A stretch of 64,000 nucleotides of DNA, taken from the IMG/VR virus record IMGVR_UViG_3300028045_000001, positions 1 through 64,000 of that record; one strand, written 5' to 3'. The translations under genes were made by a program, and so were the position numbers. Position 1 is the first letter of the stretch, and every line of letters starts with the position of its first letter. The notes under the pieces were generated by a model. That model saw only the letters and a list, made by a program, of their open reading frames with translations, ran no database searches and was not told where the DNA came from. Shown one piece after another: positions 1-64,000 of this stretch.

Positions 1-5
1 CTATC

Positions 6-248
6 ATGAAAAATCTATTCGATAACGAAACCGATGATCAAAAAAGGCGAAGACTGCATATACAAGAAGATGGATTTGATCTAATGCAATTCCTCATCAA
101 TGCCTCAGATAATATGGAAGTGCGCACCCCCTCTTATAAAGAGGAGACTGCATTTTCCAAATACATTGAGGAGTATAACCTTGATGATGAGTTTAAGCAA
201 CTGGCTGAGGAATTCGGCGAGTTAGATCCAGAATTCTTTAAAGTATGA
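6..248 (+). CDS. hypothetical acidic protein
   Basis: 80-aa ORF at the window edge, co-oriented with the helicase; no motif recognised. Confidence 0.5.
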   Translation: MKNLFDNETDDQKRRRLHIQEDGFDLMQFLINASDNMEVRTPSYKEETAFSKYIEEYNLDDEFKQLAEEFGELDPEFFKV

Positions 249-291
249 AGTATATCCATAACTCCGAACTTGTTGAGGTTAGAGATTAAAT

Positions 292-2286
292 ATGTTCTTT
301 AAAAAAATCACTCAGGCTGGTAATAAGATCATCATAAAGGGATTTCCTATTCGATCGTTTAGTGTTAGATTGAGTAGGAGATATAAGACCAGTAGGCTCA
401 AACATCTATATGAGTCCCTAGGTGTCTCCTTTGGGGGCAAAGGCACTATCAAGATACATGTTTTCTTTTTACCTGAACTTGTCTACTTACTTCGTAGGAT
501 GAACTTTCCGGTACGACTTATACAAGAGATAATCAACAATACCTGGCTAAATAAAGTAGATGAAGAGATTAAGAACAGGGTTGATATAAGTCGTATTAAA
601 AAAGAGATGCATTGTACTCCGTTGCATTATCAATTGGAATTTTTAAATAAGTATGATTTATACAAACAACAATACCAATTGTTTGGTTATCTACTGAGCC
701 TTGATCAAGGACTTGGCAAGACATTAACTGCACTCATGTTGATGACTTGCCTTAGGAAAAAGATAGTTATTATTGTAGCACCCAATAATACACTCAATAC
801 TGTATGGGTAGCACATATAAAGGAATGGTATAAGTCTGAGAAGAAGATCTTCGTTGCCAATGAAGGTAAAGAATTAGATACTTCGTACGACTATTACATT
901 TTCAATTATGAGGCTATCCCCAAATTGGACCCTCTCGTTAGGATGCTTCGCGGAAGGGGAAAAGAGATAGGAATTATTATCGATGAGAGTCATAATTTCT
1001 TACGATTAGAAGCCGCCAGAACAACCAATGTAGTGGAGCTTCGTAGGAACCTTAACTGCGAAGATATGTTACCCATGTCTGGCACTCCATTAAAAAATGC
1101 TGGGTTGGAAATCATTCCGATACTTCTAATGATAGACAAGTATTTTGATGCTGAGGCAATGGCGATATTCAAAAAAGCATTTGGATTGAATACTAATATC
1201 GGTACAGACATACTAAGTGCCCGTCTTAGTACTATGATGTATAGGAAGATCAAAGAAGATGTTATCAAGCTCCCACAAAAAACAGAGGAGATCCGTAAGA
1301 TAAAAATGCGTACAGGGAAAGAGTACACATTCGCCGTAATTAGAAAAGAAATAAAGGAATTTATAGCTGATCGACTTAAATACCATAATGCTCGAAAAGG
1401 CAAATACGAGTCTGACTTCTACAGCGTCATGGACTATTTGCGCAAGCTTCCAAAATTTAAAAACGATCCTGAGTTTAAATTTTATCTGGATACCATAGCG
1501 GACTTTCAGACTCGTGATGTTAGCATGATGAACCCGAATGATGCTGAGTTAGTTAAGCGGGTGAATGAGTATGAAAAACATATCATTATCCCAGCGCTCC
1601 CAGCAGAATACAAAAAAAAGTTCAATAGTTCTAAGGCTGCTGTGAAGTACCTCATGCTTAAAATAAATGGTGAGGTGATAGGTAGCTACCTAATGGGTAA
1701 GCGCATAAAGATGACAACTGAATTAGCAGAGGCTGCGAACCTAACTGGCATAGTCGATGAATCAATTAAGAAGACAGTTTTCTTTACATCGTATGTTAAC
1801 ACAATAGAAACCGTGCAGTTGTACTTTGTAAAGCGTGGGTATAAGGTAATTGCGGTTTATGGAAAAACCTCATCTCAAGTAAAAGAAATGGTTCATAATT
1901 TTCAAACCAATGAAAAAGCCAATCCCATGGTCGCCAGTATTGATATGATGGCCACTGGTGTAACATTGACTGCAGCATCGACTGTTGCATTTTTAAATAG
2001 ACCATTTAGAGATATCCATAAAAGGCAGGCCTCCGACAGGATACATCGCATCGGACAAGATACTGATTGTACGATAATCATCATTGAATTAGATACTGGG
2101 GATAAATATAATCTATCCACCAGAATGGCGGACATCCTGCAAGAAAGTAAGATATTTTTTGACAGCGTTGTTGCTGGCACTACTGTCCAAGAAAAAATAG
2201 AAATAATAATAAATCTTGATGGCAACTATCATAAGGGTAAGGCTGCGATAAAAGCAAAGCGAGAACCCGATGAGGTGGTGGTTTAA
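292..2286 (+). CDS. SNF2/SF2-family helicase-ATPase (phiKZ-like)
   Basis: Motif I LDQGLGKT, motif II IIIDESH, motif III MSGTP, motif V MMATGVTL, motif VI QASDRIHRIGQ. Confidence 0.9.
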   Translation: MFFKKITQAGNKIIIKGFPIRSFSVRLSRRYKTSRLKHLYESLGVSFGGKGTIKIHVFFLPELVYLLRRMNFPVRLIQEIINNTWLNKVDEEIKNRVDISRIKKEMHCTPLHYQLEFLNKYDLYKQQYQLFGYLLSLDQGLGKTLTALMLMTCLRKKIVIIVAPNNTLNTVWVAHIKEWYKSEKKIFVANEGKELDTSYDYYIFNYEAIPKLDPLVRMLRGRGKEIGIIIDESHNFLRLEAARTTNVVELRRNLNCEDMLPMSGTPLKNAGLEIIPILLMIDKYFDAEAMAIFKKAFGLNTNIGTDILSARLSTMMYRKIKEDVIKLPQKTEEIRKIKMRTGKEYTFAVIRKEIKEFIADRLKYHNARKGKYESDFYSVMDYLRKLPKFKNDPEFKFYLDTIADFQTRDVSMMNPNDAELVKRVNEYEKHIIIPALPAEYKKKFNSSKAAVKYLMLKINGEVIGSYLMGKRIKMTTELAEAANLTGIVDESIKKTVFFTSYVNTIETVQLYFVKRGYKVIAVYGKTSSQVKEMVHNFQTNEKANPMVASIDMMATGVTLTAASTVAFLNRPFRDIHKRQASDRIHRIGQDTDCTIIIIELDTGDKYNLSTRMADILQESKIFFDSVVAGTTVQEKIEIIINLDGNYHKGKAAIKAKREPDEVVV

Positions 2287-2335
2287 ATTTAGATGGCTGA
2301 CCTCAATGAAGTTACAAATATAGGAGCTTATCTGT

Positions 2336-3355
2336 ATGGCTAAAAATATAATTGAAAAGATCCGGTCTATTGCGCCAAGCATAGGCGATATCGTGCTTGA
2401 AGATCGGGACTTAGGTGTCAACAATGACATAATCGAATTGATGGCTATCCAAGAAAACATTACAACGTTATATGACTTAAGGGAGAATATAGAAAAGTAC
2501 GGATTCACCCAACAGATAGCAGATTATGCAAAACAGATCGGCTGTATGGAGTTGTTTAACGACACAACAGTATCTCTTCAGAGTTTTATTGATGTTGGCG
2601 ATGATGCAGATGCCACAAAAGAGATAGTGTTAAATGGGATCGGCGGAGCCATTAAAACTGGTGCAGAAAAAATCAGAAAGCTTATCGCAGCTATAATAGT
2701 CAGGTTCAAATCACTGTTTAAAAGCGAGACCGCATGGGAGAAGTACACTAATGAGTTAGAAATTATAGGAGAGGAGTTATTCGAAAAGTTTGATTGGGGG
2801 AAAATTAACCCATTTTCAGTTGGAATAGCCCGTGTTATAAAAATGCCTGTAAGTATAAACTTTCATAAGGCCATATTGTCTTGGGATCCAAGGGAGCTAA
2901 TAAATTTATTTGACCCAACCAGGGTAACGACAACTGCGGATATCCCAAACACTATGAAGGTATGCGATGCCCTCTACATCATTGTTGCTAATAATTTAGG
3001 CACTATCTCATATGACAAATCTCTTGAAAAACAAAAGATCGATAAGCCTACATTCGGGGATCTTAAATTTAAGCGACACTTCAAAGATTATTATTCTGCT
3101 GTAAGTGACTCGGTGGAACATATGAAATCATTGAACACATACGCTAGTGAGATAGTTGGAGCCGTAGAGGAGTTTAAAGACGATCTACGAAAATTAACTG
3201 ACGAGGAGTTGGTTAAAAGGATTAGATATAAAACCCTCGTTGAGATTTGGCTGCTAAATGAACTAACGAATAATATAGTCAAGCTTGCCAGCATCGACAC
3301 TGCAGTTGCTATCGCTATATTCAAGTCACTCATAAAAGTTAGCAAGAAAGGGTAA
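2336..3355 (+). CDS. internal head/virion protein (phiKZ gp93-97-like paralog family)
   Basis: Acidic propeptide-like N-terminus, VSLQ motif, then amphipathic helix (IGGAIKTGAEKIRKLIAAII); N-terminus alignable by eye with ORFs at 3378, 35714 and 38822. Confidence 0.6.
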   Translation: MAKNIIEKIRSIAPSIGDIVLEDRDLGVNNDIIELMAIQENITTLYDLRENIEKYGFTQQIADYAKQIGCMELFNDTTVSLQSFIDVGDDADATKEIVLNGIGGAIKTGAEKIRKLIAAIIVRFKSLFKSETAWEKYTNELEIIGEELFEKFDWGKINPFSVGIARVIKMPVSINFHKAILSWDPRELINLFDPTRVTTTADIPNTMKVCDALYIIVANNLGTISYDKSLEKQKIDKPTFGDLKFKRHFKDYYSAVSDSVEHMKSLNTYASEIVGAVEEFKDDLRKLTDEELVKRIRYKTLVEIWLLNELTNNIVKLASIDTAVAIAIFKSLIKVSKKG

Positions 3356-3377
3356 CCCACCTACTACGGAGATACTA

Positions 3378-4550
3378 ATGATGCGATCAATAATACCACA
3401 CTTGACAAAAGACTATAGCGTCTACGAAACACCCAATGCTCACCTAATTGAATTAAGTGAGATTCTGGAGGAAGTGCGACAAGATAAAAGAGAGGAGCTA
3501 AAGTTACAAAAAGAATTAGGGGAAATTGAACATCTAAAGGATACAATTAAGGAATTTGGTTTAACACCCTCTTTGGCTAAATATCTTAAATTAAATGGCG
3601 GAGATGCGCTATTTAATCCAGACCATGGGATATCGTTAAAGGGATATATTGATGATTTATATTCTATGGAAGCCACTCAAGAAATAGTTATGAGCGGGCT
3701 ATCCGATACAATAGGTGGTATTCGTCAAAGAATTAAAGATAGAGTTGGTGCGATAAAAAAAAAGTGGTCAGATTTTATAAAGGGAAAATGGGCACTACAG
3801 GCTGAAGGAATATTGGAGTATATAAAAAAGGTTAGATTCATTTTACAGAATGATTTCGATTGGAGTTCCGTCGAAGATAAGAAAATGGAAGCCGTCGTTC
3901 ATCCGAAAGATATACTTGCTTATTTTCAAAAACACAGCGATTATGATGCATCTCCCTGGACGCAATTAATTAATGATATGTTGGTACAATTCGACAATTC
4001 TGTCCCACATGCTAAGGCGTTAGATGCAACGCAATTGAATAAATTAATTGGGTCGTTCAAAGATATCATTACTATAAAAATTGATAGTAAAGTATGGTGT
4101 GGGGCAACGGTGTCTCCTACAAAAAAATACGAGGTGAATGGACCCCTAACTTTAAAAAATGTCAAACTAAAAAATTTAGCTATCAGAAAGCATGCATTGT
4201 CTTTATTGGAATCTATAGAGGGTATATACCGAGGCCTTCTGCCTCCTCAGGCTGAATTAAACGAAAGGTACCCCGACTCCAGTACTATTCCGGTGGCGGT
4301 AACTAATTTTTCGTCTTTTTACGATGCAGTAGCAAAATATTATAAAAAAATGCAGGACCGGTATGTATGGGCCGGCGACCCAGACAAGAAGGACTTCGAA
4401 CGTGCAGCCGCATTGTCTCTTGAAAGTATAGTAGTTATGCAGGGTAACTTTGATTATTGGGTCACAGAGCTTTTGCTCAATTATATAAAACATGGTCTGT
4501 CCATATTTCAAAAACTCACAACCGAAGAATTTACACTTTACGAACAATGA
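3378..4550 (+). CDS. internal head/virion protein paralog
   Basis: Shares IxxxGL...LF...SLxG.ID...E..M.G N-terminal pattern with ORFs at 2336, 35714 and 38822. Confidence 0.6.
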   Translation: MMRSIIPHLTKDYSVYETPNAHLIELSEILEEVRQDKREELKLQKELGEIEHLKDTIKEFGLTPSLAKYLKLNGGDALFNPDHGISLKGYIDDLYSMEATQEIVMSGLSDTIGGIRQRIKDRVGAIKKKWSDFIKGKWALQAEGILEYIKKVRFILQNDFDWSSVEDKKMEAVVHPKDILAYFQKHSDYDASPWTQLINDMLVQFDNSVPHAKALDATQLNKLIGSFKDIITIKIDSKVWCGATVSPTKKYEVNGPLTLKNVKLKNLAIRKHALSLLESIEGIYRGLLPPQAELNERYPDSSTIPVAVTNFSSFYDAVAKYYKKMQDRYVWAGDPDKKDFERAAALSLESIVVMQGNFDYWVTELLLNYIKHGLSIFQKLTTEEFTLYEQ

Positions 4551-4604
4551 AGCATACGGCATCTTTTTTTAATTAGTTTAAACGTTTGTTTATATTTAAT
4601 CACC

Positions 4605-4636
4605 TACACCCACGGGAGAGACCTCCCGTGGGTGTA
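4605..4636 (+). terminator. intergenic hairpin, likely intrinsic terminator
   Basis: 14-bp stem tacacccacgggag/ctcccgtgggtgta, 4-nt loop, followed by T-rich run. Confidence 0.75.
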
Positions 4637-4667
4637 TTATTTTTATTCCTCAATACTTTTTTATTTA

Positions 4668-4675
4668 TATATTAC
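4668..4675 (+). promoter_or_regulatory. phiKZ-type early promoter motif TATATTAC
   Basis: Exact TATATTAC in AT-rich intergenic DNA after a hairpin; matches the published phiKZ early consensus. Confidence 0.6.
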
Positions 4676-4774
4676 TGTAATAGTACATATAGTAATTTTA
4701 GTTTTATTAATCTAATAGGGTTTGGGGGTATAGGTGTCGTGAATAGCGCAGCGTTAGATCAAAGTGAGTTCAAT

Positions 4775-5398
4775 ATGAAACACATCCAGGAATCATTGCC
4801 AGCCCAAGGCAAGCCTAAATTTATTTGTAGGATATGGCGTGATGGGGGAATGGTATTCTATAGGACGTTCGAATATGATGCTCAAAATAAAGAGCAGCAG
4901 AGAATTGTTGCACAAAAAACGGTTAGGGCTTTTTTAACTGACCGCAACGAAGCACATACTCTACTGAAAGGGAGCAACTTTAGAAAGTTTCGCACATCTA
5001 CATCGGCACGTAGTAAGTACGATCAAGTGGGGGTATTTCGAAGTATGGGCTCCAAGCGACGATCCCCTTCTTACTCTGGCCATATCAGTTATGACAAACT
5101 ACATATAGCGATATCGTACTCTGAGAAATTTTTTAGTGAGCCCCTTGCGTACGAACTCGCAGTGAAGACTGCTAAAATGTTAAGAGTATACTTTAGTATA
5201 AAGGACGATAGTGATGAGCATGTAGAAAAATTATGGGAGTATCAATCCTTTAAAGCAGCCCGTAAAAATTTTAGAAAAATGGAAACTAAGCAACAGGCGA
5301 TAGAAGAGATCGTGGACAAATTAGAAGAATTAATAGCCTATTGTGATGAGCGGAGGAGTAACGATGTTAAGAGTAGAGAGAAAAGTACAATTGATTGA
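4775..5398 (+). CDS. hypothetical basic protein, possibly tandem AP2-like DNA-binding domains
   Basis: GV...Y.GHI...ISYS.K....A..LA pattern resembles AP2 domains; the ORF-track start at 4586 runs through the hairpin and promoter, so the start was moved. Confidence 0.35.
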   Translation: MKHIQESLPAQGKPKFICRIWRDGGMVFYRTFEYDAQNKEQQRIVAQKTVRAFLTDRNEAHTLLKGSNFRKFRTSTSARSKYDQVGVFRSMGSKRRSPSYSGHISYDKLHIAISYSEKFFSEPLAYELAVKTAKMLRVYFSIKDDSDEHVEKLWEYQSFKAARKNFRKMETKQQAIEEIVDKLEELIAYCDERRSNDVKSREKSTID

Positions 5399-6458
5399 AT
5401 TCCCAATTGTAGTTGATAATGGAACTGAATGGATTATTAAGAAAGGCGTTAGGTCTGAAAATTTCGTAAGGAATTGCGAATGCCCATCTGATCAAAATCC
5501 AACTCCTGAATGTGGGGAGTGGATTTCAACTAATTTAATAAATGGAGCAGATTATTTTGAGATGTATCATCACTATGTTGATTTTACAGTAAAGAAAAAT
5601 ACTCAGGATATCATATCAGCATGTCCGCTGATATCCGCACCATCTGCATATAATCCAGACAGCCCATCTAATTTATTAGACTATACCATCGAAGCATTAT
5701 GCGTCACAGATGTGATACCAAAAAAGACTTATGCGGGGGATGGGTATATCGGAGACCTATTTTTATATACAATAGAAATAGCGAATAACCATAGGTACGA
5801 TCCAAAAGAAGGAGCTAATTCGAAAAGGCCTCTGTCATACAAAGTATTAGTTGATGAAAAAAAATTATTCGAATGTGAGCCGATTGATTGTTCACTTACC
5901 GGACACAGGTTATGTATTAAAGACAACGACGAAGACCCCTATCAAATAGGCGCGGGTCACTGTTGCGATATGCAGTACCTTGGACACGAAGTGCACGATA
6001 ACTACATTAACGATCATAGTACAATCTGGTGTAGAGTAATGAATGGTGTCAACGATCACTCTATAGTGGGGTATTATCATGACGGTATTTTCTATAAATT
6101 AAAAAGCTTTAGTACATCGTCATCTACATTGTTTGGAGAACTTATTCCAGGTAACGGCAAACTCATCAACGATAGCAACGATGGCGAACACTCTGTGCGC
6201 GTCACAGGAAACCATGTGATCTTATGCTACAAAGATACTTTACATGTAGAACAAAACAAGGCGTTTTTAAATGGTGAGATTGTATGCGATGGGACACTCG
6301 CAAAAGATAAGGATGCGTGGGGAATACTATCCGACGACTATAGTCCGGGTTGGAAAAGGGGAGTTGTGAAATTGTTTCCAGATATAATTAGAATTGAAAC
6401 GATCAATGTATCGGTACTCTTAGAAACAAGGGGTGCTTACACAGTCACATTTCGTTAA
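5343..6458 (+). CDS. hypothetical Cys-rich protein
   Basis: 371-aa ORF overlapping the end of the previous gene; no family recognised; true start may be TTG at 5391. Confidence 0.6.
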   Translation: MMSGGVTMLRVERKVQLIEFPIVVDNGTEWIIKKGVRSENFVRNCECPSDQNPTPECGEWISTNLINGADYFEMYHHYVDFTVKKNTQDIISACPLISAPSAYNPDSPSNLLDYTIEALCVTDVIPKKTYAGDGYIGDLFLYTIEIANNHRYDPKEGANSKRPLSYKVLVDEKKLFECEPIDCSLTGHRLCIKDNDEDPYQIGAGHCCDMQYLGHEVHDNYINDHSTIWCRVMNGVNDHSIVGYYHDGIFYKLKSFSTSSSTLFGELIPGNGKLINDSNDGEHSVRVTGNHVILCYKDTLHVEQNKAFLNGEIVCDGTLAKDKDAWGILSDDYSPGWKRGVVKLFPDIIRIETINVSVLLETRGAYTVTFR

Positions 6459-6490
6459 TACATTACAGATAACTAAATACGGAGATTGGT

Positions 6491-6832
6491 ATGATACAAG
6501 GCGTACACATTTTAAGTCACCTAATTGGAGATTTTTTATTACAGAATGATTGGATGGCCAAACATAAAAAAGAATCCAGTCTTATTTGCTTTATTCATGC
6601 AGCTTGTTACATGATTCCATTTTTGTTGTTTTGTAACTTGAGTTTAATGCAATCTCTTCTTATAGGTCTCCAGCATTTTATTCAAGATAGAACTTATATA
6701 GTTAACTACTTTATGACCATTGCAGGAAAATCGGAATTTGCTAAACCGCCACTAAGTCCTTGGTCTATATTTGTCGTAGATAATACTTTTCATCTTTTAT
6801 TTATTCAATTAATTTTAATGTTTGTAATTTAA
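6491..6832 (+). CDS. DUF3307-like membrane protein
   Basis: SHLIGDFLLQ...K...H...HFIQD...DNTFHL conserved His/Asp pattern in hydrophobic helices. Confidence 0.7.
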   Translation: MIQGVHILSHLIGDFLLQNDWMAKHKKESSLICFIHAACYMIPFLLFCNLSLMQSLLIGLQHFIQDRTYIVNYFMTIAGKSEFAKPPLSPWSIFVVDNTFHLLFIQLILMFVI

Positions 6833-6862
6833 CTACGAGGTGGACTGAGCCCACCTCGTTAG
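6833..6862 (+). terminator. intergenic hairpin
   Basis: acgaggtgg/ccacctcgt stem immediately after the stop codon. Confidence 0.6.
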
Positions 6863-6922
6863 AAAAACAGAGTGTTGTATTTGATGCCAGTAATTAATTT
6901 TTAAATAGCAAGGGAGATCTCT

Positions 6923-7486
6923 ATGGCGTACTACTATTGTGAAAAGTGTGGCAATTTAATCGAATCGAGAACGGCTATAGTGAATTGTCAAAATACAGAC
7001 TGTTTAAATTCACAATCCTCTGTAGACATGTATCAGATTGATGATTTATTTGTGGAATTAATTACAGGATTACATAGCCGAGGGATCCCAACTACCGGCT
7101 GTTGTTCTGGACACATCCATAATGTTACAGAACTCATTAACCCATATGTTGCTTTTAAAGTTGACAATATACATGAAGACTATGTCAGAGAATTATTTAT
7201 ACCAGAAATGAATAATCTCATCTCGGAAGAATATGTGTTTAGCGTCGTACCACACAATAAGGAAGGGGGCACGTTCATTGTAAAATTAGGAGTAGTTCGT
7301 AGAGATGAGTCATATATTAAAAACAGCTTAACTCTAACTCTTTTAACCCACATAAATAATTTTTATAAATTTCTTCATATGCAACAAGTGACGACTGATT
7401 TAGATCTATTAACTACTACACAGAGTAAACGCGATTATGGAACTTATAATGCGGCCGGAGGCATACATGATCCAATTACACGATGA
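6923..7486 (+). CDS. Zn-binding CCSGH-family protein (paralog 1)
   Basis: YYCEKCG...C...C...YQIDDLFVELITGLHSRGIPTTGCCSGH. Confidence 0.65.
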   Translation: MAYYYCEKCGNLIESRTAIVNCQNTDCLNSQSSVDMYQIDDLFVELITGLHSRGIPTTGCCSGHIHNVTELINPYVAFKVDNIHEDYVRELFIPEMNNLISEEYVFSVVPHNKEGGTFIVKLGVVRRDESYIKNSLTLTLLTHINNFYKFLHMQQVTTDLDLLTTTQSKRDYGTYNAAGGIHDPITR

Positions 7487-7742
7487 CGAATTGATATGTC
7501 CCAATTGTTTAATCAGCAACTACTTCTTTATTGGAGGTGGCTCTTGGTCCCCAGATAAATGTCCAGAGTGCCGTAGGACAGACTTGCCTGGAAGCCTTAG
7601 TTCGTACGCTACTTTATCTTTTGTAAGTAAGTTTAAAGCAGCGAAATTATTTTCTAAAATGTGGAGTTGCCACCATGGCGTGCCTGATAAATTTTCTAAT
7701 AGAAAGTTTATTATGGACAATTTATGTAAGAAGAAGAAATAA
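7437..7742 (+). CDS. small zinc-ribbon protein
   Basis: CPNC...CPEC pair; exact start uncertain. Confidence 0.55.
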   Translation: MELIMRPEAYMIQLHDDELICPNCLISNYFFIGGGSWSPDKCPECRRTDLPGSLSSYATLSFVSKFKAAKLFSKMWSCHHGVPDKFSNRKFIMDNLCKKKK

Positions 7743-7823
7743 TAATTGTGTCCGGATATAACTGGAATAAAGATGATGGAAGTTAATTAGTAAGTACAAA
7801 AAAATAAAACTTAGGGGGAATAC

Positions 7824-8060
7824 ATGAAAACTGCAAACAAACCTTCATTGCAGGCTGTGGAAGCAATAAAGCATATGACCGATTTCCAAGTACAATTCAG
7901 ATGGGTGGTAGAAGATTTAGATAAACGAGCAGATCTTCTGCAAGCAAAGATGGAATTTACTAATCGAAGAACAGCATACCTTTCGCGAAAAATGAAATCT
8001 ATGGAGCGTACACTAAAAGCGCTCCGCCTAAAGCGCCTTTCCAAAAGTAATAGATGTTAA
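7824..8060 (+). CDS. small coiled-coil protein
   Basis: RBS gggga upstream; similar to the 8101 ORF. Confidence 0.6.
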   Translation: MKTANKPSLQAVEAIKHMTDFQVQFRWVVEDLDKRADLLQAKMEFTNRRTAYLSRKMKSMERTLKALRLKRLSKSNRC

Positions 8061-8100
8061 GTAATTTATAAAATTTAAAAAATAAAACTTAGGAGGACAG

Positions 8101-8253
8101 ATGACAATTCATAATGAACTTCCAGCTAAGCTATTTACAGAAGCATTTATAATGCATACTGAAAACACCTTATCGCAATTTAAAGAGATATTGGATGCTC
8201 TAAGTGAACGAATGGATGTTGTGCAGGCAAGCATGGAAAAACCGATCAGATGA
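8101..8253 (+). CDS. 50-aa paralog of the 7824 ORF, overlapping the start of the DUF285 gene
   Basis: Strong RBS (aggagg); upstream aaaataaaacttagg shared with the 7824 gene; TGA overlaps ATG at 8250. Confidence 0.55.
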
Positions 8254-10379
8254 TCTCGGACCTTTCACATAGAATGGAATTAAATGAGGAGTATATGAAA
8301 AATCAAGAAACAGTAGTGATACCAACTTACGATAGCCAAATTTTATTGCAAACTGACATGGATGCATATAAGTTAGGATGCAAATGGGCAGTGTTAATAA
8401 TCAATAGTAGCTGCGAACTAAAGTTTGAAAACGAGATAAACCGTTCCGAAGCAGACGATCTCATATCCAATACAAAAAATATTATGCTACAAATACAAAC
8501 GACAATAGATAGTTTAGGTATACAAAAAACGATTGTACAAGACAACTCACTAATGGATGAACCAGGTATCATACGCGTAGCTCTCATAGATAAAGAAGAA
8601 GGCATCGTGGACGGAGATATCCCATTATGTATAGCGATATGCTCAGATGAAGATTTAATTGAAGCAGCCGGAATGTGGCTCACTATTGTGTATCGGTTAA
8701 AGATAGGGTGTGAGATTGATTACACTAAATCCGAAAAAGAACGACTCCCACATTTTGAATACCTTGCCACAGTACGACCTGCCAATGCGACAGACAAGGA
8801 AGATTCGACAATGCCAAGTACTTATATTCTCATCGCCCATGCTGTTGCGACTGCCCCTCGGAGTGAAGAGGAACTACGTAAGCATAAAGGTTCGTTTATA
8901 ACAAAGTGGCAAGGACAAAAGATTACCTTACCGTTAGATAAATCCGGAACATATGACTTCGAAATCCATTGGGGCGACGGTGCACACGATAAAGTCATAG
9001 GGTACGATCATAGTAGAATCTCACACACATATGCCGATGGCGAGGAGGTGCATACCATAACCATTTATGGGACTGTAGAAGGATTCGGGTTTGATTATTC
9101 ACCGGGGGCAGGCGTAGCGGATATACTCGATGTACTTCAGTGGGGAGATGTCAAGTTACATAACAACGGAGCTCAGTTTGCACATTGTACAAAGTTAAAG
9201 GGATTCAGTGCTAAGGATGTTCCGGATTTATCTGATGTTACCAATATGTGCGGTATGTTCGGTAAGGCTATTTCTTTCAACCAAGATATATCTAAATGGG
9301 ATGTAAGCAGTGTTACTAATATGGAGCAGATGTTCTGTTACGCCATAGTCTTCAATCAAAACATCTCCAATTGGGATGTGAGTAATGTTACTACTATGGC
9401 TGGCATGTTTAGAGGTGCCGCATCATTCAACCAAGATATATCCAAATGGGATGTAAGCGGTGTTACTAATATGAGGGATATGTTCCATGAGGATACTTCT
9501 TTCAATCAAGCCTTATCTAACTGGGATGTTAGTAGTGTTACCAATATGAACCGCATGTTTTATATGGCTACCTGTTTCAATCAGGAGATCTCTAAGTGGG
9601 ATGTTGGAAATGTTACCGATATGGATGGCATGTTCATGTATGCTGTATCCTTCAACCAAGATATCTCCAACTGGGATGTGAGTAGTGTTACTGGTATGGG
9701 TGCGATGTTCCAGCGAGCTTCATCCTTCGATCAAGACATATCCAAATGGGATGTTAGTAATGTTACCGATATGATGGACATGTTCCGTTGCGCCATAGTC
9801 TTTAACCAAGACATATCCAAATGGGATGTTAGTAGCGTAACTGATATGCAGGATATGTTCCATGCAGCTACATCCTTTAACCAGGATATCTCTAAGTGGG
9901 ATGTAAGCAGCGTAACTGATATGGAGGATATGTTCCATTCAGCTCCATACTTCAATCAGGATGTATCTAACTGGGACGTTAGTAGTGTTACTAATATGAA
10001 CGGCATGTTCCATGAAGCTAAGGCTTTCGATCAAGATATCTCCAAATGGAATGTCGGCAGTGTAACTGATATGCACGGGATGTTCCGAGGGGCTCTTTCC
10101 TTCGATCAAGCTATCTCTAACTGGGATGTGAGTAATGTTACCAACATGAGCGGGATGTTCTATAATGCTGTTCGTTTCGACAAATGTATATATAGCTGGG
10201 ATGTAAGCAAGGTCACTAATATGAGGTGTATGTTCTATGGGGCTACCTGTTTCAACCAGGATATTTCTGAGTGGGACGTGAGTAACGTCACTAATGTACA
10301 AAGCATAGTCGGGCTTGCTCCAAGTTTTAAGCGAAATCTCCCCAATTTTAAAGATTGCGCCAATGTGATAGTTAGATAA
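8250..10379 (+). CDS. BspA/DUF285 leucine-rich-repeat protein with PKD-like domain
   Basis: FITKW...IHWGDG domain followed by 14 full 25-aa repeats of consensus FNQDISxWDVSxVTxMxxMFxxAxS. Confidence 0.9.
9274..10323 (+). repeat. 75-bp coding tandem repeat (DUF285 units)
   Basis: Recurring ttcaa(c/t)caagatat(a/c)tc..a.tgggatgt at 75-nt period; boundaries approximate. Confidence 0.8.
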
Positions 10380-10397
10380 GTTGTTTTGTACATAGGG

Positions 10398-10428
10398 CCG
10401 CTACACTGGGAATATCCCAGTGTAGCGG
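10398..10428 (+). terminator. intergenic hairpin
   Basis: 14-bp stem ccgctacactggga/tcccagtgtagcgg, then T-run. Confidence 0.75.
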
Positions 10429-10446
10429 TTCAATTTTTTATACTTA

Positions 10447-10454
10447 TATATTAC
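10447..10454 (+). promoter_or_regulatory. early promoter motif TATATTAC
   Basis: Exact motif after hairpin and T-run. Confidence 0.6.
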
Positions 10455-10509
10455 ATTTATGAAGCGCTATAAAGTTCATATAAATTTAAATACATTACAG
10501 GAGATTATT

Positions 10510-11067
10510 ATGCAATATGGATATTGTGAAAAATGTGGTCAACTAAGTACAGGCAGGTACCCTTCACGTAAGTGTATGAATGTTGATTGTAAAGGGGAGG
10601 ATGGATACGCCATAGATGAGTTATTCGGGGAATTAATTATCAGGTTACATAGCAATGGTATTGTTACTTCGAATTGTTGTTCCGGACATACTCAACTACG
10701 TGCAAGATCAATAGATACACTTTATATGCAATTTAAAGTATCAGCGGATCGTTTTGATAACACCTTTTTAAAGAGGTGTAATGAAATGGTCCCTAACTTT
10801 CCGGAATGTGACTACAACTTTGAATTATGGTGTAACAAGCAAACCGATGTCACGTACTTCAACCTTGTACTGAAATTAAAATCTAAGGAGGATTCGAAAT
10901 GGCCTACTGAGGCAACTGAACGGCAAATATACCACGTCAGTAATCTTTACAACGTATTATCTGATCCAGGGATGATGCAATTTTTATTTTCATTAACTGA
11001 CGAAGAAGAGAAGCTTAGGTACGCCAGATACAAACTATCAAAGGGCCAAATAGGGGGGCACAAATAA
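10510..11067 (+). CDS. Zn-binding CCSGH-family protein (paralog 2)
   Basis: YCEKCG...CMNVDC...YAIDELFGELIIRLHSNGIVTSNCCSGH; start reassigned to the ATG after RBS ggag. Confidence 0.65.
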   Translation: MQYGYCEKCGQLSTGRYPSRKCMNVDCKGEDGYAIDELFGELIIRLHSNGIVTSNCCSGHTQLRARSIDTLYMQFKVSADRFDNTFLKRCNEMVPNFPECDYNFELWCNKQTDVTYFNLVLKLKSKEDSKWPTEATERQIYHVSNLYNVLSDPGMMQFLFSLTDEEEKLRYARYKLSKGQIGGHK

Positions 11068-11600
11068 TGAGATGCTTTTATTGTAAGTCATGTGGGGTAG
11101 TACATCGTGCGGGGTACCATCCTACTAATTGTAAAAATATGTGTTGCGATGGGACGGTATATGAGATAGATGAGCTGTTTGCAGAATTGATTGTGAAGTT
11201 ACATGGATTGGGCATAGTCACAACCGAATGTTGTTCTGGCCATGCCCATGATGAAAAATCAATTGGGGCGATATATATTTCATTCGCAGTTAAAGGAGCG
11301 AAGACGGAATTCATCAAAAACCACGTTGTAGTCTCACTTAATAAGCAGGCACACGAAGCTTATAAATTTGAGGTCATAGAAAAGGAGGACGAGTATGAGA
11401 GCACCATTAGACTCTGCGTAAAACCAGAATTTAGTGACGTATACATCAATGATTCCCCAACCTGTACAATTTTGAATCACACTAAGTCTTTCATTGCAAT
11501 GTTACTGTATACTCCAAAAATCATAAAGATGCTGTATAGCTTAACTGGAGAGAAAGAAAAACTTAAATACGCTAGATATAGATGTAAGTTACATGCCTAA
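11067..11600 (+). CDS. Zn-binding CCSGH-family protein (paralog 3)
   Basis: FYCKSCG...YEIDELFAELIVKLHGLGIVTTECCSGH; C-terminus LT.E.EKL.YARY shared with paralog 2. Confidence 0.65.
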   Translation: MRCFYCKSCGVVHRAGYHPTNCKNMCCDGTVYEIDELFAELIVKLHGLGIVTTECCSGHAHDEKSIGAIYISFAVKGAKTEFIKNHVVVSLNKQAHEAYKFEVIEKEDEYESTIRLCVKPEFSDVYINDSPTCTILNHTKSFIAMLLYTPKIIKMLYSLTGEKEKLKYARYRCKLHA

Positions 11601-11602
11601 CT

Positions 11603-11624
11603 GTATGGGGGACACCCCCCATAC
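11603..11624 (+). terminator. intergenic hairpin
   Basis: gtatggggg/cccccatac stem after the stop codon. Confidence 0.6.
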
Positions 11625-11661
11625 TTCCACAGCTTTGATGTCTTCCAATTTTTTTCATCTA

Positions 11662-11669
11662 TATATGAC
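11662..11669 (+). promoter_or_regulatory. early promoter variant TATATGAC
   Basis: One mismatch to consensus, same T-run context, upstream of the first BTLCP gene. Confidence 0.4.
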
Positions 11670-11750
11670 TTATATGAACAACAAAGTTTCTATACCGTAC
11701 TAACGTTATCTAAATCATCTATATTTAATTTTTAAATGGAGGTCATCGAC

Positions 11751-12365
11751 ATGAAGAAGGAGTTACTGTTGGCTACAATTGCAATTGTGTGTATTTCCGG
11801 ATGTGATGTTAACCTTGATATTGGGCCTGATGAAAGCACCAGTGGAGATGTCACAAATCCATATGGCGTGCATTCTCATCGTAACGCGGCTGTTCCCAAA
11901 GCCTGGTCTAAATTCTGTGCCCGCTATAATCAACCAATTGCTTCGAAAGACTATGGAAAAAGGTTTCAGGATCTAAGGGAGATCTTTCACCCGCTATTCG
12001 ATAATTTCGATCATGTTGAAGACATAGATCATTGGGGAGTCGAAGAGCAATGGGATATCATGCCTGACGACGATCTTCGTGGGGATTGTGAGGACTTTGC
12101 ACTTACCCTAAGGGCTCGACTTATTAGAAATGGATTTCCCATGCATGATGTCCGCATTGCTACTTGTCATATATTGAGGAAAGGCAAGCCTATGCATCAC
12201 GCGGTCGCTTTGGTTGAGGTCGATAGAGGTGATGTCTATGTGGTTGATCCAAGTGGAATATATAAATTTAAAGAGTATCGAGTAGTGTCCTGGAATAAGG
12301 TATTGGATGAGAGTGGCATATATTGGGTCATGATAGATAATATCCCAGGTACAATCAAACTTTAG
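11751..12365 (+). CDS. transglutaminase-like cysteine peptidase (BTLCP/LapG-like) lipoprotein, triad intact
   Basis: Lipobox ISGC; WGVEEQW...RGDCEDFALTLR...HHAVALVE...VVD. Confidence 0.85.
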   Translation: MKKELLLATIAIVCISGCDVNLDIGPDESTSGDVTNPYGVHSHRNAAVPKAWSKFCARYNQPIASKDYGKRFQDLREIFHPLFDNFDHVEDIDHWGVEEQWDIMPDDDLRGDCEDFALTLRARLIRNGFPMHDVRIATCHILRKGKPMHHAVALVEVDRGDVYVVDPSGIYKFKEYRVVSWNKVLDESGIYWVMIDNIPGTIKL

Positions 12366-12366
12366 G

Positions 12367-12396
12367 GGTAGAGGGAGAGCATGCTCTCCCTCTACC
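12367..12396 (+). terminator. 30-bp perfect palindrome after the stop codon
   Basis: ggtagagggagagcatgctctccctctacc equals its own reverse complement. Confidence 0.7.
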
Positions 12397-12420
12397 TGAA
12401 CTCATTATTTTTTTTATTTA

Positions 12421-12428
12421 TATGTTAC
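12421..12428 (+). promoter_or_regulatory. early promoter variant TATGTTAC
   Basis: One mismatch to consensus, after palindrome and T-run. Confidence 0.4.
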
Positions 12429-12482
12429 AATCATAGTACAACGATGGTATGTGAAATTTAATTTATAGGGAGTAAAAAAAAT

Positions 12483-13520
12483 ATGGTAGCCAATATTGAA
12501 AAAATTTTAAGCACGATAGTTAGTGAATATAAATCATGGTGTCAAAAAAATAATGTTAAAGATTTTAATAATGAAGATTATAAATATTGTTTTATTGCGG
12601 ATTTTTTTAAACTTAATTCACAAGAACGACGCTTCACTGTTTTAATATCAAAGAAATGCTTAGAAGTATGTGAAGTCATACTCTATGGGGAATCTTTTGA
12701 ATATATGAAAAACGAAGAAAATTCTCTTTGGTTTTATACGGTAATAAATATGACATTCATGGAAAATTTACTTAACTGGGGTACTTCTATTCGTGTAGCA
12801 TGGTTTGAAATTGATGAGAAAGAATATTGTTTTACACATTTCACTCTTAATCTTGATATAGAATCATGGGGAGATTTTATTAAAGCGACTCGTGAATTTA
12901 CAAGAATGAGCTTAACGCCCACAGACTCAGTTGGATCTATAAATACAATTACATATGAAATGGGTTGTAGAATAGCAAAGGATATAATAAAATATTCTAA
13001 AACCAATGATTTATTATTTAAAGTAAAACAAATATTAGTGCGACTGCAGCACATAATGTTTAGCTTTAAAATAAATAAAAGATTTGTATTGACCAGCGAT
13101 AAGAACTTAAAAAATTATAATAATATAAAAATATATTTAATAGATAATACAGAACCACTTAATAGTTGTATATCGCATCTTGATCCAGATGATGTATTTA
13201 CAACGATACCACTTGACCGATTTTATTCGTTTGAAGAAGTAATTGATTCAACTACATTATGTATAAATGTATTGTCTGAAAAAGATTTAATCATTGCGTC
13301 TGGAATATATAGTTTTATTGGAAGCTGCTTATACAACGAATTTAGTATCGATTGTGTTGAAGATAGATGTATAGATGATTCTTATAAAATGCGCTTGCTG
13401 CAAAGCAAAGAAAAAAAGACACTATGTATAGAAAAGGGAGACTATGGCGAAAGGGGTCGTTTATATATAGATGATCTTGTCTATGTCACTATAGAAAATA
13501 TAGACGAAGTTAAATTTTAA
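12483..13520 (+). CDS. hypothetical protein in a visibly lower-GC segment
   Basis: N-terminal half paralogous to the next ORF (YKY.FI.D.F...KKCLEVCE.ILY..FEY.KNEEN.LW). Confidence 0.7.
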   Translation: MVANIEKILSTIVSEYKSWCQKNNVKDFNNEDYKYCFIADFFKLNSQERRFTVLISKKCLEVCEVILYGESFEYMKNEENSLWFYTVINMTFMENLLNWGTSIRVAWFEIDEKEYCFTHFTLNLDIESWGDFIKATREFTRMSLTPTDSVGSINTITYEMGCRIAKDIIKYSKTNDLLFKVKQILVRLQHIMFSFKINKRFVLTSDKNLKNYNNIKIYLIDNTEPLNSCISHLDPDDVFTTIPLDRFYSFEEVIDSTTLCINVLSEKDLIIASGIYSFIGSCLYNEFSIDCVEDRCIDDSYKMRLLQSKEKKTLCIEKGDYGERGRLYIDDLVYVTIENIDEVKF

Positions 13521-13530
13521 TCCAAGGAAA

Positions 13531-14031
13531 ATGCGTATGTCAGATAATATTAAAAAATACCTAGATGTACTAATTAAACAATATGAAGAATGGATTAAAG
13601 GTAGCGACTATTATGAGGCATGGGTTGAAGAAAATAAATATATTGAAAATTTTAATGATGTAGATTATAAATATTATTTCATTTCAGATGTTTTTGAATT
13701 TACTACATATGAAAATTACTACTCTGCATTAATGGCAAAAAAATGTCTGGAGGTATGTGAAACTATACTCTATAAGAATTTTGAATACATCAAAAATGAA
13801 GAAAATGCGCTATGGTATAACATAATAATTAATATGCCAATTTTAAATGATAAACTTAATTTAAATTCATCTATTCATGAAATACGATTTGAGATTGATG
13901 GGGGGACTAAATATGAAAGTTATTGGTTTCCATATAAATTAACTACTGAATCATGGGGAGAATTCATTAAAGCAATCCGCGAGTTTATACAAACGGAATT
14001 TTATAAACATAATGCACATATTGTAGTATAA
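13531..14031 (+). CDS. hypothetical protein, paralog of the 12483 N-terminal domain
   Basis: Shared motifs KKCLEVCE and ESWGEFIKA. Confidence 0.7.
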   Translation: MRMSDNIKKYLDVLIKQYEEWIKGSDYYEAWVEENKYIENFNDVDYKYYFISDVFEFTTYENYYSALMAKKCLEVCETILYKNFEYIKNEENALWYNIIINMPILNDKLNLNSSIHEIRFEIDGGTKYESYWFPYKLTTESWGEFIKAIREFIQTEFYKHNAHIVV

Positions 14032-14077
14032 ATGTCTTTCAATGTTTATTAGTTATATATAACTTGACTGAAAGAAG
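14031..14077 (+). repeat. 47-bp duplicated promoter cassette, copy 1
   Basis: aatgtctttcaatgtttattagttatatataacttgactgaaagaag; copy 2 at 15767-15813 differs by one base; contains TATATAAC at 14056-14063. Confidence 0.85.
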
Positions 14078-14124
14078 GAAAGTATATAACTAATAAACTT
14101 AAATACATTGGAGGACACACTATC

Positions 14125-14739
14125 ATGAAAAAGAATATCTTAAATGCAATAGTTGTAATTTTTGTAGTATTGAATATGGTTGCTTGCGATAGCTCAGCCG
14201 ATGGAGATCAATCTCGATCTGGATCTTATAACAATCAAGTATCCAGGATCAAAGCTTATGATGAGTTCTTAGAGAGAGCAGGTCACGAAGTCCCAACAGC
14301 TCCTGAAAAATCCACTGCTGATCTTCAAAGAGTTTATAATGAACTTAGAGACAACTTCACTTACATGAGCGATAAGGAACAATACAATGTAGAAGATTAT
14401 TGGACCATCATGTCAGATGACAATCTTGTTGGAGATGCCGAAGACTTTGTGTTGACTCTTCGTAAGAAACTGATGGATGATGGGTTTAGACTGGCTAATG
14501 CACGAATAGCGCGATGCTATGTCCCAAGAGAAGACAATAAGTATGACTCTAAATACGTCAGCATCAACCATACTGTGCTTCTTGTAGAAGTCGAAATGGG
14601 TAGAGTGTATGTTGTAGATTCAGATGCCCATTATGATTTTTATAACTTTCCTGTGGTAGAGTGGGCTGACATGCTTGATGAAACTGGTGACTATTGGGTC
14701 AAGTTGGATATCCCTGGAAACAGCGATCGGATGATGTAA
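14125..14739 (+). CDS. BTLCP/LapG-like lipoprotein, catalytic Cys replaced by Ala
   Basis: Lipobox MVAC; GDAEDFVLTLR in place of GDCED; NHTVLLVE...VVD. Confidence 0.8.
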   Translation: MKKNILNAIVVIFVVLNMVACDSSADGDQSRSGSYNNQVSRIKAYDEFLERAGHEVPTAPEKSTADLQRVYNELRDNFTYMSDKEQYNVEDYWTIMSDDNLVGDAEDFVLTLRKKLMDDGFRLANARIARCYVPREDNKYDSKYVSINHTVLLVEVEMGRVYVVDSDAHYDFYNFPVVEWADMLDETGDYWVKLDIPGNSDRMM

Positions 14740-14743
14740 TAAC

Positions 14744-14781
14744 TATACAGGTACTGGGCGATATCGCCCAGTACCTGTATA
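14744..14781 (+). terminator. 38-bp perfect palindrome
   Basis: tatacaggtactgggcgat|atcgcccagtacctgtata. Confidence 0.7.
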
Positions 14782-14841
14782 CAAATAAACATTATTTTTT
14801 TACCATGTACTGATGTGCCGTCTTTCAATAAACCTTGGTTA

Positions 14842-14849
14842 TATATAAC
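14842..14849 (+). promoter_or_regulatory. early promoter variant TATATAAC
   Basis: Same ggttatatataactt context as the 47-bp cassette. Confidence 0.5.
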
Positions 14850-14904
14850 TTATATGAGGAATAAAAAATTATACAATCAATTTAACTACATTGGAGGACG
14901 GACT

Positions 14905-15702
14905 ATGAAAAAGAATATATTAATTGCGATATCTACACTATTCATGATGTTTACTATGGTTGCTTGTGATGGGAGCAGTGGTGGGGGTGGTGCCTCCGGC
15001 GATGACCTATCGGATTCCGGCGAGCTCACCGGAGATCTTGGCACAGACATCATCATAGATCAATATGTTGGGAACACTACTCCGATTATATCCGTTGGTC
15101 AACCAACTGGACGAGTGCGGGCGTATGATGATTTCTTAAGAAGGGATGGGCAGGATGTTCCAGTGGCTCCGAATAAAAATTCGTTTGATCTGAAAAAAGC
15201 GCATAAGGCATTCAGAAAAAAATTCACCTACATGCACGACATAGATAAATACGGTGTAGATGAATATTGGACTATTATGCCTGATGATGATCTTGTTGGG
15301 GATTGCGAAGACTTTGCTCTAACCTTTCGTGAGAAATTAATTGAAGCTGGATTTACTCCACCAAACGTTAGGATAGCAACCTGCGTAATGCCAAATGGAT
15401 ATAGAGATAATAGCCATCAGACTTATCATGCTGTACTCATCGTAGAAGTTTTTTGGGGTGAGGTGTATGTAGTAGATTCCAAGAGATGTTTGAAGTTCGA
15501 TAGCTTTAAAGTAATAGAGTGGGATAAAGTACTTGATGAAACTGGCAACTATTGGGTCAAGATGCGCATACCTAAGGATAAAGGAAATGGCGATCCAGGT
15601 AATGATAATAAAATTGAAGAAGAGGAAACCGAGAAGGAGGACATGGAAGACGACGAACGAAAAGATGGTCCAATAGGCTATTATGATAGACACTATGCAT
15701 AA
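14905..15702 (+). CDS. BTLCP/LapG-like lipoprotein, triad intact, acidic C-terminal tail
   Basis: Lipobox MVAC; YGVDEYW...GDCEDFALTFR...YHAVLIVE...VVD; start at the ATG after ggagg. Confidence 0.85.
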   Translation: MKKNILIAISTLFMMFTMVACDGSSGGGGASGDDLSDSGELTGDLGTDIIIDQYVGNTTPIISVGQPTGRVRAYDDFLRRDGQDVPVAPNKNSFDLKKAHKAFRKKFTYMHDIDKYGVDEYWTIMPDDDLVGDCEDFALTFREKLIEAGFTPPNVRIATCVMPNGYRDNSHQTYHAVLIVEVFWGEVYVVDSKRCLKFDSFKVIEWDKVLDETGNYWVKMRIPKDKGNGDPGNDNKIEEEETEKEDMEDDERKDGPIGYYDRHYA

Positions 15703-15709
15703 TTCAATC

Positions 15710-15749
15710 CTTACATGTTGTTGACCACACTTGGTCAACAACATGTAAG
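15710..15749 (+). terminator. intergenic hairpin
   Basis: 18-bp stem, 4-nt loop, followed by T-run. Confidence 0.75.
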
Positions 15750-15766
15750 AATCATTTATTTTTTTT

Positions 15767-15813
15767 AATGTCTTTCAATGTTTATTGGTTATATATAACT
15801 TGACTGAAAGAAG
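15767..15813 (+). repeat. 47-bp duplicated promoter cassette, copy 2
   Basis: Matches 14031-14077 with one mismatch; TATATAAC at 15792-15799. Confidence 0.85.
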
Positions 15814-15852
15814 TAAAATATAAAACTAATTTAACTATATTGGAGGATGACA

Positions 15853-16470
15853 ATGAAAACAAATTTTATCAATACAATGATAATAATTACTGTAATGTTC
15901 GCTACAGCTGCATGTAAAGAAGATGCATCTATTAGTGATTATATGAATAGCGACGCCACCACAGCAGTTGAATCCATGGGTCGACCAACAAGAAGGGTTA
16001 GGGCTTATGATGACTTCTTAAAAAGAACTGGTAAGAAAGTTAATGCCATTCCAAAAAAGAACTCATTCGATCTTATACGAGTATACGACGAGCTCAGAGA
16101 TAATTTTACTTATATGCGCGACATGGAACAATACGGTGTGGAAGAATACTGGACTGTTATGTCGGACGATGATCCTGTTGGGGATTGTGAAGACTTTGCT
16201 CTAACTCTTCGTGCACGATTGATAGCCGATGGGTTCTCTCCAGTGAATGTCAGGATTGCAACTTGTTACGTACCAACCTCGTATACTAAATCCGATGATC
16301 CAGAAAAGCGACTGAATCATGCAGTTCTTATAGTTGAAATTAATAATGGCCAAGTGTATGTAGTTGATAATGGAGACCACTATAAGTTTCATGAATTTGA
16401 GGTAATTAACTGGGACCGCATGCTTGATGAGACTGGAAATTATTGGGTCAATATGAACGTGTCCAGCTAA
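15853..16470 (+). CDS. BTLCP/LapG-like lipoprotein, triad intact
   Basis: Lipobox TAAC; YGVEEYW...GDCEDFALTLR...NHAVLIVE...VVD. Confidence 0.85.
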   Translation: MKTNFINTMIIITVMFATAACKEDASISDYMNSDATTAVESMGRPTRRVRAYDDFLKRTGKKVNAIPKKNSFDLIRVYDELRDNFTYMRDMEQYGVEEYWTVMSDDDPVGDCEDFALTLRARLIADGFSPVNVRIATCYVPTSYTKSDDPEKRLNHAVLIVEINNGQVYVVDNGDHYKFHEFEVINWDRMLDETGNYWVNMNVSS

Positions 16471-16483
16471 AGATTAGACCTAA

Positions 16484-16512
16484 TGTAGGGTGGGCAATAT
16501 GCCCACCCTGTA
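16484..16512 (+). terminator. intergenic hairpin
   Basis: agggtgggca/tgcccaccct stem followed by T-run. Confidence 0.7.
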
Positions 16513-16554
16513 GTGTATTTTTTTATATTTCTATAAAACTAATTGGAGGATGTT

Positions 16555-17157
16555 ATGAAAGGGATCTTTATAAACGTGACCCTAATTGGCCTACTGCTAC
16601 TTGGACTCGCTTGCGAAGAAACAGAAGTTACCCATTCAAAAATAGGTAAGCATAATAGATGGAGGCATGCCGGGTACGATGACTTTCTTAAGACACGTGG
16701 GCAAAAAATTTTCGATAACCCAAAGAAGTTCCTTGTCGATTTTCGAAAGATATACGACGAGCTTAGAGATAATTTCACGTATATGGGTGACGAAGAACAG
16801 TATGGCAAAGAAGACTATTGGACCATTATGCCTGACGACAATCTGGTTGGGGATGATGAGGATTTTGTGCTAACCCTCAGAGAAAGATTAGTTAGTAGTG
16901 GTTTTAATAAAGCTAACGTAAGGATTGCCAGATGTTATAAACCGAGGGAGGATAATAAATATGATTCGGAGTACCTTATGTTCAATCATGTTGTGGCCCT
17001 TGTTGAAATTGAAATGGGAAGGTTGCTTGTAGCAGATACAGATGACTACTACAACTTCTATCGTTTTCCAGTAGTCAGTTGGTACGACATGCTTGATGAG
17101 ACTGGCGACTATTGGGTCAAGTTGGATATGCCAGGAAATTCGGACAAAATGGAATAA
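16555..17157 (+). CDS. BTLCP/LapG-like lipoprotein, catalytic Cys replaced by Asp
   Basis: Lipobox GLAC; GDDEDFVLTLR; shares REDNKYDS and the PGNSD.M tail with the 14125 ORF. Confidence 0.8.
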   Translation: MKGIFINVTLIGLLLLGLACEETEVTHSKIGKHNRWRHAGYDDFLKTRGQKIFDNPKKFLVDFRKIYDELRDNFTYMGDEEQYGKEDYWTIMPDDNLVGDDEDFVLTLRERLVSSGFNKANVRIARCYKPREDNKYDSEYLMFNHVVALVEIEMGRLLVADTDDYYNFYRFPVVSWYDMLDETGDYWVKLDMPGNSDKME

Positions 17158-17159
17158 CT

Positions 17160-17187
17160 ACAACGCCTGGACATGTCCAGGCGTTGT
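17160..17187 (+). terminator. 28-bp perfect palindrome
   Basis: acaacgcctggaca|tgtccaggcgttgt. Confidence 0.65.
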
Positions 17188-17219
17188 GTAACTTATTTAA
17201 ATACATTGGAGGACATGTC

Positions 17220-17861
17220 ATGAAAAATAAAATTATCAGTATGATGTTAATGGGTGCAATTGTCCTTAATGTAGTTGCATGTGTAGAAGTGACAACTACC
17301 ACAACTACTACAGCTACTGGCGAACCTATTGTAATGGGCGACTACGATATCTCAGGTAATGAAACCCCACTCGAATACATTGATCGACCTTCAAGGAGAG
17401 TTCGATTTTATGATGATTTTTTGAGAAGGACTAATAAGAAAGTTCCCTTAAGTCCTAAAAAGAATGTTGGTGATCTTAAAAAAATATATAAGAAACTTAG
17501 GTCTACTTTTACCTATGTGTCTGACATAAATCAATATGGTGTGGATGATCATTGGGTAGTTATGCCGGACAATAATCGCACAGGGGACTGTGAGGATTTT
17601 GCTTTGACTCTTCGTGAAAAGTTAATTGCAGATGGGTTTGAAAAATCCAACGTGAGATTCGCCACGTGTTACACTCCTAAAAAATATGAGGAAGATGCAA
17701 AGAACAATTACCATGCGGTCCTTATTGTTGAGTTATTTTGGGGAAAAGTGTATGTTGTGGATTATAAGTATTGTGTAGAGTTTCGTAAATTCCCTGTTGA
17801 GAAATGGGATCATGTATTAGATGAGACGGGGAAGTATTGGATCCGGATGGAGATTCGTTAA
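17220..17861 (+). CDS. BTLCP/LapG-like lipoprotein, triad intact
   Basis: Lipobox VVAC, Thr run, YGVDDHW...GDCEDFALTLR...YHAVLIVELFWG..VVD. Confidence 0.85.
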   Translation: MKNKIISMMLMGAIVLNVVACVEVTTTTTTTATGEPIVMGDYDISGNETPLEYIDRPSRRVRFYDDFLRRTNKKVPLSPKKNVGDLKKIYKKLRSTFTYVSDINQYGVDDHWVVMPDNNRTGDCEDFALTLREKLIADGFEKSNVRFATCYTPKKYEEDAKNNYHAVLIVELFWGKVYVVDYKYCVEFRKFPVEKWDHVLDETGKYWIRMEIR

Positions 17862-17906
17862 TTGTTAACGAAATAAATAATAAATTTTAAACGGGGGGTG
17901 TTTAGT

Positions 17907-18962
17907 ATGGCAGAAGAAGCGTATGAAGAAGAGCTGCATTTATTAGCCCTTATGAAAAAACTATTCACGATGGGCGTTGTTTGTTGCAGTGTTGTTTGGG
18001 CAGGATTTAATGTTTGCAGCACTGTCTGGGATTGGGGCAAGGCAAAGTATGAGACACACAAGCAACAATCCCATACTGAGAAACGGTATCTACGACGAAT
18101 GAAATCACTCGTTGCCAGCTACAATGCTCTCGAATCACAAGTTGCCAAAAACGATAGACGATTAACTGAAATTGAAGGAACGATGACCAGTAAATCCGTT
18201 GGACGAACTTCGAACTCATCTAAGGTCAAACTGTGGCCAAGTAATACTATCAGATACCACATTGATGAGAAAATTGAGGATTGGGATTTAACCCAAATGA
18301 TCGATGAGGCATTTGAAAAAATAAGTGAGAATACTTGTTTAAAATTTCATAAGCTTCCGATACTTTGGAAGGATAGGAGTAGCTTTCTGCTAATCACATT
18401 GACGGAGAGTGACGAGGACTATCCTAATGCGACATTGGGCTATTCGCAAAGAAATCAAGTTGAATTGAGTATGTATTCTGAATTTGATACTGTATACCAT
18501 GAGTTTCTACATGCACTTGGATTGCCCCATGAACACCAAAGACCTGATGCTGAAATAGTCGTTAATTTTGATAACCTTGAAGGTGATAGTACTTGGTACA
18601 GAAAATATCCAAAAGATATGTACCCATACCCTTTGGATAAATTCATCTTTGATGCTGACTCCATTATGGCATATTGCTCATATAGCGAGACAACACAACG
18701 AGGGAAGAAAACTATTAATTACGGGAGAGCGCAGGGGTCACTCAGTCCCACTCCAATTGACTACATGAAGATCAATTGTATGTACTGTGGCTCTAATCCT
18801 CCACCGAAAGAGACCCAGTGGTACATGGCACTACTGAACAGGTATTCCCATAAAGGCTCACCAAAGAAGTTGAAGGTGGTCATAGAAGGGGAAGATGGCG
18901 AACGTGATGTACTTGTCACTTTAGATGAAATGGCATCTTTTGGTAATAAAAAAGAATACTGA
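17907..18962 (+). CDS. astacin-family (M12A) zinc metalloprotease with N-terminal hydrophobic segment
   Basis: HEFLHALGLPHEHQRPD signature, Met-turn DSIMAY, WP..TIRY, conserved Cys. Confidence 0.85.
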   Translation: MAEEAYEEELHLLALMKKLFTMGVVCCSVVWAGFNVCSTVWDWGKAKYETHKQQSHTEKRYLRRMKSLVASYNALESQVAKNDRRLTEIEGTMTSKSVGRTSNSSKVKLWPSNTIRYHIDEKIEDWDLTQMIDEAFEKISENTCLKFHKLPILWKDRSSFLLITLTESDEDYPNATLGYSQRNQVELSMYSEFDTVYHEFLHALGLPHEHQRPDAEIVVNFDNLEGDSTWYRKYPKDMYPYPLDKFIFDADSIMAYCSYSETTQRGKKTINYGRAQGSLSPTPIDYMKINCMYCGSNPPPKETQWYMALLNRYSHKGSPKKLKVVIEGEDGERDVLVTLDEMASFGNKKEY

Positions 18963-19085
18963 TAGTTACATGACCGGGAAAACAGATCCTCTTGGCGGCT
19001 GGTATAGTGAAGGTATAATGGGATTTGTGAGAATAGAAGACATGATAGATTTTAGTAGGTAAATTAAAACGAAAGGAGACGTAAA

Positions 19086-20084
19086 ATGAAAAAAGGTAAA
19101 ACAACAATCAAGGGCAGTAATGCAAAAATGGCTACATTGGCAATTTGTGGGATAGTTAACATCATTTTTATTTGGACTTTTTGTAGTGCAACGGTGACTG
19201 TTGCAGAGGATGTCGCTGTAACGCACGAGGTACAAGAAGAACAAGTTCCATTTTCAATGGAAGAGCATCGTGTACGATGTCGAAAAGCTACCACTTTAGG
19301 TAGAGAGCACCTTCTGTCAAAGCCCCACACTGTGCAAGGATGGCCCGATAAGGTCATTCGATACTATATCGATAAAGACAGATTGACGGATCCATATGTT
19401 GTTGAAGAAGTAATAAATGTATTCGACGCCATAGCAGAAACCACATGTTTAGACTTCATCCGACTTGATGGACCAGAATCATACAATGTGCAGGTTAAGG
19501 TATTATTGGTAACATCCACTACAAATGGGAGGTACCCCACTTCAACATTAGGATACAATGAGATCGCGAATATAATTAGATTGCGCAATGATTCTCAAAT
19601 ATGGACTATCTATCATATGGTTTTACATGCGTTGGGTTTGACTCATGAGAACCAGCGACCCGACGCAGAGCTTCTTGTTGATATGGATAACATACAAGAA
19701 GAGTTTAAATGTAATTTTGAGAAGCTCCCTGCAAGTTGCTTTCTGTACCCAGTAGATAAGTTCATTTTTGAGGTAAGTTCCATTATGTCGTATAGGCCAT
19801 ACTCTGCCTGTAAAGATTGTAGCAAAAGAACTATCGACTACGGGCGCGAGAAGGAGGGACAACGTGAACCGACATCTATTGATTATATGAAATTGGAGTA
19901 CATTTACTGTGGACTTAATCCGCCACCTAAAGAAACCCAATGGTATTTGTCTTTTCTACATAGGTACCATAATCACTCAAAGCCTGAGGATTTGACGGTT
20001 ACAATAAAAAGTAACGGTATAACTTCATACGTTAATTTTGGTGGCATGGCGTCGCCACTCGGCGATCATGTGAAACCGGAGTAA
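19086..20084 (+). CDS. astacin-like protein lacking the catalytic Glu
   Basis: HMVLHALGLTHENQRPD (E to M), SSIMSY; shares YCG.NPPPKETQWY with the upstream paralog; N-terminal TM segment. Confidence 0.8.
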   Translation: MKKGKTTIKGSNAKMATLAICGIVNIIFIWTFCSATVTVAEDVAVTHEVQEEQVPFSMEEHRVRCRKATTLGREHLLSKPHTVQGWPDKVIRYYIDKDRLTDPYVVEEVINVFDAIAETTCLDFIRLDGPESYNVQVKVLLVTSTTNGRYPTSTLGYNEIANIIRLRNDSQIWTIYHMVLHALGLTHENQRPDAELLVDMDNIQEEFKCNFEKLPASCFLYPVDKFIFEVSSIMSYRPYSACKDCSKRTIDYGREKEGQREPTSIDYMKLEYIYCGLNPPPKETQWYLSFLHRYHNHSKPEDLTVTIKSNGITSYVNFGGMASPLGDHVKPE

Positions 20085-20180
20085 TAAAACAAGGGTTTAT
20101 TTAATCTTATCGACGAGACTGTGGATCGAATACCCACAGTCTCGTTTGTATCAGTATAAAAACTATAAGGGAGAACTGTC

Positions 20181-21470
20181 ATGAAAACAGACACTACCGC
20201 GTTCGTAACAAAGTGGGAAGGGAAACGAGTCACGTTACCATTACACAAAAATGGAACATTTGATTTTGTAGTAGACTGGGGCGACGGTGTAGCAGATCAT
20301 ATAACTGAACATGATCAAAAAGAAATTATACACGATTATGAGGATGGCCAGTTAACGCATGAAGTAGCTATATCTGGCACCATAGAAGGGTTTGGATTTA
20401 TTGTCGATGACCCACTTAGTTACACTGCCATAAATTCGCTCCCCTTTGGATCTTTTCCATTAAATAACACCGACGGCTTTGCGCAGCAGTCCAGGACCAT
20501 TGCATTAGTAAAGAAATTCACGAACTGGTGTATGGGGTTTGTCACATCCAAGCAAGCCATAGTGTCAGGACCAAAGGAAGGAAGCCAATTTATGGACTTT
20601 ATTAAGTCAGCCCAAGCTATGGCCCCAAAACCGAGCGACTGCATATTACTCGATGTCTTACAGTGGGGGGCCGTTAAGTTACACAATGGAGGGTGTCAAT
20701 TTACAGATTGTACAAAGTTAAAAGGCTTCAGTGCTAAGGATGTTCCAGATTTATCTAATGTTACTAATATGATGGGCATGTTCCTCAGAGCTACATCGTT
20801 CAATCAAGACTTATCTAAATGGGATGTGGGTAGTGTTACTGATATGAAAGATATGTTCTGTGGCGCTACTTCCTTTAACCAAAATATCTCTAAATGGGAT
20901 GTGAGTAGTGTTACTGATATGAGCGGTGCGTTCCTCAGGGCTGCATCTTTCAACCAAGACATATCTAATTGGGACGTTAGCAGTGTCACTAATATGAAAG
21001 ATATGTTCTTGGGTGCCGAAGTCTTCGATCAAGACATATCTAACTGGGATGTTGGCAAGGTTACTGATATGGCGAATATGTTTAATGGCGCTACATTATT
21101 CAATCAACCCATCTCTAACTGGAATGTTAACAGCGTCACCGATACAGCTGGGATGTTCTATGAAGCTTCATCCTTTAACCAAGACATATCCAATTGGGAC
21201 GTGGGTAGGGTAACTGACATGAGGTTTATGTTCCACAATGCCACTGCCTTCAATCAAGATATTTCTAAGTGGAATGTTGGCAGTGTTAGGAATATGGATT
21301 GTATGTTCATGTCGGCTGTATCCTTCAACCAAGATATCTCTAACTGGGATGTGAGTAGCGTAACTGCTATGGGAGGTATGTTCTATGAAGCCAGCTCATT
21401 CGATCAGAATATATCCGATTGGGATGTAATCAACACGACCAAAGGAAGTCCCATTAAACAAACAAATTAA
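20181..21470 (+). CDS. BspA/DUF285 leucine-rich-repeat protein
   Basis: FVTKWEG...VDWGDG domain, about 70-aa insertion, 8 full plus 1 partial 25-aa repeats. Confidence 0.9.
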   Translation: MKTDTTAFVTKWEGKRVTLPLHKNGTFDFVVDWGDGVADHITEHDQKEIIHDYEDGQLTHEVAISGTIEGFGFIVDDPLSYTAINSLPFGSFPLNNTDGFAQQSRTIALVKKFTNWCMGFVTSKQAIVSGPKEGSQFMDFIKSAQAMAPKPSDCILLDVLQWGAVKLHNGGCQFTDCTKLKGFSAKDVPDLSNVTNMMGMFLRATSFNQDLSKWDVGSVTDMKDMFCGATSFNQNISKWDVSSVTDMSGAFLRAASFNQDISNWDVSSVTNMKDMFLGAEVFDQDISNWDVGKVTDMANMFNGATLFNQPISNWNVNSVTDTAGMFYEASSFNQDISNWDVGRVTDMRFMFHNATAFNQDISKWNVGSVRNMDCMFMSAVSFNQDISNWDVSSVTAMGGMFYEASSFDQNISDWDVINTTKGSPIKQTN

Positions 21471-21478
21471 TTTTGACC

Positions 21479-21525
21479 GCATGGACAAGACTGTCGGGAG
21501 TTCTATCCACAGTCTTGTCCGTGCT
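21479..21525 (+). terminator. intergenic hairpin
   Basis: gcatggacaagactgt/acagtcttgtccgtgc stem with one G-U pair. Confidence 0.65.
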
Positions 21526-21552
21526 AACAACATCTCATTATTTTTTTATTTA

Positions 21553-21560
21553 TATATTAC
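21553..21560 (+). promoter_or_regulatory. early promoter motif TATATTAC
   Basis: Exact motif after T-run. Confidence 0.6.
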
Positions 21561-21651
21561 CATTACAGTATGCGACCTCCTTACTTAACCAACAATAAAT
21601 ATAATTACCTGGTTACTATCATATAAAAGGATCTTTTTATAAGGAGTATAT

Positions 21652-22086
21652 ATGATCAGTCAAGAGATAGAACCTATCATTGAATCATTTTTAGTGGTGG
21701 ATAAGGATAATAAGCAGAACGCGATATCATGTTCATTGATGCTTCATGGGAGGGTTAGTCCAGGATATCAGGATAGATACGGCTTACAGTTTAGAGGAAG
21801 ACGCGGTTATAAGCTATACAAGATGACTTGTGCAAAAACCGAATACATCTCACTGGTCCCTGACCCAAATGATGATAAATACCCAATCCATTCTGAAGAC
21901 TGTGGGAGCGACACTTGTTCAAGATTAACTTCCGGAATCTGTCCTGGCACTATCTTTGGTACATACTACACTGGTGCCGAAAGACCCAAACGAAATGAGT
22001 ATTCGGACCATCATTATCAATGCATACATCTGGATGATCAAATCCCACCTTATGATCCCCCACCAATATGCACCTGGGAAGAATAG
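21652..22086 (+). CDS. hypothetical Cys-containing protein
   Basis: RBS aaggag; no family recognised. Confidence 0.6.
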   Translation: MISQEIEPIIESFLVVDKDNKQNAISCSLMLHGRVSPGYQDRYGLQFRGRRGYKLYKMTCAKTEYISLVPDPNDDKYPIHSEDCGSDTCSRLTSGICPGTIFGTYYTGAERPKRNEYSDHHYQCIHLDDQIPPYDPPPICTWEE

Positions 22087-22095
22087 GAGATTGAA

Positions 22096-22629
22096 ATGGC
22101 TTACGGGGACATATTAAGAGTGCGCTCAAGATTCATGGTGACCAGCGAAGAAGCCCCAGAAAAGGCATCCCTTTGCCTGTTAGATGACAGGGGGCAGCTA
22201 TGGTTCGAACGTCACAATAAACATGGCAGATACTTTAGAAAAAGAATTATGGAACTATGGGATCTTCTTAGATATCTCTTTCGTGACAAAAATCTACGAA
22301 GAATACATTCGATGTACATGCTAATAAATGGGGACAATAGTAGAAAGGCGTCAGTCTGTGCATTGGATAGATCGGGAACTCTGTGGATAGAGTACTATAC
22401 TGACCATGGGAGGTTCTTTAAAAAAAGTGACTCGCTTATCTATTATATGGGGTGCAGTCAAATACAATATTATGGACTCAACAAAAGAGAACCGTGTAGA
22501 CGTAATCCTTGTATAGAAAGAGATGCACAGCATTGTGCTGGATGGATAACTGGCACAGTGGTTGATGTCAGTAAGCCATTTAGATTGCCTGCAACTTCAA
22601 AAAAATATGAGCATCAAATAGGCGACTGA
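22096..22629 (+). CDS. hypothetical protein with internal duplication
   Basis: KASLCLLDDRGQLWFE..NKHGRYFRK and KASVCALDRSGTLWIE..TDHGRFFKK. Confidence 0.65.
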   Translation: MAYGDILRVRSRFMVTSEEAPEKASLCLLDDRGQLWFERHNKHGRYFRKRIMELWDLLRYLFRDKNLRRIHSMYMLINGDNSRKASVCALDRSGTLWIEYYTDHGRFFKKSDSLIYYMGCSQIQYYGLNKREPCRRNPCIERDAQHCAGWITGTVVDVSKPFRLPATSKKYEHQIGD

Positions 22630-23008
22630 TGTAATAAAAGAAAAGATATCTGTTGGGACACTTTGTTTGGAGGAGAGTACCCAACGAACGAGTCTGGTCT
22701 TGGTGTAACAATGTAGTTGTACTTGAAGTACAAACCCTTAAGTCGGTACACAATTGTTGACGGATTTCTAGTTTAGGGGCATCTACCATGCTGCGCTCGC
22801 AGCCGGTATGATGCATGCTCTACAACAGAAACATTACAATAAACTTGAGAGTGACTGATAGCGGAGGTTACTTATCAACGTGCGACAATTGCTGCACTGA
22901 GGCCAGTTAAACAGTATCGCTGAGAAGTGTGACGACATCAATGCATGAATACTATATGTCCATGGGGGGCGCATGCAGTATCTTAATTGTGACGATGTAA
23001 TAAAACTG

Positions 23009-23050
23009 CACATACATATCTATGGGCGACTGCCCATAGATATGTATGTG
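23009..23050 (+). terminator. intergenic hairpin
   Basis: 19-bp stem cacatacatatctatgggc/gcccatagatatgtatgtg. Confidence 0.65.
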
Positions 23051-23076
23051 TGCTCGTTTAATTTAAACAATGGACG

Positions 23077-23382
23077 GTGAAGATGCTATATCAAATTAAA
23101 AAAAGGTCCTACCGTGATCTTTATATAAATATGAAAATTAAAACAGATACAGATGCCATAGATTATAAAAATATGAAACTCATAACGTTACCAACAACTT
23201 ACCCGATCACTTGTCCAGTAGAGCTTGTAGACAAACTCGGAAACGTTGTAATGGTTTTCTTTATGGATCGTGCTAATAAAAATAAATTAAATGTTCTACA
23301 TAATAAAACTATTTCAAAAGACAGACTGAGTATAATAATTTCAGTAATGATAACTCCAACCCAAAACAAAATGAGGATATGA
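23077..23382 (+). CDS. hypothetical protein
   Basis: ORF coupled by ATGA overlap to the next gene. Confidence 0.5.
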   Translation: MKMLYQIKKRSYRDLYINMKIKTDTDAIDYKNMKLITLPTTYPITCPVELVDKLGNVVMVFFMDRANKNKLNVLHNKTISKDRLSIIISVMITPTQNKMRI

Positions 23383-23726
23383 TGGACCGTATTTCTACCG
23401 AATGTAGTTTTCTTTATTTAAAGCCAACGCACAGCTACGATTTAGCTAAACTATCACATAATTATGAGGACATTAATGTAATTCAACTGCAATTAAATGA
23501 GCAATTTAAAGACACCGTCTGGTACATGAATATTTATAATGAATCAGATACCTTTATCGGGACAATTCGGAGATTGTTCGAAGAGGAGCCACGCAGAAAG
23601 GATGACGCTCCCTGCAGTCATGAGGTAGCACTAATGAAGAGCTTGGGCGATAGTACCACAGAAGCTATAATAGACGATGTAGTAGCATATATTTATGAAA
23701 CAATAAACAACTTCGGGGGCCATTAA
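23379..23726 (+). CDS. hypothetical protein
   Basis: RBS gagga; operonic. Confidence 0.6.
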   Translation: MMDRISTECSFLYLKPTHSYDLAKLSHNYEDINVIQLQLNEQFKDTVWYMNIYNESDTFIGTIRRLFEEEPRRKDDAPCSHEVALMKSLGDSTTEAIIDDVVAYIYETINNFGGH

Positions 23727-23727
23727 C

Positions 23728-24624
23728 ATGAAGGTACTTGTATTTTATCGAGAACAAAATATGGACAGTAGAAGCTGCTTAGCCGTACTTGAATCAGTAT
23801 ACGATAAAAAGAATATTACTCCGATCCCAATAAATTACAATTACTTCATTCGGCCAGAATCAAGGGAATTTGATAAGGTATACGTTGTCGGTATCAACCT
23901 CAGGGGAGACAATAAACTCTTTCTTGATGGATTATGCAAAGAGGTGTTTTACTTTGAACAGAATGAAAAAAGTGGAGCACTACTTCCGCTATTGGTTCAT
24001 CTAAATATTAAAGATATCGATCCATGGAGAATGGAACTATACCGCATAATAGATGCTCACCAAAGAGGGGACGCCTCAGTACATGGGGATGCGATACACA
24101 TAGTTAATTGTGGGCTACGTTACTTGGCGGAGGAATCAAACGAACTTGAGAATGGAACTGGGAAGGGAACCGAGCGCAGCCTTGATTGGAATGTCTTCTT
24201 CTCAAATATGAGTGAGGCATGTGGGCAGATCGATATGGAGGCAGTGGCCATGGTTGGGCAGCCTATATATAAAGCAGAACAAGCGGCATTAAAAATATTA
24301 AGTGGGAGATTGGTGCGGGCGGTACAGTTTAAAGGCAAATCGTGTCTCATAGCAAATCATACAACAGGAGATCTATTTCAATTTGTTCCAAACGTCGATG
24401 AGTACAGCATTCACATAACGTACTCCAGAAATAAACGAGGCAAGGTCAACGTTCGATTGACTACTAAGGATGATACGGTGGATGTGCGAAAGATAGCCGA
24501 AGAGTATGGGAATGGTTCCGGTGGAGGTCCATCTCCAAATATAGCTGGATTCACTTGTGACTTTTTACCAGAAGAAATATTATTTCAGATACACAATAAG
24601 CCACACCCCCTGGTTAAAAATTAG
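23728..24624 (+). CDS. DHH/DHHA1-family protein with degenerate catalytic motifs
   Basis: Overall pattern FY...D..S....PINY...VYVV...; C-terminal GGG..NIAGF; DHH position reads EQN. Confidence 0.6.
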   Translation: MKVLVFYREQNMDSRSCLAVLESVYDKKNITPIPINYNYFIRPESREFDKVYVVGINLRGDNKLFLDGLCKEVFYFEQNEKSGALLPLLVHLNIKDIDPWRMELYRIIDAHQRGDASVHGDAIHIVNCGLRYLAEESNELENGTGKGTERSLDWNVFFSNMSEACGQIDMEAVAMVGQPIYKAEQAALKILSGRLVRAVQFKGKSCLIANHTTGDLFQFVPNVDEYSIHITYSRNKRGKVNVRLTTKDDTVDVRKIAEEYGNGSGGGPSPNIAGFTCDFLPEEILFQIHNKPHPLVKN

Positions 24625-24665
24625 AACTGGACCAGCAAATACAAATAACGGGAGGATGCATCGGG

Positions 24666-25136
24666 ATGTACAATCAAGACTGTAAAGAGGTAGCTGGCGA
24701 TATAATACAATTGGCCATAGAAGGGAGATTTGATGTCATTGTTCACGGTTGTAATTGTTTCTGTACCATGGGGGCAGGACTTGCAAAAGCAATTAGAGCA
24801 GAATTTCCAGAAGCTTATAAAGCGGATCTCAATACAAAGAAAGGAGATGCATCAAAACTCGGTACCTACACCAAAGCAACGGTAGATAGAAATGGAAACA
24901 CTATAACTATAATCAATGCTTACATCCAGTTTGAGTATGGATGGGTTGGAACTATGGCTCAGTACGAAGCCATACGAAACGTTTGTATAAAATTAAAATC
25001 TGAATTTTCTGGGAAACGATTTGGATTCCCTTTAATTGGGGCAGGATTAGCTGGGGGCAACTGGAAAATCATCGAGATTATTTTGTGTAAGGAATTACAA
25101 GGTGAAGACTATACTGTAGTTAAGTTGCCAACTTAA
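24666..25136 (+). CDS. macro-domain (ADP-ribose binding/hydrolase) protein
   Basis: GDII...IVHGCNCFCTMGAGLAKAIRAEFPEA...NAYIQ...FPLIGAGLAGGNW. Confidence 0.9.
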   Translation: MYNQDCKEVAGDIIQLAIEGRFDVIVHGCNCFCTMGAGLAKAIRAEFPEAYKADLNTKKGDASKLGTYTKATVDRNGNTITIINAYIQFEYGWVGTMAQYEAIRNVCIKLKSEFSGKRFGFPLIGAGLAGGNWKIIEIILCKELQGEDYTVVKLPT

Positions 25137-25172
25137 TAACATGTGTGGCAATGGTTAAAAAAGGAGTACGAT

Positions 25173-25361
25173 ATGGGAGCTATTATAATAAATAAAACTC
25201 AGCAGGTGGTTAAAATTTTAGACGGGCACTCAACGACAGAAAAGATTTATTATCAATAGGCCGACATACAGAAATTAAAAGCGGTGTTGATGGAAGTACA
25301 ATTGGGTATGACACACTTTTTAGTAATATTTAAGCTATACAGCTTTAAATCGGAGGCGTGA
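25173..25361 (+). pseudogene. amber-interrupted remnant of the 26118/26491 family
   Basis: RBS aaggag; IIINKTQQVVKILDGH resembles KLKNLTGNDVTIFDDKH; in-frame TAG at 25257-25259. Confidence 0.35.
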
Positions 25362-26045
25362 GTGAACACTAAATATAAAAATATGATAGCTGATTATCCA
25401 GAAAGATTGTTCGTTCGTCAAGAAGAAATGAATTTAATGGCCGCCATCATATCCAAGGTTGAACCCTATTATAACCTAAATGATGGTGCGCATAAAGTGA
25501 GCCATGCGGTCGATGTAATGTTACTTGCTATGACTCTCCAAAAAGCCACTATGAAAGGCGTTATAGGTTACTATGAGGATAGAAGAAACATAATAGCATC
25601 CGCGTTGCTACACGACATATTTGTACATAGGGGTCGAGCCTCCCATGAAACGGCAGCAGTATTTGAATTAAATTTTGGCACACTAAAGGATTGGTTTACA
25701 CAAATAATTGAAGAGTTTAAATTAGATAGGAATATTGTAGTAGATGCCATTAATGAACATAGGGCATCGTATAGTGGCGCGTACACATCAATTATATCTG
25801 AGTATGTATCAGGTGCGGATAGAGGTCGTCCTGATATCGATCGTTTATGTAAGAGGGTTAAATCCGGGACTGATGCCACACAAGATGAGCATATGATCGA
25901 TCATATAATTGAGAAATTTGGAAGAGAGGGGTATGCGAGATGGTCAGATAGCTATAAACTGCACTTTGGGTCAGAGTTACGACAAATGCAGGACACTATA
26001 GGGGATAGAAGTAGATTGACTGAAATATATGGAAATCAGATGTAG
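25362..26045 (+). CDS. HD-domain phosphohydrolase
   Basis: AHKVSHA...ALLHDI...H..A...EHRAS...ADRG.PD. Confidence 0.8.
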   Translation: MNTKYKNMIADYPERLFVRQEEMNLMAAIISKVEPYYNLNDGAHKVSHAVDVMLLAMTLQKATMKGVIGYYEDRRNIIASALLHDIFVHRGRASHETAAVFELNFGTLKDWFTQIIEEFKLDRNIVVDAINEHRASYSGAYTSIISEYVSGADRGRPDIDRLCKRVKSGTDATQDEHMIDHIIEKFGREGYARWSDSYKLHFGSELRQMQDTIGDRSRLTEIYGNQM

Positions 26046-26117
26046 GGGAAAGTAGGGAGTTGATCATTTTAATCAATAATAACAACCGCATAACATTTAA
26101 GAAAGAGGGAGCAAGTT

Positions 26118-26456
26118 GTGAAATTAAAAAATCTTACAGGTAACGATGTCACTATTTTTGACGATAAGCACAATGCCATATGTGAGCTCGCTAAAAACAA
26201 CCATACGATGTTAGCAATTACACAATCATATGAGGATGAAGGTGAGACGTTTTCTATTAATGGGCACGATGTTCCGGTTCGTATATGTAACCCATACCAA
26301 GTCGGGCTACCTGCACCGGAGGACGGTGTTCTATATGTTGTACCACGTGTGATACTACAGATATGTAGTGAAAGAGAGGATCTGGTAGCCTTAGCATACA
26401 GGTCTCCACAAATTGGGCATGGGCTCATCCCAACTATAGTGTCCCTTTTAAACTAA
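26118..26456 (+). CDS. conserved viral hypothetical protein (NLT...LP.P.DGVLYVV family)
   Basis: Motifs KNLT and GLPAPEDGVLYVVP...REDLV; paralog of 26491. Confidence 0.6.
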   Translation: MKLKNLTGNDVTIFDDKHNAICELAKNNHTMLAITQSYEDEGETFSINGHDVPVRICNPYQVGLPAPEDGVLYVVPRVILQICSEREDLVALAYRSPQIGHGLIPTIVSLLN

Positions 26457-26490
26457 TTAGACGCATATGAAAGAAGGATAGTTTTAAATT

Positions 26491-26880
26491 ATGAAAATAA
26501 AAAATTTAACTAGTAGAAGCGTTACACTTCTAGACAAAAATCACAATACTATCATTGCACTCAAGCCAGAACCATTTGAGAAGAATAAGGCAGGGGAAAG
26601 GCTCCCCCATTTTTACAGTGAGAACAAGTACGAAAAATGTGGAACTTGTGACATTAATGGGCACACTTTACCGACATTCAAGTGGTCACGTGAAATTGTG
26701 GCAGGAATGCCTGAGTTTAAAAAGGACGAGGCGTATCTCATCAACCATAGCCAACTACTGGACCCAGAGTATGTGCAAATTCTAAAAAATCACACTGTGT
26801 TCATTTTGGATGTACAGACGATGGTTAAGAACATAGATGGATCCATAAAAGGCTATTGCGGATTAGCTAAACTTAAATAA
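26491..26880 (+). CDS. paralog of 26118
   Basis: MKIKNLT...GMPEFKKDEAYLIN...DGSIKGYCGL. Confidence 0.6.
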   Translation: MKIKNLTSRSVTLLDKNHNTIIALKPEPFEKNKAGERLPHFYSENKYEKCGTCDINGHTLPTFKWSREIVAGMPEFKKDEAYLINHSQLLDPEYVQILKNHTVFILDVQTMVKNIDGSIKGYCGLAKLK

Positions 26881-26902
26881 CTAAGATACGACATGTGCTT
26901 AT

Positions 26903-27736
26903 GTGTTGGTGGTGGAGAAGAAAAGAATGGATGAAAGATGTTCTGTAATGATAGACAGTAATTCAAAAAATCTATGTTTCACAGAAGAGGAAATCGAATT
27001 AATAGATGCCGTCTTATCAATGCTTACGGATGCTCGTAACTTAGATAACAACAGTGTCGATGATAACAATAGCGAAATTAAGGACTCCGATAATGACGAT
27101 AGATGTCTGGGACTACATATATTTGTCGAAGGGAGTATGCGTAATCTAACCCATGTAGTCGAGGTTATGATACTTGCACTTAAGGTGCAAAAAGGTACAA
27201 CAAAGACTCTCGAAGGTAGAAAATCTATAATAGTTGCATCCTTACTGCACGATGGCGTATACGTAGATCGCTATTATTCCCTAATTAGTGAATTCATGCA
27301 AGGCAGTTCAAAGATATGGTTCATGGAATTATGCAAGAAGTTCAAATTGGATTCTCTTCAAATACTGCACACTCTCATTGAAATTAACGGCTCTATGAAT
27401 TGCAATTATCTGATAGTCCCGCAGAAAGGACAAAGCTCATCTGAGAATACGTTTATTTCAGTAGCATCAGTATTTGTGGTTTGTGCCATCGTAGGCAAGC
27501 CAGATATTTCTGAATTATGCAGAGGAATTAGACTATCCTATCATATGATGCCGAGCGAGACTGCGGTGGACTGTATAATCAGAGAGTACGGTAGAAATGG
27601 AACTATGGCATGGCCGGGCACTTATAAGTTATATTTCAAGCACGAACTAAATAAAATGTACGACATTATAGACGATAGGGATAGACTAACTGGGATCTAT
27701 ACCAAAATCGATAAAGAGATATGCCGAGGTAGCTAA
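26903..27736 (+). CDS. degenerate HD-domain paralog of 25362
   Basis: H.V.VM.LA...QK.T...R..I.ASLLHD; C-terminal YGRNG...WP..YKL.F..EL..M.D.I.DR.RL..IY shared. Confidence 0.65.
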   Translation: MLVVEKKRMDERCSVMIDSNSKNLCFTEEEIELIDAVLSMLTDARNLDNNSVDDNNSEIKDSDNDDRCLGLHIFVEGSMRNLTHVVEVMILALKVQKGTTKTLEGRKSIIVASLLHDGVYVDRYYSLISEFMQGSSKIWFMELCKKFKLDSLQILHTLIEINGSMNCNYLIVPQKGQSSSENTFISVASVFVVCAIVGKPDISELCRGIRLSYHMMPSETAVDCIIREYGRNGTMAWPGTYKLYFKHELNKMYDIIDDRDRLTGIYTKIDKEICRGS

Positions 27737-27751
27737 AAACTGAGTGCTACA

Positions 27752-27785
27752 ATAACACCTGTCTCCACGTGGAGACAGGTGTTAT
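27752..27785. terminator. 34-bp perfect palindrome between convergent genes
   Basis: ataacacctgtctccac|gtggagacaggtgttat. Confidence 0.75.
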
Positions 27786-27795
27786 ACAACACTAT

Positions 27796-29331
27796 TTATT
27801 TTTTCGGGTCGATAACCATCTGTTTTAAAAAATCGATAACTATATCTGTCACCACGGCACTGTTGATGCGCTTAACGATATCCTCATCCTGAGTCCCATT
27901 CAGATTTGAAAGATAATCTACAAAGCTACTATCCAACCTTTTATACAGGGTATAGCCGAACGATTCAGGCGCAGTGACACCAAATACAAGATTTGTTAGA
28001 ACTGTATTAAGTGGTGCCTCTGAGTTACGCTGAGCCTTTGCCATATGGACACAACGATTTAAACTTTGTGGAAGGATCGGATCGCCTTCGTGGTTTGTTT
28101 TGATGTCCCTTTCCCAAGAAAACATTACAGTATTAAACGCCGCAGTCTCATACTTTTTCTTTAAGAAAGAAACCTTGCTGGATATGTCATCCATGCGCAC
28201 AGAGTATTTATCCTCGATCATCTTTGTGTCGCGAACCACAACATCCGATGCGATGCCTAACTCTGGGAGCACACGGTCATTTGGAAATTTAACAAAGAGA
28301 TGCTGGAGGATTTCTTTATCTGTGTGACCATCTGCAATGAATGGGCTGTAGTTATCCATGTTAACGGTTCTGTTCTGCATGATGAGGGTATCATTAAAAA
28401 TATTATTGCGCATAATTATCAAGTTATACGCGCAGCCGTACAGTATTCCTTTAATAACCTCGGCATTATCTTCGATGAGTCGTATGGCATCTGGACCAAG
28501 TGTACTGGAGTGTTCCAATATACCATCTACGGTTGGCTTATAGATCCTCACCATATTGGCGATTTCAGTTGTATTCTGGGCCATGTCTTTAGTTGCCGAT
28601 AATTGGTTGGTCCATTTTTTAACAAAAGTATTTACTCTAGTTGGGGTAAGTAGAGTCTTCAAAACCATTTCGGTATCGTCATAGGTGACATCAAAATTAT
28701 CTATCACCGCATGAATCACAGTATCGGCATATTGTTTTTTAAGGATTAGTGGAGTTGTATCTGGGACTTCGATGCTTTTTAATTTTAGTGCGATCGTCCC
28801 AAGTAATTTAAAACTTGGTTCTTCGAGAGAAGTTTTCGTTAAGTCATGGCAAAAGCTAACTATGTCCATAACTGAACTTACCATATTGATCTCTTCCCAA
28901 TCAACTTCACCAAGCCCGTGTGCCACAGACTTATCGTCATTCCCGTGCTCATAATACTGAATCAGAAATGGGTCCGAGGCAACTAATCGATTCAGTGTTT
29001 CAGTATATGAGCTCTCGATGTCACTTACTTGTACACGAACGTCATTTATTTCTGTATACGATTTGTTGATCCTCTCCGACAAGGCTTCCGCGAGTGTGTC
29101 GATGTTATTTAAAATGTGTTCAGATATAACGTCGATGTTTTGACTGTAGCCGTTCAATACCTCGACGACATATTCCTCTGGGGAGGATGTGGCATCCATC
29201 GTCGGACTGAAGGTAGATAACTTCTCAACATATCCAGCTACAGTTGGATCCGTTATAGTAAAGTCTGGAAGGCCGCCATTCACCATGATGTGCTTGATGA
29301 ATGCTTTTTTCATAAGGTCTAAATTTTGCAT
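27796..29331 (-). CDS. probable virion structural protein (phiKZ-like block)
   Basis: 511-aa ORF co-oriented with the baseplate-like gene; assignment from context only. Confidence 0.45.
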   Translation of the reverse strand: MQNLDLMKKAFIKHIMVNGGLPDFTITDPTVAGYVEKLSTFSPTMDATSSPEEYVVEVLNGYSQNIDVISEHILNNIDTLAEALSERINKSYTEINDVRVQVSDIESSYTETLNRLVASDPFLIQYYEHGNDDKSVAHGLGEVDWEEINMVSSVMDIVSFCHDLTKTSLEEPSFKLLGTIALKLKSIEVPDTTPLILKKQYADTVIHAVIDNFDVTYDDTEMVLKTLLTPTRVNTFVKKWTNQLSATKDMAQNTTEIANMVRIYKPTVDGILEHSSTLGPDAIRLIEDNAEVIKGILYGCAYNLIIMRNNIFNDTLIMQNRTVNMDNYSPFIADGHTDKEILQHLFVKFPNDRVLPELGIASDVVVRDTKMIEDKYSVRMDDISSKVSFLKKKYETAAFNTVMFSWERDIKTNHEGDPILPQSLNRCVHMAKAQRNSEAPLNTVLTNLVFGVTAPESFGYTLYKRLDSSFVDYLSNLNGTQDEDIVKRINSAVVTDIVIDFLKQMVIDPKK

Positions 29332-29519
29332 TATTTTCCTCCAGTGGTAGTTGAGTTCCCCATGTAAGCTACCTGAGTCATTACAACATCGTATCGGCTT
29401 TCTTCATCAAGATCGATGGCGTTAATTTTCCCCAAAATTTCATTTATTAGATAAAATAAAATGAAATTGTTTTGCAGGGAAGTTGGGGTAAGAGTCGGTG
29501 TAGTTTTATTTTCCATCAA
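29331..29519 (-). CDS. small hypothetical protein
   Basis: RBS ggag; stop overlaps the start of the 29331 gene. Confidence 0.45.
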   Translation of the reverse strand: MMENKTTPTLTPTSLQNNFILFYLINEILGKINAIDLDEESRYDVVMTQVAYMGNSTTTGGK

Positions 29520-29563
29520 AATCTCCTTTAAAATTGTTTTTACTACAATATAAATTTAGGGTA

Positions 29564-32437
29564 TCAACTGAATGCATTTAGGTCGCCAGTGCTAACGGTC
29601 TCAATGATTAAGTCTTCAACGTAGTGAATTGTGTTGTCTGTATTAAATGTTAATTTTCGTGCTACGATTGATTTCGTTTTGTCATTAACATTAATTAGGG
29701 TTTGAAGTTCCGGATCTCCATTGATACCATAATTGTCAATGCTTAAGATTTGATCACCTAAGGAAGATATGATCTCATCTTGGATAAGAGATATGGATAT
29801 GGTACCGGATTCGACATGTGCCCTTATAATATTTACCACGGATGATTTAAGACTATTTATCATTTCGATGTTATCTATTGTTTTAGTCGAGACGTATAGA
29901 ACTAGATGCATGGTCACGTTCAGCGGCTGATTAACGAACGTATTCTTTTTTGTAACGTAGTTACTATTTCCTATCGTACATATAGGTTCAAAGAACATGT
30001 AGGTTTTTTCAAGCAAGTCTTTCTGAACTCGACTAAGCTCCTCCAAATAATGTCCTATCATTTCAGAGAGATTGATTCCTATCATGGAGGGATCGGTCGA
30101 ATTATCGTACAGTAACCTATAATCTATATGGAGCATGTTGATGGCGTAAATACTTGTTCTTTCTTTCACAACTATGCCATTGCCCCGGTAATCCAAGACC
30201 ATATCTCCAGCAAGATGTGCTACGATCTTGTGCCCAAACTCATCAACGATATCATCGCCCTCTGAAAATAATTTATTTAATTCTACCGCGCCATCAAATA
30301 CAATAAATATGAGCTTACCTTCGTCGTCGTACTCATACACATCGGATGTATATTTTTTATATATTGTTTCTGGATATGTTTGGTACTTGATATCTGTATA
30401 ATTAATATCAACCGATGGATCTATAGTACTGTTCAATCTTTTTCCAAGAACTATAGTTAAATCCTGTCGTATAGTGGTAACAAACTCACTTGGGGACAGC
30501 GTACTTCCTAATATGTTGGAAGACCTTACTTCGAGACTGACCATGAGCGAAAACTTCATATCTATATAGCAGCCGTTAGAGTTCCCACCAGAGGTGCGGT
30601 TAAAGGAATTAATTAGTATGCGATGAAATTTATTTATGTCGTACTCAGTCGTGAGCACGAAGTCATAGTAGGTAACTTTTTCTACTTCGCTACTTTTTAC
30701 TGCATCTATATAAAACTCCTCACCTGAATTCGGGTCTGTCGTGTACCCCCGAATGCGGATATTGTCCTCAATAACATCCTTTAGATCATTGGACTTTAGG
30801 ACACCTATGCGTACTATAAACTTTTCTGTCTCTAGTAAATTATGTATGATGATGCCATTCATTATAGTTAGCTGAGTACTTATCTCCACGTTCTCAGATA
30901 CAAAGACAATTTCTTGTATAGCTGGGTTGGTTAATTCATATATGGATGCAACTGGAAATTCATCCTCTACAGAAAGTCTTATGTGGAATGGGGAAAAAGT
31001 ATATTGTGAGTCATTTAAAATAGACACCCGCTGTTCGATGGAGCGTGCATCAAAAGTAGCTCTCTCCATATCACATACTGGCTCAGCTATATTGCCGTTT
31101 AATTTATATAGTATGGCGGGTAATACTGTGACGGAATTGTCGCTGTTAGTTTTAATATGCGTACACGCTTCTATACTGAGTTCTGATATATTTGTGCGCA
31201 GATTCCCTGCTGGCAAATGAATCCCTTCTGCATCTTTAATAGGCGAATGCGCTATGAAATTACGTGCTGTCAAGTTATCTAACTGTTTGGTGACTGTAGT
31301 TTCTTTGTTAGTAAATAAATTTTTCATTCTTGGCAACGTTATAGCAGCTTCAGTTGTGAATGCATCGTTAATGACTTTGTCTCTGAGTTCTTCAAATGTC
31401 CAGCCATTAGAGCCACCTGAGATTCGATTCGTTGTAGGCAATACTTCTCTGACGGGTATCCTGTTTAATATTTCGGTGTAGGCAAGTGTCCCCTCTCCGA
31501 TGTCACCAAGCGTAAACGACAGGTCGCTGGGTTTTATATTACCTATGTTTATATCTAACTCTCCCTTTGTTTCATAGATCTCCACCTTTAAGTTAGTCCC
31601 AATAGTCCCATTAGAAAAATATATTTGTGGGATATTAATTGATATTGTATTCTCATCGAGATTTACTCTGAGCTTAGCGGTTGGAGTAAACGGATCATAC
31701 GACATGTCCGATAGTGTTTGTCCTATCGGGGACCACCGTTTATTTTTAAGATGTGTTATCACTACAGCATAGAACTTATTTTGTAACTCCCATTTGTTTG
31801 TGTAACCTTGTCCCTTAACAAGGGTCTCCGTATAAATGCGCCTGCGGAATTGATATACTGGAAACTCCATATCTATCATGGCCATATCGTGTAGATGCAT
31901 TTCGGTGTGTTTAATTGTATTATCTACAAGAGTTTTTAATGGGCTATCCATGGATGTATCATGTGATATTAAGAACGTATTTGTTAGCTTGTTGATCTTA
32001 ATTTCAATCGGGTAATATATACCGAAATCAATGCCGCCTATTGTGAACTTTGATGTGGACGGAATTATGATCTTATTGTAGTTGGAGTTGTAGGATACAG
32101 AGTGGTCTATTATGTATTTTTTATCTAAGAGCAGTCTTAGGTTAGTGGACGATGGCAAAGAGTACAACCCAACATAATCCCACTGCGACATATGCCGATA
32201 TAACTCCTTCGAAGTAGTTGCTCGTTTTGAATAACTATCGTTATTCATACGGATCATTTCTTGAGTAGCCCCACTAACCAAATTGCACATAGTCTCTAAC
32301 ATCCAGCAGGGGACGTTATTGCCATCGACTATTTTATTGCCACTCCCATGGCGTTCCTGTAGGTCCCGCAACGCTAAACTTTGAGTCAACATCGGATTTT
32401 TTAAAAGATGGTCCAAGTTATTAATTTTGTCTACCAT
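29564..32437 (-). CDS. large virion structural protein, probable baseplate wedge (T4 gp6/baseplate-J-like)
   Basis: Resembles the conserved ~900-aa phiKZ-group virion protein; ISGGSNGWTFEELR matches the GG...x.EELR baseplate-J/gp6 motif. Confidence 0.6.
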   Translation of the reverse strand: MVDKINNLDHLLKNPMLTQSLALRDLQERHGSGNKIVDGNNVPCWMLETMCNLVSGATQEMIRMNNDSYSKRATTSKELYRHMSQWDYVGLYSLPSSTNLRLLLDKKYIIDHSVSYNSNYNKIIIPSTSKFTIGGIDFGIYYPIEIKINKLTNTFLISHDTSMDSPLKTLVDNTIKHTEMHLHDMAMIDMEFPVYQFRRRIYTETLVKGQGYTNKWELQNKFYAVVITHLKNKRWSPIGQTLSDMSYDPFTPTAKLRVNLDENTISINIPQIYFSNGTIGTNLKVEIYETKGELDINIGNIKPSDLSFTLGDIGEGTLAYTEILNRIPVREVLPTTNRISGGSNGWTFEELRDKVINDAFTTEAAITLPRMKNLFTNKETTVTKQLDNLTARNFIAHSPIKDAEGIHLPAGNLRTNISELSIEACTHIKTNSDNSVTVLPAILYKLNGNIAEPVCDMERATFDARSIEQRVSILNDSQYTFSPFHIRLSVEDEFPVASIYELTNPAIQEIVFVSENVEISTQLTIMNGIIIHNLLETEKFIVRIGVLKSNDLKDVIEDNIRIRGYTTDPNSGEEFYIDAVKSSEVEKVTYYDFVLTTEYDINKFHRILINSFNRTSGGNSNGCYIDMKFSLMVSLEVRSSNILGSTLSPSEFVTTIRQDLTIVLGKRLNSTIDPSVDINYTDIKYQTYPETIYKKYTSDVYEYDDEGKLIFIVFDGAVELNKLFSEGDDIVDEFGHKIVAHLAGDMVLDYRGNGIVVKERTSIYAINMLHIDYRLLYDNSTDPSMIGINLSEMIGHYLEELSRVQKDLLEKTYMFFEPICTIGNSNYVTKKNTFVNQPLNVTMHLVLYVSTKTIDNIEMINSLKSSVVNIIRAHVESGTISISLIQDEIISSLGDQILSIDNYGINGDPELQTLINVNDKTKSIVARKLTFNTDNTIHYVEDLIIETVSTGDLNAFS

Positions 32438-32457
32438 TTATTTTACCTCGTTGGTAT

Positions 32458-33453
32458 TCAGGGTGCATACTTAAATAGTAATTCGTATCCGTCGCCAATG
32501 TATTCTTTTTTCGCTCCTATATATGGTACTCCTGAATAGTTAGTATCTGTGGCATACCCATAGTTTGAGTATGACTCTATATTTGGATTAAACATCCTCA
32601 CCAGTCTATTGAAGTCCATCAGTATTCTATAATCGTTGTACTCTATTTTGTTAACTGAGCACGGTATACTGAACGACTTCGCAGCCTGGGAAATTACTTC
32701 ATTTGCCGCAACATTGAACTTTGCGCCCATTGGGACAGCGGTTAAGATGCATCCGGTCGCCTTTGCCCAACCAGTTATGTACCTACTGGTTGGATCCATA
32801 AGGAACCTGTAGATACTAAATGTATAACACATACGTTGCGCATCTATATCCTCATTATACATAACTATCTCGCCCTTCAATACAAGTCGCATAAATTCGT
32901 ACCAATAGTGAAACATGTTTAGCAGGGGAGAGTTTTGGACATCCATAAATTGCATAGTTATGTCATAGTTCTTCATAAGGTCATCTGCACCTGTCGCATA
33001 TATTTGATTCTCTCCATGATGCCCACCAGTAGTGGTAGCAGTGTTCATAACCATATCTGGGAATCCAGATATGCTCTGCAGTGCAGTACAGAGTGGCACC
33101 ATAAAAGGATTCTTATTCACTAACAACAGGCACTCAGACGAGTACCTACTTTGTGCACTAGCAAAACGTTTATCCAATAAGCATCTTATAGCAAACTGTA
33201 TGGAATTGACGTCCAGTGTGTTCAGTACTGACAGTATGGCGCTGTGCTTTATATTACTGGAGGTTAGATTCAACTGTGGCCTTGTTATAAAAGTAAGTCC
33301 GGTTAGTTCTGTGCCAGTGCTTACATTATTACATTTAAATCTGTCATGCTGTGTAAATAATTGCTGGATGGTGTTATACGCCCCACCTGTACCAGCGTTC
33401 CTACTCAGAAGTTCAATTTCTGATTTATATTGAGCTACATTGTCATTTGCCAT
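32458..33453 (-). CDS. phiKZ-like virion structural protein (tube/hub-initiator-like)
   Basis: GLTFITRPQLNL...NPFM..L...SISGFPD...YTFSIYRF pattern typical of this phage group. Confidence 0.55.
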   Translation of the reverse strand: MANDNVAQYKSEIELLSRNAGTGGAYNTIQQLFTQHDRFKCNNVSTGTELTGLTFITRPQLNLTSSNIKHSAILSVLNTLDVNSIQFAIRCLLDKRFASAQSRYSSECLLLVNKNPFMVPLCTALQSISGFPDMVMNTATTTGGHHGENQIYATGADDLMKNYDITMQFMDVQNSPLLNMFHYWYEFMRLVLKGEIVMYNEDIDAQRMCYTFSIYRFLMDPTSRYITGWAKATGCILTAVPMGAKFNVAANEVISQAAKSFSIPCSVNKIEYNDYRILMDFNRLVRMFNPNIESYSNYGYATDTNYSGVPYIGAKKEYIGDGYELLFKYAP

Positions 33454-33538
33454 ACATACCTCTTATTATTTTATATAGGTAAGGATTATATAGTATGTTA
33501 AATTATTATTAATTTCATTATAATTAGAGGGTATCTAA

Positions 33539-34597
33539 ATGAGCTATTCTGATTTAAAAACAGGGGTATCCATTTTCACGAGTCTCTTACGAAAGGTGGA
33601 CGAGATAGGCCCCAAAGCATTAAGTGACTATGTGCGACCTGCGACAATCATGGGGTCCGTTGTGGTTGACATTTCCCTGGGAGATGAGGACATCATACTG
33701 CCGTTGGCGTCCATGTTGAATTCTTTCTACATAGGGTACATAACTACTGCATTAGAATTAAACACTATAATCGAGGGGGGTAAAACTGTAAGAGATGCGT
33801 TGACTATAGTCTCATCTAATAACAACTATATAGAGTTACTAGAGGAAGTCGATGAAAAGTTTTTATCTTGCGAATTAACTGGCGAGTACGAAGTATCCCT
33901 ACAGGCCGATGGTGGCAAACAAGGTAACAAGGTAGAGGCTTCTGTATTCTCTGGGAAAGTAGTCGAACTGAATATTCGCTCAAAAGAACATGATCGCCCG
34001 ATTTCCATAAAACTAATAGTTCAACTACTTTCTCGACAGGTACAGCAATCTGTGATAGAGCAACTCTTTGCAGTTAGCAACAAATCAACAATAGATCAAA
34101 GATGGACTATGTTTAAAACTGGCGAAATTTCCTTTTGGAAAGATTTCATATGGGAGCGGGACCTCGTTAAACGCCATAGGAGCGCACTAAAAAAGGACGA
34201 CACTGGGTACCTATTTGATGAGTTACAATCCCGTTCAAATAAATTAACGAGAAATATCGAAACGAGTGTCGATATTGGTAAGGTGTCTCAGAATTCCGCC
34301 AATAACATACTTATAGTTGAAAAGCGGTTTTTTACGCAGATGGTAAAACGCTTGGGTATAAAAATTGATGACTTTTCCAGCAGGCAGCGATTTATGAGCA
34401 ATAACTACTGCCTTATTATAGTTGTTGTTGATATCATGTACAGTTCATTGGAAGTTTATTTCAATGGCATACGAACGAAAGCCGATTACAGTTTCAAAGC
34501 CGTGCTATCAAACTATGGTGGCGGAGGCAGTAGTAAGACCGAGTTAGCCGAGATCATGGCGCAGTTTCAAGCTGGGAGTTCGCCAAAAGTATTTTAA
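33539..34597 (+). CDS. phiKZ-like head structural protein
   Basis: SDYVRPA...GEISFWKDFIW..DL...H..AL..D..G...SANNILIV pattern; contains VSLQ. Confidence 0.55.
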   Translation: MSYSDLKTGVSIFTSLLRKVDEIGPKALSDYVRPATIMGSVVVDISLGDEDIILPLASMLNSFYIGYITTALELNTIIEGGKTVRDALTIVSSNNNYIELLEEVDEKFLSCELTGEYEVSLQADGGKQGNKVEASVFSGKVVELNIRSKEHDRPISIKLIVQLLSRQVQQSVIEQLFAVSNKSTIDQRWTMFKTGEISFWKDFIWERDLVKRHRSALKKDDTGYLFDELQSRSNKLTRNIETSVDIGKVSQNSANNILIVEKRFFTQMVKRLGIKIDDFSSRQRFMSNNYCLIIVVVDIMYSSLEVYFNGIRTKADYSFKAVLSNYGGGGSSKTELAEIMAQFQAGSSPKVF

Positions 34598-34612
34598 TGG
34601 ACGGGAGAAAAC

Positions 34613-35602
34613 ATGTCAACTATAAAAGATCTGAGTTCTGAGGTCGATAAGCGTATCCAAGCAAAACTTCGAACTGGTAACATCACTAAAGAGTCTATAG
34701 AAAAGATGCTCGATGTGAACCGCAGTGTGCATCTTCAAATAAATAAACACATAAACAGTTTCAGTGTAGATGATATTGTAAAAATCTACGATCGGATGCT
34801 TAATAGAAAAAATGATAAGTCCTACACTGCCGTACAGGTATACTTTAGCTTTGTTGCGTCATTGCCGCTGCGCCTAAGGCAGATGGAAGAACAAAGGCCA
34901 TTCTCTTCATTCGCAGAGATAAACAATAAGTTTATAAACTGCTACAATGATCTGATGGCTAATTTTGATAAGTACATCGATATAGAAAACCTGGCACTCC
35001 CAAAGACCAGATTGAGCCATTACCTAATCATTGGTCTCACAGACAAGTCTGATTTTGTAAGTCAATTCTTTTTCTTCCTATTCGATGGAATAACATTTGA
35101 TTTAATTGACAGTCTGTCTGACAAACCAAAGTATCGAATGCTCTTTCTTCAAAATAACGTCAAGAAGGTTGCTGGCATTATGGATAGCATCGATAAATTG
35201 GGGAAGTCGCGTAGGCCCGTCGAAATAATGATTAACAATCTTAAGAAGTCTGGTATGAACCTCGTTGTTGTAAATGAGAACGGCGAAAACTTAACCGCCT
35301 ACCTAAGAACTGGCGTCTTGAGTAAGGGGTTGCTGAGTAATATTACCCAAGGCATTAAGCGTGTGAGATTTTTTGGATCCATCGGTGAGCATTGGGAAAC
35401 ATTTAAATATTATTGGGTGGTAAGAAGAACCAAAGTTAACAAGGAGTGGATGGAGACTCAGAGACAATTGTTAGTTGAGGATCTAGAAGACCTTGATCAA
35501 AACTCTAAAGAATATAAGCGACTGTTAAAGATTGTTGAGAACTACTCTGTGGAAATATCTAAGCTCGATAAACGTCTCCAGACTTACATGGATTCAGATT
35601 AG
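34613..35602 (+). CDS. phiKZ-like head structural protein
   Basis: C-terminal coiled-coil K..KE...Q..L...Y..L...E...I.KL; located in the head gene cluster. Confidence 0.5.
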   Translation: MSTIKDLSSEVDKRIQAKLRTGNITKESIEKMLDVNRSVHLQINKHINSFSVDDIVKIYDRMLNRKNDKSYTAVQVYFSFVASLPLRLRQMEEQRPFSSFAEINNKFINCYNDLMANFDKYIDIENLALPKTRLSHYLIIGLTDKSDFVSQFFFFLFDGITFDLIDSLSDKPKYRMLFLQNNVKKVAGIMDSIDKLGKSRRPVEIMINNLKKSGMNLVVVNENGENLTAYLRTGVLSKGLLSNITQGIKRVRFFGSIGEHWETFKYYWVVRRTKVNKEWMETQRQLLVEDLEDLDQNSKEYKRLLKIVENYSVEISKLDKRLQTYMDSD

Positions 35603-35713
35603 ATGATAATAATATGAACTCTATTTGCACGTCGGATTATAAATAATTTTTTTTTAGCATGCTGGACTTTATCCGAGTCCGTTTATTTACACACCATCCT
35701 AGGAGGATAGACA

Positions 35714-36727
35714 ATGCGGAATGTTTTTGCAAAATTGAACGATGATGCTCCAGTTAACAACGCCATCACTGATGAGGTTGTTATAGTTGAAGCCATTCTG
35801 GAAGCCAGTGAGAAGTTAAGTGAGGATCTCGCAGACCTTGAACTCAGTATGATGGACTTCAATACCAAGCTTGAAACCATCGATGAGATCGAAGTGTACG
35901 TAGCTACAATTGAAGAAGCCGGTATTGATAAAGGTCTTGCCACCATGGCGATTAAGACTGGTTGGGGAAGCCTCTTTGAGGACTCCGCTGTATCACTTCA
36001 GGGACTCATCGATGGGACAGATGACGCCGAGGAAGTAAAAGTCCATATGCTCGCAAGCGTTGGTGACGTTATCAAGAAAGCAAAGGAGAATGTGGCAAAG
36101 CTACTGACTGCTCTATGGGAAAAGCTTAAGGCTGTTCTCGCAAGCTTCTTTGACTTTTCAGTTAAGTATCAAAATGCACTCAATAAGTTAAGCGGCTGGG
36201 ATAAAGCTGACTGGGGTGCCATCAAGGATAAGAAACTTGGTCTTGCTTACAGCGGAGATGACCTCATCTCAGCGTACGGAAAGATCCAGGAACTTGCCGC
36301 TGCGTTAGCTTCCACTGACAAATTTCCAGCGCCGGAACAAATTCTTGGTGCATGGGCTCTCAAAAATGGATCATATTCAAGAACGAAGTCAGATGCTCCG
36401 GCTAAGGGTAAAACAGTTGCAGAGAATGGCTACGAAAAAAATGCCTCTGCCATCTTTAAAGGAACTGGCCTCGCCCTTAAGGCTGTTGCCGATCTCAGGG
36501 ATAAAATTACAGCTATCGAAAAAGCAAAGACTGACGCCGTCAAAGCAATCAAAGAAACAAAAGACGATGGCTACAAAGAAGCAATCAAGGCTGTCAAAAT
36601 GGATAGTCTGACACACATCAGCGCTATTAAGGCCGCAATTACAGAAACAAAAATGGTCTCTTCTTCTGCGGTTAAAGTACTCAAAGTTGCAGCAAAGTCA
36701 GCAAAGAAAGAAAAAAAAGCCGATTAG
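35714..36727 (+). CDS. internal head protein paralog
   Basis: Acidic propeptide, VSLQGLIDG, amphipathic KLLTALWEKLK, Ala/Lys-rich body. Confidence 0.65.
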   Translation: MRNVFAKLNDDAPVNNAITDEVVIVEAILEASEKLSEDLADLELSMMDFNTKLETIDEIEVYVATIEEAGIDKGLATMAIKTGWGSLFEDSAVSLQGLIDGTDDAEEVKVHMLASVGDVIKKAKENVAKLLTALWEKLKAVLASFFDFSVKYQNALNKLSGWDKADWGAIKDKKLGLAYSGDDLISAYGKIQELAAALASTDKFPAPEQILGAWALKNGSYSRTKSDAPAKGKTVAENGYEKNASAIFKGTGLALKAVADLRDKITAIEKAKTDAVKAIKETKDDGYKEAIKAVKMDSLTHISAIKAAITETKMVSSSAVKVLKVAAKSAKKEKKAD

Positions 36728-36765
36728 TAATAAGTTCCCAAAGAAGATAGTGTGTGTGGTCCCAG

Positions 36766-36795
36766 CAACTCCTACGCAGCCATGCGTAGGAGTTG
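36766..36795 (+). terminator. intergenic hairpin
   Basis: 13-bp stem caactcctacgca/tgcgtaggagttg followed by T-run. Confidence 0.75.
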
Positions 36796-36851
36796 TATTT
36801 TTTATGATTGTCATTATATAAAAATTAACCTACTCTGGAGATGTATTAAAT

Positions 36852-37898
36852 ATGGATCAACTACAATGTGACTTTGACAATGCTGTTAGGGAATTCGATA
36901 CAGTATCGTATGGGCTAGGTATATTGGTAGATCTTTCACAGACTATGAATGAAAAGGATCTATCAGTTGCATTATTAACTTTTGTAGAAAAACAAAACTT
37001 ATCTAGTATCCTACCGTCGGAAATAAGCTCTTGCTTTGATGAGGTGTCCGTTGAGAACACTTTTGTTGTGTGTAACACAATAACAGATAAGGTTGCAACT
37101 ACAATAAAAAAACTATGGGGATTTTTAATAAGTATCGCAGAGAAAATAAAGGAGTTGTTTTTTAAAATAATTGATAAATTAACTAAGCTTAAGAAGAATG
37201 TGGGAAAACGCATCAGGAGCTTATTGGGCGTATTGTCAAAGTATGAAGCTGCGGCACTTACTGAGATGTTCGCTAACTCCAAGGGGCAGATCATGGAAGC
37301 CCACAAAATAAAATCCTACACGGAGGCCATTAACGAGGGAATCGCGATAGACTCTTTGGAGTATGTAAATCTATCCGAGACTACGCCTAATTTAAACTTA
37401 CCAGAGCTCGTCATTATGCGGACGATAATGCAGAAAATAGAATGCAGTATAACCCACAACCTAGTTATCACAAATAGACGACCCGAGGCACAATTCGCCA
37501 TGGCATCTCTCAATGAACTAGGATATAATGAAGTAGTTATTAAGGATCTAAAGGAATACGTCGAGAACATCGATCTTGATAGCTTAAAAAAGACCCAGAC
37601 TAACGCAGCCGAAAAACTCAAGTCTGCCGTGAATTTTTTTGTGGATCAATCTGTATCCGCTACTGCAGATTTACTTAAGCAGCAAAAATTGGCGAAGGTC
37701 GGATCCCCAGAACACAAAGACCTTACAAGAAAAATTAATACTTTATCAATTAAAGAAAAACTTAAAGTCAGCAATGTTAAAAAATGGCAATCCATTTACA
37801 ATGGCTACTATCGACAATTGATAAACAAACAATTGTTGGTAATAAATACTGTCGATAAGTTGGTAACAATCGTTGATAACACATTAAAAAAATTATAA
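36852..37898 (+). CDS. internal head protein paralog
   Basis: IKKLWGFLISIAEKIKELF helix typical of the family; resembles 39986. Confidence 0.6.
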   Translation: MDQLQCDFDNAVREFDTVSYGLGILVDLSQTMNEKDLSVALLTFVEKQNLSSILPSEISSCFDEVSVENTFVVCNTITDKVATTIKKLWGFLISIAEKIKELFFKIIDKLTKLKKNVGKRIRSLLGVLSKYEAAALTEMFANSKGQIMEAHKIKSYTEAINEGIAIDSLEYVNLSETTPNLNLPELVIMRTIMQKIECSITHNLVITNRRPEAQFAMASLNELGYNEVVIKDLKEYVENIDLDSLKKTQTNAAEKLKSAVNFFVDQSVSATADLLKQQKLAKVGSPEHKDLTRKINTLSIKEKLKVSNVKKWQSIYNGYYRQLINKQLLVINTVDKLVTIVDNTLKKL

Positions 37899-37915
37899 TG
37901 GAGGATACTTAAGTT

Positions 37916-38800
37916 ATGTTAGGTAACGACCTATTACGACGACCACCTCCACCAGTATTTTCTGCAGATACACCCTTAACGATGGGCGATATTGTTGATT
38001 TTCTTAGGGAGATCAGTAGCACTATCCCAAGTAAATCTGCCAGGATGCTGTATTTTGCGCTACACAACAATATAAATTTTGACACACATGCACTCAATGT
38101 GTATAACAATACTCGCACTGTTGCAGTCACTGCATATATACACAGGTGCATCGTGGAGACATGCTTCAATGTATGGAGGCTTTACCGCGAGCTGTTTAAT
38201 AGAACAACAAACATGTATCCATTAATCTCTTCTAATGCCGATGCTCTGTTTGAACGAATTGCAAATCAACAAACCGCCAGACACACGTACGATCACATCA
38301 AGACCATCTCCATCCAAATAAAATATGATATACTCTTAGACTCCGATAGAGTTATGTCCTTATCTGATGAGGCGAATGCGGTCATCGATAGGATCACCAG
38401 TCCAAAAGCGATGGATAGTATAACTCGACAGTTTACTGAGGCCTATGCAGATGAAGACCACTATGTGATCATGCTCAAAGAAAAAAACTTAATTGACGAT
38501 CTATTGGACATTACAGAATTGATCGGGTTACTATGTAGGTGGGAAACAACAGGCCCACTTGGAAAATACCCTGGCATGTATGACAGCCCTATCACTGCCG
38601 ATAGAATGGTTAAAAGTAGATTATCTAATGATACTATGTTAATGGTAGTATCACAGAGCATACCACTGCCAAATTGGCTACGTCGAGAGCAACATCACAT
38701 TGGATACAATGCATCATCTAATGACTTTATAACGCTATATAAGTTTATGATGGAAAAACTTGAAATGGCCGAAGCCCATATGGAAGATGAAAAAATTTAA
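37916..38800 (+). CDS. hypothetical protein in the head gene cluster
   Basis: RBS ggagg; no function recognised. Confidence 0.55.
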   Translation: MLGNDLLRRPPPPVFSADTPLTMGDIVDFLREISSTIPSKSARMLYFALHNNINFDTHALNVYNNTRTVAVTAYIHRCIVETCFNVWRLYRELFNRTTNMYPLISSNADALFERIANQQTARHTYDHIKTISIQIKYDILLDSDRVMSLSDEANAVIDRITSPKAMDSITRQFTEAYADEDHYVIMLKEKNLIDDLLDITELIGLLCRWETTGPLGKYPGMYDSPITADRMVKSRLSNDTMLMVVSQSIPLPNWLRREQHHIGYNASSNDFITLYKFMMEKLEMAEAHMEDEKI

Positions 38801-38821
38801 ATTACGAATTAAGGAGCTACG

Positions 38822-39868
38822 ATGAAACAATTATTTGATGGTATTGTAAAGGATACCTGCGATAACAAAAGTGAGACGCAATTAGTAGAAGAATTACTTG
38901 AAGCAACTCTGCACTTTAATACTTCTTTTTATGAAATCTGCACTGATCTCAGGGAAGCCACAGAGATGATGGAAGTATTAGGTGAACTGAGCTCGTTTCA
39001 AGAAACGATTGTTTCTTGTGGACTTGACAAGGGTCTTGCTTCCATGGCTAAAAAAAATAACTTCGATATGCTGTTTGAGAATTCTTCTGTCTCTCTACAA
39101 GGATTCATCGATGGGGTTTATGAAACGCAAGAAGTTACCGATGTGATGTTGAATGGCATAAAAGATACAGGTAAGAACGCCATCGAGAAAATAAAAAAGA
39201 TGTTTGCAGCGCTAAGCGCTAAGGTACGGAAATTAATAAGTTGGTTGACCGATACCTGGGCAACCCGTGCTAAAAAAGCCCTTGAAAAAATAAATGGCTA
39301 TAAGGAACTCACAAAAGAAGACTGGGACGTTCTTTACAGTAAAAACAAACGAACCAAGATTCACTGGGATGCTAAAGGACTGCTCGATATCATTGGGACG
39401 CTTTCTAAAGGGAAAGAGGCATTTGCTGAATTGGATCAGGATAAGATAGTTCCTTTTATGGAGAGTATAGGCTGGGCCCTTGATCCTGGAGTCTACTCTA
39501 TCCAGCGAGACAAAGATTACCAGAAGCGCTCAAAAGGCAAGTTGACTTTTAAGGAAGCAGGATTTAACGAACAAACAACCGCCTCTGTCTATGACGCAGC
39601 TATGGGCTTGATGACAATGGCTATCTCCATCGAACAACATTTTGAACGGCTGGAAGAAATTATAAAAGAGAAGATCGATGAGGCTAGTTATAGTAGCGAG
39701 GAGGAAGAGACACTGGACGTTAAAAAATTTGTACTTAGTTTCACAACGATCGGATATAAATACAACTGCTACATGAAGTATGTCCGGGACCTGAGTGAAG
39801 TTGGAAACTCGGCTATCTCAGTCCTCAGAGTGGTAAACTCATTCAAGGGAAAAGGCACTAAAAAATAA
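38822..39868 (+). CDS. internal head protein paralog
   Basis: GLDKGLASMA...LFENSSVSLQGFIDG nearly colinear with 35714. Confidence 0.65.
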   Translation: MKQLFDGIVKDTCDNKSETQLVEELLEATLHFNTSFYEICTDLREATEMMEVLGELSSFQETIVSCGLDKGLASMAKKNNFDMLFENSSVSLQGFIDGVYETQEVTDVMLNGIKDTGKNAIEKIKKMFAALSAKVRKLISWLTDTWATRAKKALEKINGYKELTKEDWDVLYSKNKRTKIHWDAKGLLDIIGTLSKGKEAFAELDQDKIVPFMESIGWALDPGVYSIQRDKDYQKRSKGKLTFKEAGFNEQTTASVYDAAMGLMTMAISIEQHFERLEEIIKEKIDEASYSSEEEETLDVKKFVLSFTTIGYKYNCYMKYVRDLSEVGNSAISVLRVVNSFKGKGTKK

Positions 39869-39892
39869 TGTGACCTTTGAAATAGTAAATTT

Positions 39893-39925
39893 TAAATAGT
39901 CGGTACTTAGAGTACCGACTATTTA
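39893..39925 (+). terminator. intergenic hairpin
   Basis: 15-bp stem taaatagtcggtact/agtaccgactattta. Confidence 0.7.
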
Positions 39926-39985
39926 TATAATAAAAAACATTTGATCATTATATAAATTTACTAAAGTAATATAGGAGATGTATAA

Positions 39986-41023
39986 ATGGACGAAACTATG
40001 GATATGCAAATTAACAATCTGACTAAGCTATATACGGACCTCGATGATCTGGAAACTGCTCTATGTCTTGTTATTGATTTTAACGACACCATAAATGAAG
40101 TACAGGTTGACGCATCACTACTCTCATTCGTATCTAAGATAGGATTCAATGAGATACTCAAAGAAGAGATGGCTGATTGTCATCGTGAGAATTTCAGTGA
40201 CGCATCTGTTGCGAACTTAAAACTTGGCAGCGTAGGCAAGATCGGCGAGATAATCGATCGCGTTTGGAAATTCATAGAGAACTTAATTGAACGCATCAAA
40301 GAGCTTTGGGGCAAACTCACCGATCGTAATGGGACGGTCTTAAAAGAGGTTCGCGACATCAACGATCGGATAACGCTAATCTATAAAAAAATACAAGATA
40401 TGGATAAAAAGCTTCCAAGTTCTGATGAAGTGAACAATGAGCTCTCTTTTGTTAAAAAGGGAGTCTATGACCAATTGACCCTGCGTGCGAATATTAATTA
40501 TTTAATGGAGGGGTTAACTACGGCTAACTATCTAAATGCCCTGGATGTTAAAGATGCCCCGAACGAAGTGGTCGAACCATTTAAAACCATGAGGGGAGTT
40601 TTGGATCATCTCGGTATGAATATTGGAAAGGACCTCATTGTAAAAATACTAACTACTAACTCCAAAAGTAAAGGGGATTTAAAAACAAAGGGCTTTACTA
40701 TTGAAAAAGTCCTCAGAATATTGGAGGAGGGTCCTAAATTAAATACTGTCTGCAACAACGGCAAAGATGCTATAAAAGAAATAAAAGGGATCTTAAAGAA
40801 AGAAGAGCAGACAGCTAAGAAAAATCCAGCACTCTCTAAAAATAGAACTGAGAATGCAAAACAATGGGTTAGTGCGTATGTCAAATACTTTTCTCTGTTA
40901 GGAAAAGAGTGTTCCATCTGCGTTGATATGATGCTCGATATTGCGAAGGGAGCGGAGACTGCTTTGAAGCAAGCCACCGCTAAAAAAGAAAAAGAAAGGG
41001 CACACGAAAAGGGCCGTAAATAA
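39986..41023 (+). CDS. internal head protein paralog
   Basis: IIDRVWKFIENLIERIKELW helix; N-terminus resembles 36852. Confidence 0.6.
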   Translation: MDETMDMQINNLTKLYTDLDDLETALCLVIDFNDTINEVQVDASLLSFVSKIGFNEILKEEMADCHRENFSDASVANLKLGSVGKIGEIIDRVWKFIENLIERIKELWGKLTDRNGTVLKEVRDINDRITLIYKKIQDMDKKLPSSDEVNNELSFVKKGVYDQLTLRANINYLMEGLTTANYLNALDVKDAPNEVVEPFKTMRGVLDHLGMNIGKDLIVKILTTNSKSKGDLKTKGFTIEKVLRILEEGPKLNTVCNNGKDAIKEIKGILKKEEQTAKKNPALSKNRTENAKQWVSAYVKYFSLLGKECSICVDMMLDIAKGAETALKQATAKKEKERAHEKGRK

Positions 41024-41040
41024 CAACATGCGCAACTATG

Positions 41041-41078
41041 ACATGACCGGATGGTGAGTACTCACCATCCGGTCATGT
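41041..41078 (+). terminator. 38-bp perfect palindrome
   Basis: acatgaccggatggtgagt|actcaccatccggtcatgt. Confidence 0.7.
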
Positions 41079-41092
41079 ATAAGGAGTTAGAT

Positions 41093-42577
41093 ATGAAAGT
41101 TGATTTACATGGATTGGGGTATTATCCACTATCCCCTGGATCACAGGCATTGACCGATATATTCCAAGAGGGTATCGAATACGTTAAAAAATATCGGGGC
41201 ATGTCACCTGTGAAGAAAAAGGTGGCTGTCGCCAGGTATATAAGAAGGGGATTATTTCCTAAATTTAAAGCTGCTGTCTTAAAGTACTATGGGCTAAAAG
41301 TTAGACGCGTATATGTCCAAACCGACCCTGGCTTTGATGACCCAGTATACTTTGCAATGACGCCAACAGTCAAAACTACGAATACGGCCTGGGACATAAC
41401 CTCCGTGATCACTGGTTGGGGGTACGATGTCGATCCAGAAACTGCAGAAGAGTTCATACGATTAGCAGAAAGCATCAATCAGGATTCCCATAAGGTGAAC
41501 TATGAGCTAAAGGACGACAGCGTGCCATTGTATCTTGACATATGCATACCCAATGGGGCGTTCCTACTTCAAGAGCTCACTGCCAATAGTGTGGCCAATT
41601 TTACTGCTAAAGAGCTGACTGCAATCTACCTGCACGAAATAGCACATCAATTGATTTTAATTGAGCGATGCACCCATACAATTGCGCAATCTATGCTATT
41701 AGAAGAAAAAATGAATCACTTCAATCGCAATGCTGATTTGAAGGAGCGCATAAAATTAGCAAAGTACTTCTTAGCCAATGAGGACACCGCGACAATAGAT
41801 GATGTTGAGGCACTCCACGAAAGCACCATGTCACTGGTAGGCCTCGCTAAGGAAGTAAGCAATGTTGTGGATACATTTGTAGAGGTAGTTATCGTGTTAA
41901 TACTCAGATACTTTCCGATTATACTCGCGTTCAAGACATTAATGCGTTTTCTGATGGCTGTCTCTACGGTACAAATAAAAACCGAAGGTGGGAAACTAAG
42001 TGATAAGGCTCCGACCTACTTTGAAAATATGTCTGAGGAAATCAATGCCGATGAGTTTATATCTAAGAATGGAATGGGGTCCCATCAAATAAGTGCATTA
42101 TCCAAGTTGGAAGTAGCCTTCAAACTTGGGCTTGGCAGTCAGAGTGCTACAAACCCAGTGTCAAAATTACTTATGAGTATACCATACTATCTGTTGGCGG
42201 TAAGCGGGAGATTATCGGCTACTGGTTGGTTGGCTTCTCACGAGGAAGACTTTAATAGAATTATTCGACTAACCAGAAATTCATTTGCTGCGCTTAAGGA
42301 TGAGGGATTGCCTCATGGGTTAGTGAAGTATTCAATGGAAGAATGCGAACGAGCCATCCAAGAACAATATAAGTACGTAAAGAAACATTCGATTGCATAT
42401 AAGCTTAAGCTCATACATAACTTCATTAGGAAATATATGAGCCCCTTCAATCTTGTGACTATGATCGCCAACGGAAACTATATAAAGCAGTATAGTGAGT
42501 TGGAATCAAAGATAGAGGATTTGAACACCTCTAAGTTGTGGTACCAATCCACTAAGATCAAATCTTTTATAAAGTGA
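41093..42577 (+). CDS. virion-cluster protein with zincin (HExxH) metallopeptidase motif
   Basis: AIYLHEIAH and downstream EINADEF; start moved to the ATG after RBS aaggag. Confidence 0.6.
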   Translation: MKVDLHGLGYYPLSPGSQALTDIFQEGIEYVKKYRGMSPVKKKVAVARYIRRGLFPKFKAAVLKYYGLKVRRVYVQTDPGFDDPVYFAMTPTVKTTNTAWDITSVITGWGYDVDPETAEEFIRLAESINQDSHKVNYELKDDSVPLYLDICIPNGAFLLQELTANSVANFTAKELTAIYLHEIAHQLILIERCTHTIAQSMLLEEKMNHFNRNADLKERIKLAKYFLANEDTATIDDVEALHESTMSLVGLAKEVSNVVDTFVEVVIVLILRYFPIILAFKTLMRFLMAVSTVQIKTEGGKLSDKAPTYFENMSEEINADEFISKNGMGSHQISALSKLEVAFKLGLGSQSATNPVSKLLMSIPYYLLAVSGRLSATGWLASHEEDFNRIIRLTRNSFAALKDEGLPHGLVKYSMEECERAIQEQYKYVKKHSIAYKLKLIHNFIRKYMSPFNLVTMIANGNYIKQYSELESKIEDLNTSKLWYQSTKIKSFIK

Positions 42578-42722
42578 TGGAGAGTGGTAGTTTGGAATAT
42601 AGAGAGCGGTGGGGTATAAATCAGAATGTCGATTTAATGCGTAGTTGTTCTAACTATTACACTACCCTTAGCTTGTTATTTGGTATAATCTTGGATCAGG
42701 TGCGTCATCAATCAACCCCGGC

Positions 42723-42753
42723 CTATAACGCTTCCATTTAGGAAGCGTTATAG
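42723..42753. terminator. hairpin between convergent genes
   Basis: 13-bp stem ctataacgcttcc/ggaagcgttatag. Confidence 0.7.
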
Positions 42754-42783
42754 ACTTTGATCGTTATGAGCAAACAGTTATAA

Positions 42784-43185
42784 TCACGGAGTATACTCGG
42801 AGGCCTGATATCCGGCAGCATCCAATATATTTAATATCTCTGCCTTAACCGATGGAGAGCTGACTGACCTAACGACTATGTGAAAATCCACCGACTCGTC
42901 TAAGACTGCGAATGTAGCCGCAGATACCCAATCCTTTGCAACTGCCATGAGTGTATTGTCCGGGAATCGGAGTATGAAATACTCATGATTTTTTGGATCC
43001 GGATTGATTGAGTTACCTTTCAATATCTGCAAATGATAATTGTCCACATCGTTATGGCACACGGAAGTGATGTCGTAATCTCCAAGTGCCACTATGGTCC
43101 CGACGTATGACTGCGTGTCAAATTGATTTGTCGTTGTAAAAGTGACTCTGCTTTTAATTGTGAGTTCGATACCATTTATAATCAT
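42784..43185 (-). CDS. conserved jumbo-phage small beta-rich (SH3-like) protein
   Basis: VTF.T......YVG...A...Y...H......DP...EYF.L.........VA.DW pattern. Confidence 0.45.
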   Translation of the reverse strand: MIINGIELTIKSRVTFTTTNQFDTQSYVGTIVALGDYDITSVCHNDVDNYHLQILKGNSINPDPKNHEYFILRFPDNTLMAVAKDWVSAATFAVLDESVDFHIVVRSVSSPSVKAEILNILDAAGYQASEYTP

Positions 43186-43195
43186 GTGGTCTCCT

Positions 43196-45010
43196 TTAAG
43201 AGTCTAACGGTTCCTTTACCTTTAATCCACCAGTGACCACAATAGAACTTGTCTTAGCTAACTTCAAGCATATCTCCCTAAACCGTCTAAGGAGAGTTGT
43301 ATGAACTGCGGCGGGTTGGATGATCCAAGGTAACACATCGCCATCCTCTCCATACATGGGACTGTCGCCGATAATAGAAGTTATCCCAGTAAGGATATCT
43401 GTGGACATCTTTGGATAAAACGAACTCCCCACGCTATCTATATTGAGGTTGTCTTCGATGATGCGTATCCCTGCACGATATGCCGTACAAAAAGCATTGG
43501 ATACCTCCAGGTCTTCTGTCGGAGTGCCAGCCATCATATCGCCTTGTGGCGCAAGTGCCCGATGCAGTGAACTATATGCGCCTACCGTAAATCCATCTAC
43601 CAATGTTTTACGAGTGGCTCCGATAACATCTATCAATGTGTCAAGCATAGATATATTTTCAAAGCTTGTGCCACCCACCATGATAGATACATTCCGTGGG
43701 TAAACTAATCGATTGTACACTTTTAACACATCGTTTAGCTTTGTAATCTTATCCGGAGTTGTATCATCCTGTAGTCGCTCGATGACTCGTTCCAATTGAA
43801 CGATAGTGGCCATAAATTCTATTTTTGTTTCATCGCCATAATTTGGATGTGCCCCGCTCTCGGTTCTTGTGAAGATATTGTCAATTGAGACCTTGCCATC
43901 GTAGTACTTATAATGAACGCCCGGCATAGTTTCAATTTCTGACATTGGGGCCGTTGGAGTTTCGACGAGATTTCTAAGTACTAAGAGTTCATTAACCTCT
44001 TCTGGATGATGCGGTGGTGACTTGATGCACACTGCAATCCTGTCAAATAAATCCAATTGTGATACAGTCTCTACAACAGAGGCTCGAAACCCGCCACTCA
44101 TGCCTCCTACAATCACAACTAACTTTTCCTCGGGAGTTTCATTTACTCTTTTTACAGCTTCGAATATCTTTGCGGCACTTGTATCATTATCTGATATTTC
44201 TGTGTGATGGACCATGAGGGTACATACCTCATGTTCGAGTGCGGTCTGTAGTTCTCTATTATGCATGCGAGCGTCTATAACAACTGCATCCATAGTTTCA
44301 AACTGAGATTCTGATTGTACAACGTACCATGGTTCTGGCTTCTCTATGCGATGGCGATCGATGATTATTGTTTTAAAATTATTCTGTTGATTATTGACAA
44401 ATACCTCAGCAACGGCTTCTGAAAGGTCTCTGTCACCATGAGAACTTGTATACGCCTGGGAATAAGCTATGTGCCGTATAGCGTCGTCCCTATCGCATCC
44501 ATATTCCTCCACAATATCATCGATGGTCCATGTCTCATTTAGCTCTATATGGTCCTCAACAAGCTCAACGAATTTATTGTATCTTTGAACCAGTACCGAG
44601 TAGGGTGTATTTTGGATCGTATCCGATTCCATCATAACGACGATCGCTTTCAATGCTATTATCATTGATGATGTTGTACCATCGTAGGATAAGCGATCTA
44701 TTTTTTTACCTATGTGTGCTATGAGTTTTCGTACTGCTTCAGATACTGGGTTTATGTAATTTATAGAGCGAACAATATTTATTCCGTCGCACGTAAACAC
44801 CGAATCAGATGTCCGATCAGATGGGTTCAGTAAAAGCCCATATGCTGCCTGTGGGCCACTGTGCAATAACAGTTCTTTTATGATATCTTCAAATATTGGA
44901 ATAACTGTTTTCGCATAATCGTCCTTTCGTATTACGTTGTTTTCCAACTCCCTTGCATTTAGTATGGTCCTAGCCCCTGGGCGATGTGATCCATCTGCGT
45001 TACTGCTCAT
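43196..45010 (-). CDS. groEL: divergent GroEL-like chaperonin
   Basis: FTCDGINIVRSI (cf. ITKDGVTVAKEI), SYDGTTSS (cf. GDGTTT), SIMVGG...IDVIGATR..LVDG (cf. EDALHATRAAVEEG), IIQPA..H..LL. Confidence 0.75.
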   Translation of the reverse strand: MSSNADGSHRPGARTILNARELENNVIRKDDYAKTVIPIFEDIIKELLLHSGPQAAYGLLLNPSDRTSDSVFTCDGINIVRSINYINPVSEAVRKLIAHIGKKIDRLSYDGTTSSMIIALKAIVVMMESDTIQNTPYSVLVQRYNKFVELVEDHIELNETWTIDDIVEEYGCDRDDAIRHIAYSQAYTSSHGDRDLSEAVAEVFVNNQQNNFKTIIIDRHRIEKPEPWYVVQSESQFETMDAVVIDARMHNRELQTALEHEVCTLMVHHTEISDNDTSAAKIFEAVKRVNETPEEKLVVIVGGMSGGFRASVVETVSQLDLFDRIAVCIKSPPHHPEEVNELLVLRNLVETPTAPMSEIETMPGVHYKYYDGKVSIDNIFTRTESGAHPNYGDETKIEFMATIVQLERVIERLQDDTTPDKITKLNDVLKVYNRLVYPRNVSIMVGGTSFENISMLDTLIDVIGATRKTLVDGFTVGAYSSLHRALAPQGDMMAGTPTEDLEVSNAFCTAYRAGIRIIEDNLNIDSVGSSFYPKMSTDILTGITSIIGDSPMYGEDGDVLPWIIQPAAVHTTLLRRFREICLKLAKTSSIVVTGGLKVKEPLDS

Positions 45011-45348
45011 TATGTTTCCCCTTTCCTTTCTTTTTTAAGGGCATCGATCTGGCTCTGCCTATCCCTTATTCTAAATTTAATCGTACGATATGTGTCGAGA
45101 TCGAGCCCCATCAGCTCCTTATATCCCATACCAAATTGCTCTATTGCCATACCGTTGCTTAATAAAAAATCCAGGACATCATCCTGGATAGATTTACTTA
45201 TTCCAAATAAAGTGTTCACTTGTTTTTTAGGCGTGTGCATTGCAGAATTGAATCTCGTTATATCTGGAGTAGGCTCAATAGCCGCATCGCTCATGACACG
45301 TACAGTATAGTATTTTTCAATGGATGATAAATTCTGCATTCTGTCCAC
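45010..45348 (-). CDS. small protein, possibly baseplate-hub assembly (T4 gp51-like)
   Basis: I.EQFGMGYKELM.LD pattern; adjacent to the gp26-like gene. Confidence 0.35.
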   Translation of the reverse strand: MDRMQNLSSIEKYYTVRVMSDAAIEPTPDITRFNSAMHTPKKQVNTLFGISKSIQDDVLDFLLSNGMAIEQFGMGYKELMGLDLDTYRTIKFRIRDRQSQIDALKKERKGET

Positions 45349-45377
45349 CAGAACATTGTATTTTTCAATGTATCCAT

Positions 45378-46925
45378 TTACAATGTCTGCAACTGCATTA
45401 AGATTAAGATCTGGCGGACACCTATAAAAAAAAGTGTTTGTACGTCTCCTATTTGAAGATAGCTTTTATCCATGCTAAATTCTTTACAGATTGGGCATGG
45501 CTTAGGTCGATGCCCTATAAATGTAACTCGTCCAGTAGCGCTGTACTCAACTAATTTATCGTACATGTTCTGCGATTCTACTAACGTTACTCCAAGGGTA
45601 TCTCCAATGGCCTCATAGTCTTCTATTGTATTTACAACTGCCCCATCCTCATCGACGGTCCTTACATTTTTTATCCAAGGTCGGACCATCTTCGAGGTGT
45701 TGACTCTAACGAGTTCCTCTACCTTATATCGTGTGTTCGACTTTAATTTAGATACAATGTGCTTGACTATCTCTAATCCATAAACTATTCTATCGCTCAT
45801 TGTTGGTGGGGAAAAGGTCACTTGTAGACCTTCTTGTAGATCATACACTTTTTCTTTAAATATACGATCACGATATACTTTCAATTGCTCGGGTGTTCTT
45901 TCGGCCGACATGATATCTACTACATCGGATGCGTCTAACAAGTCGAGATTATCCAACCTCAACTTTGATATATCTAATAGAAATTTTTCTTCATGGGTAC
46001 AGTTTGAACCAACGCAGAGTTGTGTTATGTTAACTCCCTTTGGAAACATTAACGATACCGCTCCCCATAACAACGTGTCATAATCGCAATTGTGGATGTT
46101 AGATAAAAATGTATTGTAGTTCTCGTAACCAACTAAATTGCTATCGGCTATGGAGTTGTGCAATGCCTTCATTATAACACTCTCTACAACAACGCTGCCC
46201 ATTAAGAGAGAGTGTGCAGAATACATACGACCATATTCTTTCAGTTCCTCGTCTATGGCGGTGTAGGCATTGTGTAGATCTTCAAGGACCAGTGGCTTCT
46301 GCTGAACATAAAACCCACTGTTCAGTAGCATATTTTTTTTTACACCAGTAGTCTTACTAAGTATTGCTAACTTTGCCGCGTCGCCTTTCAGTGTGCCCGA
46401 ACCAGTTTTAAACTCGGTATGACTAGTTGCTACAAGTGGACCTTCTGTTGTTTGCTTGTAATTGTCGTTGGAGGCAAGTGCCTTTTGAAACATTAAGTTA
46501 TATAGCTCAGATCGCTGTGTCTGAGTATGTTGATAGTTCAAAAACTTATGAAGATAGCTGTCGGGGTCCTGTGTGAGTTCAGCCACTTCTTCGTCAGTGT
46601 ACTTCTCATACCGCTTATCTACACTGCGTCTTACAGAATTAAGATCCCCAACGAGTAAAGTCATTGTATCAGATAGATCGGATGCAGTTTTCTGCATCCC
46701 TTTAACTATTGATGAGAATGCATCAAAATCGTTTTTTAGTGTTCCATCACCTTTATCATTAGTGGCTGGCTGGTCCACAGGACCGGCTGTTCCCTGTACT
46801 ATTTCCGGAGCCTCATCCTTTGCAATCTCTTCAGACTCGCCCTCTTGTTCGATGGATCCCATCGACTCCAACACTTTGTCCAAGCTATTAGAGAACCCTT
46901 GTTTTACATTGTTGTCATCTTCCAT
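45378..46925 (-). CDS. conserved phiKZ-group protein, possibly baseplate-hub assembly (T4 gp26-like)
   Basis: DYDTLLWG...FP.G.....C....C......LDI.KL and C-terminal CPIC. Confidence 0.4.
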   Translation of the reverse strand: MEDDNNVKQGFSNSLDKVLESMGSIEQEGESEEIAKDEAPEIVQGTAGPVDQPATNDKGDGTLKNDFDAFSSIVKGMQKTASDLSDTMTLLVGDLNSVRRSVDKRYEKYTDEEVAELTQDPDSYLHKFLNYQHTQTQRSELYNLMFQKALASNDNYKQTTEGPLVATSHTEFKTGSGTLKGDAAKLAILSKTTGVKKNMLLNSGFYVQQKPLVLEDLHNAYTAIDEELKEYGRMYSAHSLLMGSVVVESVIMKALHNSIADSNLVGYENYNTFLSNIHNCDYDTLLWGAVSLMFPKGVNITQLCVGSNCTHEEKFLLDISKLRLDNLDLLDASDVVDIMSAERTPEQLKVYRDRIFKEKVYDLQEGLQVTFSPPTMSDRIVYGLEIVKHIVSKLKSNTRYKVEELVRVNTSKMVRPWIKNVRTVDEDGAVVNTIEDYEAIGDTLGVTLVESQNMYDKLVEYSATGRVTFIGHRPKPCPICKEFSMDKSYLQIGDVQTLFFIGVRQILILMQLQTL

Positions 46926-46937
46926 ATCATCCTCTTT

Positions 46938-47747
46938 TTATTTAAATGGGAACCATCTCCTGTGATGCAGTGACACCACATTGAATTTATCAGTTAGTAC
47001 CTTCATACGTAATTGTATAGTCTTATTCGCTACTATTAACTCTGCTATTATCTGAGGTTCATCTTTAAACTTTTGTTTTTTAAGGTACTCCGTCACCGAT
47101 ATAGTAGTCTCGCCATCCCACAATGGAATCTTGATAGAGATAGATGTTTCTTTGTCTAAGGTTTCTATTTCCCCGTCTTTAAAATGGAGAAAAGAGGTCT
47201 CGCTTTTTTTAAATGCAGCACTATCTATTTTTTTTGCTACAATATGTCGACCATCCTGTGCTTCGATCTGATTATCAATTGAAAATTGAATGTGCTCACT
47301 TATAGCTCTCCCAATCTCTATGTCTCTTATTACAACATCTTTGGGATGTTCTTTAGGTGTGAGCACTTTAAATCCCTGCTTTGTATTAACAGTTCTAACA
47401 TCCTTAATGTAAAAAAGGTTGTTCTCAATCGATATCTTTATGTCTCTTATATCGGCATACTTATTAATGACTGTAGCTAACCGTTTAGACATAAGACATA
47501 TGTTATTTTTTTCGAAGGCTGGGAATACACTATAAAGGGCATTCATAAATTCAGGATCTTTGAACGACACCTTATGAATCGGGCGATGTTTTATAGTAGT
47601 ATCGTAGTGGATGATATCATTTTCTTCCATTGTTGTGTAGTAACATATTCCGTTCACTATATAAATATATTCATTTTGGCGTCTACATAATGAAAGGTAT
47701 TCTTTTATAATCTTTTTTTCATTAACTGTATCTTGTTTCTTTGCCAT
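46938..47747 (-). CDS. hypothetical protein
   Basis: 269-aa ORF with RBS, in the minus-strand operon. Confidence 0.6.
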   Translation of the reverse strand: MAKKQDTVNEKKIIKEYLSLCRRQNEYIYIVNGICYYTTMEENDIIHYDTTIKHRPIHKVSFKDPEFMNALYSVFPAFEKNNICLMSKRLATVINKYADIRDIKISIENNLFYIKDVRTVNTKQGFKVLTPKEHPKDVVIRDIEIGRAISEHIQFSIDNQIEAQDGRHIVAKKIDSAAFKKSETSFLHFKDGEIETLDKETSISIKIPLWDGETTISVTEYLKKQKFKDEPQIIAELIVANKTIQLRMKVLTDKFNVVSLHHRRWFPFK

Positions 47748-47765
47748 GTCCCATACCCCTTAAGT

Positions 47766-48119
47766 TTAATAAAGAAAGTTTTTCATTGGGGGGTCTGACT
47801 CATTATCCATTGCAAACCCGTTCGCATCTGCCATGAGCCGTGACATTGCGGTATTGGCAGGTGATGTTGGATTGAGTAGATCTGAGCCAGCTACTGATTG
47901 CTTTTGTGGGACGACGTGCTCCAATAGTTTCGTCATGCTTGCATGTGCTGCGCTCGCACGGCTGATCATTTTTTTTAAACCCGCAGTACTCTCCCTTTGT
48001 ATCTTCTTTGCATTCGCACGCTTGCGTTGCTCTGACTTCTTGGCTCGTTTTACTTTCTTTTTTTTTCTTCGATCTCTATTATTAGTACCCATATTTACCC
48101 CCACAATTGTCACGCTCAT
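47766..48119 (-). CDS. hypothetical basic protein
   Basis: Lys/Arg-rich N-terminus; in the operon. Confidence 0.5.
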   Translation of the reverse strand: MSVTIVGVNMGTNNRDRRKKKKVKRAKKSEQRKRANAKKIQRESTAGLKKMISRASAAHASMTKLLEHVVPQKQSVAGSDLLNPTSPANTAMSRLMADANGFAMDNESDPPMKNFLY

Positions 48120-48679
48120 TTAATGTTAATAAATTTGTCCTTTTCTGATATAGCGTATTCGACCATATTTCCAATAACTGTACGAAGCTGCTCTTCCTTA
48201 TCCTTTAGTGCAACTTGGGCGGCATGCACTTCCGAGAACGCTGTCGTAACATCGTCCTCGTCGCTCAGTTTAGTGAATAGCGAAGGCTCGTCGATAATCA
48301 AGTCAAGTACAGTGTTAACGCGCTTACTAATAAGGTTCGGGGCACTTGCGAGCTTGGCAATGTATGGATCAACTAATTTCTCTGCGCCGGCTACACATTT
48401 ACCAATAACGCTTGCATTTTTAGTGATGTCGAAAATTTGTTTTTTAATGGCTACTGCATCGGTGCCACCCTTCTTTAGGTTGAGGGCACGCTCCTTCAAT
48501 AGAGCTACATCACACATTGCCCCGAGTACATCCTTTGTTCGCTCTTCCAATGAAGCGAACTCTTCCTTTCCTATAGCAACGTTATTGGATAGCATCTTCT
48601 TAATGTCCATCTTTGGTATTCTCCTAATATAGTAGTGAATAATAAAATATAGCACCGTCAAATTATATGATGACAACAA
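48116..48679 (-). CDS. hypothetical coiled-coil protein
   Basis: Probable true start at internal MDIKK after RBS aggag. Confidence 0.55.
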   Translation of the reverse strand: MLSSYNLTVLYFIIHYYIRRIPKMDIKKMLSNNVAIGKEEFASLEERTKDVLGAMCDVALLKERALNLKKGGTDAVAIKKQIFDITKNASVIGKCVAGAEKLVDPYIAKLASAPNLISKRVNTVLDLIIDEPSLFTKLSDEDDVTTAFSEVHAAQVALKDKEEQLRTVIGNMVEYAISEKDKFINIK

Positions 48680-48715
48680 ACATATAAAATATATAAGGTA
48701 CTGGGGGTATATAAA

Positions 48716-50917
48716 ATGAATTGTGCTGCACGTGAATCAATGCTTGAAACGTATGTACTCAAGCAAGTTAACGGCTACTTGCTGGCCAATCCCGGGGCGG
48801 ACCGAGATAAAGTATCAAGTATAGTTCAAAATGAGGTTACGGCGAACTTCAAAGATAAGCACCTGGTGAATGTAATCATAGAAAAAGGGGAGTACGTTCT
48901 AAAAAAAGAAAAACTCTCGGAGATCGTCGAAACAACCAGAGATAAGGTTATTGCTCCAAGTGGTAGCATATATTTTACGCCAGATGTAAAAGAATCGGTC
49001 ACATCAAGAATGCTACGGACCAGGGTAAGTGAGCGCGATGCTGCGAAACTGGCTGGGTTCGTAGCTACGCAGCGGGGGGACCACGAGCTAGCGCTATCTA
49101 AACATTTTGAGCAGTCTAATAAAAAGGTTATGGTTAACTCTCTGCCAGGAGCGTTCAACGCCCCGCAAAATGTCCACTGCGACAGAGGGAACTATAACGC
49201 TATAACGTCAATCGGCCGCGCAATTATAAAATCCTGTTACACTGTTTGTGAACAACTACTTGGAGGCAACTTCCATTGGAAGGATGATGACGCTGTAGTT
49301 AACTACATAGAGACCCACCTATCCACGATGCCTCCTGAAAGTGAGGTCATGGATACAGTACATAGCCACAAGCTCAAAATACCAACTGTGGATGAGACAG
49401 TTAATTTTATTTTGACTATGGTTGACAAATACTCAATAACTCCATCCATACCCATATCAGAAAAAATAGTTAGATGTATGACCGAACCACAGCGAACATA
49501 CTTCTATTATGTCAATAATTTAAAACACCTGATAATCGAAAACGAAGTTATATTTAAACCAATGCTAAAAAAGTTCTTTGATATTAAAGATATTAAAGGG
49601 TCTCCCGGTACAGATCCAAACGAACTATTAGAGATGGATGAAAATCTATTAGTCATAATTTGCTCGAATGCCTACATGGACCTTAGGTATACTTCCAAGG
49701 ATGGGAGGGTAAAAAACCGAACGCTTCCCGAGTTTGTAAAAAATAACCCAGATGGAGCAAGACGATTCATAGCTATAGGGCGACACTTTGAATCAATTTT
49801 AAACCCATGTAAACTTCTAATGGATGTCCTTATTGACACCGATACCAGTATAGCAGATATTCAAACAAAACAAAATACTGTACGAAATACAATAATTGGA
49901 TCCGATACGGACAGTTGTATATTTTCATGTCATAAGTGGGTAGAGTGGTATACTGGTGAGCCGGTTAAAACAACTCCTGGGATGTATGAGATCGCATCAA
50001 TAGTCATATACTGGTTAGTTATGCTTATAAAACCAACCCTACATAAATTCAGTGTTGACCACGGAGTTACTGACTCCCAGGCCACTATTTTAAAGATGAA
50101 GAACGAATTCTTGCAACCTATATTTATGGGCTTCTCTATTAAAAAACAAGATGCCTCAATAGTCTCTATCATTGAAGGCAACGTACTGGTCGAACCGAAA
50201 ATTAATATGAAAGGGCTAGGTCTAAAATCCTCCACGTTTACAAAAAAGACTCTCGAACTCATAAATGTACTCGTTGTTAAAGATATATTGATGGGTGCTC
50301 AAGAGGGGCCGATATCTGGGAAGGCAATTATAAATAAATGCCTCAGGAGAGAAGTTGAAATTATTGATAGTTTGAAGAATGGCGAGATGGACTTTTTGAA
50401 ATCGCTATCTGCCAATCCTCCAAGTGAATATAAAAATCCTATGTCGAGTAACTATGCATATGTGCATTTTTGGAATGAGGTGTACGCTAAGAGCCATGGT
50501 AAAATAGAGGTTCCATCTAAACCTATAATGGTTACCTTGAGCGAACCTACGATCGGCTACATTGATTGGTTAAAAGAAAACTACCCTGTAGTGTATAATG
50601 ACATTGATAAGCTACTGGATTATATTTGGAGCGTCTATATAGAAACTGCAAGAAAAAAGAAACCAAATATTCCTGAACAAAAACTGCTACCTAAGAACAT
50701 CCTACAAAAATGGAAAAAGTGTCCAAGCAAATTAGCAATCAATGGGGAGTACAATAAAGTACCAAAATCAATTATCTCATTAATCGCAGTTAGAGATATA
50801 GTTTTTCAAAACATGAAACCCATATACGTCATATTAGAATCTTTAGGTATTGTAACCTACACAACTAATACAGATAAAAAACTCACGCTATTATCTGACC
50901 AGTACGAGCCATACTAA
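48716..50917 (+). CDS. family-B DNA polymerase, palm-containing subunit of a split phiKZ-type polymerase
   Basis: Motif B QSNKKVMVNSLPGAF; motif C GSDTDSCIF; KGLGLKSS. Confidence 0.85.
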   Translation: MNCAARESMLETYVLKQVNGYLLANPGADRDKVSSIVQNEVTANFKDKHLVNVIIEKGEYVLKKEKLSEIVETTRDKVIAPSGSIYFTPDVKESVTSRMLRTRVSERDAAKLAGFVATQRGDHELALSKHFEQSNKKVMVNSLPGAFNAPQNVHCDRGNYNAITSIGRAIIKSCYTVCEQLLGGNFHWKDDDAVVNYIETHLSTMPPESEVMDTVHSHKLKIPTVDETVNFILTMVDKYSITPSIPISEKIVRCMTEPQRTYFYYVNNLKHLIIENEVIFKPMLKKFFDIKDIKGSPGTDPNELLEMDENLLVIICSNAYMDLRYTSKDGRVKNRTLPEFVKNNPDGARRFIAIGRHFESILNPCKLLMDVLIDTDTSIADIQTKQNTVRNTIIGSDTDSCIFSCHKWVEWYTGEPVKTTPGMYEIASIVIYWLVMLIKPTLHKFSVDHGVTDSQATILKMKNEFLQPIFMGFSIKKQDASIVSIIEGNVLVEPKINMKGLGLKSSTFTKKTLELINVLVVKDILMGAQEGPISGKAIINKCLRREVEIIDSLKNGEMDFLKSLSANPPSEYKNPMSSNYAYVHFWNEVYAKSHGKIEVPSKPIMVTLSEPTIGYIDWLKENYPVVYNDIDKLLDYIWSVYIETARKKKPNIPEQKLLPKNILQKWKKCPSKLAINGEYNKVPKSIISLIAVRDIVFQNMKPIYVILESLGIVTYTTNTDKKLTLLSDQYEPY

Positions 50918-50948
50918 CCACTAATTAAAAAGGAAAGGATAGGTTAAA

Positions 50949-51440
50949 ATGATTAATGGCACAGAAATAAAACAGTACATTGGAATTAAAATTGTTAAGG
51001 GCTGTCCTATGACACGTGGAGAGTCTGCTATGCTACGTGGCGTCACACTTGACCCAAGTATCGATAAGCATGAACCAGGGTACCACGTCATATACCCTGA
51101 TGACTATGCATCGTGGTCGCCAGAGGATGTGTGGGAGCAGGCGTATTTAGAGCTTCCTGGTGATGGATCATATGTTGAGGATGCAATGGTGAAAAAGTTC
51201 ATTGGAGATATCGAATCAAAAAAGGTGGGTACCTCTACCACACATGTTACAGCCACTATGCTAACTGGGTTCATTCATTGCGATCGATCTGTCTGCGACA
51301 ACCCTAAGCGATACAATTATGCTGTTGGTACGAAGGTAGCTACTGAGAAAATAAAACAAAGAATCATAGAAGGCCTCTCATTTGTATTGCAGTGGGGAAA
51401 GTATGGCCTTACAGGATATAAGGATCTGGAAAAAGAATAA
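50949..51440 (+). CDS. two-domain phage protein with C-terminal Gp49/Gp66 (PF13876-like) domain
   Basis: N-terminal YIG.K.V...PM...GY.V.YPD.Y.SWSP..V.E.AY; C-terminal TT.......TGF.....S.C..P..Y...VG...A. Confidence 0.65.
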   Translation: MINGTEIKQYIGIKIVKGCPMTRGESAMLRGVTLDPSIDKHEPGYHVIYPDDYASWSPEDVWEQAYLELPGDGSYVEDAMVKKFIGDIESKKVGTSTTHVTATMLTGFIHCDRSVCDNPKRYNYAVGTKVATEKIKQRIIEGLSFVLQWGKYGLTGYKDLEKE

Positions 51441-51450
51441 ATGTACTAAC

Positions 51451-51482
51451 ACATAGGGGTGGTCTAAGGACCACCCCTATGT
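51451..51482 (+). terminator. intergenic hairpin
   Basis: 14-bp stem acataggggtggtc/gaccacccctatgt. Confidence 0.7.
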
Positions 51483-51517
51483 CCCACCTCCACTGTCTTT
51501 TCAGTTCTTATTACTCA

Positions 51518-51525
51518 TATATAAC
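51518..51525 (+). promoter_or_regulatory. early promoter variant TATATAAC
   Basis: After hairpin, upstream of the 51580 gene. Confidence 0.45.
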
Positions 51526-51579
51526 TACAGTGAGTAAGTCAATCACTAATGAAAACTTATATACAAGGGAGTGTAAAAA

Positions 51580-51972
51580 ATGAAAAAAATGATATTATTC
51601 ATTGTGGCTATAACTTGTTCTTTGTTGGCCGTCTTAGCTGCTATATTTATTAAGACGATGGACGTGGGAATAATTACTGCATCTGTAATCGTCGTGCTTG
51701 GAATGGCGTCGGCAATAGGCGTTAGTGTGGCACTGATGATACGTCCGATTACAGCTATTTCTAATATAGACATGGGGCTATATGTAAGTTGCCAAGGTAC
51801 ATGCATAGTACTTGCAGCAGTCCTTATGTATAACTTGTCTGACATCAATGCATTCGGCGCTGGATTGATGGCTGTTGGAAAATCTTGTCTTATCGTGGCG
51901 CTAATTCAGATCATTGTGCTCGTAGCCATCTTAGTCCTCAGTAAGATGGCGCGGAAAATTAAATGTCTTTGA
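51580..51972 (+). CDS. small four-TM membrane protein
   Basis: Four hydrophobic stretches; RBS gggag. Confidence 0.65.
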   Translation: MKKMILFIVAITCSLLAVLAAIFIKTMDVGIITASVIVVLGMASAIGVSVALMIRPITAISNIDMGLYVSCQGTCIVLAAVLMYNLSDINAFGAGLMAVGKSCLIVALIQIIVLVAILVLSKMARKIKCL

Positions 51973-51981
51973 CTGATGGGT

Positions 51982-52031
51982 AGTGACGGGGATAGTATGG
52001 GCTATGATAAGCCCATACTATCCCCGTCACT
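51982..52031 (+). terminator. 22-bp-stem hairpin
   Basis: agtgacggggatagtatgggct/agcccatactatccccgtcact, then T9. Confidence 0.75.
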
Positions 52032-52072
52032 CAGAGATTATTTTTTTTTATATCTCAGTATGTTTTTATCTA

Positions 52073-52080
52073 TATATTAC
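52073..52080 (+). promoter_or_regulatory. early promoter motif TATATTAC
   Basis: Exact motif. Confidence 0.6.
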
Positions 52081-52141
52081 TACTAAGAGGCAAACTATAA
52101 GGTATTGCAATTACAAATTTATTAAAAAGGAGAAACTAACT

Positions 52142-53137
52142 ATGATCGACCACCTTACTATTCTTGTGAAGCGAATGGGGGAAGATACCTCAGGCGAGTT
52201 TAATATTTCGAATATGAGTATCCGCTTCAACAATCTTGACGGAGGAACATTTCCAATAAAAGCTCCCAATTACATTGGCCTTTATTATGGCAGTCCCACT
52301 TTTGCAATAACACATATTGCTTCTATAAGTTCCATAGTAAAGGAAGAAGCCTGTCATACTTATTATCTTGATTCAATGAAGAAGCTAACTACACCAATCA
52401 AACTTACTGATACTGTAGAAGGCGATAAAGCCATTAGAAAATACGAGTACTGGACAGTGTGTGAACTTGGCTTACACGAATGTTGTAGTGGACTATCGCC
52501 ACATCACTACATTGATCCCTCTGTGCCATTGCCACTACAACACGGTCATGTACATCCACACGATCATATGGCACAACCACCACAATACGGTTATGTACAT
52601 CCACATGGTCATATGCCCCAGAGTATCTTACAAAATGGACTACGTTCATTGAGGGAAGGTTATATGATGCCTAAGGATCTTGATAGTCCACTCTCGGAAG
52701 AAGACAAGCTGAGAACGCCATCAAGTAGCTATGTGCGTGCAGTACCCAAACCTAACGTTGTAGAATCCCCATACACTTATGTAACCGATAAGGATAATGA
52801 GGAGCCATCAGCCAAACCTCACTTGGTAAGTCATAGCGTTGCAACTATGGAGGCGCTTACACGTGGACTTGCAGATGAAAGGATACGCGAACGTGCAGCC
52901 TCTGGGGAAGTAACACTGGAATTAGACGAGACGCTCACCGCTATTACTGGTGGTGATATCGTAGAAAGCGATAGCGTATCTTCCGACATACTTACCCGTA
53001 CTGAAGATAACCATGTACTTTCCTCAGACGATTCACCTGTGGTTTGTAACCAAACAAAAGAAGGTGAAGACGTCTCTCCAGTTCTTAAGGATGAGGAGGA
53101 CGAATCACCACAACATGTAGAGGGGACACACAGATAG
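52142..53137 (+). CDS. hypothetical protein with His/Pro-rich repeat and acidic tail
   Basis: Start after RBS aaggag; the ORF-track start at 51983 lies inside the hairpin. Confidence 0.6.
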   Translation: MIDHLTILVKRMGEDTSGEFNISNMSIRFNNLDGGTFPIKAPNYIGLYYGSPTFAITHIASISSIVKEEACHTYYLDSMKKLTTPIKLTDTVEGDKAIRKYEYWTVCELGLHECCSGLSPHHYIDPSVPLPLQHGHVHPHDHMAQPPQYGYVHPHGHMPQSILQNGLRSLREGYMMPKDLDSPLSEEDKLRTPSSSYVRAVPKPNVVESPYTYVTDKDNEEPSAKPHLVSHSVATMEALTRGLADERIRERAASGEVTLELDETLTAITGGDIVESDSVSSDILTRTEDNHVLSSDDSPVVCNQTKEGEDVSPVLKDEEDESPQHVEGTHR

Positions 53138-53191
53138 TTGAAGTATCTGATGAAGAGGTGTTCGATCAAATACTTCGATAAGGGGGGACTA

Positions 53192-53485
53192 ATGGATCAA
53201 AACTTAGAGCAGTTGTGTGAGGAGATAATAAGTGAGACAAAGGCACTTATATTAAACTACATAGATAACAAGTTGGAGCCACAAGTGTTGCGGGACACCG
53301 TACAGGGTTTACTTGGCAAGTATGTGGATGTACTCCGCATGATCGAGGGTAAACAAGACTATTTCAATTTAGATAATCCTAAAGTCTCTGACTTACTGCA
53401 AAGATTCACCTCCGCCCAATCAATTCTTGACCTGACATCACTCATGGTCATGGAGAATGACGCAGTCGAGGTTGGTGGATTTTAA
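53192..53485 (+). CDS. hypothetical protein, paralog of the 53508 C-terminus
   Basis: K..IL.YIDNKL.P..L......L..KYV.V...IE shared. Confidence 0.6.
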   Translation: MDQNLEQLCEEIISETKALILNYIDNKLEPQVLRDTVQGLLGKYVDVLRMIEGKQDYFNLDNPKVSDLLQRFTSAQSILDLTSLMVMENDAVEVGGF

Positions 53486-53507
53486 AAAATAAATAGGAGA
53501 TATACTA

Positions 53508-53897
53508 ATGGGTAAAGTTAAAAGGAAGTCGCCCCAAAGATCAACGGAGACGGAACGATATGTAACCAGTGTATGTGCTGAGGCAGCAAGCCTTAGACCG
53601 CAGAGTTACGACGATGAATGGGGGCAGTTATATGAGAAACTGGCGAAAAAGCCCTGGTTACGACCAAAGCCTTCCGCAGAAGGACTATGTGCGGAGCTAC
53701 TATCGCAAGCCAAGGTATTTTTATTAGATTATATCGATAACAAATTGGATCCAGAGGAGTTAAAGTCTACCAAAATGTCCTTGGTGAGAAAGTATGTGGA
53801 GGTAGCTACCTTGATAGAAACACAGGGCTGCAGTGATTGCGATAATGTATCTGCTATGCTACAAAAACTGAAATTGGTATTTTCTATGCTCCCATAA
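53508..53897 (+). CDS. hypothetical protein
   Basis: RBS aggag; paralog of 53192. Confidence 0.6.
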   Translation: MGKVKRKSPQRSTETERYVTSVCAEAASLRPQSYDDEWGQLYEKLAKKPWLRPKPSAEGLCAELLSQAKVFLLDYIDNKLDPEELKSTKMSLVRKYVEVATLIETQGCSDCDNVSAMLQKLKLVFSMLP

Positions 53898-54011
53898 GAT
53901 ACAATTTTAAAGTGCCGATGATAAACGGTATGACGGAGAAACCTGATCCGAAAACTATACATACCCGAGAGTTAAGTGGAAACACCATCGATCCTTAACA
54001 CTAATTACGTT

Positions 54012-54044
54012 GTACCTACTTGGCCATTTAGGCCAAGTAGGTAC
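54012..54044 (+). terminator. intergenic hairpin
   Basis: 14-bp stem gtacctacttggcc/ggccaagtaggtac. Confidence 0.65.
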
Positions 54045-54205
54045 GTCGTTAAAGGGAAATGAGATGGACCTTGGACACTCCTTGTATGCACTGCCAAGTA
54101 TGCATAGTCAAAGTATCCTTACAACAGTTACGAGAGTAAAATATGGGTCATAACATGATGCGAGTTTTTTAAATCAACTACATGACTCTTAATTTTTTTC
54201 ATCTA

Positions 54206-54213
54206 TATATTAC
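54206..54213 (+). promoter_or_regulatory. early promoter motif TATATTAC
   Basis: Exact motif after T-run. Confidence 0.6.
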
Positions 54214-54270
54214 CATAATGAGTAACAATCTATTAATTTAATTTACACAAAGGAGAGAGTATACACTATC

Positions 54271-54735
54271 ATGAAAAAGCATATGCGGTCGACACTTATA
54301 TTTAATCTATTATTTGGCTTTGTTTTCTTTACTTCGATTGGGATAGGCTTTGCAATTATGGTGAAAGCGGAGATAATGTCGACCATATTAGTACTGGTAA
54401 TTTGGAGTGTCTGCATGCTGCACACCAATTTTGTAAGTCTTGAAGTCACTATGGCAGAGGGTGGGACTACCATGGACTACGTGTACCGTTCTTTCTTCAG
54501 TACTCTGAGTGTTCTCGTAATTATGTTAATTGTTATCTGGAGATTAGGAGGAATAGAAACCGTTCCATCGGGTATGTGGGTGATATTTACCACATGGGTA
54601 GGCGGGGTGCTACTCAGTCCGATCGTGTTCGTCCCATTAATAATTAAAGAGATGTTATCGTCAGATGCCAAAACTTTGCGGCTGCGATTTTTTGATGCCT
54701 GCAGAAAAGTAGTAAAGCGATACCTTGTCCCATAA
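54271..54735 (+). CDS. multi-pass membrane protein
   Basis: Four hydrophobic segments; RBS aggag. Confidence 0.65.
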   Translation: MKKHMRSTLIFNLLFGFVFFTSIGIGFAIMVKAEIMSTILVLVIWSVCMLHTNFVSLEVTMAEGGTTMDYVYRSFFSTLSVLVIMLIVIWRLGGIETVPSGMWVIFTTWVGGVLLSPIVFVPLIIKEMLSSDAKTLRLRFFDACRKVVKRYLVP

Positions 54736-54762
54736 ATGATAGTTATATTGGAGGATAACGAG

Positions 54763-55191
54763 ATGAAAGAATTAACTTCAGTGTACGTAGCGCAGGTGTC
54801 CTACGTAGTTGCATTGTGCGGTTTGATTATACTTAACTATGAGATTGAACTTTGTTCTGGGATGGCAGCGACCGCACTCATAACCTACCATAGGATAAAG
54901 ACCATAAATAATTTTTACATCAAGTCTGTACCAGCTAATCGAATGCAATACAATGGAGGAGTGGTGATCGTGTACTTGTCGATATTGCTTTATATGTACA
55001 GACTCAATGGAGTTACTACATTTACAGATGGGGTAATATCTGTAGGTATTTCATGGGCGATATTAATTATTGTGCTGATCATTATCCCTGTGACATACAT
55101 CCAGATTAGACGTAGAGTAGGACATGTCGACGATGACTTCACTGCGGCATACATGGAGAATGCGGAAAAATTATTGGATAAAGAAGATTAG
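54763..55191 (+). CDS. multi-pass membrane protein
   Basis: Hydrophobic segments; start after RBS ggagg. Confidence 0.65.
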   Translation: MKELTSVYVAQVSYVVALCGLIILNYEIELCSGMAATALITYHRIKTINNFYIKSVPANRMQYNGGVVIVYLSILLYMYRLNGVTTFTDGVISVGISWAILIIVLIIIPVTYIQIRRRVGHVDDDFTAAYMENAEKLLDKED

Positions 55192-55236
55192 GGGCACCCA
55201 AAGGATAGTGTGATTCATAAAACTAATTTCCATTAC

Positions 55237-55277
55237 ATAACACCCACAGTGACTATTATAGTCACTGTGGGTGTTAT
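55237..55277. terminator. hairpin between convergent genes
   Basis: 19-bp stem ataacacccacagtgacta/tagtcactgtgggtgttat. Confidence 0.75.
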
Positions 55278-55281
55278 AGCC

Positions 55282-55581
55282 CTAAGTAAACCGTATAAGA
55301 TTCTTCACCGATCTTTTTTTTACTGCAACTATACCATCGTCGGTCTTGTAATGTACCCATGAAAATGTGACATTGTGAACAGATGCGTTGGTTACAACGT
55401 GTCCGTTAGGAAAAACTATTTTTTTATATTTTTTTTGGTCACTGAATCTATAGTGCGAATTGAATACGTCACATATGCCGATATATACATTTGCAAAGAT
55501 GTCCAATACAATAGGAATAAGAAATGTTGTAACGATTGCAGTCATACTAAGAATTGTTATAATGTTGATGTGTTCACTCAT
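55282..55581 (-). CDS. small membrane-anchored protein
   Basis: N-terminal TM segment and short soluble tail. Confidence 0.55.
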   Translation of the reverse strand: MSEHINIITILSMTAIVTTFLIPIVLDIFANVYIGICDVFNSHYRFSDQKKYKKIVFPNGHVVTNASVHNVTFSWVHYKTDDGIVAVKKRSVKNLIRFT

Positions 55582-55656
55582 GTTATCAACCCCATAATTA
55601 AATTAATGTTATATAACCACCCATTTAAATTATGTTACTACGAAAAGGTAATTGGA

Positions 55657-55692
55657 AAAGTACTCTCGGCCGTAATTGGCCGAGAGTACTTT
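55657..55692. terminator. intergenic hairpin
   Basis: 15-bp stem aaagtactctcggcc/ggccgagagtacttt. Confidence 0.6.
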
Positions 55693-55778
55693 CGCATAAT
55701 ACACGCACTAACCAATCAAAAGGAATCTATGACATAAAATGAATGTGGCATGCACCCATTGGATATCTTTCGTTATAA

Positions 55779-56011
55779 TTGCAGGGCCTGTCCAACATAG
55801 CCAACACCTGGAGTAGTATATGCTCCGGCTGTAGCGCCGGCAGGTTCGCACTACAACAACTGAGTACCCCTCTCAGCCATACGGGACCCTCATGATGGGT
55901 TGCATCGAGCGGGTCCGTTCAGGTGGATGTGGCTGCATCATGACATATTAGAGGTACATGGTTGTGCTCGTCATGGGTGTGTGGCGGTCAGTTGGACACC
56001 AGGCCCTGCAA
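55779..56011 (+). ncRNA. candidate structured ncRNA (about 233 nt)
   Basis: Ends pair (ttgcagggcctg/caggccctgcaa, tccaac/gttgga); several internal stems; GC-richer than flanks; no ORF of 60 aa or more; G-U pairs favour the + strand. Confidence 0.55.
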
Positions 56012-56063
56012 ATCGTAAAAGACATTAATATTTATTCACTACATATAATAGTTAAACAATGTG

Positions 56064-56088
56064 TATATATATATATATATATATATAT
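56064..56088. repeat. (TA)12T microsatellite
   Basis: 25-nt alternating TA run followed by gttac. Confidence 0.9.
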
Positions 56089-56125
56089 GTTACTTCTACA
56101 TATAATTTTACACTGCCTATATTTT

Positions 56126-56590
56126 TTATAGGCACCTATTATACGCTGCTGTACATAAACTATCTACTACTATGTTGCCTCGATTGCTGGCATGTCCTTG
56201 TACCCACACCATACGTAGACTGTGTGGGGCGATAACGTCTAAGAACATCGTCCAAAGATCTATATTCTTAGCGAGCCTTCCAGAGGAAGTCACCCACCCA
56301 TTACCCGACCAATTATATACCCAGCCCTTATTATAACTATCCACAACATACCTACTATCACTGTACACTGTAACCCTACAAGGAACAGTCAGGGCCCGTA
56401 TAGCATTTATAACCCCGCTAAGTTCCATACGATTGCTGGTAGTGTCCTCGACGGCTTCGCACATAATCATGTACCTATTGTCATCGCTTATAAGCAAGGC
56501 AGCGTTAGTGCCGTACTCTTTACTACCCCCACCATCGGTATATATGCTGACATCTTGTGTTTTGTCCATACGAATCAATTTCCTATACAT
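56126..56590 (-). CDS. rnhA: ribonuclease HI
   Basis: IYTDGG, TSNRMELSGVI, YSDSRYV, KNIDLW, WVQGH..NRGN..VD.L. Confidence 0.92.
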   Translation of the reverse strand: MYRKLIRMDKTQDVSIYTDGGGSKEYGTNAALLISDDNRYMIMCEAVEDTTSNRMELSGVINAIRALTVPCRVTVYSDSRYVVDSYNKGWVYNWSGNGWVTSSGRLAKNIDLWTMFLDVIAPHSLRMVWVQGHASNRGNIVVDSLCTAAYNRCL

Positions 56591-56605
56591 CTATGAGTAC
56601 TAAAG

Positions 56606-56768
56606 GCATGGATCCAGGAGCGTACATAGGGGAATGGCAAGTATCCTATGTCGCCCCGAACCCAGCGTTGCGAGAGAAAAGAGGTCACCAGCAAGCGACT
56701 TAATTGGCACAGATTAAGTTAGAACCAGGAGGTGACGTTGTCTGTATAAGATATACTGCATGCATTTT
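56606..56768 (+). ncRNA. candidate structured RNA
   Basis: Stems acataggg/tcctatgt, gtcacc/ggtgac and acttaat/attaagt; closing gcatg/catgc; ends in T-run. Confidence 0.3.
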
Positions 56769-56803
56769 TTATTATAACCTATACATCCAAGGAGTTAACA
56801 TCT

Positions 56804-57256
56804 ATGTACAACCTAATAGTGACCGACATGTTCTCAGTCAGCAGCGTACCAAACACCTCCCTGTACCGTAGGGTCACACTAAGTAACATGGCACAGACCA
56901 TAGCCGAGATAGAGGCCTGCGACAACATATATCCAGTGTACAAGTATGTAATGTTTAACAGCATGCTGACGCTGATGCCATCCAAAGGCACCAGGCAGTT
57001 AATAGCGGCCATAAATAAAAAAAACAAACTGCGTCCAGATAATCTGGTAGCGCTGAGGGATGACACCCTTCAGTTCAATGCAGGCGAAATCCACAATGTG
57101 CTACACCTATATTTCAATGATAATTTAGAGATAGCCTGCGATCGTATCAGGATACTCCCCCATCGCAGGATAGCCAAGGAGCAGGCGGGGAATGGCAACA
57201 TCTATCCGATGCTACACGCAAAGATGGATGAGTACCCACAAGAAGCAACCCAATAG
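56804..57256 (+). CDS. hypothetical protein
   Basis: RBS aaggag; 150 aa. Confidence 0.6.
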   Translation: MYNLIVTDMFSVSSVPNTSLYRRVTLSNMAQTIAEIEACDNIYPVYKYVMFNSMLTLMPSKGTRQLIAAINKKNKLRPDNLVALRDDTLQFNAGEIHNVLHLYFNDNLEIACDRIRILPHRRIAKEQAGNGNIYPMLHAKMDEYPQEATQ

Positions 57257-57404
57257 ATTTTTCAAAAATTATTTGAGAATTGTGTCTCCCTGCGGTCTGC
57301 CAGGGTGTAGATAATTTTCTTTATCTGAGCATTATTACACTGTATAGTAAAACTCTCTTCGAGAGTTAGACATGTTTATACGATCATACTTTTATATAAA
57401 AAAA

Positions 57405-57489
57405 TATGCACGATAGGCACGTTAATTCTTACGGGTCAGCAGCGAGCTGGTCGGGCCTAACCGATGCGGGTGTGCGTATCAGTTTTTTT
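57405..57489 (+). ncRNA. candidate small multi-arm RNA
   Basis: Closing stem tatgcac/gtgcgta with three short internal hairpins, then T7. Confidence 0.25.
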
Positions 57490-57495
57490 CACTTA

Positions 57496-57503
57496 TATAT
57501 TAC
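57496..57503 (+). promoter_or_regulatory. early promoter motif TATATTAC
   Basis: Exact motif after T-run. Confidence 0.6.
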
Positions 57504-57509
57504 TATAAT

Positions 57510-57712
57510 AAGAACGGAAATGGTGCTGTTCTTTTTTTCACCATAGGGGGGAGTAACGCCGACGTGTTACTGCACGAATGCGCGCTCCTGAATCGAGTGC
57601 GAATCAACTAACCCACAAGTTGCTGAGTATAGCTCGTAGGCCCGGTCCACTATAACGTAAATGTGGATCGGGTCGATTCAGCGGTGCTGCGGGGGAGTAT
57701 TGTTTTTTTTTT
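57510..57712 (+). ncRNA. candidate structured ncRNA or leader upstream of the RNAP-subunit operon
   Basis: Stems agtaacg/tgttact, cgcgctc/gagtgcg, gctgagt/attcagc and a 12-bp ggcccggtccac/gtggatcgggtc; ends in T-run. Confidence 0.45.
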
Positions 57713-57757
57713 CGTGTCCCTGGCCGCACAAGTTAACAATTCTTATAGGAGAGCGAG

Positions 57758-58855
57758 ATGATTGGATTAGAGGATACATCACTGATAGATGTGGAGAGGG
57801 AACTAGAGAACTTACGGAATGCTTCGACTACGGTCAGTGACTTAACTCATACTGATGCTAACGAGGGTAGCCCGACTGGTGAGTCAGAGGATGTGGGCAT
57901 TCACGATGAGAGGAGTACTGGGGCTGTGCTGCTTGACGCCTACGCTGTGCTGCAGGAGTACTTGGAGTCGACTGGCATCGTTATCGCTATTCCACGTGAA
58001 ACTCTGTACAGTAACTTTATGACGCTCCGGGTGATACTGTGGCTTAGGAGGGTGTTCGATCGTGAGTTTCTGTTAGGGATCTTGCGATCGAACTCGGAAG
58101 TTCGGGAACTCTTAGAGTCGAGCATCATTGCCAGTGAGGACGAGGAGGTGGACGATGTGGAGGATGAGACAGACAGTGGGGAAGCTTACTCAGATCTTAT
58201 CTCAACTCTTATAGGGACACTCTACGATAACTACCCACTAAACTCAGACTTAAAGCAACTTATGGCACATGCCGATGAGATCGTCAACACTCCAGATTTT
58301 TTAGCTTATGTAGCGCATCTGTTAGAGGTTATAGTGGGAGAAGCTACTGCACCAGTTATCAACGACAGCAACATGGAGGAGTTTACCGAATACTTATCCG
58401 GGTTCAGTTCTAACCTTGACAGGCTGGGCGAGTTTATGGATAGCTACAGTAAGGAGTTTAAACGTAGGGACTGGAACATGGTACTTGGTCTGCTCCGTAA
58501 CTACCACCATGAAAAATACAACGGACCGCAGGCTGTTGCATTTATGTTCACATACAACAACGACGTAAATAAGTTCTATCATCCGCGAGCTCTTTTTCCT
58601 GCTGAGGAGGAGCACCGGCAGCATAGCAAGCACCACATAGAGTATTGGTTGAATAGTCCGGATAAAGAAATTCCAGAGCATGTCTTCGTTATGCTTGTGT
58701 TCGCCATAATGGACGATGTCCAGTTCGATCAAAGACTTGCTGCGGAAACCTTCAGTGGCATTGCAAGCAAGTATACTTTTCATGACGGATACATCGATGT
58801 GGCTTGGACCATACTTAACTACGAGTACACCAATCATATGGGGGACGCATCATAA
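57758..58855 (+). CDS. acidic hypothetical protein preceding the RNAP subunit
   Basis: RBS aggag; stop overlaps the start of the RNAP gene. Confidence 0.65.
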   Translation: MIGLEDTSLIDVERELENLRNASTTVSDLTHTDANEGSPTGESEDVGIHDERSTGAVLLDAYAVLQEYLESTGIVIAIPRETLYSNFMTLRVILWLRRVFDREFLLGILRSNSEVRELLESSIIASEDEEVDDVEDETDSGEAYSDLISTLIGTLYDNYPLNSDLKQLMAHADEIVNTPDFLAYVAHLLEVIVGEATAPVINDSNMEEFTEYLSGFSSNLDRLGEFMDSYSKEFKRRDWNMVLGLLRNYHHEKYNGPQAVAFMFTYNNDVNKFYHPRALFPAEEEHRQHSKHHIEYWLNSPDKEIPEHVFVMLVFAIMDDVQFDQRLAAETFSGIASKYTFHDGYIDVAWTILNYEYTNHMGDAS

Positions 58856-60078
58856 TGTTAACTAAGGAGCAGACCAACTATCTAATTAAAAATATCGAAC
58901 GGATGCCACTCAGAAGGTTTTTAATAGACACCTTTACCCCAAGAATACCGGGAGTAGATGATGATGTTTTTAAGATACCGCTGAGAGAAGAATTCATACT
59001 AACTAACGATATGATAATAAACTACAACGGCCCTCCTGTAAAAACAACGGTTCCTATCTTTATAGTAAATGTTATTATATTGGCTGTGCCTCTCAGATCC
59101 AGGGTTGATTATATCAATATGCCCTTCACGAACGCTGTCATAGATAAGATGCAGGACCGCATCATAGACCTTCTTATAGAAAGCTCTAATAATCCTGACA
59201 TAGATCCAGAGTTAAAGATGGACGTTAAAATGTTTTATCATCACTACGATAGCTTAGCGTATATAGGGCATTTTTCAGAGTTAGCTACGTCTGCATATAG
59301 TAAAAAATCTTTAACTACATCTCCTGCTGTGATAGCCAGAGCAAAAGAACTGTATGAGAAACATAAGCATGAGTTAGATGATCCGCGAGTTGTTGTGGCC
59401 ATAGAAGATGAATTGATATCTATGGATAAAGATTGGTTAAAGGGGGATGTAGGATCGGTGTTCTTTGAGTCACTGGGTGCCAAGGGGTACGATATCCATA
59501 GGAAATCATTATTTATAACACAGGGAGCCATACTTAAGTTTGACAAGCAAGGAACGGAGACCTCTGTAGTAAAGCCCCCACTTCATGACGGCTGGGATAA
59601 AAAGGATTTTGTATCTATAGTCAATAATATTAGAAGAGGGTCGTATGGTCGAGCTAACTCGACACAGCAAGGTGGGTATCTGACCAAGATCATGTATCGA
59701 GTATACTCTTCTGTGAAAATAAATATAGAAGATTGTGGTACTAAGAAGGGGATCAAGTTAGTACTGACAGAGCCAGATAAATACATTGGGAGGTTCATAA
59801 CTAAGAATGGAAAAACGATACCATTGACAAGCGATAATGTGGGATCATACGTAGGTAAGGAAATAACAGTAAGGGATCCATTTTATTGTGAGGCCGACCC
59901 TGGGTTCTGTTTTCATTGCATGACTGACGTGGCAAAGGCGATAGGTGCAGATGTCATAGTGAGTCAAGTGAGTGGGATCGGCTCCACTATATTACAAACA
60001 TCTATGAAGGCCATGCATGGGGTCAAACAAAAAGTTTTAACGATCGACTACAAGGATTACTTTATCGATATAGAGTAG
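58855..60078 (+). CDS. split RNA polymerase beta' C-terminal subunit (virion RNAP, phiKZ gp80-like)
   Basis: Bridge-helix-like RRGSYGRANSTQQGGYLTK; EDCGT; Zn-site VRDPFYC...FC.HC; trigger-loop-like QTSMKAMHG. Confidence 0.8.
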   Translation: MLTKEQTNYLIKNIERMPLRRFLIDTFTPRIPGVDDDVFKIPLREEFILTNDMIINYNGPPVKTTVPIFIVNVIILAVPLRSRVDYINMPFTNAVIDKMQDRIIDLLIESSNNPDIDPELKMDVKMFYHHYDSLAYIGHFSELATSAYSKKSLTTSPAVIARAKELYEKHKHELDDPRVVVAIEDELISMDKDWLKGDVGSVFFESLGAKGYDIHRKSLFITQGAILKFDKQGTETSVVKPPLHDGWDKKDFVSIVNNIRRGSYGRANSTQQGGYLTKIMYRVYSSVKINIEDCGTKKGIKLVLTEPDKYIGRFITKNGKTIPLTSDNVGSYVGKEITVRDPFYCEADPGFCFHCMTDVAKAIGADVIVSQVSGIGSTILQTSMKAMHGVKQKVLTIDYKDYFIDIE

Positions 60079-60181
60079 CGGGTATGTGACCCTTATAATT
60101 TTATAAACTTATTATATAAATGGCCATATTCGTGATTCGCTTTACATAACAAAGAATGATACATTTAAAGGAGACAATACC

Positions 60182-60889
60182 ATGACGGGTACATCTACAA
60201 AAAAAATAACTCCGACTGTACAGGCTACGACTGGAGTACCGGCAGCAGGCGAGAACAAGGAAGGAGACAAGGGCAGGGAGAAATCGAGTGTCGGTACCCC
60301 TACTTTTGAAACTACAAAAAAGGGGGAGGATGCACTAAAGGATCTACCGCATATGTCCCAATTGATTCCTCCAAAGAATCCTATCAGTAACATACCGCCA
60401 ACTCCGAGGTCTACGCCACCGGTGCATCCCAATACCGGAGCAACAAAGTCTCCGGTCAAAAGTAAGGAGTATGTGGCATACAAAAGATGCATAGAGCAAA
60501 TAACAATTGCATTTGACGCGAAGAAAAAAGCGATCCCAAGTACAAGACGAACGATCCTAAGTAACTGGGCTACAGAATTGAACAAGCTCGTGACAATTTT
60601 AACAACCACCTCAGATACAAAAGTACTCGAGGCGTTCTTGGAATTTGTCGATGCTAACCGACGCCCTGGAAAATGCCTTCATAGCGATGAAGTGTTCTCA
60701 TATGTTTCCAGACAGTTCCCAGCAACTCAGGTTGACAAGATTGCTGTCACCATCACATCCTTTGTGGCACTCGCAGAATTCTACGAGAAAAAGGCAATCA
60801 ATAAGGCTGCAGTCTTCCGTATCGATACTGAACGCATTGCCGCAATAACTGGTTCGGAGACAATCGCTGGATACTTGACGACCGATTAA
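60182..60889 (+). CDS. hypothetical protein with Pro/Thr-rich N-terminus
   Basis: RBS aaggag; low-complexity N-terminal half. Confidence 0.6.
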   Translation: MTGTSTKKITPTVQATTGVPAAGENKEGDKGREKSSVGTPTFETTKKGEDALKDLPHMSQLIPPKNPISNIPPTPRSTPPVHPNTGATKSPVKSKEYVAYKRCIEQITIAFDAKKKAIPSTRRTILSNWATELNKLVTILTTTSDTKVLEAFLEFVDANRRPGKCLHSDEVFSYVSRQFPATQVDKIAVTITSFVALAEFYEKKAINKAAVFRIDTERIAAITGSETIAGYLTTD

Positions 60890-60915
60890 CCCTTCTCATA
60901 TCGTGAGGTGAGTCT

Positions 60916-61365
60916 ATGCAAGAGGTAGAGCAACTTAAAAAGACAGTGCCTTACTTTATGGATAAGGCAGACAACACTATCGACAAAACTACTGTCATCA
61001 GAGATAAGATGATAGAGTCTATGTCAGATGTTGTGTTAAACATGAAATGGGATCCAGATGCCGATTCTGTTGGAAAGACAGAAGTTAAAGTCGGAATGAT
61101 GAATTCTCTTGATTCATTATTAAAGAACCAAGAGAAGGTCAGACTTAATAGAGCTAAATTATCTCTTCAGGATAAGACCAATGAATTTTTACAAGATGTA
61201 AGTAGAGACCTAACGGCCATCCTTCCTAAAATTAACCTGCAATCACTACTCGATAGCAGGGACAGTCTGACAGGTGACGAGATGGATACGGTGATTGAAC
61301 AAGCGTTCAAAGAATCCGGATTAACCATCAAGTCAGCTGAGTTGGAGGATGATCCAACAAAGTAA
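60916..61365 (+). CDS. hypothetical protein
   Basis: RBS gaggtg; 149 aa. Confidence 0.6.
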   Translation: MQEVEQLKKTVPYFMDKADNTIDKTTVIRDKMIESMSDVVLNMKWDPDADSVGKTEVKVGMMNSLDSLLKNQEKVRLNRAKLSLQDKTNEFLQDVSRDLTAILPKINLQSLLDSRDSLTGDEMDTVIEQAFKESGLTIKSAELEDDPTK

Positions 61366-61529
61366 AACGGGACATGTTAAGGCGAGCTCCTCCCGTCTGG
61401 GAAGAGCTTGTTTAAGCATGCCTCCAATCATTAAAAAGTATTTATTATAATAGCCACCGATTCTCTTGTAAAAATTCTATAGATGCGATAGAATGAATTA
61501 ATAATGGTTTAAGGTAGAATAGGTGAATA

Positions 61530-62057
61530 ATGAGTCATTCCAAGGACGATGTGCCGAAGAATGGTACAGAATCATCTGCCATACTTTCTTTAAGGGGGGC
61601 GGTTAGGCAGAAATTAAATTATTTTAAAGGTCTAAGTAATATAATAAAGACGATCGACGACTCAATAGAAGATTTAAATGTTACAGAAGTCACAACTACA
61701 ATGGAGGGCATGTATCAAGAAGTCGTGTATGAGAAAATGAGGTTTTTTTCTGATGTGACAAATGTACAGAGAGCAATAGAAGTGAAAAATATCGAATTGT
61801 CTGTAATCGCAAAGATTAAACAAGCTGAAAGTAGGTGTAAGAGATTACTTATGCTGGTTGAAAAATTACTTGCCTACATAGGAAAAACTACCTCTAAGAT
61901 TAAGAAAGCGAATAATATTAATGGGAAGTCGTATATGGGTACGGTCACTTTAATTGACCGTACAAATGAACTGAGTCTAAAAATAGATATACTGTTAAAT
62001 GACATTACTGCAGTATTCGAAAGACTCATCGGCGTATTGCACGCAGACAACATTTAA
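61530..62057 (+). CDS. hypothetical coiled-coil protein
   Basis: RBS aggtg; heptad-rich. Confidence 0.6.
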   Translation: MSHSKDDVPKNGTESSAILSLRGAVRQKLNYFKGLSNIIKTIDDSIEDLNVTEVTTTMEGMYQEVVYEKMRFFSDVTNVQRAIEVKNIELSVIAKIKQAESRCKRLLMLVEKLLAYIGKTTSKIKKANNINGKSYMGTVTLIDRTNELSLKIDILLNDITAVFERLIGVLHADNI

Positions 62058-62080
62058 ATGTTGTGCTATTAAACTTACCT

Positions 62081-62114
62081 ACTGACACGAGTCTCATATG
62101 AGACTCGTGTCAGT
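62081..62114 (+). terminator. 34-bp perfect palindrome
   Basis: actgacacgagtctcat|atgagactcgtgtcagt. Confidence 0.7.
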
Positions 62115-62137
62115 GCAGGTCATCATCATTTCATTTA

Positions 62138-62145
62138 TATATTAC
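62138..62145 (+). promoter_or_regulatory. early promoter motif TATATTAC
   Basis: Exact motif after the palindrome. Confidence 0.6.
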
Positions 62146-62194
62146 TATTATGTATATACGTCACTTATATTAATTTTAACATAAGGAGAAAATT

Positions 62195-62548
62195 ATGGAT
62201 AAACTTGCAAAAGCTATCGTAGAAAGCACTAACGAACTATTTGGTCCAATGGCCGCTTTAGATAGAATGATGATGCTGGAGATAGCCACTTTAGAGACGA
62301 TAAAGGACACTCACATTAAGGGGGGCAGAGGATATGCGGGCGTAATTATGCCTACAAATGAATTCGGCGAGACAGCAGATATCATACTCGACCGCTCGGA
62401 CGCGCTTCTAAATAGTGAATATTGTCTTAAACTAAGTAGATTAAAACAAAAAGCTGTGTTGGATTTTTTGCCAAAGATACAAGCTTTTCTTGATGAGGCT
62501 GCGACACTATCTGATGAGGTAGAGAATCTTTTAAACAAGTTTAAATAA
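62195..62548 (+). CDS. hypothetical protein
   Basis: RBS aaggag. Confidence 0.6.
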   Translation: MDKLAKAIVESTNELFGPMAALDRMMMLEIATLETIKDTHIKGGRGYAGVIMPTNEFGETADIILDRSDALLNSEYCLKLSRLKQKAVLDFLPKIQAFLDEAATLSDEVENLLNKFK

Positions 62549-62578
62549 AGGGTGCGAATAGATCACAAGGAATGAGTA

Positions 62579-62836
62579 ATGGGAATCGTAAAGGAAAGTA
62601 AAGCACTTCTATTTAAGTTAGATGATAATGCGATAAAGATCAGAGATATATTAATGCGGGTCTGTAAGGATAAAGAACAGTATCCGGACTCTTGTAAGGT
62701 ACAATCCGAACTCGAAGAGATATATAGGCAAATCGCAATAGAGAGAGATGATCTACTGGACTTACAGCGTGAGATATCTGAAAGACTGACTACCTTAGTA
62801 CAGTGGCATAGATATGGATTTTCAAAGTACGAATAA
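62579..62836 (+). CDS. small coiled-coil protein
   Basis: Operonic; heptad pattern. Confidence 0.55.
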   Translation: MGIVKESKALLFKLDDNAIKIRDILMRVCKDKEQYPDSCKVQSELEEIYRQIAIERDDLLDLQREISERLTTLVQWHRYGFSKYE

Positions 62837-62863
62837 AATGAATTAGCTGAGGAGGGAGGTGCC

Positions 62864-63955
62864 ATGAAAACAGACACTAACGCGTTCATAACAAAGTGGG
62901 AAGGCGAACAGATCGAACTGCCGTTAGATCCAGATGGAACATATGACTTCACAGTAGATTGGGGAGATGGTACATCGAACCGCATAACCGAGCATGATCA
63001 AAAAGAAATTATACATGGTTATGAGGATGGCCAGGTAGCGCATGAAGTAGTTATATCGGGAGTTATAGAAGGGTTTGGGTATAGGGGTCTCCATATGCAC
63101 GATTACGAGTTAACTAAAGGCATATTACTCGATGTCCTACAGTGGGGAGATGTTAAGTTACATAATAGAGGGAGTCAGTTTGACCATTGCACAGAACTAA
63201 AAGGCTTCAGCGCTAAGGATGTTCCAGATTTATCTAATGTCACTAATATGGGTGGGATGTTCTATGGAGCTTCATCATTCAACCAAGACATCTCTAACTG
63301 GGACGTAAGTAATGTAACTGATATGATAGGCATGTTCGGTTACGCCACATCATTCAATCAAGACATCTCTAACTGGGATGTGAGTAGCGTAACTGACATG
63401 GGTGCGATGTTCTCTGACACTTTACGCTTCAACCAAGATATCTCCGATTGGGATGTTAGTAACGTTATTGGCATGCACAGTATGTTCCATAACGCTACCT
63501 CCTTCAACCAAAATTTATCTAATTGGGATGTGAGTAATGTGGGTGATATGGGATTTATGTTCTATGGAGCTACATCCTTCGATCAGGACATATCTAACTG
63601 GGATGTGAGTAAGGTTACTTATATGGGATTTATGTTCCATGGAGCTACCTCGTTCAACCAAGATATCTCTAAGTGGAATGTTGGCAATGTCACTAATGTA
63701 GACTGCATGTTTCTCAAAGCTTCATCCTTCAACCAATCCATCTCTAACTGGGATGTGAGTAATGTTACTAGTATGTCGGGTATGTTCGCTAAAGCTTCAT
63801 CCTTCAACCAAGATATCTCCAACTGGGATGTTGGAAATGTTACTAATATGGAGGGCATGTTCGGTGAGGCTTCATCCTTCAACCAAGACATCTCTAAATG
63901 GAACATCAGTGATGCTGCTGCTGACACATGTAATATATATGGCGATAAATCATAA
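62864..63955 (+). CDS. BspA/DUF285 leucine-rich-repeat protein
   Basis: MKTDTNAFITKWEG...VDWGDG domain nearly identical to 20181; 8 full plus 1 partial 25-aa repeats. Confidence 0.9.
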   Translation: MKTDTNAFITKWEGEQIELPLDPDGTYDFTVDWGDGTSNRITEHDQKEIIHGYEDGQVAHEVVISGVIEGFGYRGLHMHDYELTKGILLDVLQWGDVKLHNRGSQFDHCTELKGFSAKDVPDLSNVTNMGGMFYGASSFNQDISNWDVSNVTDMIGMFGYATSFNQDISNWDVSSVTDMGAMFSDTLRFNQDISDWDVSNVIGMHSMFHNATSFNQNLSNWDVSNVGDMGFMFYGATSFDQDISNWDVSKVTYMGFMFHGATSFNQDISKWNVGNVTNVDCMFLKASSFNQSISNWDVSNVTSMSGMFAKASSFNQDISNWDVGNVTNMEGMFGEASSFNQDISKWNISDAAADTCNIYGDKS

Positions 63956-63957
63956 CA

Positions 63958-63991
63958 TCATAGAGACGGCATTAGACTGCCGTCTCTATGA
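63958..63991 (+). terminator. intergenic hairpin
   Basis: 14-bp stem tcatagagacggca/tgccgtctctatga. Confidence 0.7.
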
Positions 63992-64000
63992 AACCCAGTA

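What the first reader, a model, noticed from the sequence alone, without database searches (positions are those of the whole stretch)
11600..21530. Candidate envelope-remodelling island: proteases, pseudo-proteases and an LRR binder in one block
Seen: about 10 kb of contiguous, co-oriented genes with six BTLCP lipoproteins, two astacins and a DUF285/BspA repeat protein, segmented by hairpins and early-promoter motifs. Eight of the eleven ORFs are exported or anchored proteases or their dead homologs. Inference: a coordinated module acting on the host cell surface or periplasm (biofilm escape, receptor masking or counter-defence), expanding by local duplication.
Basis: inference. Interest (0 to 1): 0.62.

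Follow-up and report, generated by a model that had tools for sequence, protein, structure and literature searches.

The report
Exported protease gene cluster in phage
A marine giant (phiKZ-like) phage carries a 10-kb accessory block of eight exported protease-family genes, three of them missing a catalytic residue, which most likely cut or bind proteins of the host cell envelope early in infection; the targets are unknown.

Summary
Window 11.7-21.5 kb has 11 co-oriented ORFs. [quoted passage not shown] Three protease genes lack a catalytic residue but are otherwise intact: BTLCP 14125-14739 (Cys to Ala), BTLCP 16555-17157 (Cys to Asp) and astacin 19086-20084 (Glu to Met).

The genome is a 240-kb phiKZ-like jumbo phage found in seawater metagenomes. 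Hairpins and a 48-copy, strand-specific AT-rich motif (core TATATATTAC) punctuate the block. The motif precedes only BTLCP1-4 and the unknown pair.

Five BTLCPs form one clade of old tandem duplicates with saturated dS. The first BTLCP groups with single-copy lipoprotein BTLCPs on other phage-like contigs.

The DUF285 gene has no export signal and belongs to a family scattered over the genome, so it is not shown to be part of the module. The nearest large relative lacks the block at the syntenic place.

Best reading: an early-expressed, exported protease and pseudo-protease set that acts on host envelope proteins. The targets and the host are unknown. I rate it a new variant of a known kind, because phage-borne BTLCP 'AMGs' are already described. 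Interest is moderate.

The parts
11603..11624 (+). GC-rich hairpin after the upstream Zn-ribbon gene
   Evidence: RNA fold of the intergenic region
11659..11669 (+). Early-promoter-like motif before BTLCP1 (core TATATATGAC, PWM 37 bits)
11751..12365 (+). BTLCP1. Signal peptide ending ISG-C and intact Cys-His-Asp. It is the copy closest to single-copy BTLCP lipoproteins on other phage-like contigs.
   Evidence: Pfam E 1.1e-19; tree 99/97 with P0008-P0014
12366..12397 (+). Perfect 13-16 bp hairpin after BTLCP1
12418..12428 (+). Weaker early-promoter-like motif (core TATATGTTAC, 18 bits) before the unknown gene pair
12483..13520 (+). Unknown 345-aa protein with no export signal. Its N-terminal domain is a paralogue of the next gene (phrog_18399). 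Low-GC segment.
   Evidence: GC 0.30
13531..14031 (+). Unknown 166-aa protein (phrog_18399), no export signal. Among GenBank phages, homologues are found only in 47 Vibrio phages.
14053..14063 (+). Early-promoter-like motif before BTLCP2. The roughly 90-nt leader is nearly identical to the one before BTLCP4.
14125..14739 (+). BTLCP2, a pseudo-protease: nucleophile Cys replaced by Ala, with His, Asp and the flanking acidic residues kept. Signal peptide ends MVA-C.
14744..14781 (+). Perfect 17-bp hairpin after BTLCP2
14839..14849 (+). Early-promoter-like motif before BTLCP3
14905..15702 (+). BTLCP3. Intact triad, long Gly/Ser/Asp linker and an acidic C-terminal tail.
15710..15749 (+). Perfect 18-bp hairpin followed by a T-run, after BTLCP3
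15789..15799 (+). Early-promoter-like motif before BTLCP4
15853..16470 (+). BTLCP4. Intact triad; this is the copy that was modelled (AF2 pLDDT 85.6, best fold match LapG).
16484..16512 (+). Hairpin followed by a T-run, after BTLCP4
16555..17157 (+). BTLCP5, a pseudo-protease: Cys replaced by Asp. Sister of BTLCP2 (100/99). No promoter motif upstream.
17159..17188 (+). Hairpin after BTLCP5
17220..17861 (+). BTLCP6. Intact triad and a poly-Thr linker; weakly supported sister of BTLCP3.
17907..18962 (+). Astacin 1. N-terminal membrane anchor, about 60-aa pro-region, complete zinc motif HEFLHALGLPHE, Met-turn SIMAY, and a C-terminal extension shared with astacin 2.
19086..20084 (+). Astacin 2, a pseudo-protease: catalytic Glu replaced by Met (HMVLH), with the three zinc-binding His and the Met-turn Tyr kept. 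N-terminal anchor.
20108..20147 (+). Hairpin after astacin 2
20181..21470 (+). DUF285/PARCEL repeat protein with no signal peptide, one of 5-6 dispersed paralogues. It is adjacent to the exported set but not shown to belong to it.
21479..21523 (+). Hairpin closing the block. The next early-promoter-like motif is at 21550.

Best explanation
The block is a lineage-specific accessory island in the early-gene region of a marine phiKZ-like jumbo phage. It encodes a set of exported proteases and pseudo-proteases.

Shown:
- Six LapG-fold BTLCP domains sit behind lipoprotein-type signal peptides and flexible linkers. Four have an intact Cys-His-Asp triad. Two sister copies lack only the nucleophile.
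- Two astacins have N-terminal membrane anchors. One has the full zinc site plus the catalytic Glu; the other lacks the Glu.
- BTLCP1-4 are each a single unit: early-type promoter motif, Shine-Dalgarno site, gene, hairpin.

Inferred:
- Shortly after DNA injection the virion RNA polymerase transcribes these units.
- The host Sec and lipoprotein pathways deliver the products to the periplasmic face of the envelope.
- There the active enzymes cut host envelope or surface proteins such as adhesins, receptors or exopolysaccharide-machinery components. LapG does this to LapA-type adhesins, and HvyA acts on the capsule pathway.
- The nucleophile-less copies bind the same class of partners without cutting, as traps, competitors or regulators.
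- The likely benefit is stripping or masking surface structures: exclusion of superinfecting phages, avoiding loss of progeny on cell debris, or detachment from particles or biofilm.
- The several diverged paralogues cover several targets or host variants.
For: - Family and fold: Pfam hits above cut-off. A profile of the six hits P. fluorescens LapG 4u65_E with the same GDCEDY/F motif. The AF2 model (pLDDT 85.6) has LapG structures as its top six Foldseek hits, probability 1.0.
- Export: hydrophobic N-termini occur only in the eight protease-family ORFs, with [A/G]-Cys lipobox-like ends. The model shows a low-confidence linker at residues 20-50 before the domain.
- Early expression: the 42-nt motif has 48 copies on the + strand at 10 bits or more (47 at 22 or more), against 0 on the - strand at 18 bits or more. 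Seven copies lie in 10.4-21.6 kb. RNAP-encoding jumbo phages have such AT-rich, roughly 10-nt early promoter motifs upstream of early operons (PMC7598289). The phage has a phiKZ-type split RNAP beta subunit and a gp87-like virion protein.
- Selection: all paralogue pairs have saturated dS with dN 0.33-0.72. The two nucleophile-less copies are sisters (100/99), 58% identical, with intact ORFs and all other invariant residues kept.
- Sequence stability: contigs covering 14000-19500 are identical (no differing letters) in seawater metagenome runs from three studies, one of which may be the source of this assembly.
- Precedent: the closest non-self relatives are also lipobox BTLCPs on phage-like contigs. 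BTLCP was the most frequently identified 'AMG' in river single-virus genomes (PMC11283719). LapG and HvyA act in the periplasm on envelope targets (PMC3032545, PMC4241560).
Against: - There are no expression data; no RNA run holds the phage.
- BTLCP5, BTLCP6, both astacins and the DUF285 gene have no recognisable early promoter.
- The host is unknown and the hints conflict. For a proteobacterium: phiKZ-like lineage, strong Shine-Dalgarno use, a Vibrio-phage-only domain, and a relative binned with an alphaproteobacterial MAG. For Bacteroidota: the best DUF285 hits.
- No substrate can be named.
- The proteins are not LapG orthologues (22 bits or less against a 320-bit cut-off) and no LapD-like partner is encoded in the block.
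- Three of the six lipoboxes are non-canonical at position -4.
- A predicted pseudo/active BTLCP complex gave no verdict.
Confidence: 0.55

Rival explanations
1. A strict LapG mimic or decoy. The active copies cleave the N-terminal retention module of a host LapA-type giant adhesin and release the infected cell from surfaces. The nucleophile-less copies titrate the host LapD receptor so that host LapG is freed as well.
For: LapG is the best sequence and fold match. The acidic residues flanking the nucleophile (G-D-x-E-D) are invariant in all six copies; in LapG the calcium site lies next to the active site (PMC4359373). Many marine proteobacteria carry Lap-type systems (my own knowledge; for Vibrio see PMC6890996).
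Against: The LapG equivalog model scores 17-22 bits against a 320-bit cut-off. Identity to LapG in the fold alignments is only 18-22%. HvyA shows that BTLCPs have non-adhesin roles. The proteins are lipid-anchored, whereas LapG is a soluble periplasmic protein. Host and adhesin are unknown.
Confidence: 0.15
2. HvyA-like action. The BTLCPs shut down capsule or exopolysaccharide assembly of the infected cell, changing buoyancy, stickiness or access for other phages.
For: HvyA is a periplasmic BTLCP whose catalytic triad is needed to block capsulation, and that block changes phage susceptibility (PMC4241560). The nearest large relative of this phage was binned with an alphaproteobacterial MAG, and that paper describes BTLCPs as particularly widespread in Alphaproteobacteria.
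Against: HvyA's molecular target is unknown, so nothing can be matched. No polysaccharide genes lie in the block. This reading does not explain the astacin pair.
Confidence: 0.1
3. Lysis or cell-wall accessory enzymes. As papain/transglutaminase-fold lipoproteins, the BTLCPs would cut peptidoglycan stem peptides or the Lpp-peptidoglycan link, as NlpC/P60, CHAP or pseudomurein isopeptidases do, helping entry or exit.
For: Weaker fold hits include the pseudomurein endoisopeptidases PeiP and PeiW and a phage endolysin (ranks 12, 30, 43). The classic phage lipoproteins are outer-membrane spanins (my own knowledge).
Against: Those hits have E of 0.016 or worse, against 8e-6 to 1.6e-4 for LapG. The family-specific match is to PF06035, not to NlpC/P60 or CHAP. 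Early-type promoters are the opposite of what lysis genes would have. Six copies plus two astacins is not a lysis-cassette layout.
Confidence: 0.07
4. A self-contained phage protease cascade. The enzymes mainly process one another, for example removal of the astacin pro-region, or process other exported phage proteins, and host proteins are not the primary substrates.
For: Astacins are made as zymogens that need another protease for activation (established for family M12A; 3lq0 pro-astacin appears among the hits). Astacin 1 has about 60 residues between its anchor and the mature-type N-terminus. BTLCP6, astacin 1 and astacin 2 have no strong hairpin between them and may be co-transcribed.
Against: A cascade still needs an end target. 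Single-copy BTLCP lipoproteins occur on other phage-like contigs without astacins in the 5-11 kb contigs recovered.
Confidence: 0.08
5. There is no coordinated function. The block is a drifting cluster of duplicated 'AMG' genes in a hyper-variable genome region, and some copies are decaying.
For: The nearest large relative has no counterpart of window 8.2-23.7 kb at the syntenic place. Three of the eight genes lack a catalytic residue.
Against: All ORFs are intact. dN is far below the saturated dS. The copies lacking a catalytic residue keep every other invariant residue. Promoter-leader cassettes are conserved better than the coding sequence. Export signals are kept in all eight.
Confidence: 0.05

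Closest known systems
LapG (P. fluorescens, L. pneumophila): periplasmic Ca-dependent BTLCP that cleaves LapA-type adhesins
   Same: Same Pfam family and fold. Same G-D-C-E-D-[FY] nucleophile motif and Cys-His-Asp triad in four copies. Exported to the envelope.
   Different: Far below the LapG equivalog cut-off. Lipoprotein-type anchor with a long linker instead of a soluble periplasmic protein. Phage-encoded, in six copies, two without the nucleophile. No LapD or LapA genes nearby.
HvyA (Caulobacter): BTLCP that prevents capsulation
   Same: An exported BTLCP whose triad is needed for function, with an effect on the cell surface and on phage susceptibility (PMC4241560).
   Different: HvyA is a host gene embedded in a capsule export locus. 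It has no lipid anchor. Its relation to the phage clade was not tested by a tree.
Phage-borne BTLCP 'auxiliary' genes (river single-virus genomes, PMC11283719; Rhizobium phage L338C 'periplasmic protein'; relatives P0008-P0014 on phage-like contigs)
   Same: BTLCP1 is a member of this clade (99/97). The relatives share the lipobox and domain layout. One relative has also lost the nucleophile (Cys to Thr).
   Different: Those are single genes on the contigs recovered. Here there is a six-gene array with a derived five-member subclade, sister copies that both lack the nucleophile, and adjacent astacins. No function has been tested for any phage BTLCP.
Astacin family M12A (crayfish astacin, meprins, bacterial myroilysin and flavastacin, Legionella LegP)
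   Same: PF01400 above cut-off. Zinc motif HExxHxxGxxHE plus the Met-turn Tyr in astacin 1. Astacin fold in the ESM Atlas model.
   Different: No relative other than each other in the word search of 5.8 billion proteins. No match in 50,697 GenBank phages or in PHROGs. N-terminal membrane anchor. A unique conserved C-terminal extension. One copy lacks the catalytic Glu. Far below the LegP cut-off.
Early phage lipoproteins that block receptors (T5 Llp, the Cor proteins of phi80 and N15); from my own knowledge
   Same: Phage lipoproteins made early and sent to the envelope, where they alter a surface protein to exclude superinfection and protect progeny.
   Different: Those act by binding, not by catalysis, and are small single genes unrelated in sequence. 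The resemblance is functional only and untested here.

Membership tests
BTLCP / Peptidase_C93 (Pfam PF06035) | Domain score above the curated cut-off (27 bits) | tested here: met
   40.3-71.2 bits for all six; the same six and no others in the genome
BTLCP / Peptidase_C93 (Pfam PF06035) | Cys-His-Asp catalytic triad | tested here: inconclusive
   Met in four copies (11751, 14905, 15853, 17220). Cys replaced by Ala (14125) or Asp (16555) in two, with His and Asp kept in all. Triad geometry in the model could not be measured.
BTLCP / Peptidase_C93 (Pfam PF06035) | Transglutaminase-like (LapG) fold | tested here: met
   AF2 pLDDT 85.6. The top six Foldseek hits are LapG chains, probability 1.0, TM 0.44-0.52.
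BTLCP / Peptidase_C93 (Pfam PF06035) | Export signal (the family is predicted to be periplasmic) | tested here: met
   Hydrophobic N-termini ending in [A/G]-Cys. No dedicated signal-peptide predictor was available.
LapG orthologue (NCBIfam NF045674, equivalog) | Score at or above 320 bits | tested here: not met
   Best 21.8 bits
LapG orthologue (NCBIfam NF045674, equivalog) | Partner genes: LapD-type c-di-GMP receptor and LapA-type adhesin | tested here: not met
   No ORF in 8.2-22.6 kb has such domains. Host genes cannot be examined.
LapG orthologue (NCBIfam NF045674, equivalog) | Cleaves the adhesin retention module at a di-alanine site; Ca2+ dependence | not testable with these tools
   Needs biochemistry. 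Only the acidic residues flanking the nucleophile are seen to be invariant.
Astacin (M12A, Pfam PF01400) | Domain score above the cut-off (22.5 bits) | tested here: met
   66.7 and 68 bits
Astacin (M12A, Pfam PF01400) | Zinc and catalytic motif HExxHxxGxxHE, and the Met-turn with Tyr | tested here: inconclusive
   Complete in 17907-18962. In 19086-20084 the Glu is Met while the three His, the Met-turn and the Tyr are kept.
LegP (NCBIfam NF045530, Legionella effector) | Score at or above 300 bits | tested here: not met
   39.9 and 50.7 bits: general astacin similarity only
DUF285 / PARCEL repeat surface proteins | Repeat domain above the cut-off | tested here: met
   333 bits for PF03382; TIGR02167 repeats
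DUF285 / PARCEL repeat surface proteins | Signal peptide or lipoprotein signal, as in the bacterial surface proteins | tested here: not met
   None of the five N-termini examined is hydrophobic
Early promoters of RNAP-encoding (phiKZ-like) jumbo phages | Conserved AT-rich motif of about 10 nt, found bioinformatically upstream of early operons | tested here: met
   48 sites, all on one strand, with bimodal PWM scores. Definition from PMC7598289.
Early promoters of RNAP-encoding (phiKZ-like) jumbo phages | Transcription start about 10 nt downstream of the motif centre; early timing | not testable with these tools
   No RNA run holds the phage

The most novel reading that the evidence does not exclude
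A jumbo phage carries its own periplasmic proteolysis system built from matched active and inactive enzyme pairs: BTLCP with pseudo-BTLCP, and astacin with pseudo-astacin. Within minutes of infection this system strips or locks host surface adhesins or receptors. That would be superinfection exclusion, or forced detachment from marine particles, achieved by catalysis rather than by receptor-binding lipoproteins. The inactive copies would act as substrate traps or as decoys for host regulators.
Probability: 0.2. Interest if true: 0.8.

Novelty: new variant of a known kind. Interest (0 to 1): 0.55.

Why it matters
Phage BTLCP genes are repeatedly listed as 'auxiliary metabolic genes', yet none has a tested function.

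This locus suits a first test well. It holds six diverged copies with natural nucleophile-less variants, each in a simple promoter-gene-terminator unit. Next to them are the only astacins I could find in a phage, using a tblastn search of 50,697 GenBank phage records and PHROGs.

If the proteins cut host envelope proteins, that would add a catalytic mechanism to phage control of the host surface (exclusion, dispersal, receptor removal). It would also bear on how phages affect particle attachment of marine bacteria. The retained pseudo-proteases would be a clear microbial case of pseudo-enzymes kept by selection beside their active paralogues.

Tried and rejected
- Near-identical DNA in GenBank phages: none.
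- IMG/VR scans. A single BTLCP found nothing. The six-copy profile found only five weak loci. The gp87-like core protein found no relatives. The astacin pair found nine distant loci (27-37% identity), none with a BTLCP within 10 kb.
- Word-index protein search. BTLCP4 found only its own paralogues plus one 29% bacterial protein, on a contig of bacterial housekeeping genes. Astacin 2 found only astacin 1.
- Predicted complex of BTLCP6 (active) with BTLCP5 (nucleophile-less): no verdict, score 0.00. This is not evidence either way.
- ESM Atlas search for the unknown 166-aa protein: no hit at 0.9 or above and a poor model, so no lead.
- Simple sigma-70 and terminator scan: counts are not above shuffled controls. 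The real signals are the phage's own motif and long perfect hairpins.
- Scanning the whole 221-kb relative contig for BTLCP or astacin was not possible because the record is not held. Only 32 kb of it was read by walking along it.
- I considered a Bacteroidota host with surface-exposed lipoproteins, because of the acidic residues after the lipobox Cys and the DUF285 affinities. I set it aside because the phage uses Shine-Dalgarno sites heavily, which is unlike Bacteroidota.
- My recollection of a LapD-binding Trp on LapG was wrong. The Trp belongs to LapD, so I did not use it.
- dN/dS values as such are unusable because dS is saturated.
- No other genetic code was used.

Full report
WHAT THE WINDOW IS. 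The window is the first 64 kb of a 239,960-bp virus record with direct terminal repeats. It encodes a phiKZ-type split RNA polymerase beta subunit (phrog_2962, E 3e-87). It also encodes a 957-aa protein whose best cultured matches are phiKZ gp87 and its counterparts in 280 phiKZ-like phages, all at only about 25% identity. It is therefore a deep-branching, RNAP-encoding jumbo phage. Contigs from seawater metagenome runs in three studies, one of which may be the source of this assembly, are identical to it over 14000-19500. No RNA run holds it.

THE OBSERVATION. Eleven + strand ORFs fill 11736-21470.
- Six match Pfam PF06035 (BTLCP, Peptidase_C93) above the curated cut-off and are the only matches in the genome.
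- Two match astacin PF01400.
- One is a DUF285/PARCEL repeat protein.
- Two (12483-13520 and 13531-14031) are paralogues of unknown function (phrog_18399).

Catalytic residues. Four BTLCPs read G-D-C-E-D-F at the nucleophile. Copy 14125-14739 reads GDAEDF and copy 16555-17157 reads GDDEDF. The His and Asp of the triad and 40 other invariant positions are kept in all six. Astacin 17907-18962 has the full HEFLHALGLPHE zinc motif and a SIMAY Met-turn. Astacin 19086-20084 has Met in place of the catalytic Glu but keeps the three His and the Met-turn Tyr.

Export signals. A hydropathy scan shows that exactly these eight proteins, and none of their neighbours, begin with a strongly hydrophobic segment. 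In the six BTLCPs this segment follows Lys/Arg and ends in [A/G]-Cys. Three pass a strict PROSITE-like lipobox rule and three miss it by the residue at -4. I only moved six start codons, on the basis of Shine-Dalgarno spacing and the collection's own gene calls.

PUNCTUATION. Almost every gene is followed by a perfect GC-rich hairpin with a 10-18 bp stem. A 42-nt motif precedes several of them. It has an upstream TTTCAAT-like box, a T-run and the core TATATATTAC. A weight matrix built from it finds 48 sites on the + strand (47 of them at 22 bits or more) and none on the - strand at 18 bits or more. Reviews of RNAP-encoding jumbo phages state that a conserved AT-rich motif of about 10 nt can be found bioinformatically upstream of early operons, and that wherever it was tested it proved to be the virion-RNAP early promoter (PMC7598289). 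Seven of the 48 sites lie in 10.4-21.6 kb. They precede the ORF at 10459, BTLCP1, the unknown pair (a weaker site), BTLCP2, BTLCP3, BTLCP4 and the ORF at 21652.

No site, strong or weak, precedes BTLCP5, BTLCP6, either astacin or the DUF285 gene. Early expression is therefore a reasonable inference for the left half only. The right half needs read-through or another promoter class. Hairpins are a genome-wide feature: 85 have stems of 10 bp or more, and six lie in the 10-20 kb bin, a density similar to other motif-rich regions. The roughly 90-nt promoter-leader cassettes of BTLCP2 and BTLCP4 are almost identical, although the coding sequences have saturated synonymous divergence.

HISTORY. An exhaustive profile search of 1.84 billion representatives gave 1,492 BTLCP hits but only eight at E 1e-30 or better. 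Four of those are the phage's own. The closest outsiders, P0008-P0014, are 167-207-aa proteins, five of which pass the strict lipobox rule. Where context exists they sit as single genes on phage-like contigs with primase, helicase, methyltransferase or exonuclease genes.

In a maximum-likelihood tree, BTLCP2-6 form one clade (97/97). BTLCP1 groups with the outsiders (99/97). The two nucleophile-less copies are sisters (100/99). BTLCP3 and BTLCP6 are weakly supported sisters (94/73). That last point would fit duplication of an [inactive + active] gene pair but does not prove it. All pairs have saturated dS and dN of 0.33-0.72. The duplications are therefore old, and the copies, including the nucleophile-less ones, have been kept under purifying selection. 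One outsider, P0013, has independently replaced the nucleophile with Thr.

The two astacins are 38-43% identical to each other. They have no other relative in the word search of 5.8 billion proteins, none in 50,697 GenBank phages and no PHROG. Nine IMG/VR contigs carry distant astacin-like genes, and none has a BTLCP within 10 kb.

CONTEXT IN RELATIVES. The best large relative is a 221-kb NCBI contig binned with an alphaproteobacterial MAG (44% identity in the gp87-like protein). Walking 32 kb along it shows conserved synteny for window 23.7-32.4 kb. It shows no homologue of anything in window 8.2-23.7 kb. That contig instead carries other accessory genes at that place, including NADAR and a CCA-adding enzyme. 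The block is thus a lineage-specific island in a variable early region. Whether the relative has such genes elsewhere could not be checked.

WHAT BELONGS TO THE MODULE. The DUF285 gene is one of five or six paralogues scattered over early regions: 8250, 20181 and 62864 in the window, and 149128 and 152697 in the genome. None has a signal peptide, unlike the bacterial surface proteins of that family. Its best bacterial relatives are in marine Bacteroidota. Nothing links it to the exported proteases except adjacency. The two unknown genes are cytoplasmic by sequence and lie in a low-GC stretch. Among GenBank phages, their domain is shared only with 47 Vibrio phages. They interrupt the array between BTLCP1 and BTLCP2.

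STRUCTURE. An AF2 model of BTLCP4 from a 45-sequence alignment has pLDDT 85.6. It shows a signal helix, a disordered linker (residues 20-50) and a confident domain. The six best Foldseek matches in the PDB are LapG from P. fluorescens and L. pneumophila (probability 1.0, TM about 0.5). Other transglutaminase or papain-like enzymes follow at much weaker scores. A profile of the six copies also hits LapG by sequence, with the same nucleophile motif.

MECHANISM. Shown: family, fold, catalytic status, export signals, gene-unit architecture, old tandem duplication, and selection on the copies lacking a catalytic residue.

Inferred: early transcription by the virion polymerase; export and lipidation by the host; proteolysis of host envelope proteins by the four active BTLCPs and astacin 1; non-catalytic binding by the three inactive copies. 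The only characterised BTLCPs act in the periplasm on envelope targets. LapG cleaves LapA-type adhesins (PMC3032545, PMC4359373). HvyA blocks capsulation and thereby changes phage susceptibility (PMC4241560).

I therefore commit to an 'early exported protease set that strips or masks host surface proteins', with confidence 0.55. Adhesin release, capsule blockade, a lysis or cell-wall role, an internal protease cascade and functionless drift are the rivals. The proteins are not LapG orthologues, and no LapD or LapA partner is encoded nearby.

HOST. Unresolved. A proteobacterial host is favoured by four hints: the phage lineage, heavy Shine-Dalgarno use (55% of 242 ORFs against 10% of random sites), the Vibrio-phage-only domain and the binning of the relative. 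The DUF285 affinities point to Bacteroidota.

NOVELTY. Phage-borne BTLCP genes are already reported as the most frequently identified 'AMG' in river single-virus genomes (PMC11283719), and one cultured Rhizobium phage has one. A recent preprint shows that huge phages encode envelope-associated proteins such as sortase B, PspA and OMPs, but it does not mention BTLCP, lipoproteins or adhesins. What is new here is the six-gene array with a derived subclade, the retained pseudo-proteases, and the adjacent active and inactive astacin pair in a phiKZ-like phage. I rate it a new variant of a known kind, of moderate interest, because no function is shown.

Noticed in passing
window 6923-7486, 10459-11067, 11067-11600: Three paralogous small proteins with Cys-rich zinc-ribbon-like N-termini (CxxC ... 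CxxxxC) and a shared IDxLFxELI segment lie just left of the block. No family match was found.
   Followed up: partly
window 8250-10379, 20181-21470, 62864-63955; genome 149128-151377 and 152697-153848: The DUF285/PARCEL repeat proteins form a dispersed family of five or six genes in motif-rich (early) regions. All lack signal peptides, and four share an N-terminal FVTKW...LPL...DWGDG module. The best bacterial relatives are in marine Bacteroidota (Reichenbachiella, Roseivirga, Cytophagales).
   Followed up: partly
window 14032-14124 versus 15751-15846: The promoter-leader regions of BTLCP2 and BTLCP4 are almost identical over about 90 nt, although the coding sequences have saturated synonymous divergence. 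This points to strong constraint on the leader (possibly a regulatory RNA structure) or to gene conversion.
   Followed up: partly
whole genome (G000:C1): All 48 copies of the early-promoter-like motif are on the + strand of the record, clustered at about 4-22, 52-71, 103-108, 123-160 and 166-187 kb. Genes on the - strand (for example window 27.8-33.5 and 42.8-47.7 kb) have none.
   Followed up: partly
genome 145190-147250 (- strand): Another probable lipoprotein, 686 aa, N-terminus MKKFIAMLFVLFLMLGCIGC. It lies outside the window and was not characterised.
   Followed up: no
window 43196-45010 (- strand): Phage-encoded GroEL-like chaperonin (phrog_5725, E 1.6e-21).
   Followed up: no
P0013 (no contig context looked up); P0008 on L008; P0010 on L011: The phage-contig BTLCP lipoprotein clade includes another natural loss of the nucleophile (Cys to Thr in P0013), so pseudo-BTLCPs recur in this clade.
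   Followed up: partly
window 12001-14000: GC falls to 0.30 over the two unknown phrog_18399 genes that split the BTLCP array, against about 0.38-0.40 around them. This suggests a separate, perhaps later, insertion.
   Followed up: no
L056 (IMGVR_UViG_3300035670_000085), 10001-10570 (+) and 13951-14502 (-): Another viral contig carries two distant astacin-like genes about 4 kb apart. Whether one of them lacks a catalytic residue was not examined.
   Followed up: no

What the first reader, a model, noticed from the sequence alone, without database searches (positions are those of the whole stretch)
11751..17861. Phage-encoded array of six LapG-like cysteine-protease lipoproteins
Seen: six paralogs (11751, 14125, 14905, 15853, 16555, 17220), each with a lipoprotein signal ending in a lipobox Cys and a G.xEDF motif preceded by (Y/W)xxxxxW. 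Four keep the full Cys-His-Asp triad. Four sit behind TATAT(A/G)AC early-promoter variants. Established: BTLCP proteins such as Pseudomonas LapG are Ca-dependent periplasmic proteases that release the LapA-type adhesin and are normally held inactive by LapD under high c-di-GMP. Inference: the phage places diversified, membrane-tethered LapG mimics in the host periplasm early in infection. They could detach the infected cell from the biofilm, remodel surface receptors (superinfection exclusion), or cut envelope immune sensors. I do not know of a described phage LapG array.
Basis: partly seen in the sequence, partly recalled or inferred. Interest (0 to 1): 0.85.

Follow-up and report, generated by a model that had tools for sequence, protein, structure and literature searches.

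The report
Six lipoprotein BTLCP peptidases, jumbo phage
A giant phiKZ-like phage from a metagenome carries six neighbouring genes for membrane-tethered enzymes of the LapG protein fold (four look active, two have lost the catalytic cysteine). They probably cut or bind proteins of the host's cell envelope, but they are not LapG copies and their targets are unknown.

Summary
Six + strand paralogs (11751-17861) all score above Pfam's gathering threshold for PF06035 (BTLCP, Peptidase_C93). All have a lipobox signal. A, C, D and F keep Cys-His-Asp; B and E have Ala or Asp at the Cys position. Predicted structures match only the solved LapG structures at E <= 1e-3.

The "LapG mimic" reading is only partly supported:
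- The LapG equivalog model gives at most 22 bits against a cut-off of 320.
- Solved LapGs score far below about 1,500 other relatives.
- The window holds no LapD, type 1 secretion or adhesin gene.
- The host is unknown.

A tree shows two origins. Copy A belongs to a clade of single-copy lipoprotein BTLCPs found on unrelated phage contigs. B-F are an expansion in this lineage, and the Cys was lost once, on the B/E stem.

A-D each sit behind an extended AT-rich motif ending in TATAT(A/G)AC. Seven other intergenic sites in the window share it, which fits a phiKZ-type virion-RNA-polymerase (early) promoter.

Phage BTLCP genes are already reported (the most frequent auxiliary gene in river single-virus genomes), but I found no other array. 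Most likely these are exported envelope peptidases and pseudo-peptidases with several host targets.

Rating: new variant of a known kind.

The parts
11751..12365 (+). Paralog A. Lipoprotein BTLCP, 204 aa, Cys-His-Asp intact. The copy of the type shared with other phages.
   Evidence: PF06035 at 71 bits. Lipobox ISGC, Cys at residue 18. AF2 model with core pLDDT about 85-95; the LapG structures are the top PDB hits. Groups 100/99 with single-copy phage lipoproteins P0007-P0013.
14125..14739 (+). Paralog B. Lipoprotein BTLCP, 204 aa, nucleophile Cys replaced by Ala (GDAEDF); His and Asp kept.
   Evidence: PF06035 at 46 bits. Alignment. AF2 pLDDT 89.3 and pTM 0.77, so the fold is predicted to be kept; LapG structures are the top hits. 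Sister of E.
14905..15702 (+). Paralog C. Lipoprotein BTLCP, 265 aa, triad intact. 55-aa Gly/Ser/Asp-rich linker and an acidic C-terminal tail.
   Evidence: PF06035 at 54 bits. Linker and tail. Sister of F.
15853..16470 (+). Paralog D. Lipoprotein BTLCP, 205 aa, triad intact.
   Evidence: PF06035 at 58 bits. Lipobox TAAC followed by K-E-D. The identical protein is seen in three other datasets.
16555..17157 (+). Paralog E. Lipoprotein BTLCP, 200 aa, nucleophile Cys replaced by Asp (GDDEDF). No promoter motif of its own.
   Evidence: PF06035 at 40 bits. Alignment. 58% identical to B.
17220..17861 (+). Paralog F. Lipoprotein BTLCP, 213 aa, triad intact, poly-Thr linker. No promoter motif of its own, and no hairpin before the next gene.
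   Evidence: PF06035 at 52 bits..
11640..11669 (+). Promoter-like element upstream of A (GTCTTCCAAT, 12 nt, TATATGAC).
14034..14063 (+). Promoter-like element upstream of B (GTCTTTCAAT, 12 nt, TATATAAC). A second TATATAAC lies at 14083-14090.
14820..14849 (+). Promoter-like element upstream of C.
15770..15799 (+). Promoter-like element upstream of D.
12367..12396 (+). Perfect 15-bp-stem hairpin 2 nt after the stop of A.
14744..14781 (+). Perfect 19-bp-stem hairpin after the stop of B.
15707..15752 (+). Terminator-like hairpin after the stop of C.
16484..16512 (+). Terminator-like hairpin after the stop of D.
17159..17188 (+). Terminator-like hairpin after the stop of E.
17907..18962 (+). Adjacent membrane-anchored astacin-like metallopeptidase with an intact HEFLH..GL.HE zinc motif. 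Probably part of the same module of exported peptidases.
   Evidence: PF01400 at 67 bits. Hydrophobic N-terminal segment in the translation. Start as in the JGI gene call.
19086..20084 (+). Second astacin-like protein with an N-terminal signal or anchor. The catalytic Glu is replaced by Met (HMVLH).
   Evidence: PF01400 at 68 bits. Translation. 43% identical to the first astacin.

Best explanation
The six genes encode small proteins that the host's Sec, Lgt and LspA machinery exports and lipid-anchors. Each hangs on a disordered linker of 23-55 residues and carries a BTLCP (Peptidase_C93, transglutaminase-like) domain into the host cell envelope.

A, C, D and F are competent, probably calcium-dependent, cysteine peptidases. 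B and E keep the fold, the calcium-site residues, the His and the Asp, but lack the nucleophile. They most likely act as non-cleaving binders (decoys, competitors or partners).

Copy A is a gene type that many unrelated phages carry singly. B-F arose by duplication within this phage lineage, probably including duplication of a two-gene unit (B-C and E-F), and then diverged. I take this to mean several different host targets.

A-D are separate transcription units, each with its own phage promoter motif and its own terminator hairpin. By analogy with phiKZ-type phages they are probably transcribed early by the virion RNA polymerase.

The mechanism I commit to: from the periplasmic side, the enzymes clip host envelope or surface-anchored proteins (adhesins, receptors or other exposed proteins). 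This changes the surface of the infected cell, by shedding adhesins or by removing or blocking receptors. The two adjacent exported astacin-like proteins are likely part of the same module.

Shown here: family, fold, residues, signals, copy history, motif enrichment. Inferred: export and lipidation, activity, timing, targets and benefit to the phage.
For: - Family: all six exceed the PF06035 gathering score.
- Residues: invariant D-x-E around the nucleophile, invariant His and Asp. D and E at these positions are the calcium-site residues needed for activity in DvhG and LapG (PMC13090378).
- Fold: AF2 models of A (core pLDDT 85-95) and of Cys-less B (pLDDT 89.3) find only the LapG structures at E <= 1e-3, all with probability 1.00.
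- Export: lipobox-like signal in 6 of 6, and strong GGAGG ribosome-binding sites. The segment after the lipobox is low-confidence, consistent with disorder.
- Selection: paralogs are 35-58% identical. Where dS could be estimated it is 1.5-2.8, with dN/dS 0.19-0.40; in 8 of 15 pairs, including B/E, dS was too saturated to estimate. B and E keep every other invariant position and B has a confident model, so they are maintained genes rather than decaying ones.
- History: B-F form one clade (99/96). A lies in a separate clade (100/99) with P0007-P0013. Four of those relatives sit on phage-like contigs: a methyltransferase next to many small ORFs; primase, helicase and exonuclease; ERF, SSB, TerL and portal; ThyX and radical SAM.
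- Promoter: 13 of 18 + strand motif sites are intergenic. An extended motif is shared by A-D and seven other intergenic sites. Virion-RNA-polymerase promoters of phiKZ-related phages are extended AT-rich conserved sequences (PMC5312081).
- Units: hairpins directly follow A, B, C, D and E.
- Precedent for a membrane-bound BTLCP: DvhG of D. vulgaris (PMC13090378).
- The phage is real and circulating: the region is at least 99.9% identical in three other datasets.
Against: - No substrate, host or expression data exist.
- No signal-peptide or lipoprotein predictor was run, and three of six lipoboxes miss the strict PROSITE core at position -4.
- Similarity to the only solved relatives is modest (TM about 0.5, 17-22% identity).
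- BTLCP domains could in principle catalyse transamidation or deamidation rather than proteolysis (discussed in PMC4241560).
- E and F lack the promoter motif, so their timing may differ.
- Many phage BTLCP relatives are short and have no signal peptide, so the family's role in phages need not lie in the envelope in general.
- If the host were Gram-positive or a Bacteroidota member, 'periplasm' would be the wrong compartment. The strong Shine-Dalgarno use and the nearest cultured phages (hosts Vibrio, Burkholderia, Pseudomonas) only weakly favour a proteobacterial host.
Confidence: 0.6

Rival explanations
1. True LapG mimicry. The active copies cut the [T/A/P]AAG di-alanine site of LapA-type type-1-secreted giant adhesins, bypassing LapD and c-di-GMP control, and so release the infected cell or its debris from the biofilm. 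The Cys-less copies could occupy LapD and thereby free the host's own LapG.
For: - The only structural matches at E <= 1e-3 are LapG structures, and the only PDB sequence hits are LapGs.
- The calcium-site D-x-E and the triad are conserved.
- LapG-type specificity is conserved across bacterial classes despite about 33% identity (PMC13090378).
- One host can have two or more LapG-controlled adhesins (PMC6890996, PMC13090378).
Against: - The LapG equivalog model gives at most 22 bits against a cut-off of 320.
- Solved LapGs rank far below about 1,500 other BTLCP representatives.
- LapG structures are the only BTLCPs in the PDB, so the structural 'best hit' says fold, not function.
- The proteins are lipid-anchored rather than soluble and LapD-sequestered.
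- Six diverged copies are more than the one to three adhesins known per Lap system.
- The nearest cellular relatives found are from Desulfobacteraceae and Rhizobiales, not gammaproteobacterial LapGs, although that scan used a motif pattern typical of this subfamily.
- The host is unknown.
Confidence: 0.2
2. Superinfection exclusion or receptor masking, in the manner of early phage lipoproteins (T5 Llp and Cor-type proteins; from my own knowledge). The copies bind (B, E) or clip (A, C, D, F) outer-membrane receptors, so that further phages cannot adsorb and progeny are not lost on cell debris. The array tracks several receptors or receptor variants.
For: Lipoprotein signals, probable early promoters and separate transcription units. 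Diversified paralogs including non-catalytic binders. The single-copy A-type gene is spread across unrelated phages, as expected of a general phage-benefit gene.
Against: No homology to any known exclusion lipoprotein was seen. PHROG hits are only to a 'peptidase' family and to families of unknown function. A protease is not needed for masking. No receptor or host is known.
Confidence: 0.2
3. HvyA-like control of capsule or surface polysaccharide. The proteins inactivate a periplasmic component of polysaccharide export, so the infected cell stops making capsule.
For: HvyA is a periplasmic BTLCP whose triad is needed to block capsulation and which sets phage sensitivity in Caulobacter (PMC4241560). 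A Caulobacter phage (CcrPW) encodes a 'transglutaminase' that is among the best viral structural matches (TM 0.69 on its own length). The motif-based genome scan returned mostly Rhizobiales and other Alphaproteobacteria, where HvyA-type BTLCPs are common (PMC4241560).
Against: No HvyA sequence could be fetched for a direct comparison, so the relationship is untested. HvyA has a plain Sec signal without lipidation. The benefit to a lytic phage after entry is unclear. Six copies are hard to explain with one export machine.
Confidence: 0.1
4. Cell-wall or lysis function. The domains cut peptide bonds in peptidoglycan or in wall-to-outer-membrane tethers, as the transglutaminase-fold pseudomurein endoisopeptidases of methanogen phages do.
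For: PeiP and the psiM2 endoisopeptidase appear as weak structural matches (E 0.04-0.06). Lipoprotein anchoring is used by outer-membrane spanin subunits (my own knowledge).
Against: The matches are far weaker than those to LapG. The promoter motif is of the putative early class. Six copies, two of them inactive, are not what lysis cassettes look like. No holin or endolysin is adjacent.
Confidence: 0.05

Closest known systems
LapG (P. fluorescens, L. pneumophila, V. cholerae): periplasmic BTLCP that releases LapA-type adhesins
   Same: PF06035 family and fold. Cys-His-Asp triad in four copies. D-C-E calcium-site motif. Conserved W-x5-W before the active site. Location outside the cytoplasm.
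   Different: Not an equivalog: at most 22 bits against a cut-off of 320. About 17-22% identity. Lipid-anchored instead of soluble. Encoded by a phage in six copies, two without the Cys. No LapD, type 1 secretion or adhesin genes nearby. Substrate unknown.
DvhG (Desulfovibrio vulgaris): membrane-anchored LapG-type BTLCP (PMC13090378)
   Same: A BTLCP held at the membrane by its N-terminus through a disordered segment. Triad and calcium site conserved. Relatives in Desulfobacterota resemble the nearest cellular relative found here, P0014 from a Desulfobacteraceae genome bin.
   Different: DvhG has a transmembrane helix rather than a lipobox. It is encoded in an adhesin, type 1 secretion and DvhD operon, and it is single-copy.
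HvyA (Caulobacter crescentus): BTLCP that prevents capsulation (PMC4241560)
   Same: BTLCP domain acting in the envelope, with a link to phage susceptibility.
   Different: Plain Sec signal, cell-cycle regulated, embedded in a capsule locus.
Phage-borne BTLCP 'auxiliary' genes (river single-virus genomes, PMC11283719; Vibrio phage 'peptidase' genes; Caulobacter phage CcrPW 'transglutaminase')
   Same: The same Pfam family on phage genomes, apparently moving between phage lineages. Copy A clusters with single-copy lipoprotein versions on unrelated phage contigs. A viral cluster of 265 members combines a lipoprotein attachment motif with a transglutaminase-like domain.
   Different: Those are single genes. 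The Vibrio phage versions are 131-138 aa and have no signal peptide. None has a tested function. Here there are six copies, with pseudo-enzyme members, in a phiKZ-like jumbo phage.
Early phage lipoproteins that block receptors (T5 Llp, Cor; from my own knowledge)
   Same: Small, probably early, lipid-anchored envelope proteins made by a lytic phage.
   Different: No sequence or fold relationship. Those are binders without an enzyme fold.

Membership tests
BTLCP / Peptidase_C93 (PF06035) | Match to the family HMM above the curated gathering score | tested here: met
   All six score 40.4-71.3 bits against a cut-off of 27.
BTLCP / Peptidase_C93 (PF06035) | Cys-His-Asp catalytic triad | tested here: inconclusive
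   Met in A, C, D and F. Not met in B (Ala) or E (Asp) at the Cys position. His and Asp are invariant in all six. So there are four likely enzymes and two pseudo-enzymes.
BTLCP / Peptidase_C93 (PF06035) | Transglutaminase-like cysteine peptidase fold | tested here: met
   AF2 models of A and B. The only PDB matches at E <= 1e-3 are LapG structures, all with probability 1.00 and TM 0.45-0.56.
BTLCP / Peptidase_C93 (PF06035) | N-terminal export signal (acts outside the cytoplasm) | tested here: met
   Basic N-terminus, hydrophobic core and lipobox Cys at residue 18-21 in 6 of 6 by pattern. No dedicated predictor and no experiment.
LapG (NCBIfam NF045674 equivalog; Lap system protease) | Score at or above the equivalog cut-off (320 bits) | tested here: not met
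   12.6-21.9 bits for A, C, D and F. No match listed for B or E.
LapG (NCBIfam NF045674 equivalog; Lap system protease) | [quoted passage not shown] | tested here: met
   D and E flank the nucleophile position in all six. The motif is as defined in PMC13090378. Calcium binding itself was not tested.
LapG (NCBIfam NF045674 equivalog; Lap system protease) | Soluble periplasmic protein held by the c-di-GMP receptor LapD through a Trp-binding pocket | tested here: not met
   The lipobox predicts membrane anchoring.
LapG (NCBIfam NF045674 equivalog; Lap system protease) | Gene linked to LapD, a type 1 secretion system and an RTX-type adhesin | tested here: not met
   Neighbours are DUF285 proteins, astacins and proteins without a Pfam match. 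None of the ORFs scanned has a GGDEF, EAL, HAMP, ABC, TolC or RTX domain. The host genome is unknown.
LapG (NCBIfam NF045674 equivalog; Lap system protease) | Calcium-dependent cleavage at the di-alanine of [T/A/P]AAG after an adhesin retention module | not testable with these tools
   Needs purified protein and reporter substrates.
HvyA-type BTLCP | Close sequence relationship to HvyA or SMc00998, and a location in or action on a capsule export locus | not tested
The context here is a phage genome.
phiKZ-type virion-RNA-polymerase (early) promoter | Extended, highly conserved AT-rich element recurring upstream of genes | tested here: met
   13 of 18 + strand TATAT[ATG]AC sites are intergenic. 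A shared extended motif, (C/T)(A/T)AT then 11-12 nt then TATATNAC, occurs at 11 intergenic sites including A-D. The 13-mer is enriched: 25 matches against 7.3 expected.
phiKZ-type virion-RNA-polymerase (early) promoter | Transcription start a few nt downstream, and transcripts appearing early without new protein synthesis | not testable with these tools
   Needs RNA data from an infection.

The most novel reading that the evidence does not exclude
The array, together with the two adjacent exported astacin-like genes, is an 'envelope protease island'. A jumbo phage sends a diversified set of lipid-anchored cysteine peptidases, metallopeptidases and their catalytically dead paralogs into the host envelope early in infection. 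There they dismantle or blind several surface proteins at once (adhesins, receptors, perhaps envelope-based defence sensors). The dead copies would work as substrate traps or as decoys for host regulators such as LapD-like receptors. I know of no description of such a phage early function.
Probability: 0.25. Interest if true: 0.75.

Novelty: new variant of a known kind. Interest (0 to 1): 0.55.

Why it matters
BTLCP genes are reported as the most frequent auxiliary gene in river single-virus genomes (PMC11283719), yet no phage BTLCP has a tested function. This locus offers a natural series: one ancestral-type copy, three further active copies and two nucleophile-less copies, all lipid-anchored. 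With it one can ask what phage BTLCPs cut, and why a phage keeps pseudo-enzymes.

If the targets are giant adhesins or receptors, this would be a way for phages to control host attachment, biofilm release or superinfection from inside the periplasm, independent of the host's c-di-GMP control. It also shows that a 'LapG fold' hit is not enough to call a LapG function.

Tried and rejected
- Close DNA relatives: megablast of 11000-19000 against 50,697 phage records found nothing.
- Other phages with the gene: tblastn with copy D found only short partial matches in 31 Vibrio phage records, and none in the roughly 300 cultured phiKZ-like phages that match this phage's polymerases.
- Other arrays: scans of IMG/VR, GTDB genomes and JGI metagenomes with family patterns gave 174 loci. 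Only this phage has three or more copies. These scans depend on short motif patterns and can miss divergent arrays.
- Host identification failed. There are no tRNAs. No paper mentions the sample or run ids. Astacin 1 has no relative but its own paralog in 5.8 billion proteins. DUF285 relatives are mostly viral. The nearest cultured phages are only 25-32% identical.
- A Bacteroidota host with surface-exposed lipoproteins: I considered this because acidic residues follow the lipobox Cys. I set it aside, though not firmly, because 33 of 54 large ORFs, and all six paralogs, have strong Shine-Dalgarno sites.
- Rfam: no RNA family in the window.
- A literature search for the phiKZ octamer TATATTAC returned only noise.
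- A stricter lipoprotein regular expression over all ORFs recovered only A and C and no other gene, so it was too strict to be informative.
- One paper (PMC3416269, the LapG structure) is not held, so the full list of calcium ligands could not be checked.
- Chance or pseudogene explanations are rejected on the HMM scores, the dN/dS estimates below 0.4 where dS could be measured, and the high-confidence model of the Cys-less copy.

Full report
**1. What the window is**

The window is the first 64 kb of a 239,960-bp viral contig (IMGVR_UViG_3300028045_000001, also Ga0233414_10000002). It encodes several proteins typical of phiKZ-like jumbo phages:
- a split RNA polymerase beta subunit (phrog_2962, 58855-60078);
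- a divergent family B DNA polymerase (phrog_2927);
- a homolog of the phiKZ087 virion protein;
- an SNF2 helicase.

Identity to cultured relatives is only 25-32% at the protein level. Their hosts are Vibrio, Burkholderia, Xanthomonas and Pseudomonas. So this is a distant, uncultured member of the phiKZ-like jumbo phages, and its host is unknown. The region that holds the finding recurs at 99.9% identity or more in three other public datasets, so it is not an assembly artefact.

**2. The observation**

All six match PF06035 (Peptidase_C93, BTLCP) above the gathering score, at 40-71 bits against a cut-off of 27. An HMM scan of all six reading frames finds exactly six copies in the window.

The alignment shows:
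- an invariant G-D-x-E-D-F, where x is Cys in A, C, D and F, Ala in B and Asp in E;
- an invariant His and an invariant Asp at the spacing expected of the family's triad (Cys to His 37 residues, His to Asp 16 residues; in HvyA the spacings are 34 and 15, PMC4241560);
- the (Y/W)-x5-W motif before the active site.

Each protein begins with M-K, a hydrophobic stretch and a lipobox-like ending with Cys at residue 18-21. Only three fit the strict PROSITE core; the other three deviate at position -4. After the Cys comes a linker of 23-55 residues that is rich in Gly, Ser, Thr, Asp and Glu. The models give it low confidence.

**3. Fold**

An AF2 model of A, built from the six paralogs alone, has a core pLDDT of about 85-95. 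A model of the Cys-less B, built from a 58-sequence alignment, reaches mean pLDDT 89.3 and pTM 0.77. For both, the only PDB matches at E <= 1e-3 are the LapG structures 4u65_E, 4fgo, 4fgp and 4fgq, with probability 1.00, TM about 0.45-0.56 and 17-22% identity. These are the only solved BTLCP structures that turned up, so the match establishes the fold and nothing more specific.

**4. Are they LapG?**

No, not by the tests I could run:
- NCBI's LapG equivalog model gives 12-22 bits to A, C, D and F against a cut-off of 320, and lists no match for B or E.
- A profile of the six scores the solved LapGs at 19-22 bits. The same profile finds 1,492 cluster representatives at E <= 0.001 among 1.84 billion proteins.
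- LapG is soluble and is held by LapD. These proteins carry a lipobox.
- LapG genes sit with lapD, a type 1 secretion system and an adhesin (PMC6890996). Here the neighbours are DUF285 repeat proteins, two astacins and proteins with no Pfam match.

What they do share with LapG and DvhG is the Asp and Glu flanking the nucleophile. Mutation of these residues abolishes calcium-dependent activity in DvhG (PMC13090378). The family also has a second proven role. HvyA of Caulobacter is a periplasmic BTLCP that blocks capsulation and so sets phage sensitivity (PMC4241560). A BTLCP hit therefore does not by itself imply adhesin release.

**5. Relatives and history**

The nearest relatives outside this phage, P0007-P0013 (E 1e-39 to 1e-22), are also small lipobox proteins. 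Four of them sit on contigs that look like unrelated phages:
- a run of small ORFs with a DNA methyltransferase;
- primase, helicase, PAPS reductase and exonuclease;
- ERF, SSB, HNH, terminase, portal and prohead protease;
- ThyX, radical SAM and DnaJ among many small ORFs.

P0014 lies in a cellular-looking contig of a Desulfobacteraceae genome bin.

In a maximum-likelihood tree of 100 sequences, B-F form one clade (support 99/96) with the shape ((C,F),(D,(B,E))). A falls in a separate clade (100/99) with P0007-P0013, and the two clades join at 94/96. So A represents a gene type that circulates singly among phages, while B-F are an expansion within this lineage. The nucleophile was lost once, on the B/E stem.

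The gene order is B-C-D-E-F, with B sister to E and C sister to F. This fits duplication of a two-gene unit, which is an inference. The copies are old. Where dS could be estimated it is 1.5-2.8 and dN/dS is 0.19-0.40; in 8 of 15 pairs, including B/E, dS was too saturated to estimate. B and E keep all other invariant residues. One outside relative (P0012) has also lost the Cys.

**6. Is this known in phages?**

Partly.
- BTLCP was the most frequently detected auxiliary gene in river single-virus genomes and appeared to move between viral clusters (PMC11283719).
- PHROGs has a 'peptidase' family that the six copies hit weakly.
- An automatic protein atlas holds a 265-member viral cluster that combines a lipoprotein attachment motif with a transglutaminase-like domain.
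- Caulobacter phage CcrPW has a 'transglutaminase' of similar predicted structure.
- Some Vibrio phages carry 131-138-residue versions without any signal peptide.

None of these has a tested function. The literature searches found no study of a phage LapG or BTLCP mechanism, and no described array. Across 174 fetched loci from viral, genome and metagenome collections, only this phage has three or more copies.

**7. Expression signals**

A, B, C and D each have, 48-67 nt before the ATG, an element of the form GTCTT(T/C)CAAT, 12 nt, TATAT(A/G)AC. On the + strand, 13 of 18 TATAT[ATG]AC sites are intergenic, in a window that is about 89% coding. A 13-mer version is enriched at 25 matches against 7.3 expected. 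Seven other intergenic sites (4668, 10447, 21553, 51518, 54206, 57496, 62138) share the extended pattern, mostly ending in TATATTAC.

Virion-RNA-polymerase (early) promoters of phiKZ-related phages are described as extended, highly conserved AT-rich elements (AR9: AAATATATATTAT; PMC5312081). 'Early' is therefore a reasonable inference, but it has not been shown.

Perfect or near-perfect hairpins follow the stops of A, B, C, D and E. These genes look like separate units. E and F have no motif of their own, and F runs on into the first astacin gene without a hairpin.

**8. Surroundings**

Directly downstream lie two astacin-family genes with N-terminal membrane anchors. The first keeps the HExxH..G..HE motif. 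The second has HMVLH, so its catalytic Glu is lost. Neither has a relative in 50,697 phage records, nor in the 5.8-billion-protein collection beyond its own paralog.

Eight consecutive genes thus encode envelope-directed peptidase-fold proteins, three of them apparently inactive. A low-GC (30%) segment with two paralogous ORFs of unknown function separates A from B-F.

**9. Explanation**

The best-supported reading is that these are exported, lipid-anchored BTLCP peptidases and pseudo-peptidases that act on host envelope proteins. Their diversification points to several targets. I commit to clipping or binding of surface-anchored host proteins from the periplasmic side (confidence 0.6 for the whole statement; about 0.8 for the 'exported BTLCP-fold lipoproteins' part).

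Within that frame the specific outcomes remain open:
- LapG-like adhesin release, about 0.2;
- receptor removal or masking for superinfection exclusion, about 0.2;
- HvyA-like capsule control, about 0.1;
- a wall or lysis role, about 0.05.

The host's identity and a substrate screen would decide between them.

**10. Verdict**

The BTLCP assignment is supported. The 'LapG mimic' label is not supported as membership and remains one of several possible modes of action. Phage BTLCPs are known, but the tandem six-copy lipoprotein array with pseudo-enzyme members in a jumbo phage was not found elsewhere. Rating: new variant of a known kind, interest 0.55.

Noticed in passing
window 17907-18962 and 19086-20084 (+): Two membrane-anchored astacin (M12A) homologs directly follow the array. 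The first has an intact HEFLH zinc motif. The second has HMVLH, so the catalytic Glu is lost. There is no tblastn match in 50,697 phage records, and no relative other than each other in the 5.8-billion-protein collection.
   Followed up: partly
window 8250-10379, 20181-21470, 62864-63955 (+): Three DUF285 / BspA-like leucine-rich-repeat proteins. The two whose N-termini I read (8250 and 20181) have no signal peptide. The second and third share a stretch at 73% nucleotide identity. Nearest atlas clusters are mostly viral.
   Followed up: partly
window 10459-11067 and 11067-11600 (+): Two adjacent paralogs just upstream of copy A. They have Cys-rich N-termini and a shared D-E-L-F..E-L-I..L-H..G-I-V-T..C-C-S-G-H block. 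No Pfam or PHROG match.
   Followed up: no
window 12483-13520 and 13531-14031 (+): A low-GC (about 30%) segment between copy A and copies B-F. It holds two paralogous ORFs of unknown function (phrog_18399) and looks like a later insertion into the array.
   Followed up: no
window 4668, 10447, 21553, 51518, 54206, 57496, 62138 (+): Further intergenic copies of the extended promoter-like motif, mostly ending in TATATTAC. They could be used to define this phage's putative early regulon.
   Followed up: partly
window 14051-14064, 14838-14849, 15788-15799, 55608-55617: At the B, C and D promoters, and at one other site, the motif is part of the palindrome GTTATATAAC (or AGTTATATATAACT), so it is read on both strands. 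The meaning is unknown.
   Followed up: no
window 43196-45010 (-): A 604-aa protein with a weak match to a PHROG labelled 'chaperonin groEL' (E 1.6e-21). Its size and the phiKZ-like context raise the question whether it is the phage-nucleus shell protein. Not examined.
   Followed up: no
window 24666-25136 and 25362-26045 (+): A macro-domain protein and an HD-domain protein a few kb downstream of the protease genes. These are possible nucleotide-signal or ADP-ribose-related functions.
   Followed up: no
P0012 (metagenomic relative; contig not looked up): A single-copy relative in the clade of copy A has also lost the catalytic Cys (GDTNDF) and the His. Nucleophile-less versions therefore arise repeatedly in this phage-borne family.
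   Followed up: no
L175:2971-3363 (Vibrio phage K479), L176:2983-3396 (Vibrio phage vB_VcorM_GR11A): Cultured Vibrio phages encode 131-138-aa BTLCP cores with GDCED(F/Y) but no signal peptide. They are presumably cytoplasmic, so phage BTLCPs fall into at least two classes by location.
   Followed up: partly

What the first reader, a model, noticed from the sequence alone, without database searches (positions are those of the whole stretch)
14125..17157. Two catalytically dead BTLCP copies form their own conserved subfamily paired with active partners
Seen: 14125 (GDAED) and 16555 (GDDED) lost the nucleophile by different substitutions. They share features absent from active copies: FVLTLR, the REDNKYDS insert, EMGR, and the C-terminal YWVKLDxPGNSDxM. 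Each is directly followed by an active copy of the FWG subtype (14905 VFWGEVYVVD; 17220 LFWGKVYVVD), so a dead+active two-gene unit appears duplicated. Inference: the pseudo-protease is maintained as a decoy, for example soaking up host LapD so that active LapG is freed, or acting as a substrate trap or partner subunit.
Basis: partly seen in the sequence, partly recalled or inferred. Interest (0 to 1): 0.68.

Follow-up and report, generated by a model that had tools for sequence, protein, structure and literature searches.

The report
Dead protease copies kept by phage
A 240-kb marine jumbo phage carries six copies of a periplasmic cysteine-protease gene (BTLCP family), and two of them have lost only the catalytic cysteine yet are clearly kept by selection, so they probably work as non-cutting binders, though what they bind is unknown.

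Summary
The window is the first 64 kb of a 239,960-bp seawater jumbo phage. It holds six BTLCP (Pfam PF06035) paralogs, each with a signal peptide ending in a lipoprotein-type Cys. Two of them (14125-14739, GDAEDF; 16555-17157, GDDEDF) lack the nucleophile. They keep the His, the Asp, the acidic residues flanking the Cys, and a confidently predicted LapG-like fold.

The two dead copies are sister genes (support 100/99) and sister to the active copy at 15853-16470. One loss of Cys before a duplication is therefore more economical than two independent losses.

They are under purifying selection. Third codon positions are near saturation (p 0.60) while second positions differ at 0.245, and both frames are open.

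At columns invariant in the four active copies, both dead copies changed only at the Cys and at four other sites, three of them next to catalytic elements.

Limits:
- The "subfamily" has two members, both in this genome.
- The "duplicated dead+active unit" is compatible with the tree but unresolved (57/38).
- These proteins are not LapG equivalogs, and the host is unknown, so the LapD-decoy idea has no support.

The adjacent astacin pair shows the same pattern: one copy has HExxH, the other HMxxH.

The parts
11751..12365 (+). BTLCP paralog with intact GDCEDF/His/Asp and a lipoprotein-type signal (ISGC). It belongs to a separate, older lineage that groups with single-copy phage-like lipoprotein BTLCPs from other metagenomes.
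   Evidence: PF06035 71.2 bits. Tree: groups with P0006-P0012 at 93/96 and 99/98*. Lipobox. Start as in database protein P0005.
14030..14124 (+). Promoter-like bipartite element GTCTTTCAAT-N10-GTTATATATAACTT plus a leader with ATTGGAGGA ribosome-binding site, in front of dead copy 1.
   Evidence: Alignment of the six upstream regions. Element also before 11751, 14905, 15853 and at three other places in the genome. Promoter function is inferred.
14125..14739 (+). Dead BTLCP copy 1. GDAEDF (Cys to Ala); His149, Asp165 and the acidic residues D104/E106/D107 kept; signal peptide ending NMVAC|D.
   Evidence: AlphaFold2 model mean pLDDT 87.6, core 96-98. Best Foldseek matches are LapG structures 4u65_E, 4fgp, 4fgo, 4fgq at probability 1.00.
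14905..15702 (+). Active-looking BTLCP of the 'FWG' type. GDCEDF, lipoprotein signal (TMVAC|D), long Gly/Ser-rich linker, acidic C-terminal tail.
   Evidence: PF06035 53.7 bits. Alignment. Lipobox pattern.
15710..15749 (+). Terminator-like hairpin (18 pairs) after 14905-15702.
15853..16470 (+). Active-looking BTLCP (GDCEDF). It is the closest relative of the dead clade and has a loop of the same length as the dead copies' PREDNKYDS loop.
   Evidence: PF06035 58.2 bits. Sister to the dead pair at 91/90 and 87/84. Start as in database protein P0003.
16484..16512 (+). Terminator-like hairpin directly before dead copy 2. The promoter-like element is absent here.
16555..17157 (+). Dead BTLCP copy 2. 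GDDEDF (Cys to Asp); His and Asp kept; signal peptide ending GLAC|E. It is the faster-evolving of the two (tip branch 0.74 against 0.15) and has no promoter-like element of its own.
   Evidence: PF06035 40.4 bits.
17159..17188 (+). Terminator-like hairpin between dead copy 2 and the second FWG copy.
17220..17861 (+). Second active-looking BTLCP of the 'FWG' type. GDCEDF, lipobox VVAC, Thr-rich linker.
   Evidence: PF06035 52.1 bits..
17898..18962 (+). Astacin-like zinc metalloprotease with an intact HEFLHALGLPHE motif and an N-terminal hydrophobic segment.
   Evidence: PF01400 66.7 bits..
19086..20084 (+). Astacin-like paralog with HMVLHALGLTHE. The catalytic Glu is replaced by Met, and the three zinc-binding His and the SIMxY Met-turn are kept. 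This is a second probable dead protease next to an active partner.
   Evidence: PF01400 68 bits. 43% identical to 17898-18962 over 242 residues. These are the only two astacin genes in the genome.

Best explanation
The two genes are pseudoenzymes kept by selection. They are exported BTLCP-fold proteins with lipoprotein-type signals, encoded by a marine jumbo phage. They arose inside the phage's own tandem expansion of BTLCP genes.

An active ancestor, sister to the copy at 15853-16470, lost the nucleophilic Cys once. The catalytic centre was then remodelled at a few neighbouring positions (Cys+4 Ala to Val, His+1 Ala to Thr/Val, beta-1 Thr to Arg). The gene later duplicated, perhaps together with its FWG-type neighbour.

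Because fold, export signal, the acidic residues flanking the Cys, His and Asp are all kept, the most likely mode of action is binding without cutting in the infected cell's envelope. The dead copies would hold, mask or compete for the same kind of envelope target or regulator that the four active paralogs cleave.

Shown: loss of Cys, single clade, purifying selection, retained fold. Inferred: export, lack of activity (by analogy with Cys mutants of HvyA), and the binding role. The target is unknown.
For: Genome and family:
- The record is a 239,960-bp virus with terminal repeats and phiKZ-like genes.
- It has six PF06035 genes.

Descent:
- The dead pair is a clade at 100/99, sister to 15853-16470 at 87-91.

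Selection:
- dN is 0.33 with saturated dS.
- Codon-position p-distances are 0.34/0.245/0.60.
- Neutral simulations keep an open frame in about 1% of replicates at 0.2 substitutions per site per lineage and fewer at higher rates. The third-position distance implies about 0.6.

Retained architecture:
- 10 of the 11 residues that are invariant or nearly invariant (90% or more) across 102 family members are kept. Only the Cys is gone.
- The dead copies keep 47 and 43 of the 54 columns invariant in the four active copies. The only columns changed in both are C105, A109, I117, T130 and A150.
- AlphaFold2 mean pLDDT is 87.6, with LapG as best structural match.

Export and expression:
- All six have signal peptides with a Cys at residue 18-21.
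- Dead copy 1 has the same promoter-like element and ribosome-binding site as the active copies.

Activity: Cys to Ser/Ala abolishes function in the BTLCP HvyA (PMC4241560).

Reality of the sequence: it is identical in independent seawater metagenomes.

Parallel case: the adjacent astacin pair has one HExxH and one HMxxH copy.
Against: - No binding partner or substrate is known, and the host is unknown.
- There are no expression data. No RNA run holds the region.
- The clade has only two members in one genome, so selection was measured between paralogs, not across genomes.
- Dead copy 2 evolves faster (tip 0.74 against 0.15), has VYVVD changed to LLVAD next to the Asp, and lacks its own promoter-like element. 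It could be under weaker constraint.
- Dead copy 1's lipobox (NMVAC) misses both patterns tried by one residue.
- A second Cys (RIARC) conserved in all six copies was not excluded as a substitute nucleophile.
- Lack of activity is inferred, not measured.
Confidence: 0.55

Rival explanations
1. LapD decoy. The dead copies bind the host's LapD periplasmic domain, displace host LapG, and so trigger release of a LapA-type adhesin and detachment of the infected cell.
For: The fold is LapG-like, with best Foldseek hits to LapG structures including 4u65, the LapG-LapD complex. The proteins are exported. A Cys-less LapG-like protein would be a plausible competitor in principle (inference). Lap systems occur in marine Gammaproteobacteria, and LapD_MoxY_N was found in the Marinobacter and Marinomonas genomes checked.
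Against: - On NCBIfam's LapG equivalog model the six copies score at most 21.8 bits against a cut-off of 320, and both dead copies give no hit.
- Identity to LapG structures is 16-19%.
- The three genomes with the closest bacterial relatives have no LapD_MoxY_N.
- The LapD-facing surface of LapG is poorly conserved even among true orthologs (PMC4359373), so it cannot be recognised from sequence.
- The host is unknown.
Confidence: 0.1
2. Regulatory or partner subunit. Each dead copy forms a complex with an active paralog (its FWG neighbour or the sister copy) and activates, inhibits or targets it, as dead LytM-domain factors do for cell-wall amidases.
For: Each dead gene lies directly before an FWG-type active gene. 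The FWG pair has 14 shared private residues, the second highest of all pairings. Dead-plus-active pairing recurs in the neighbouring astacin genes. Precedents for pseudoenzyme partners rest on general knowledge.
Against: The genes are separate cassettes with hairpin terminators between them, and three of five have their own promoter-like element, so they do not form a coupled operon. LapG is not known to act as a dimer (general knowledge). The FWG clade is unresolved at 57/38, so co-duplication is not shown.
Confidence: 0.15
3. Decaying relics. The two genes are pseudogenes in the making after loss of the catalytic Cys.
For: Dead copy 2 has a long tip branch (0.74), lower Pfam score (40.4 bits, match ending at profile position 109), altered VYVVD motif and no promoter-like element of its own.
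Against: - Both frames are open although third positions are near saturation. Neutral simulation gives 0.06-1% open frames at 0.2-0.5 substitutions per site.
- Second-position divergence is 0.245 against 0.60 at third positions.
- The dead pair has the lowest dN (0.33) of all 15 pairings.
- 80-87% of active-invariant columns are kept.
- The model is confident.
Confidence: 0.05
4. Still enzymes. The copies retain some catalytic activity with other chemistry, for example the conserved second Cys (RIARC) or water activated by His/Asp.
For: His, Asp and the acidic residues flanking the Cys are strictly kept. One Cys remains in the mature protein of each dead copy and is invariant in all six paralogs.
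Against: The two copies carry different residues (Ala, Asp) at the nucleophile position, which does not fit a new shared catalytic residue there. Cys to Ala/Ser abolishes HvyA function (PMC4241560). The second Cys is also present in the active copies, so it is not a replacement specific to the dead ones.
Confidence: 0.07

Closest known systems
LapG (calcium-dependent periplasmic cysteine protease of the Lap biofilm system; PDB 4fgo/4fgp/4fgq, 4u65)
   Same: Same Pfam family (PF06035) and same fold, as the best structural match. Same D-C-E-D context around the nucleophile. Exported to the envelope.
   Different: Only 16-19% identical. Fails the LapG equivalog model (at most 21.8 bits against 320). 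Lipoprotein-type signal instead of a soluble periplasmic protein. Phage-encoded and in six copies. Two copies lack the Cys. No LapD in the phage (that search rang in none of its control genomes).
HvyA of Caulobacter (BTLCP that prevents capsulation; PMC4241560)
   Same: BTLCP-family periplasmic protein whose function needs the Cys/His/Asp triad and bears on phage susceptibility. The closest bacterial relatives of the phage copies are alphaproteobacterial BTLCPs in genomes without LapD.
   Different: HvyA is a soluble, host-encoded, single-copy protein in a capsule locus. Direct similarity to HvyA was not measured here.
BTLCP as a frequent phage auxiliary gene (river-water single-virus genomes; PMC11283719)
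   Same: Phage-encoded BTLCPs are common and move between viral clusters. Single-copy lipoprotein BTLCPs on phage-like contigs are the nearest foreign relatives. Atlas clusters of viral transglutaminase-like lipoproteins exist.
   Different: Those are single copies. None of 90 other BTLCP loci fetched here has a second copy in its flanks. No nucleophile-only loss under selection has been described in the papers searched.
Other Cys-less BTLCP homologs (P0011 on a phage-like contig; P0068 = L073 in a Sulfurovum MAG; P0107)
   Same: They lack the nucleophile (Thr, His, Asn). They are about 2% of the 146 foreign representatives examined.
   Different: They are not related to the window's dead clade. 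They have also lost other triad residues: P0011 and P0107 lost both His and Asp, and P0068/L073 changed the Asp to Asn while keeping the His. The window's copies lost the Cys alone.
Pseudoenzyme paralogs in tandem effector arrays or as regulators (for example ROP5/ROP18 of Toxoplasma; dead LytM factors EnvC/NlpD) - general knowledge
   Same: Catalytically dead paralogs kept by selection beside active ones, acting by binding.
   Different: Unrelated folds and organisms. No interaction has been shown here.

Membership tests
BTLCP / Peptidase_C93 (Pfam PF06035) | Match to the family profile above the curated cut-off (27 bits) | tested here: met
   All six copies pass. The dead copies score 45.9 and 40.4 bits.
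BTLCP / Peptidase_C93 (Pfam PF06035) | Cys-His-Asp catalytic triad | tested here: not met
   Cys is replaced by Ala (14125) and Asp (16555), while His and Asp are kept. The four other copies have the full triad. The dead copies are therefore family members by descent and fold, not by catalytic equipment.
BTLCP / Peptidase_C93 (Pfam PF06035) | N-terminal export signal | tested here: met
   All six have a hydrophobic N-terminus with a Cys at residue 18-21. Five fit one of the two lipobox patterns tried, which were written from memory. Dead copy 1 (NMVAC) misses both by one residue. No dedicated signal-peptide predictor was available.
BTLCP / Peptidase_C93 (Pfam PF06035) | LapG-type transglutaminase-like fold | tested here: met
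   Model of dead copy 1 has pLDDT 87.6. The top six Foldseek PDB hits are LapG chains, probability 1.00, TM 0.44-0.54.
LapG proper (NCBIfam NF045674, equivalog) | Score at or above the equivalog cut-off (320 bits) | tested here: not met
   Best score is 21.8 bits. Both dead copies and 17220 give no hit.
LapG proper (NCBIfam NF045674, equivalog) | Works with a LapD receptor and a LapA-type adhesin in the same cell | not testable with these tools
   The host is unknown. The phage itself has no LapD_MoxY_N, though that search rang in none of its control genomes. The closest bacterial relatives lie in genomes without it.
Pseudoenzyme (maintained inactive paralog) | Lacks a residue essential for catalysis in characterised relatives | tested here: met
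   Nucleophile absent. Cys to Ser/Ala is non-functional in HvyA (PMC4241560). Activity itself was not measured.
Pseudoenzyme (maintained inactive paralog) | Kept by purifying selection | tested here: met
   dN 0.33 with saturated dS. Position-2 p-distance 0.245 against 0.60 at position 3. Open frames are unlikely under neutrality. 80-87% of active-invariant columns are kept.
Pseudoenzyme (maintained inactive paralog) | Conserved across genomes | tested here: not met
   No member of the dead clade was found outside this genome. No related phage was found in IMG/VR, only an identical fragment.
Astacin (Pfam PF01400), neighbouring pair | HExxHxxGxxH zinc motif with catalytic Glu | tested here: inconclusive
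   17898-18962 has HEFLHALGLPHE, so the feature is met. 19086-20084 has HMVLHALGLTHE, so the Glu is not met. Both pass the Pfam cut-off.

The most novel reading that the evidence does not exclude
The phage deploys matched sets of active and deliberately inactivated envelope proteases from two unrelated families (four active plus two dead BTLCPs; one active plus one dead astacin). Together they form an enzyme-plus-binder toolkit that remodels or hijacks the host cell surface during infection. The dead members act as specific, non-cutting binders of host envelope proteins. This would be a phage counterpart of the pseudoenzyme/enzyme effector arrays of eukaryotic parasites.
Probability: 0.2. Interest if true: 0.75.

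Novelty: new variant of a known kind. Interest (0 to 1): 0.5.

Why it matters
BTLCP genes are among the most common auxiliary genes in environmental phages, yet nobody knows what they do for a phage. This phage offers a natural experiment in one genome: four active-looking copies and two copies in which only the nucleophile was removed and the active-site surroundings retuned, all kept by selection.

If the dead copies bind the target of the active ones, they are ready-made substrate traps. They could be used to fish out the host envelope target of phage BTLCPs. The same pattern in the adjacent astacin pair suggests a general strategy rather than an accident.

The practical limits are an uncultured phage, an unknown host and no relatives.

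Tried and rejected
- **Complex prediction.** Dead copy 1 (residues 36-204) was tested with its FWG neighbour (residues 68-240). The result was no verdict, score 0.00. This is not evidence for or against binding.
- **Close relatives of the dead copy.** None were found in viral contigs, cultured phages or the word search. A cross-genome dN/dS test was therefore impossible.
- **Related phage genomes.** A search with the DNA polymerase gave only an identical 7-kb fragment in IMG/VR. Cultured phiKZ-like phages are about 24-25% identical.
- **Population variation.** Contigs of four seawater runs show zero substitutions across 14000-17900, so no pN/pS was possible. These are contigs only, with no RNA runs, so nothing can be said about expression.
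- **Host inference from the BTLCP genes.** The best bacterial match is 33% identical, in a Proteobacteria MAG. This is too distant to name a host.
- **Pairwise dS.** It was saturated or not computable for most pairs, so exact dN/dS values are unreliable and only the inequality is used.
- **Literature.** Searches for LapG plus pseudoenzyme and for BTLCP plus jumbo phage found nothing.
- **LapD in the phage.** The search found none, and it rang in none of its control genomes either.
- **Sigma-70-type promoter scan.** It found no more sites than shuffled sequence. The phage-specific element was found by alignment instead.
Full report
**What the window is.** The window is the first 64 kb of a 239,960-bp virus record with direct terminal repeats. 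It encodes an SNF2-type helicase, a weak phiKZ internal-head-protein match, a divergent family B DNA polymerase and a chaperonin-like protein. The polymerase is about 24-25% identical to those of phiKZ-like jumbo phages of Xanthomonas, Burkholderia and Pseudomonas. Near-identical DNA occurs in seawater metagenome runs from several studies. This is therefore an uncultured marine jumbo phage with an unknown host. IMG/VR held no related genome, only an identical 7-kb fragment.

**The observation.** The genome has six PF06035 (BTLCP, Peptidase_C93) genes, all in the window and all on the + strand:
- 11751-12365
- 14125-14739
- 14905-15702
- 15853-16470
- 16555-17157
- 17220-17861

Four read GDCEDF at the nucleophile. 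14125 reads GDAEDF (codon GCC) and 16555 reads GDDEDF (codon GAT). The His and Asp of the triad are invariant in all six. One detail needs correcting: the PREDNKYDS loop is not an insertion private to the dead copies, because the active copy at 15853 has a loop of equal length. Contigs from independent runs cover both odd codons without a single difference, so these are not assembly errors.

**Are the dead copies a group of their own?** Within this genome, yes.
- They are 58-61% identical, the closest of all 15 pairings (lowest dN, 0.33).
- They share 21 residues found in no other copy, against 14 for the next pairing.
- They form a clade with 100/99 support in two trees.
- That clade is sister to the active copy 15853-16470 (91/90 and 87/84). 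The dead lineage therefore arose inside the phage's own tandem expansion.

The economical reading is one loss of Cys before a duplication, not two independent losses. Both replacement codons start with G, so a Gly intermediate needs three changes against four (inference).

Outside this genome I found no member of the clade:
- The word search returned only the two dead copies themselves.
- The profile search of 1.84 billion representatives gave 1,492 hits, and the nearest foreign ones have E-values of 1e-39 to 1e-19.
- Those nearest hits are lipoprotein-type BTLCPs with an intact Cys, lying as single copies on phage-like contigs.
- Of 146 foreign representatives, three lack the Cys. They are unrelated to the window's clade and have also lost other triad residues: P0011 and P0107 lost both His and Asp, and P0068/L073 changed the Asp to Asn.

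"Conserved subfamily" is thus too strong. It is a two-member, genome-specific clade.

**Was a dead+active unit duplicated?** The gene order is dead, FWG, active sister, dead, FWG. The two FWG copies are a clade in the best tree, but only at 57/38, and they were unresolved in the larger tree. Their 14 private shared residues speak for kinship. The idea is compatible with the data but not shown. If it is true, the dead pair (path length 0.90) has diverged no more than the active FWG pair (1.20) since the duplication.

**Selection.**
- Synonymous sites are saturated in all pairs, while dN for the dead pair is 0.33.
- Codon-position p-distances for the dead pair are 0.34, 0.245 and 0.60.
- The third-position value corresponds to roughly 0.6 substitutions per site per lineage.
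- In neutral simulations only about 1% of replicates keep an open frame at 0.2 substitutions per site, and 0.06% at 0.5.
- All 11 residues that are invariant or nearly invariant (90% or more) in a 102-sequence family alignment are kept, except the Cys.
- Of 54 columns invariant in the four active copies, dead copy 1 keeps 47 and dead copy 2 keeps 43. The columns changed in both are C105, A109 (to Val), I117, T130 (to Arg) and A150 (to Thr/Val). Apart from I117, these are the nucleophile itself, one helical turn after it, the residue before the conserved beta-1 Cys, and the residue after the catalytic His.

This pattern indicates a targeted retuning of the catalytic centre on an otherwise conserved scaffold, not decay. 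One caveat applies: copy 2 evolves faster (tip 0.74 against 0.15), has LLVAD for VYVVD, and lacks the promoter-like element.

**Structure and family.** The AlphaFold2 model of dead copy 1 is confident (mean pLDDT 87.6, core 96-98). Its best PDB matches are LapG structures. The proteins are nevertheless not LapG equivalogs. They score at most 21.8 bits against a cut-off of 320, and the dead copies give no hit at all. The closest bacterial relatives are alphaproteobacterial and unclassified proteobacterial BTLCPs at 30-33% identity. The three such genomes I checked have no LapD_MoxY_N domain, whereas a Marinobacter and a Marinomonas genome with LapG-type genes do. The LapD-binding face of LapG is poorly conserved even among orthologs (PMC4359373), so it cannot be recognised by sequence. 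The LapD-decoy idea is thus unsupported, though not excluded.

**Gene organisation.** All six proteins begin with a signal peptide that carries a Cys at residue 18-21. Five fit a lipobox pattern, and dead copy 1 misses by one residue. Terminator-like hairpins follow the genes ending at 15702, 16470 and 17157, and a similar hairpin after 14739 is visible by eye in the sequence printed. Four of the six genes, including dead copy 1, are preceded by a bipartite element, GTCTTTCAAT-N10-GTTATATATAACTT. It also occurs at three other places in the genome, each upstream of a + strand gene. Five share the ATTGGAGGA ribosome-binding site, which accounts for five of its eight occurrences in the genome. 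The genes therefore look like separate, similarly controlled cassettes rather than a coupled operon. Promoter function is inferred.

**Context.**
- BTLCP was the most frequently identified auxiliary gene in a river-water single-virus survey, and its tree indicated exchange between viral clusters (PMC11283719).
- BTLCPs have two characterised roles: LapG, which releases an adhesin, and HvyA, which blocks capsulation and so affects phage sensitivity. In HvyA, Cys to Ser/Ala is non-functional (PMC4241560).
- A tandem array is unusual. None of 90 other BTLCP loci fetched here, each with 5-10 kb of flank where available, has a second copy.
- The array sits in a region rich in paralog families.
- Directly after it lie the genome's only two astacin-like genes. 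They are 43% identical. One has HEFLHALGLPHE and the other HMVLHALGLTHE, so the catalytic Glu is replaced by Met while the zinc ligands are kept. Two unrelated protease families therefore show an active-plus-dead pairing side by side.

**Mechanism.** The best-supported reading is that the dead copies are exported, folded, non-catalytic binders derived from an active paralog and kept by selection. I think they most likely bind, without cutting, the same class of envelope target or regulator as the active copies, as a trap, mask or competitor.

The rivals are:
- a LapD decoy (about 0.1);
- a partner or regulator of an active paralog (about 0.15). The one complex prediction gave no verdict and counts neither way;
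- residual or altered catalysis (about 0.07);
- decay (about 0.05).

Activity, export, expression and targets are all untested.

**Verdict.** This is a new variant of a known kind. Phage BTLCPs and pseudoenzymes are both known, but nucleophile-only loss under selection in a phage BTLCP array was not found in the literature searched. Interest is moderate, because it is limited by an orphan genome and an unknown host.

Noticed in passing
window 17898-18962 and 19086-20084: The genome's only two astacin-like metalloprotease genes lie directly after the BTLCP array. One has the intact HExxHxxGxxH motif. The other has HMxxHxxGxxH, with the catalytic Glu replaced by Met and the zinc ligands and Met-turn kept. 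This is a second active-plus-dead protease pair.
   Followed up: partly
window 11655-11690, 14030-14065, 14815-14852, 15765-15802; genome 123400, 147375, 148650: A bipartite element, GTCTTTCAAT-N10-GTTATATATAACT, recurs about 55-65 nt upstream of + strand genes. It looks like a phage-specific promoter class and is unlike the sigma-70 consensus. It is absent before 16555 and 17220.
   Followed up: partly
window 8250-10379 and 20181-21470 (also 62864-63955; genome 149128-151377, 152697-153848): A five-member family of proteins made of NxSxWDVSxVTxM-type repeats brackets the protease region. They look like DUF285/BspA-type repeats, but this was judged by eye and not scanned against Pfam.
   Followed up: no
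window 10459-11067, 11067-11600 (and 6923-7486); 12483-13520 and 13531-14031: Further small paralog families without Pfam matches lie between the first BTLCP gene and the array. One of them has a Cys-rich CCSGH motif. The whole 7-23 kb stretch is a zone of gene-family expansion.
   Followed up: no
window 15631 (acidic tail of 14905-15702): One low-depth contig from another seawater run lacks 6 bases here. This is the only difference seen in 3.9 kb across four runs, so the phage population looks almost clonal across studies.
   Followed up: no
L073 (Sulfurovum sp. MAG) 4788-5381; same protein as P0068/L089: A bacterial BTLCP homolog has His in place of the nucleophilic Cys (GDHEDK) and Asn for the Asp. 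It is unrelated to the window's dead clade, so Cys-less BTLCPs arise repeatedly.
   Followed up: no
window 14125-14190 versus 14905-14970: The signal peptides of dead copy 1 and its FWG neighbour are unusually alike (MKKNIL...MVACD in both), although the mature parts belong to different clades. This may reflect local gene conversion or recombination at the 5' ends.
   Followed up: no
genome 208208-225308 and 235891-238694: The largest paralog family in the genome has 12 members. A nine-member family includes the phiKZ internal-head-protein-like genes at 2336-4550. Paralog expansion is a general habit of this phage.
   Followed up: no
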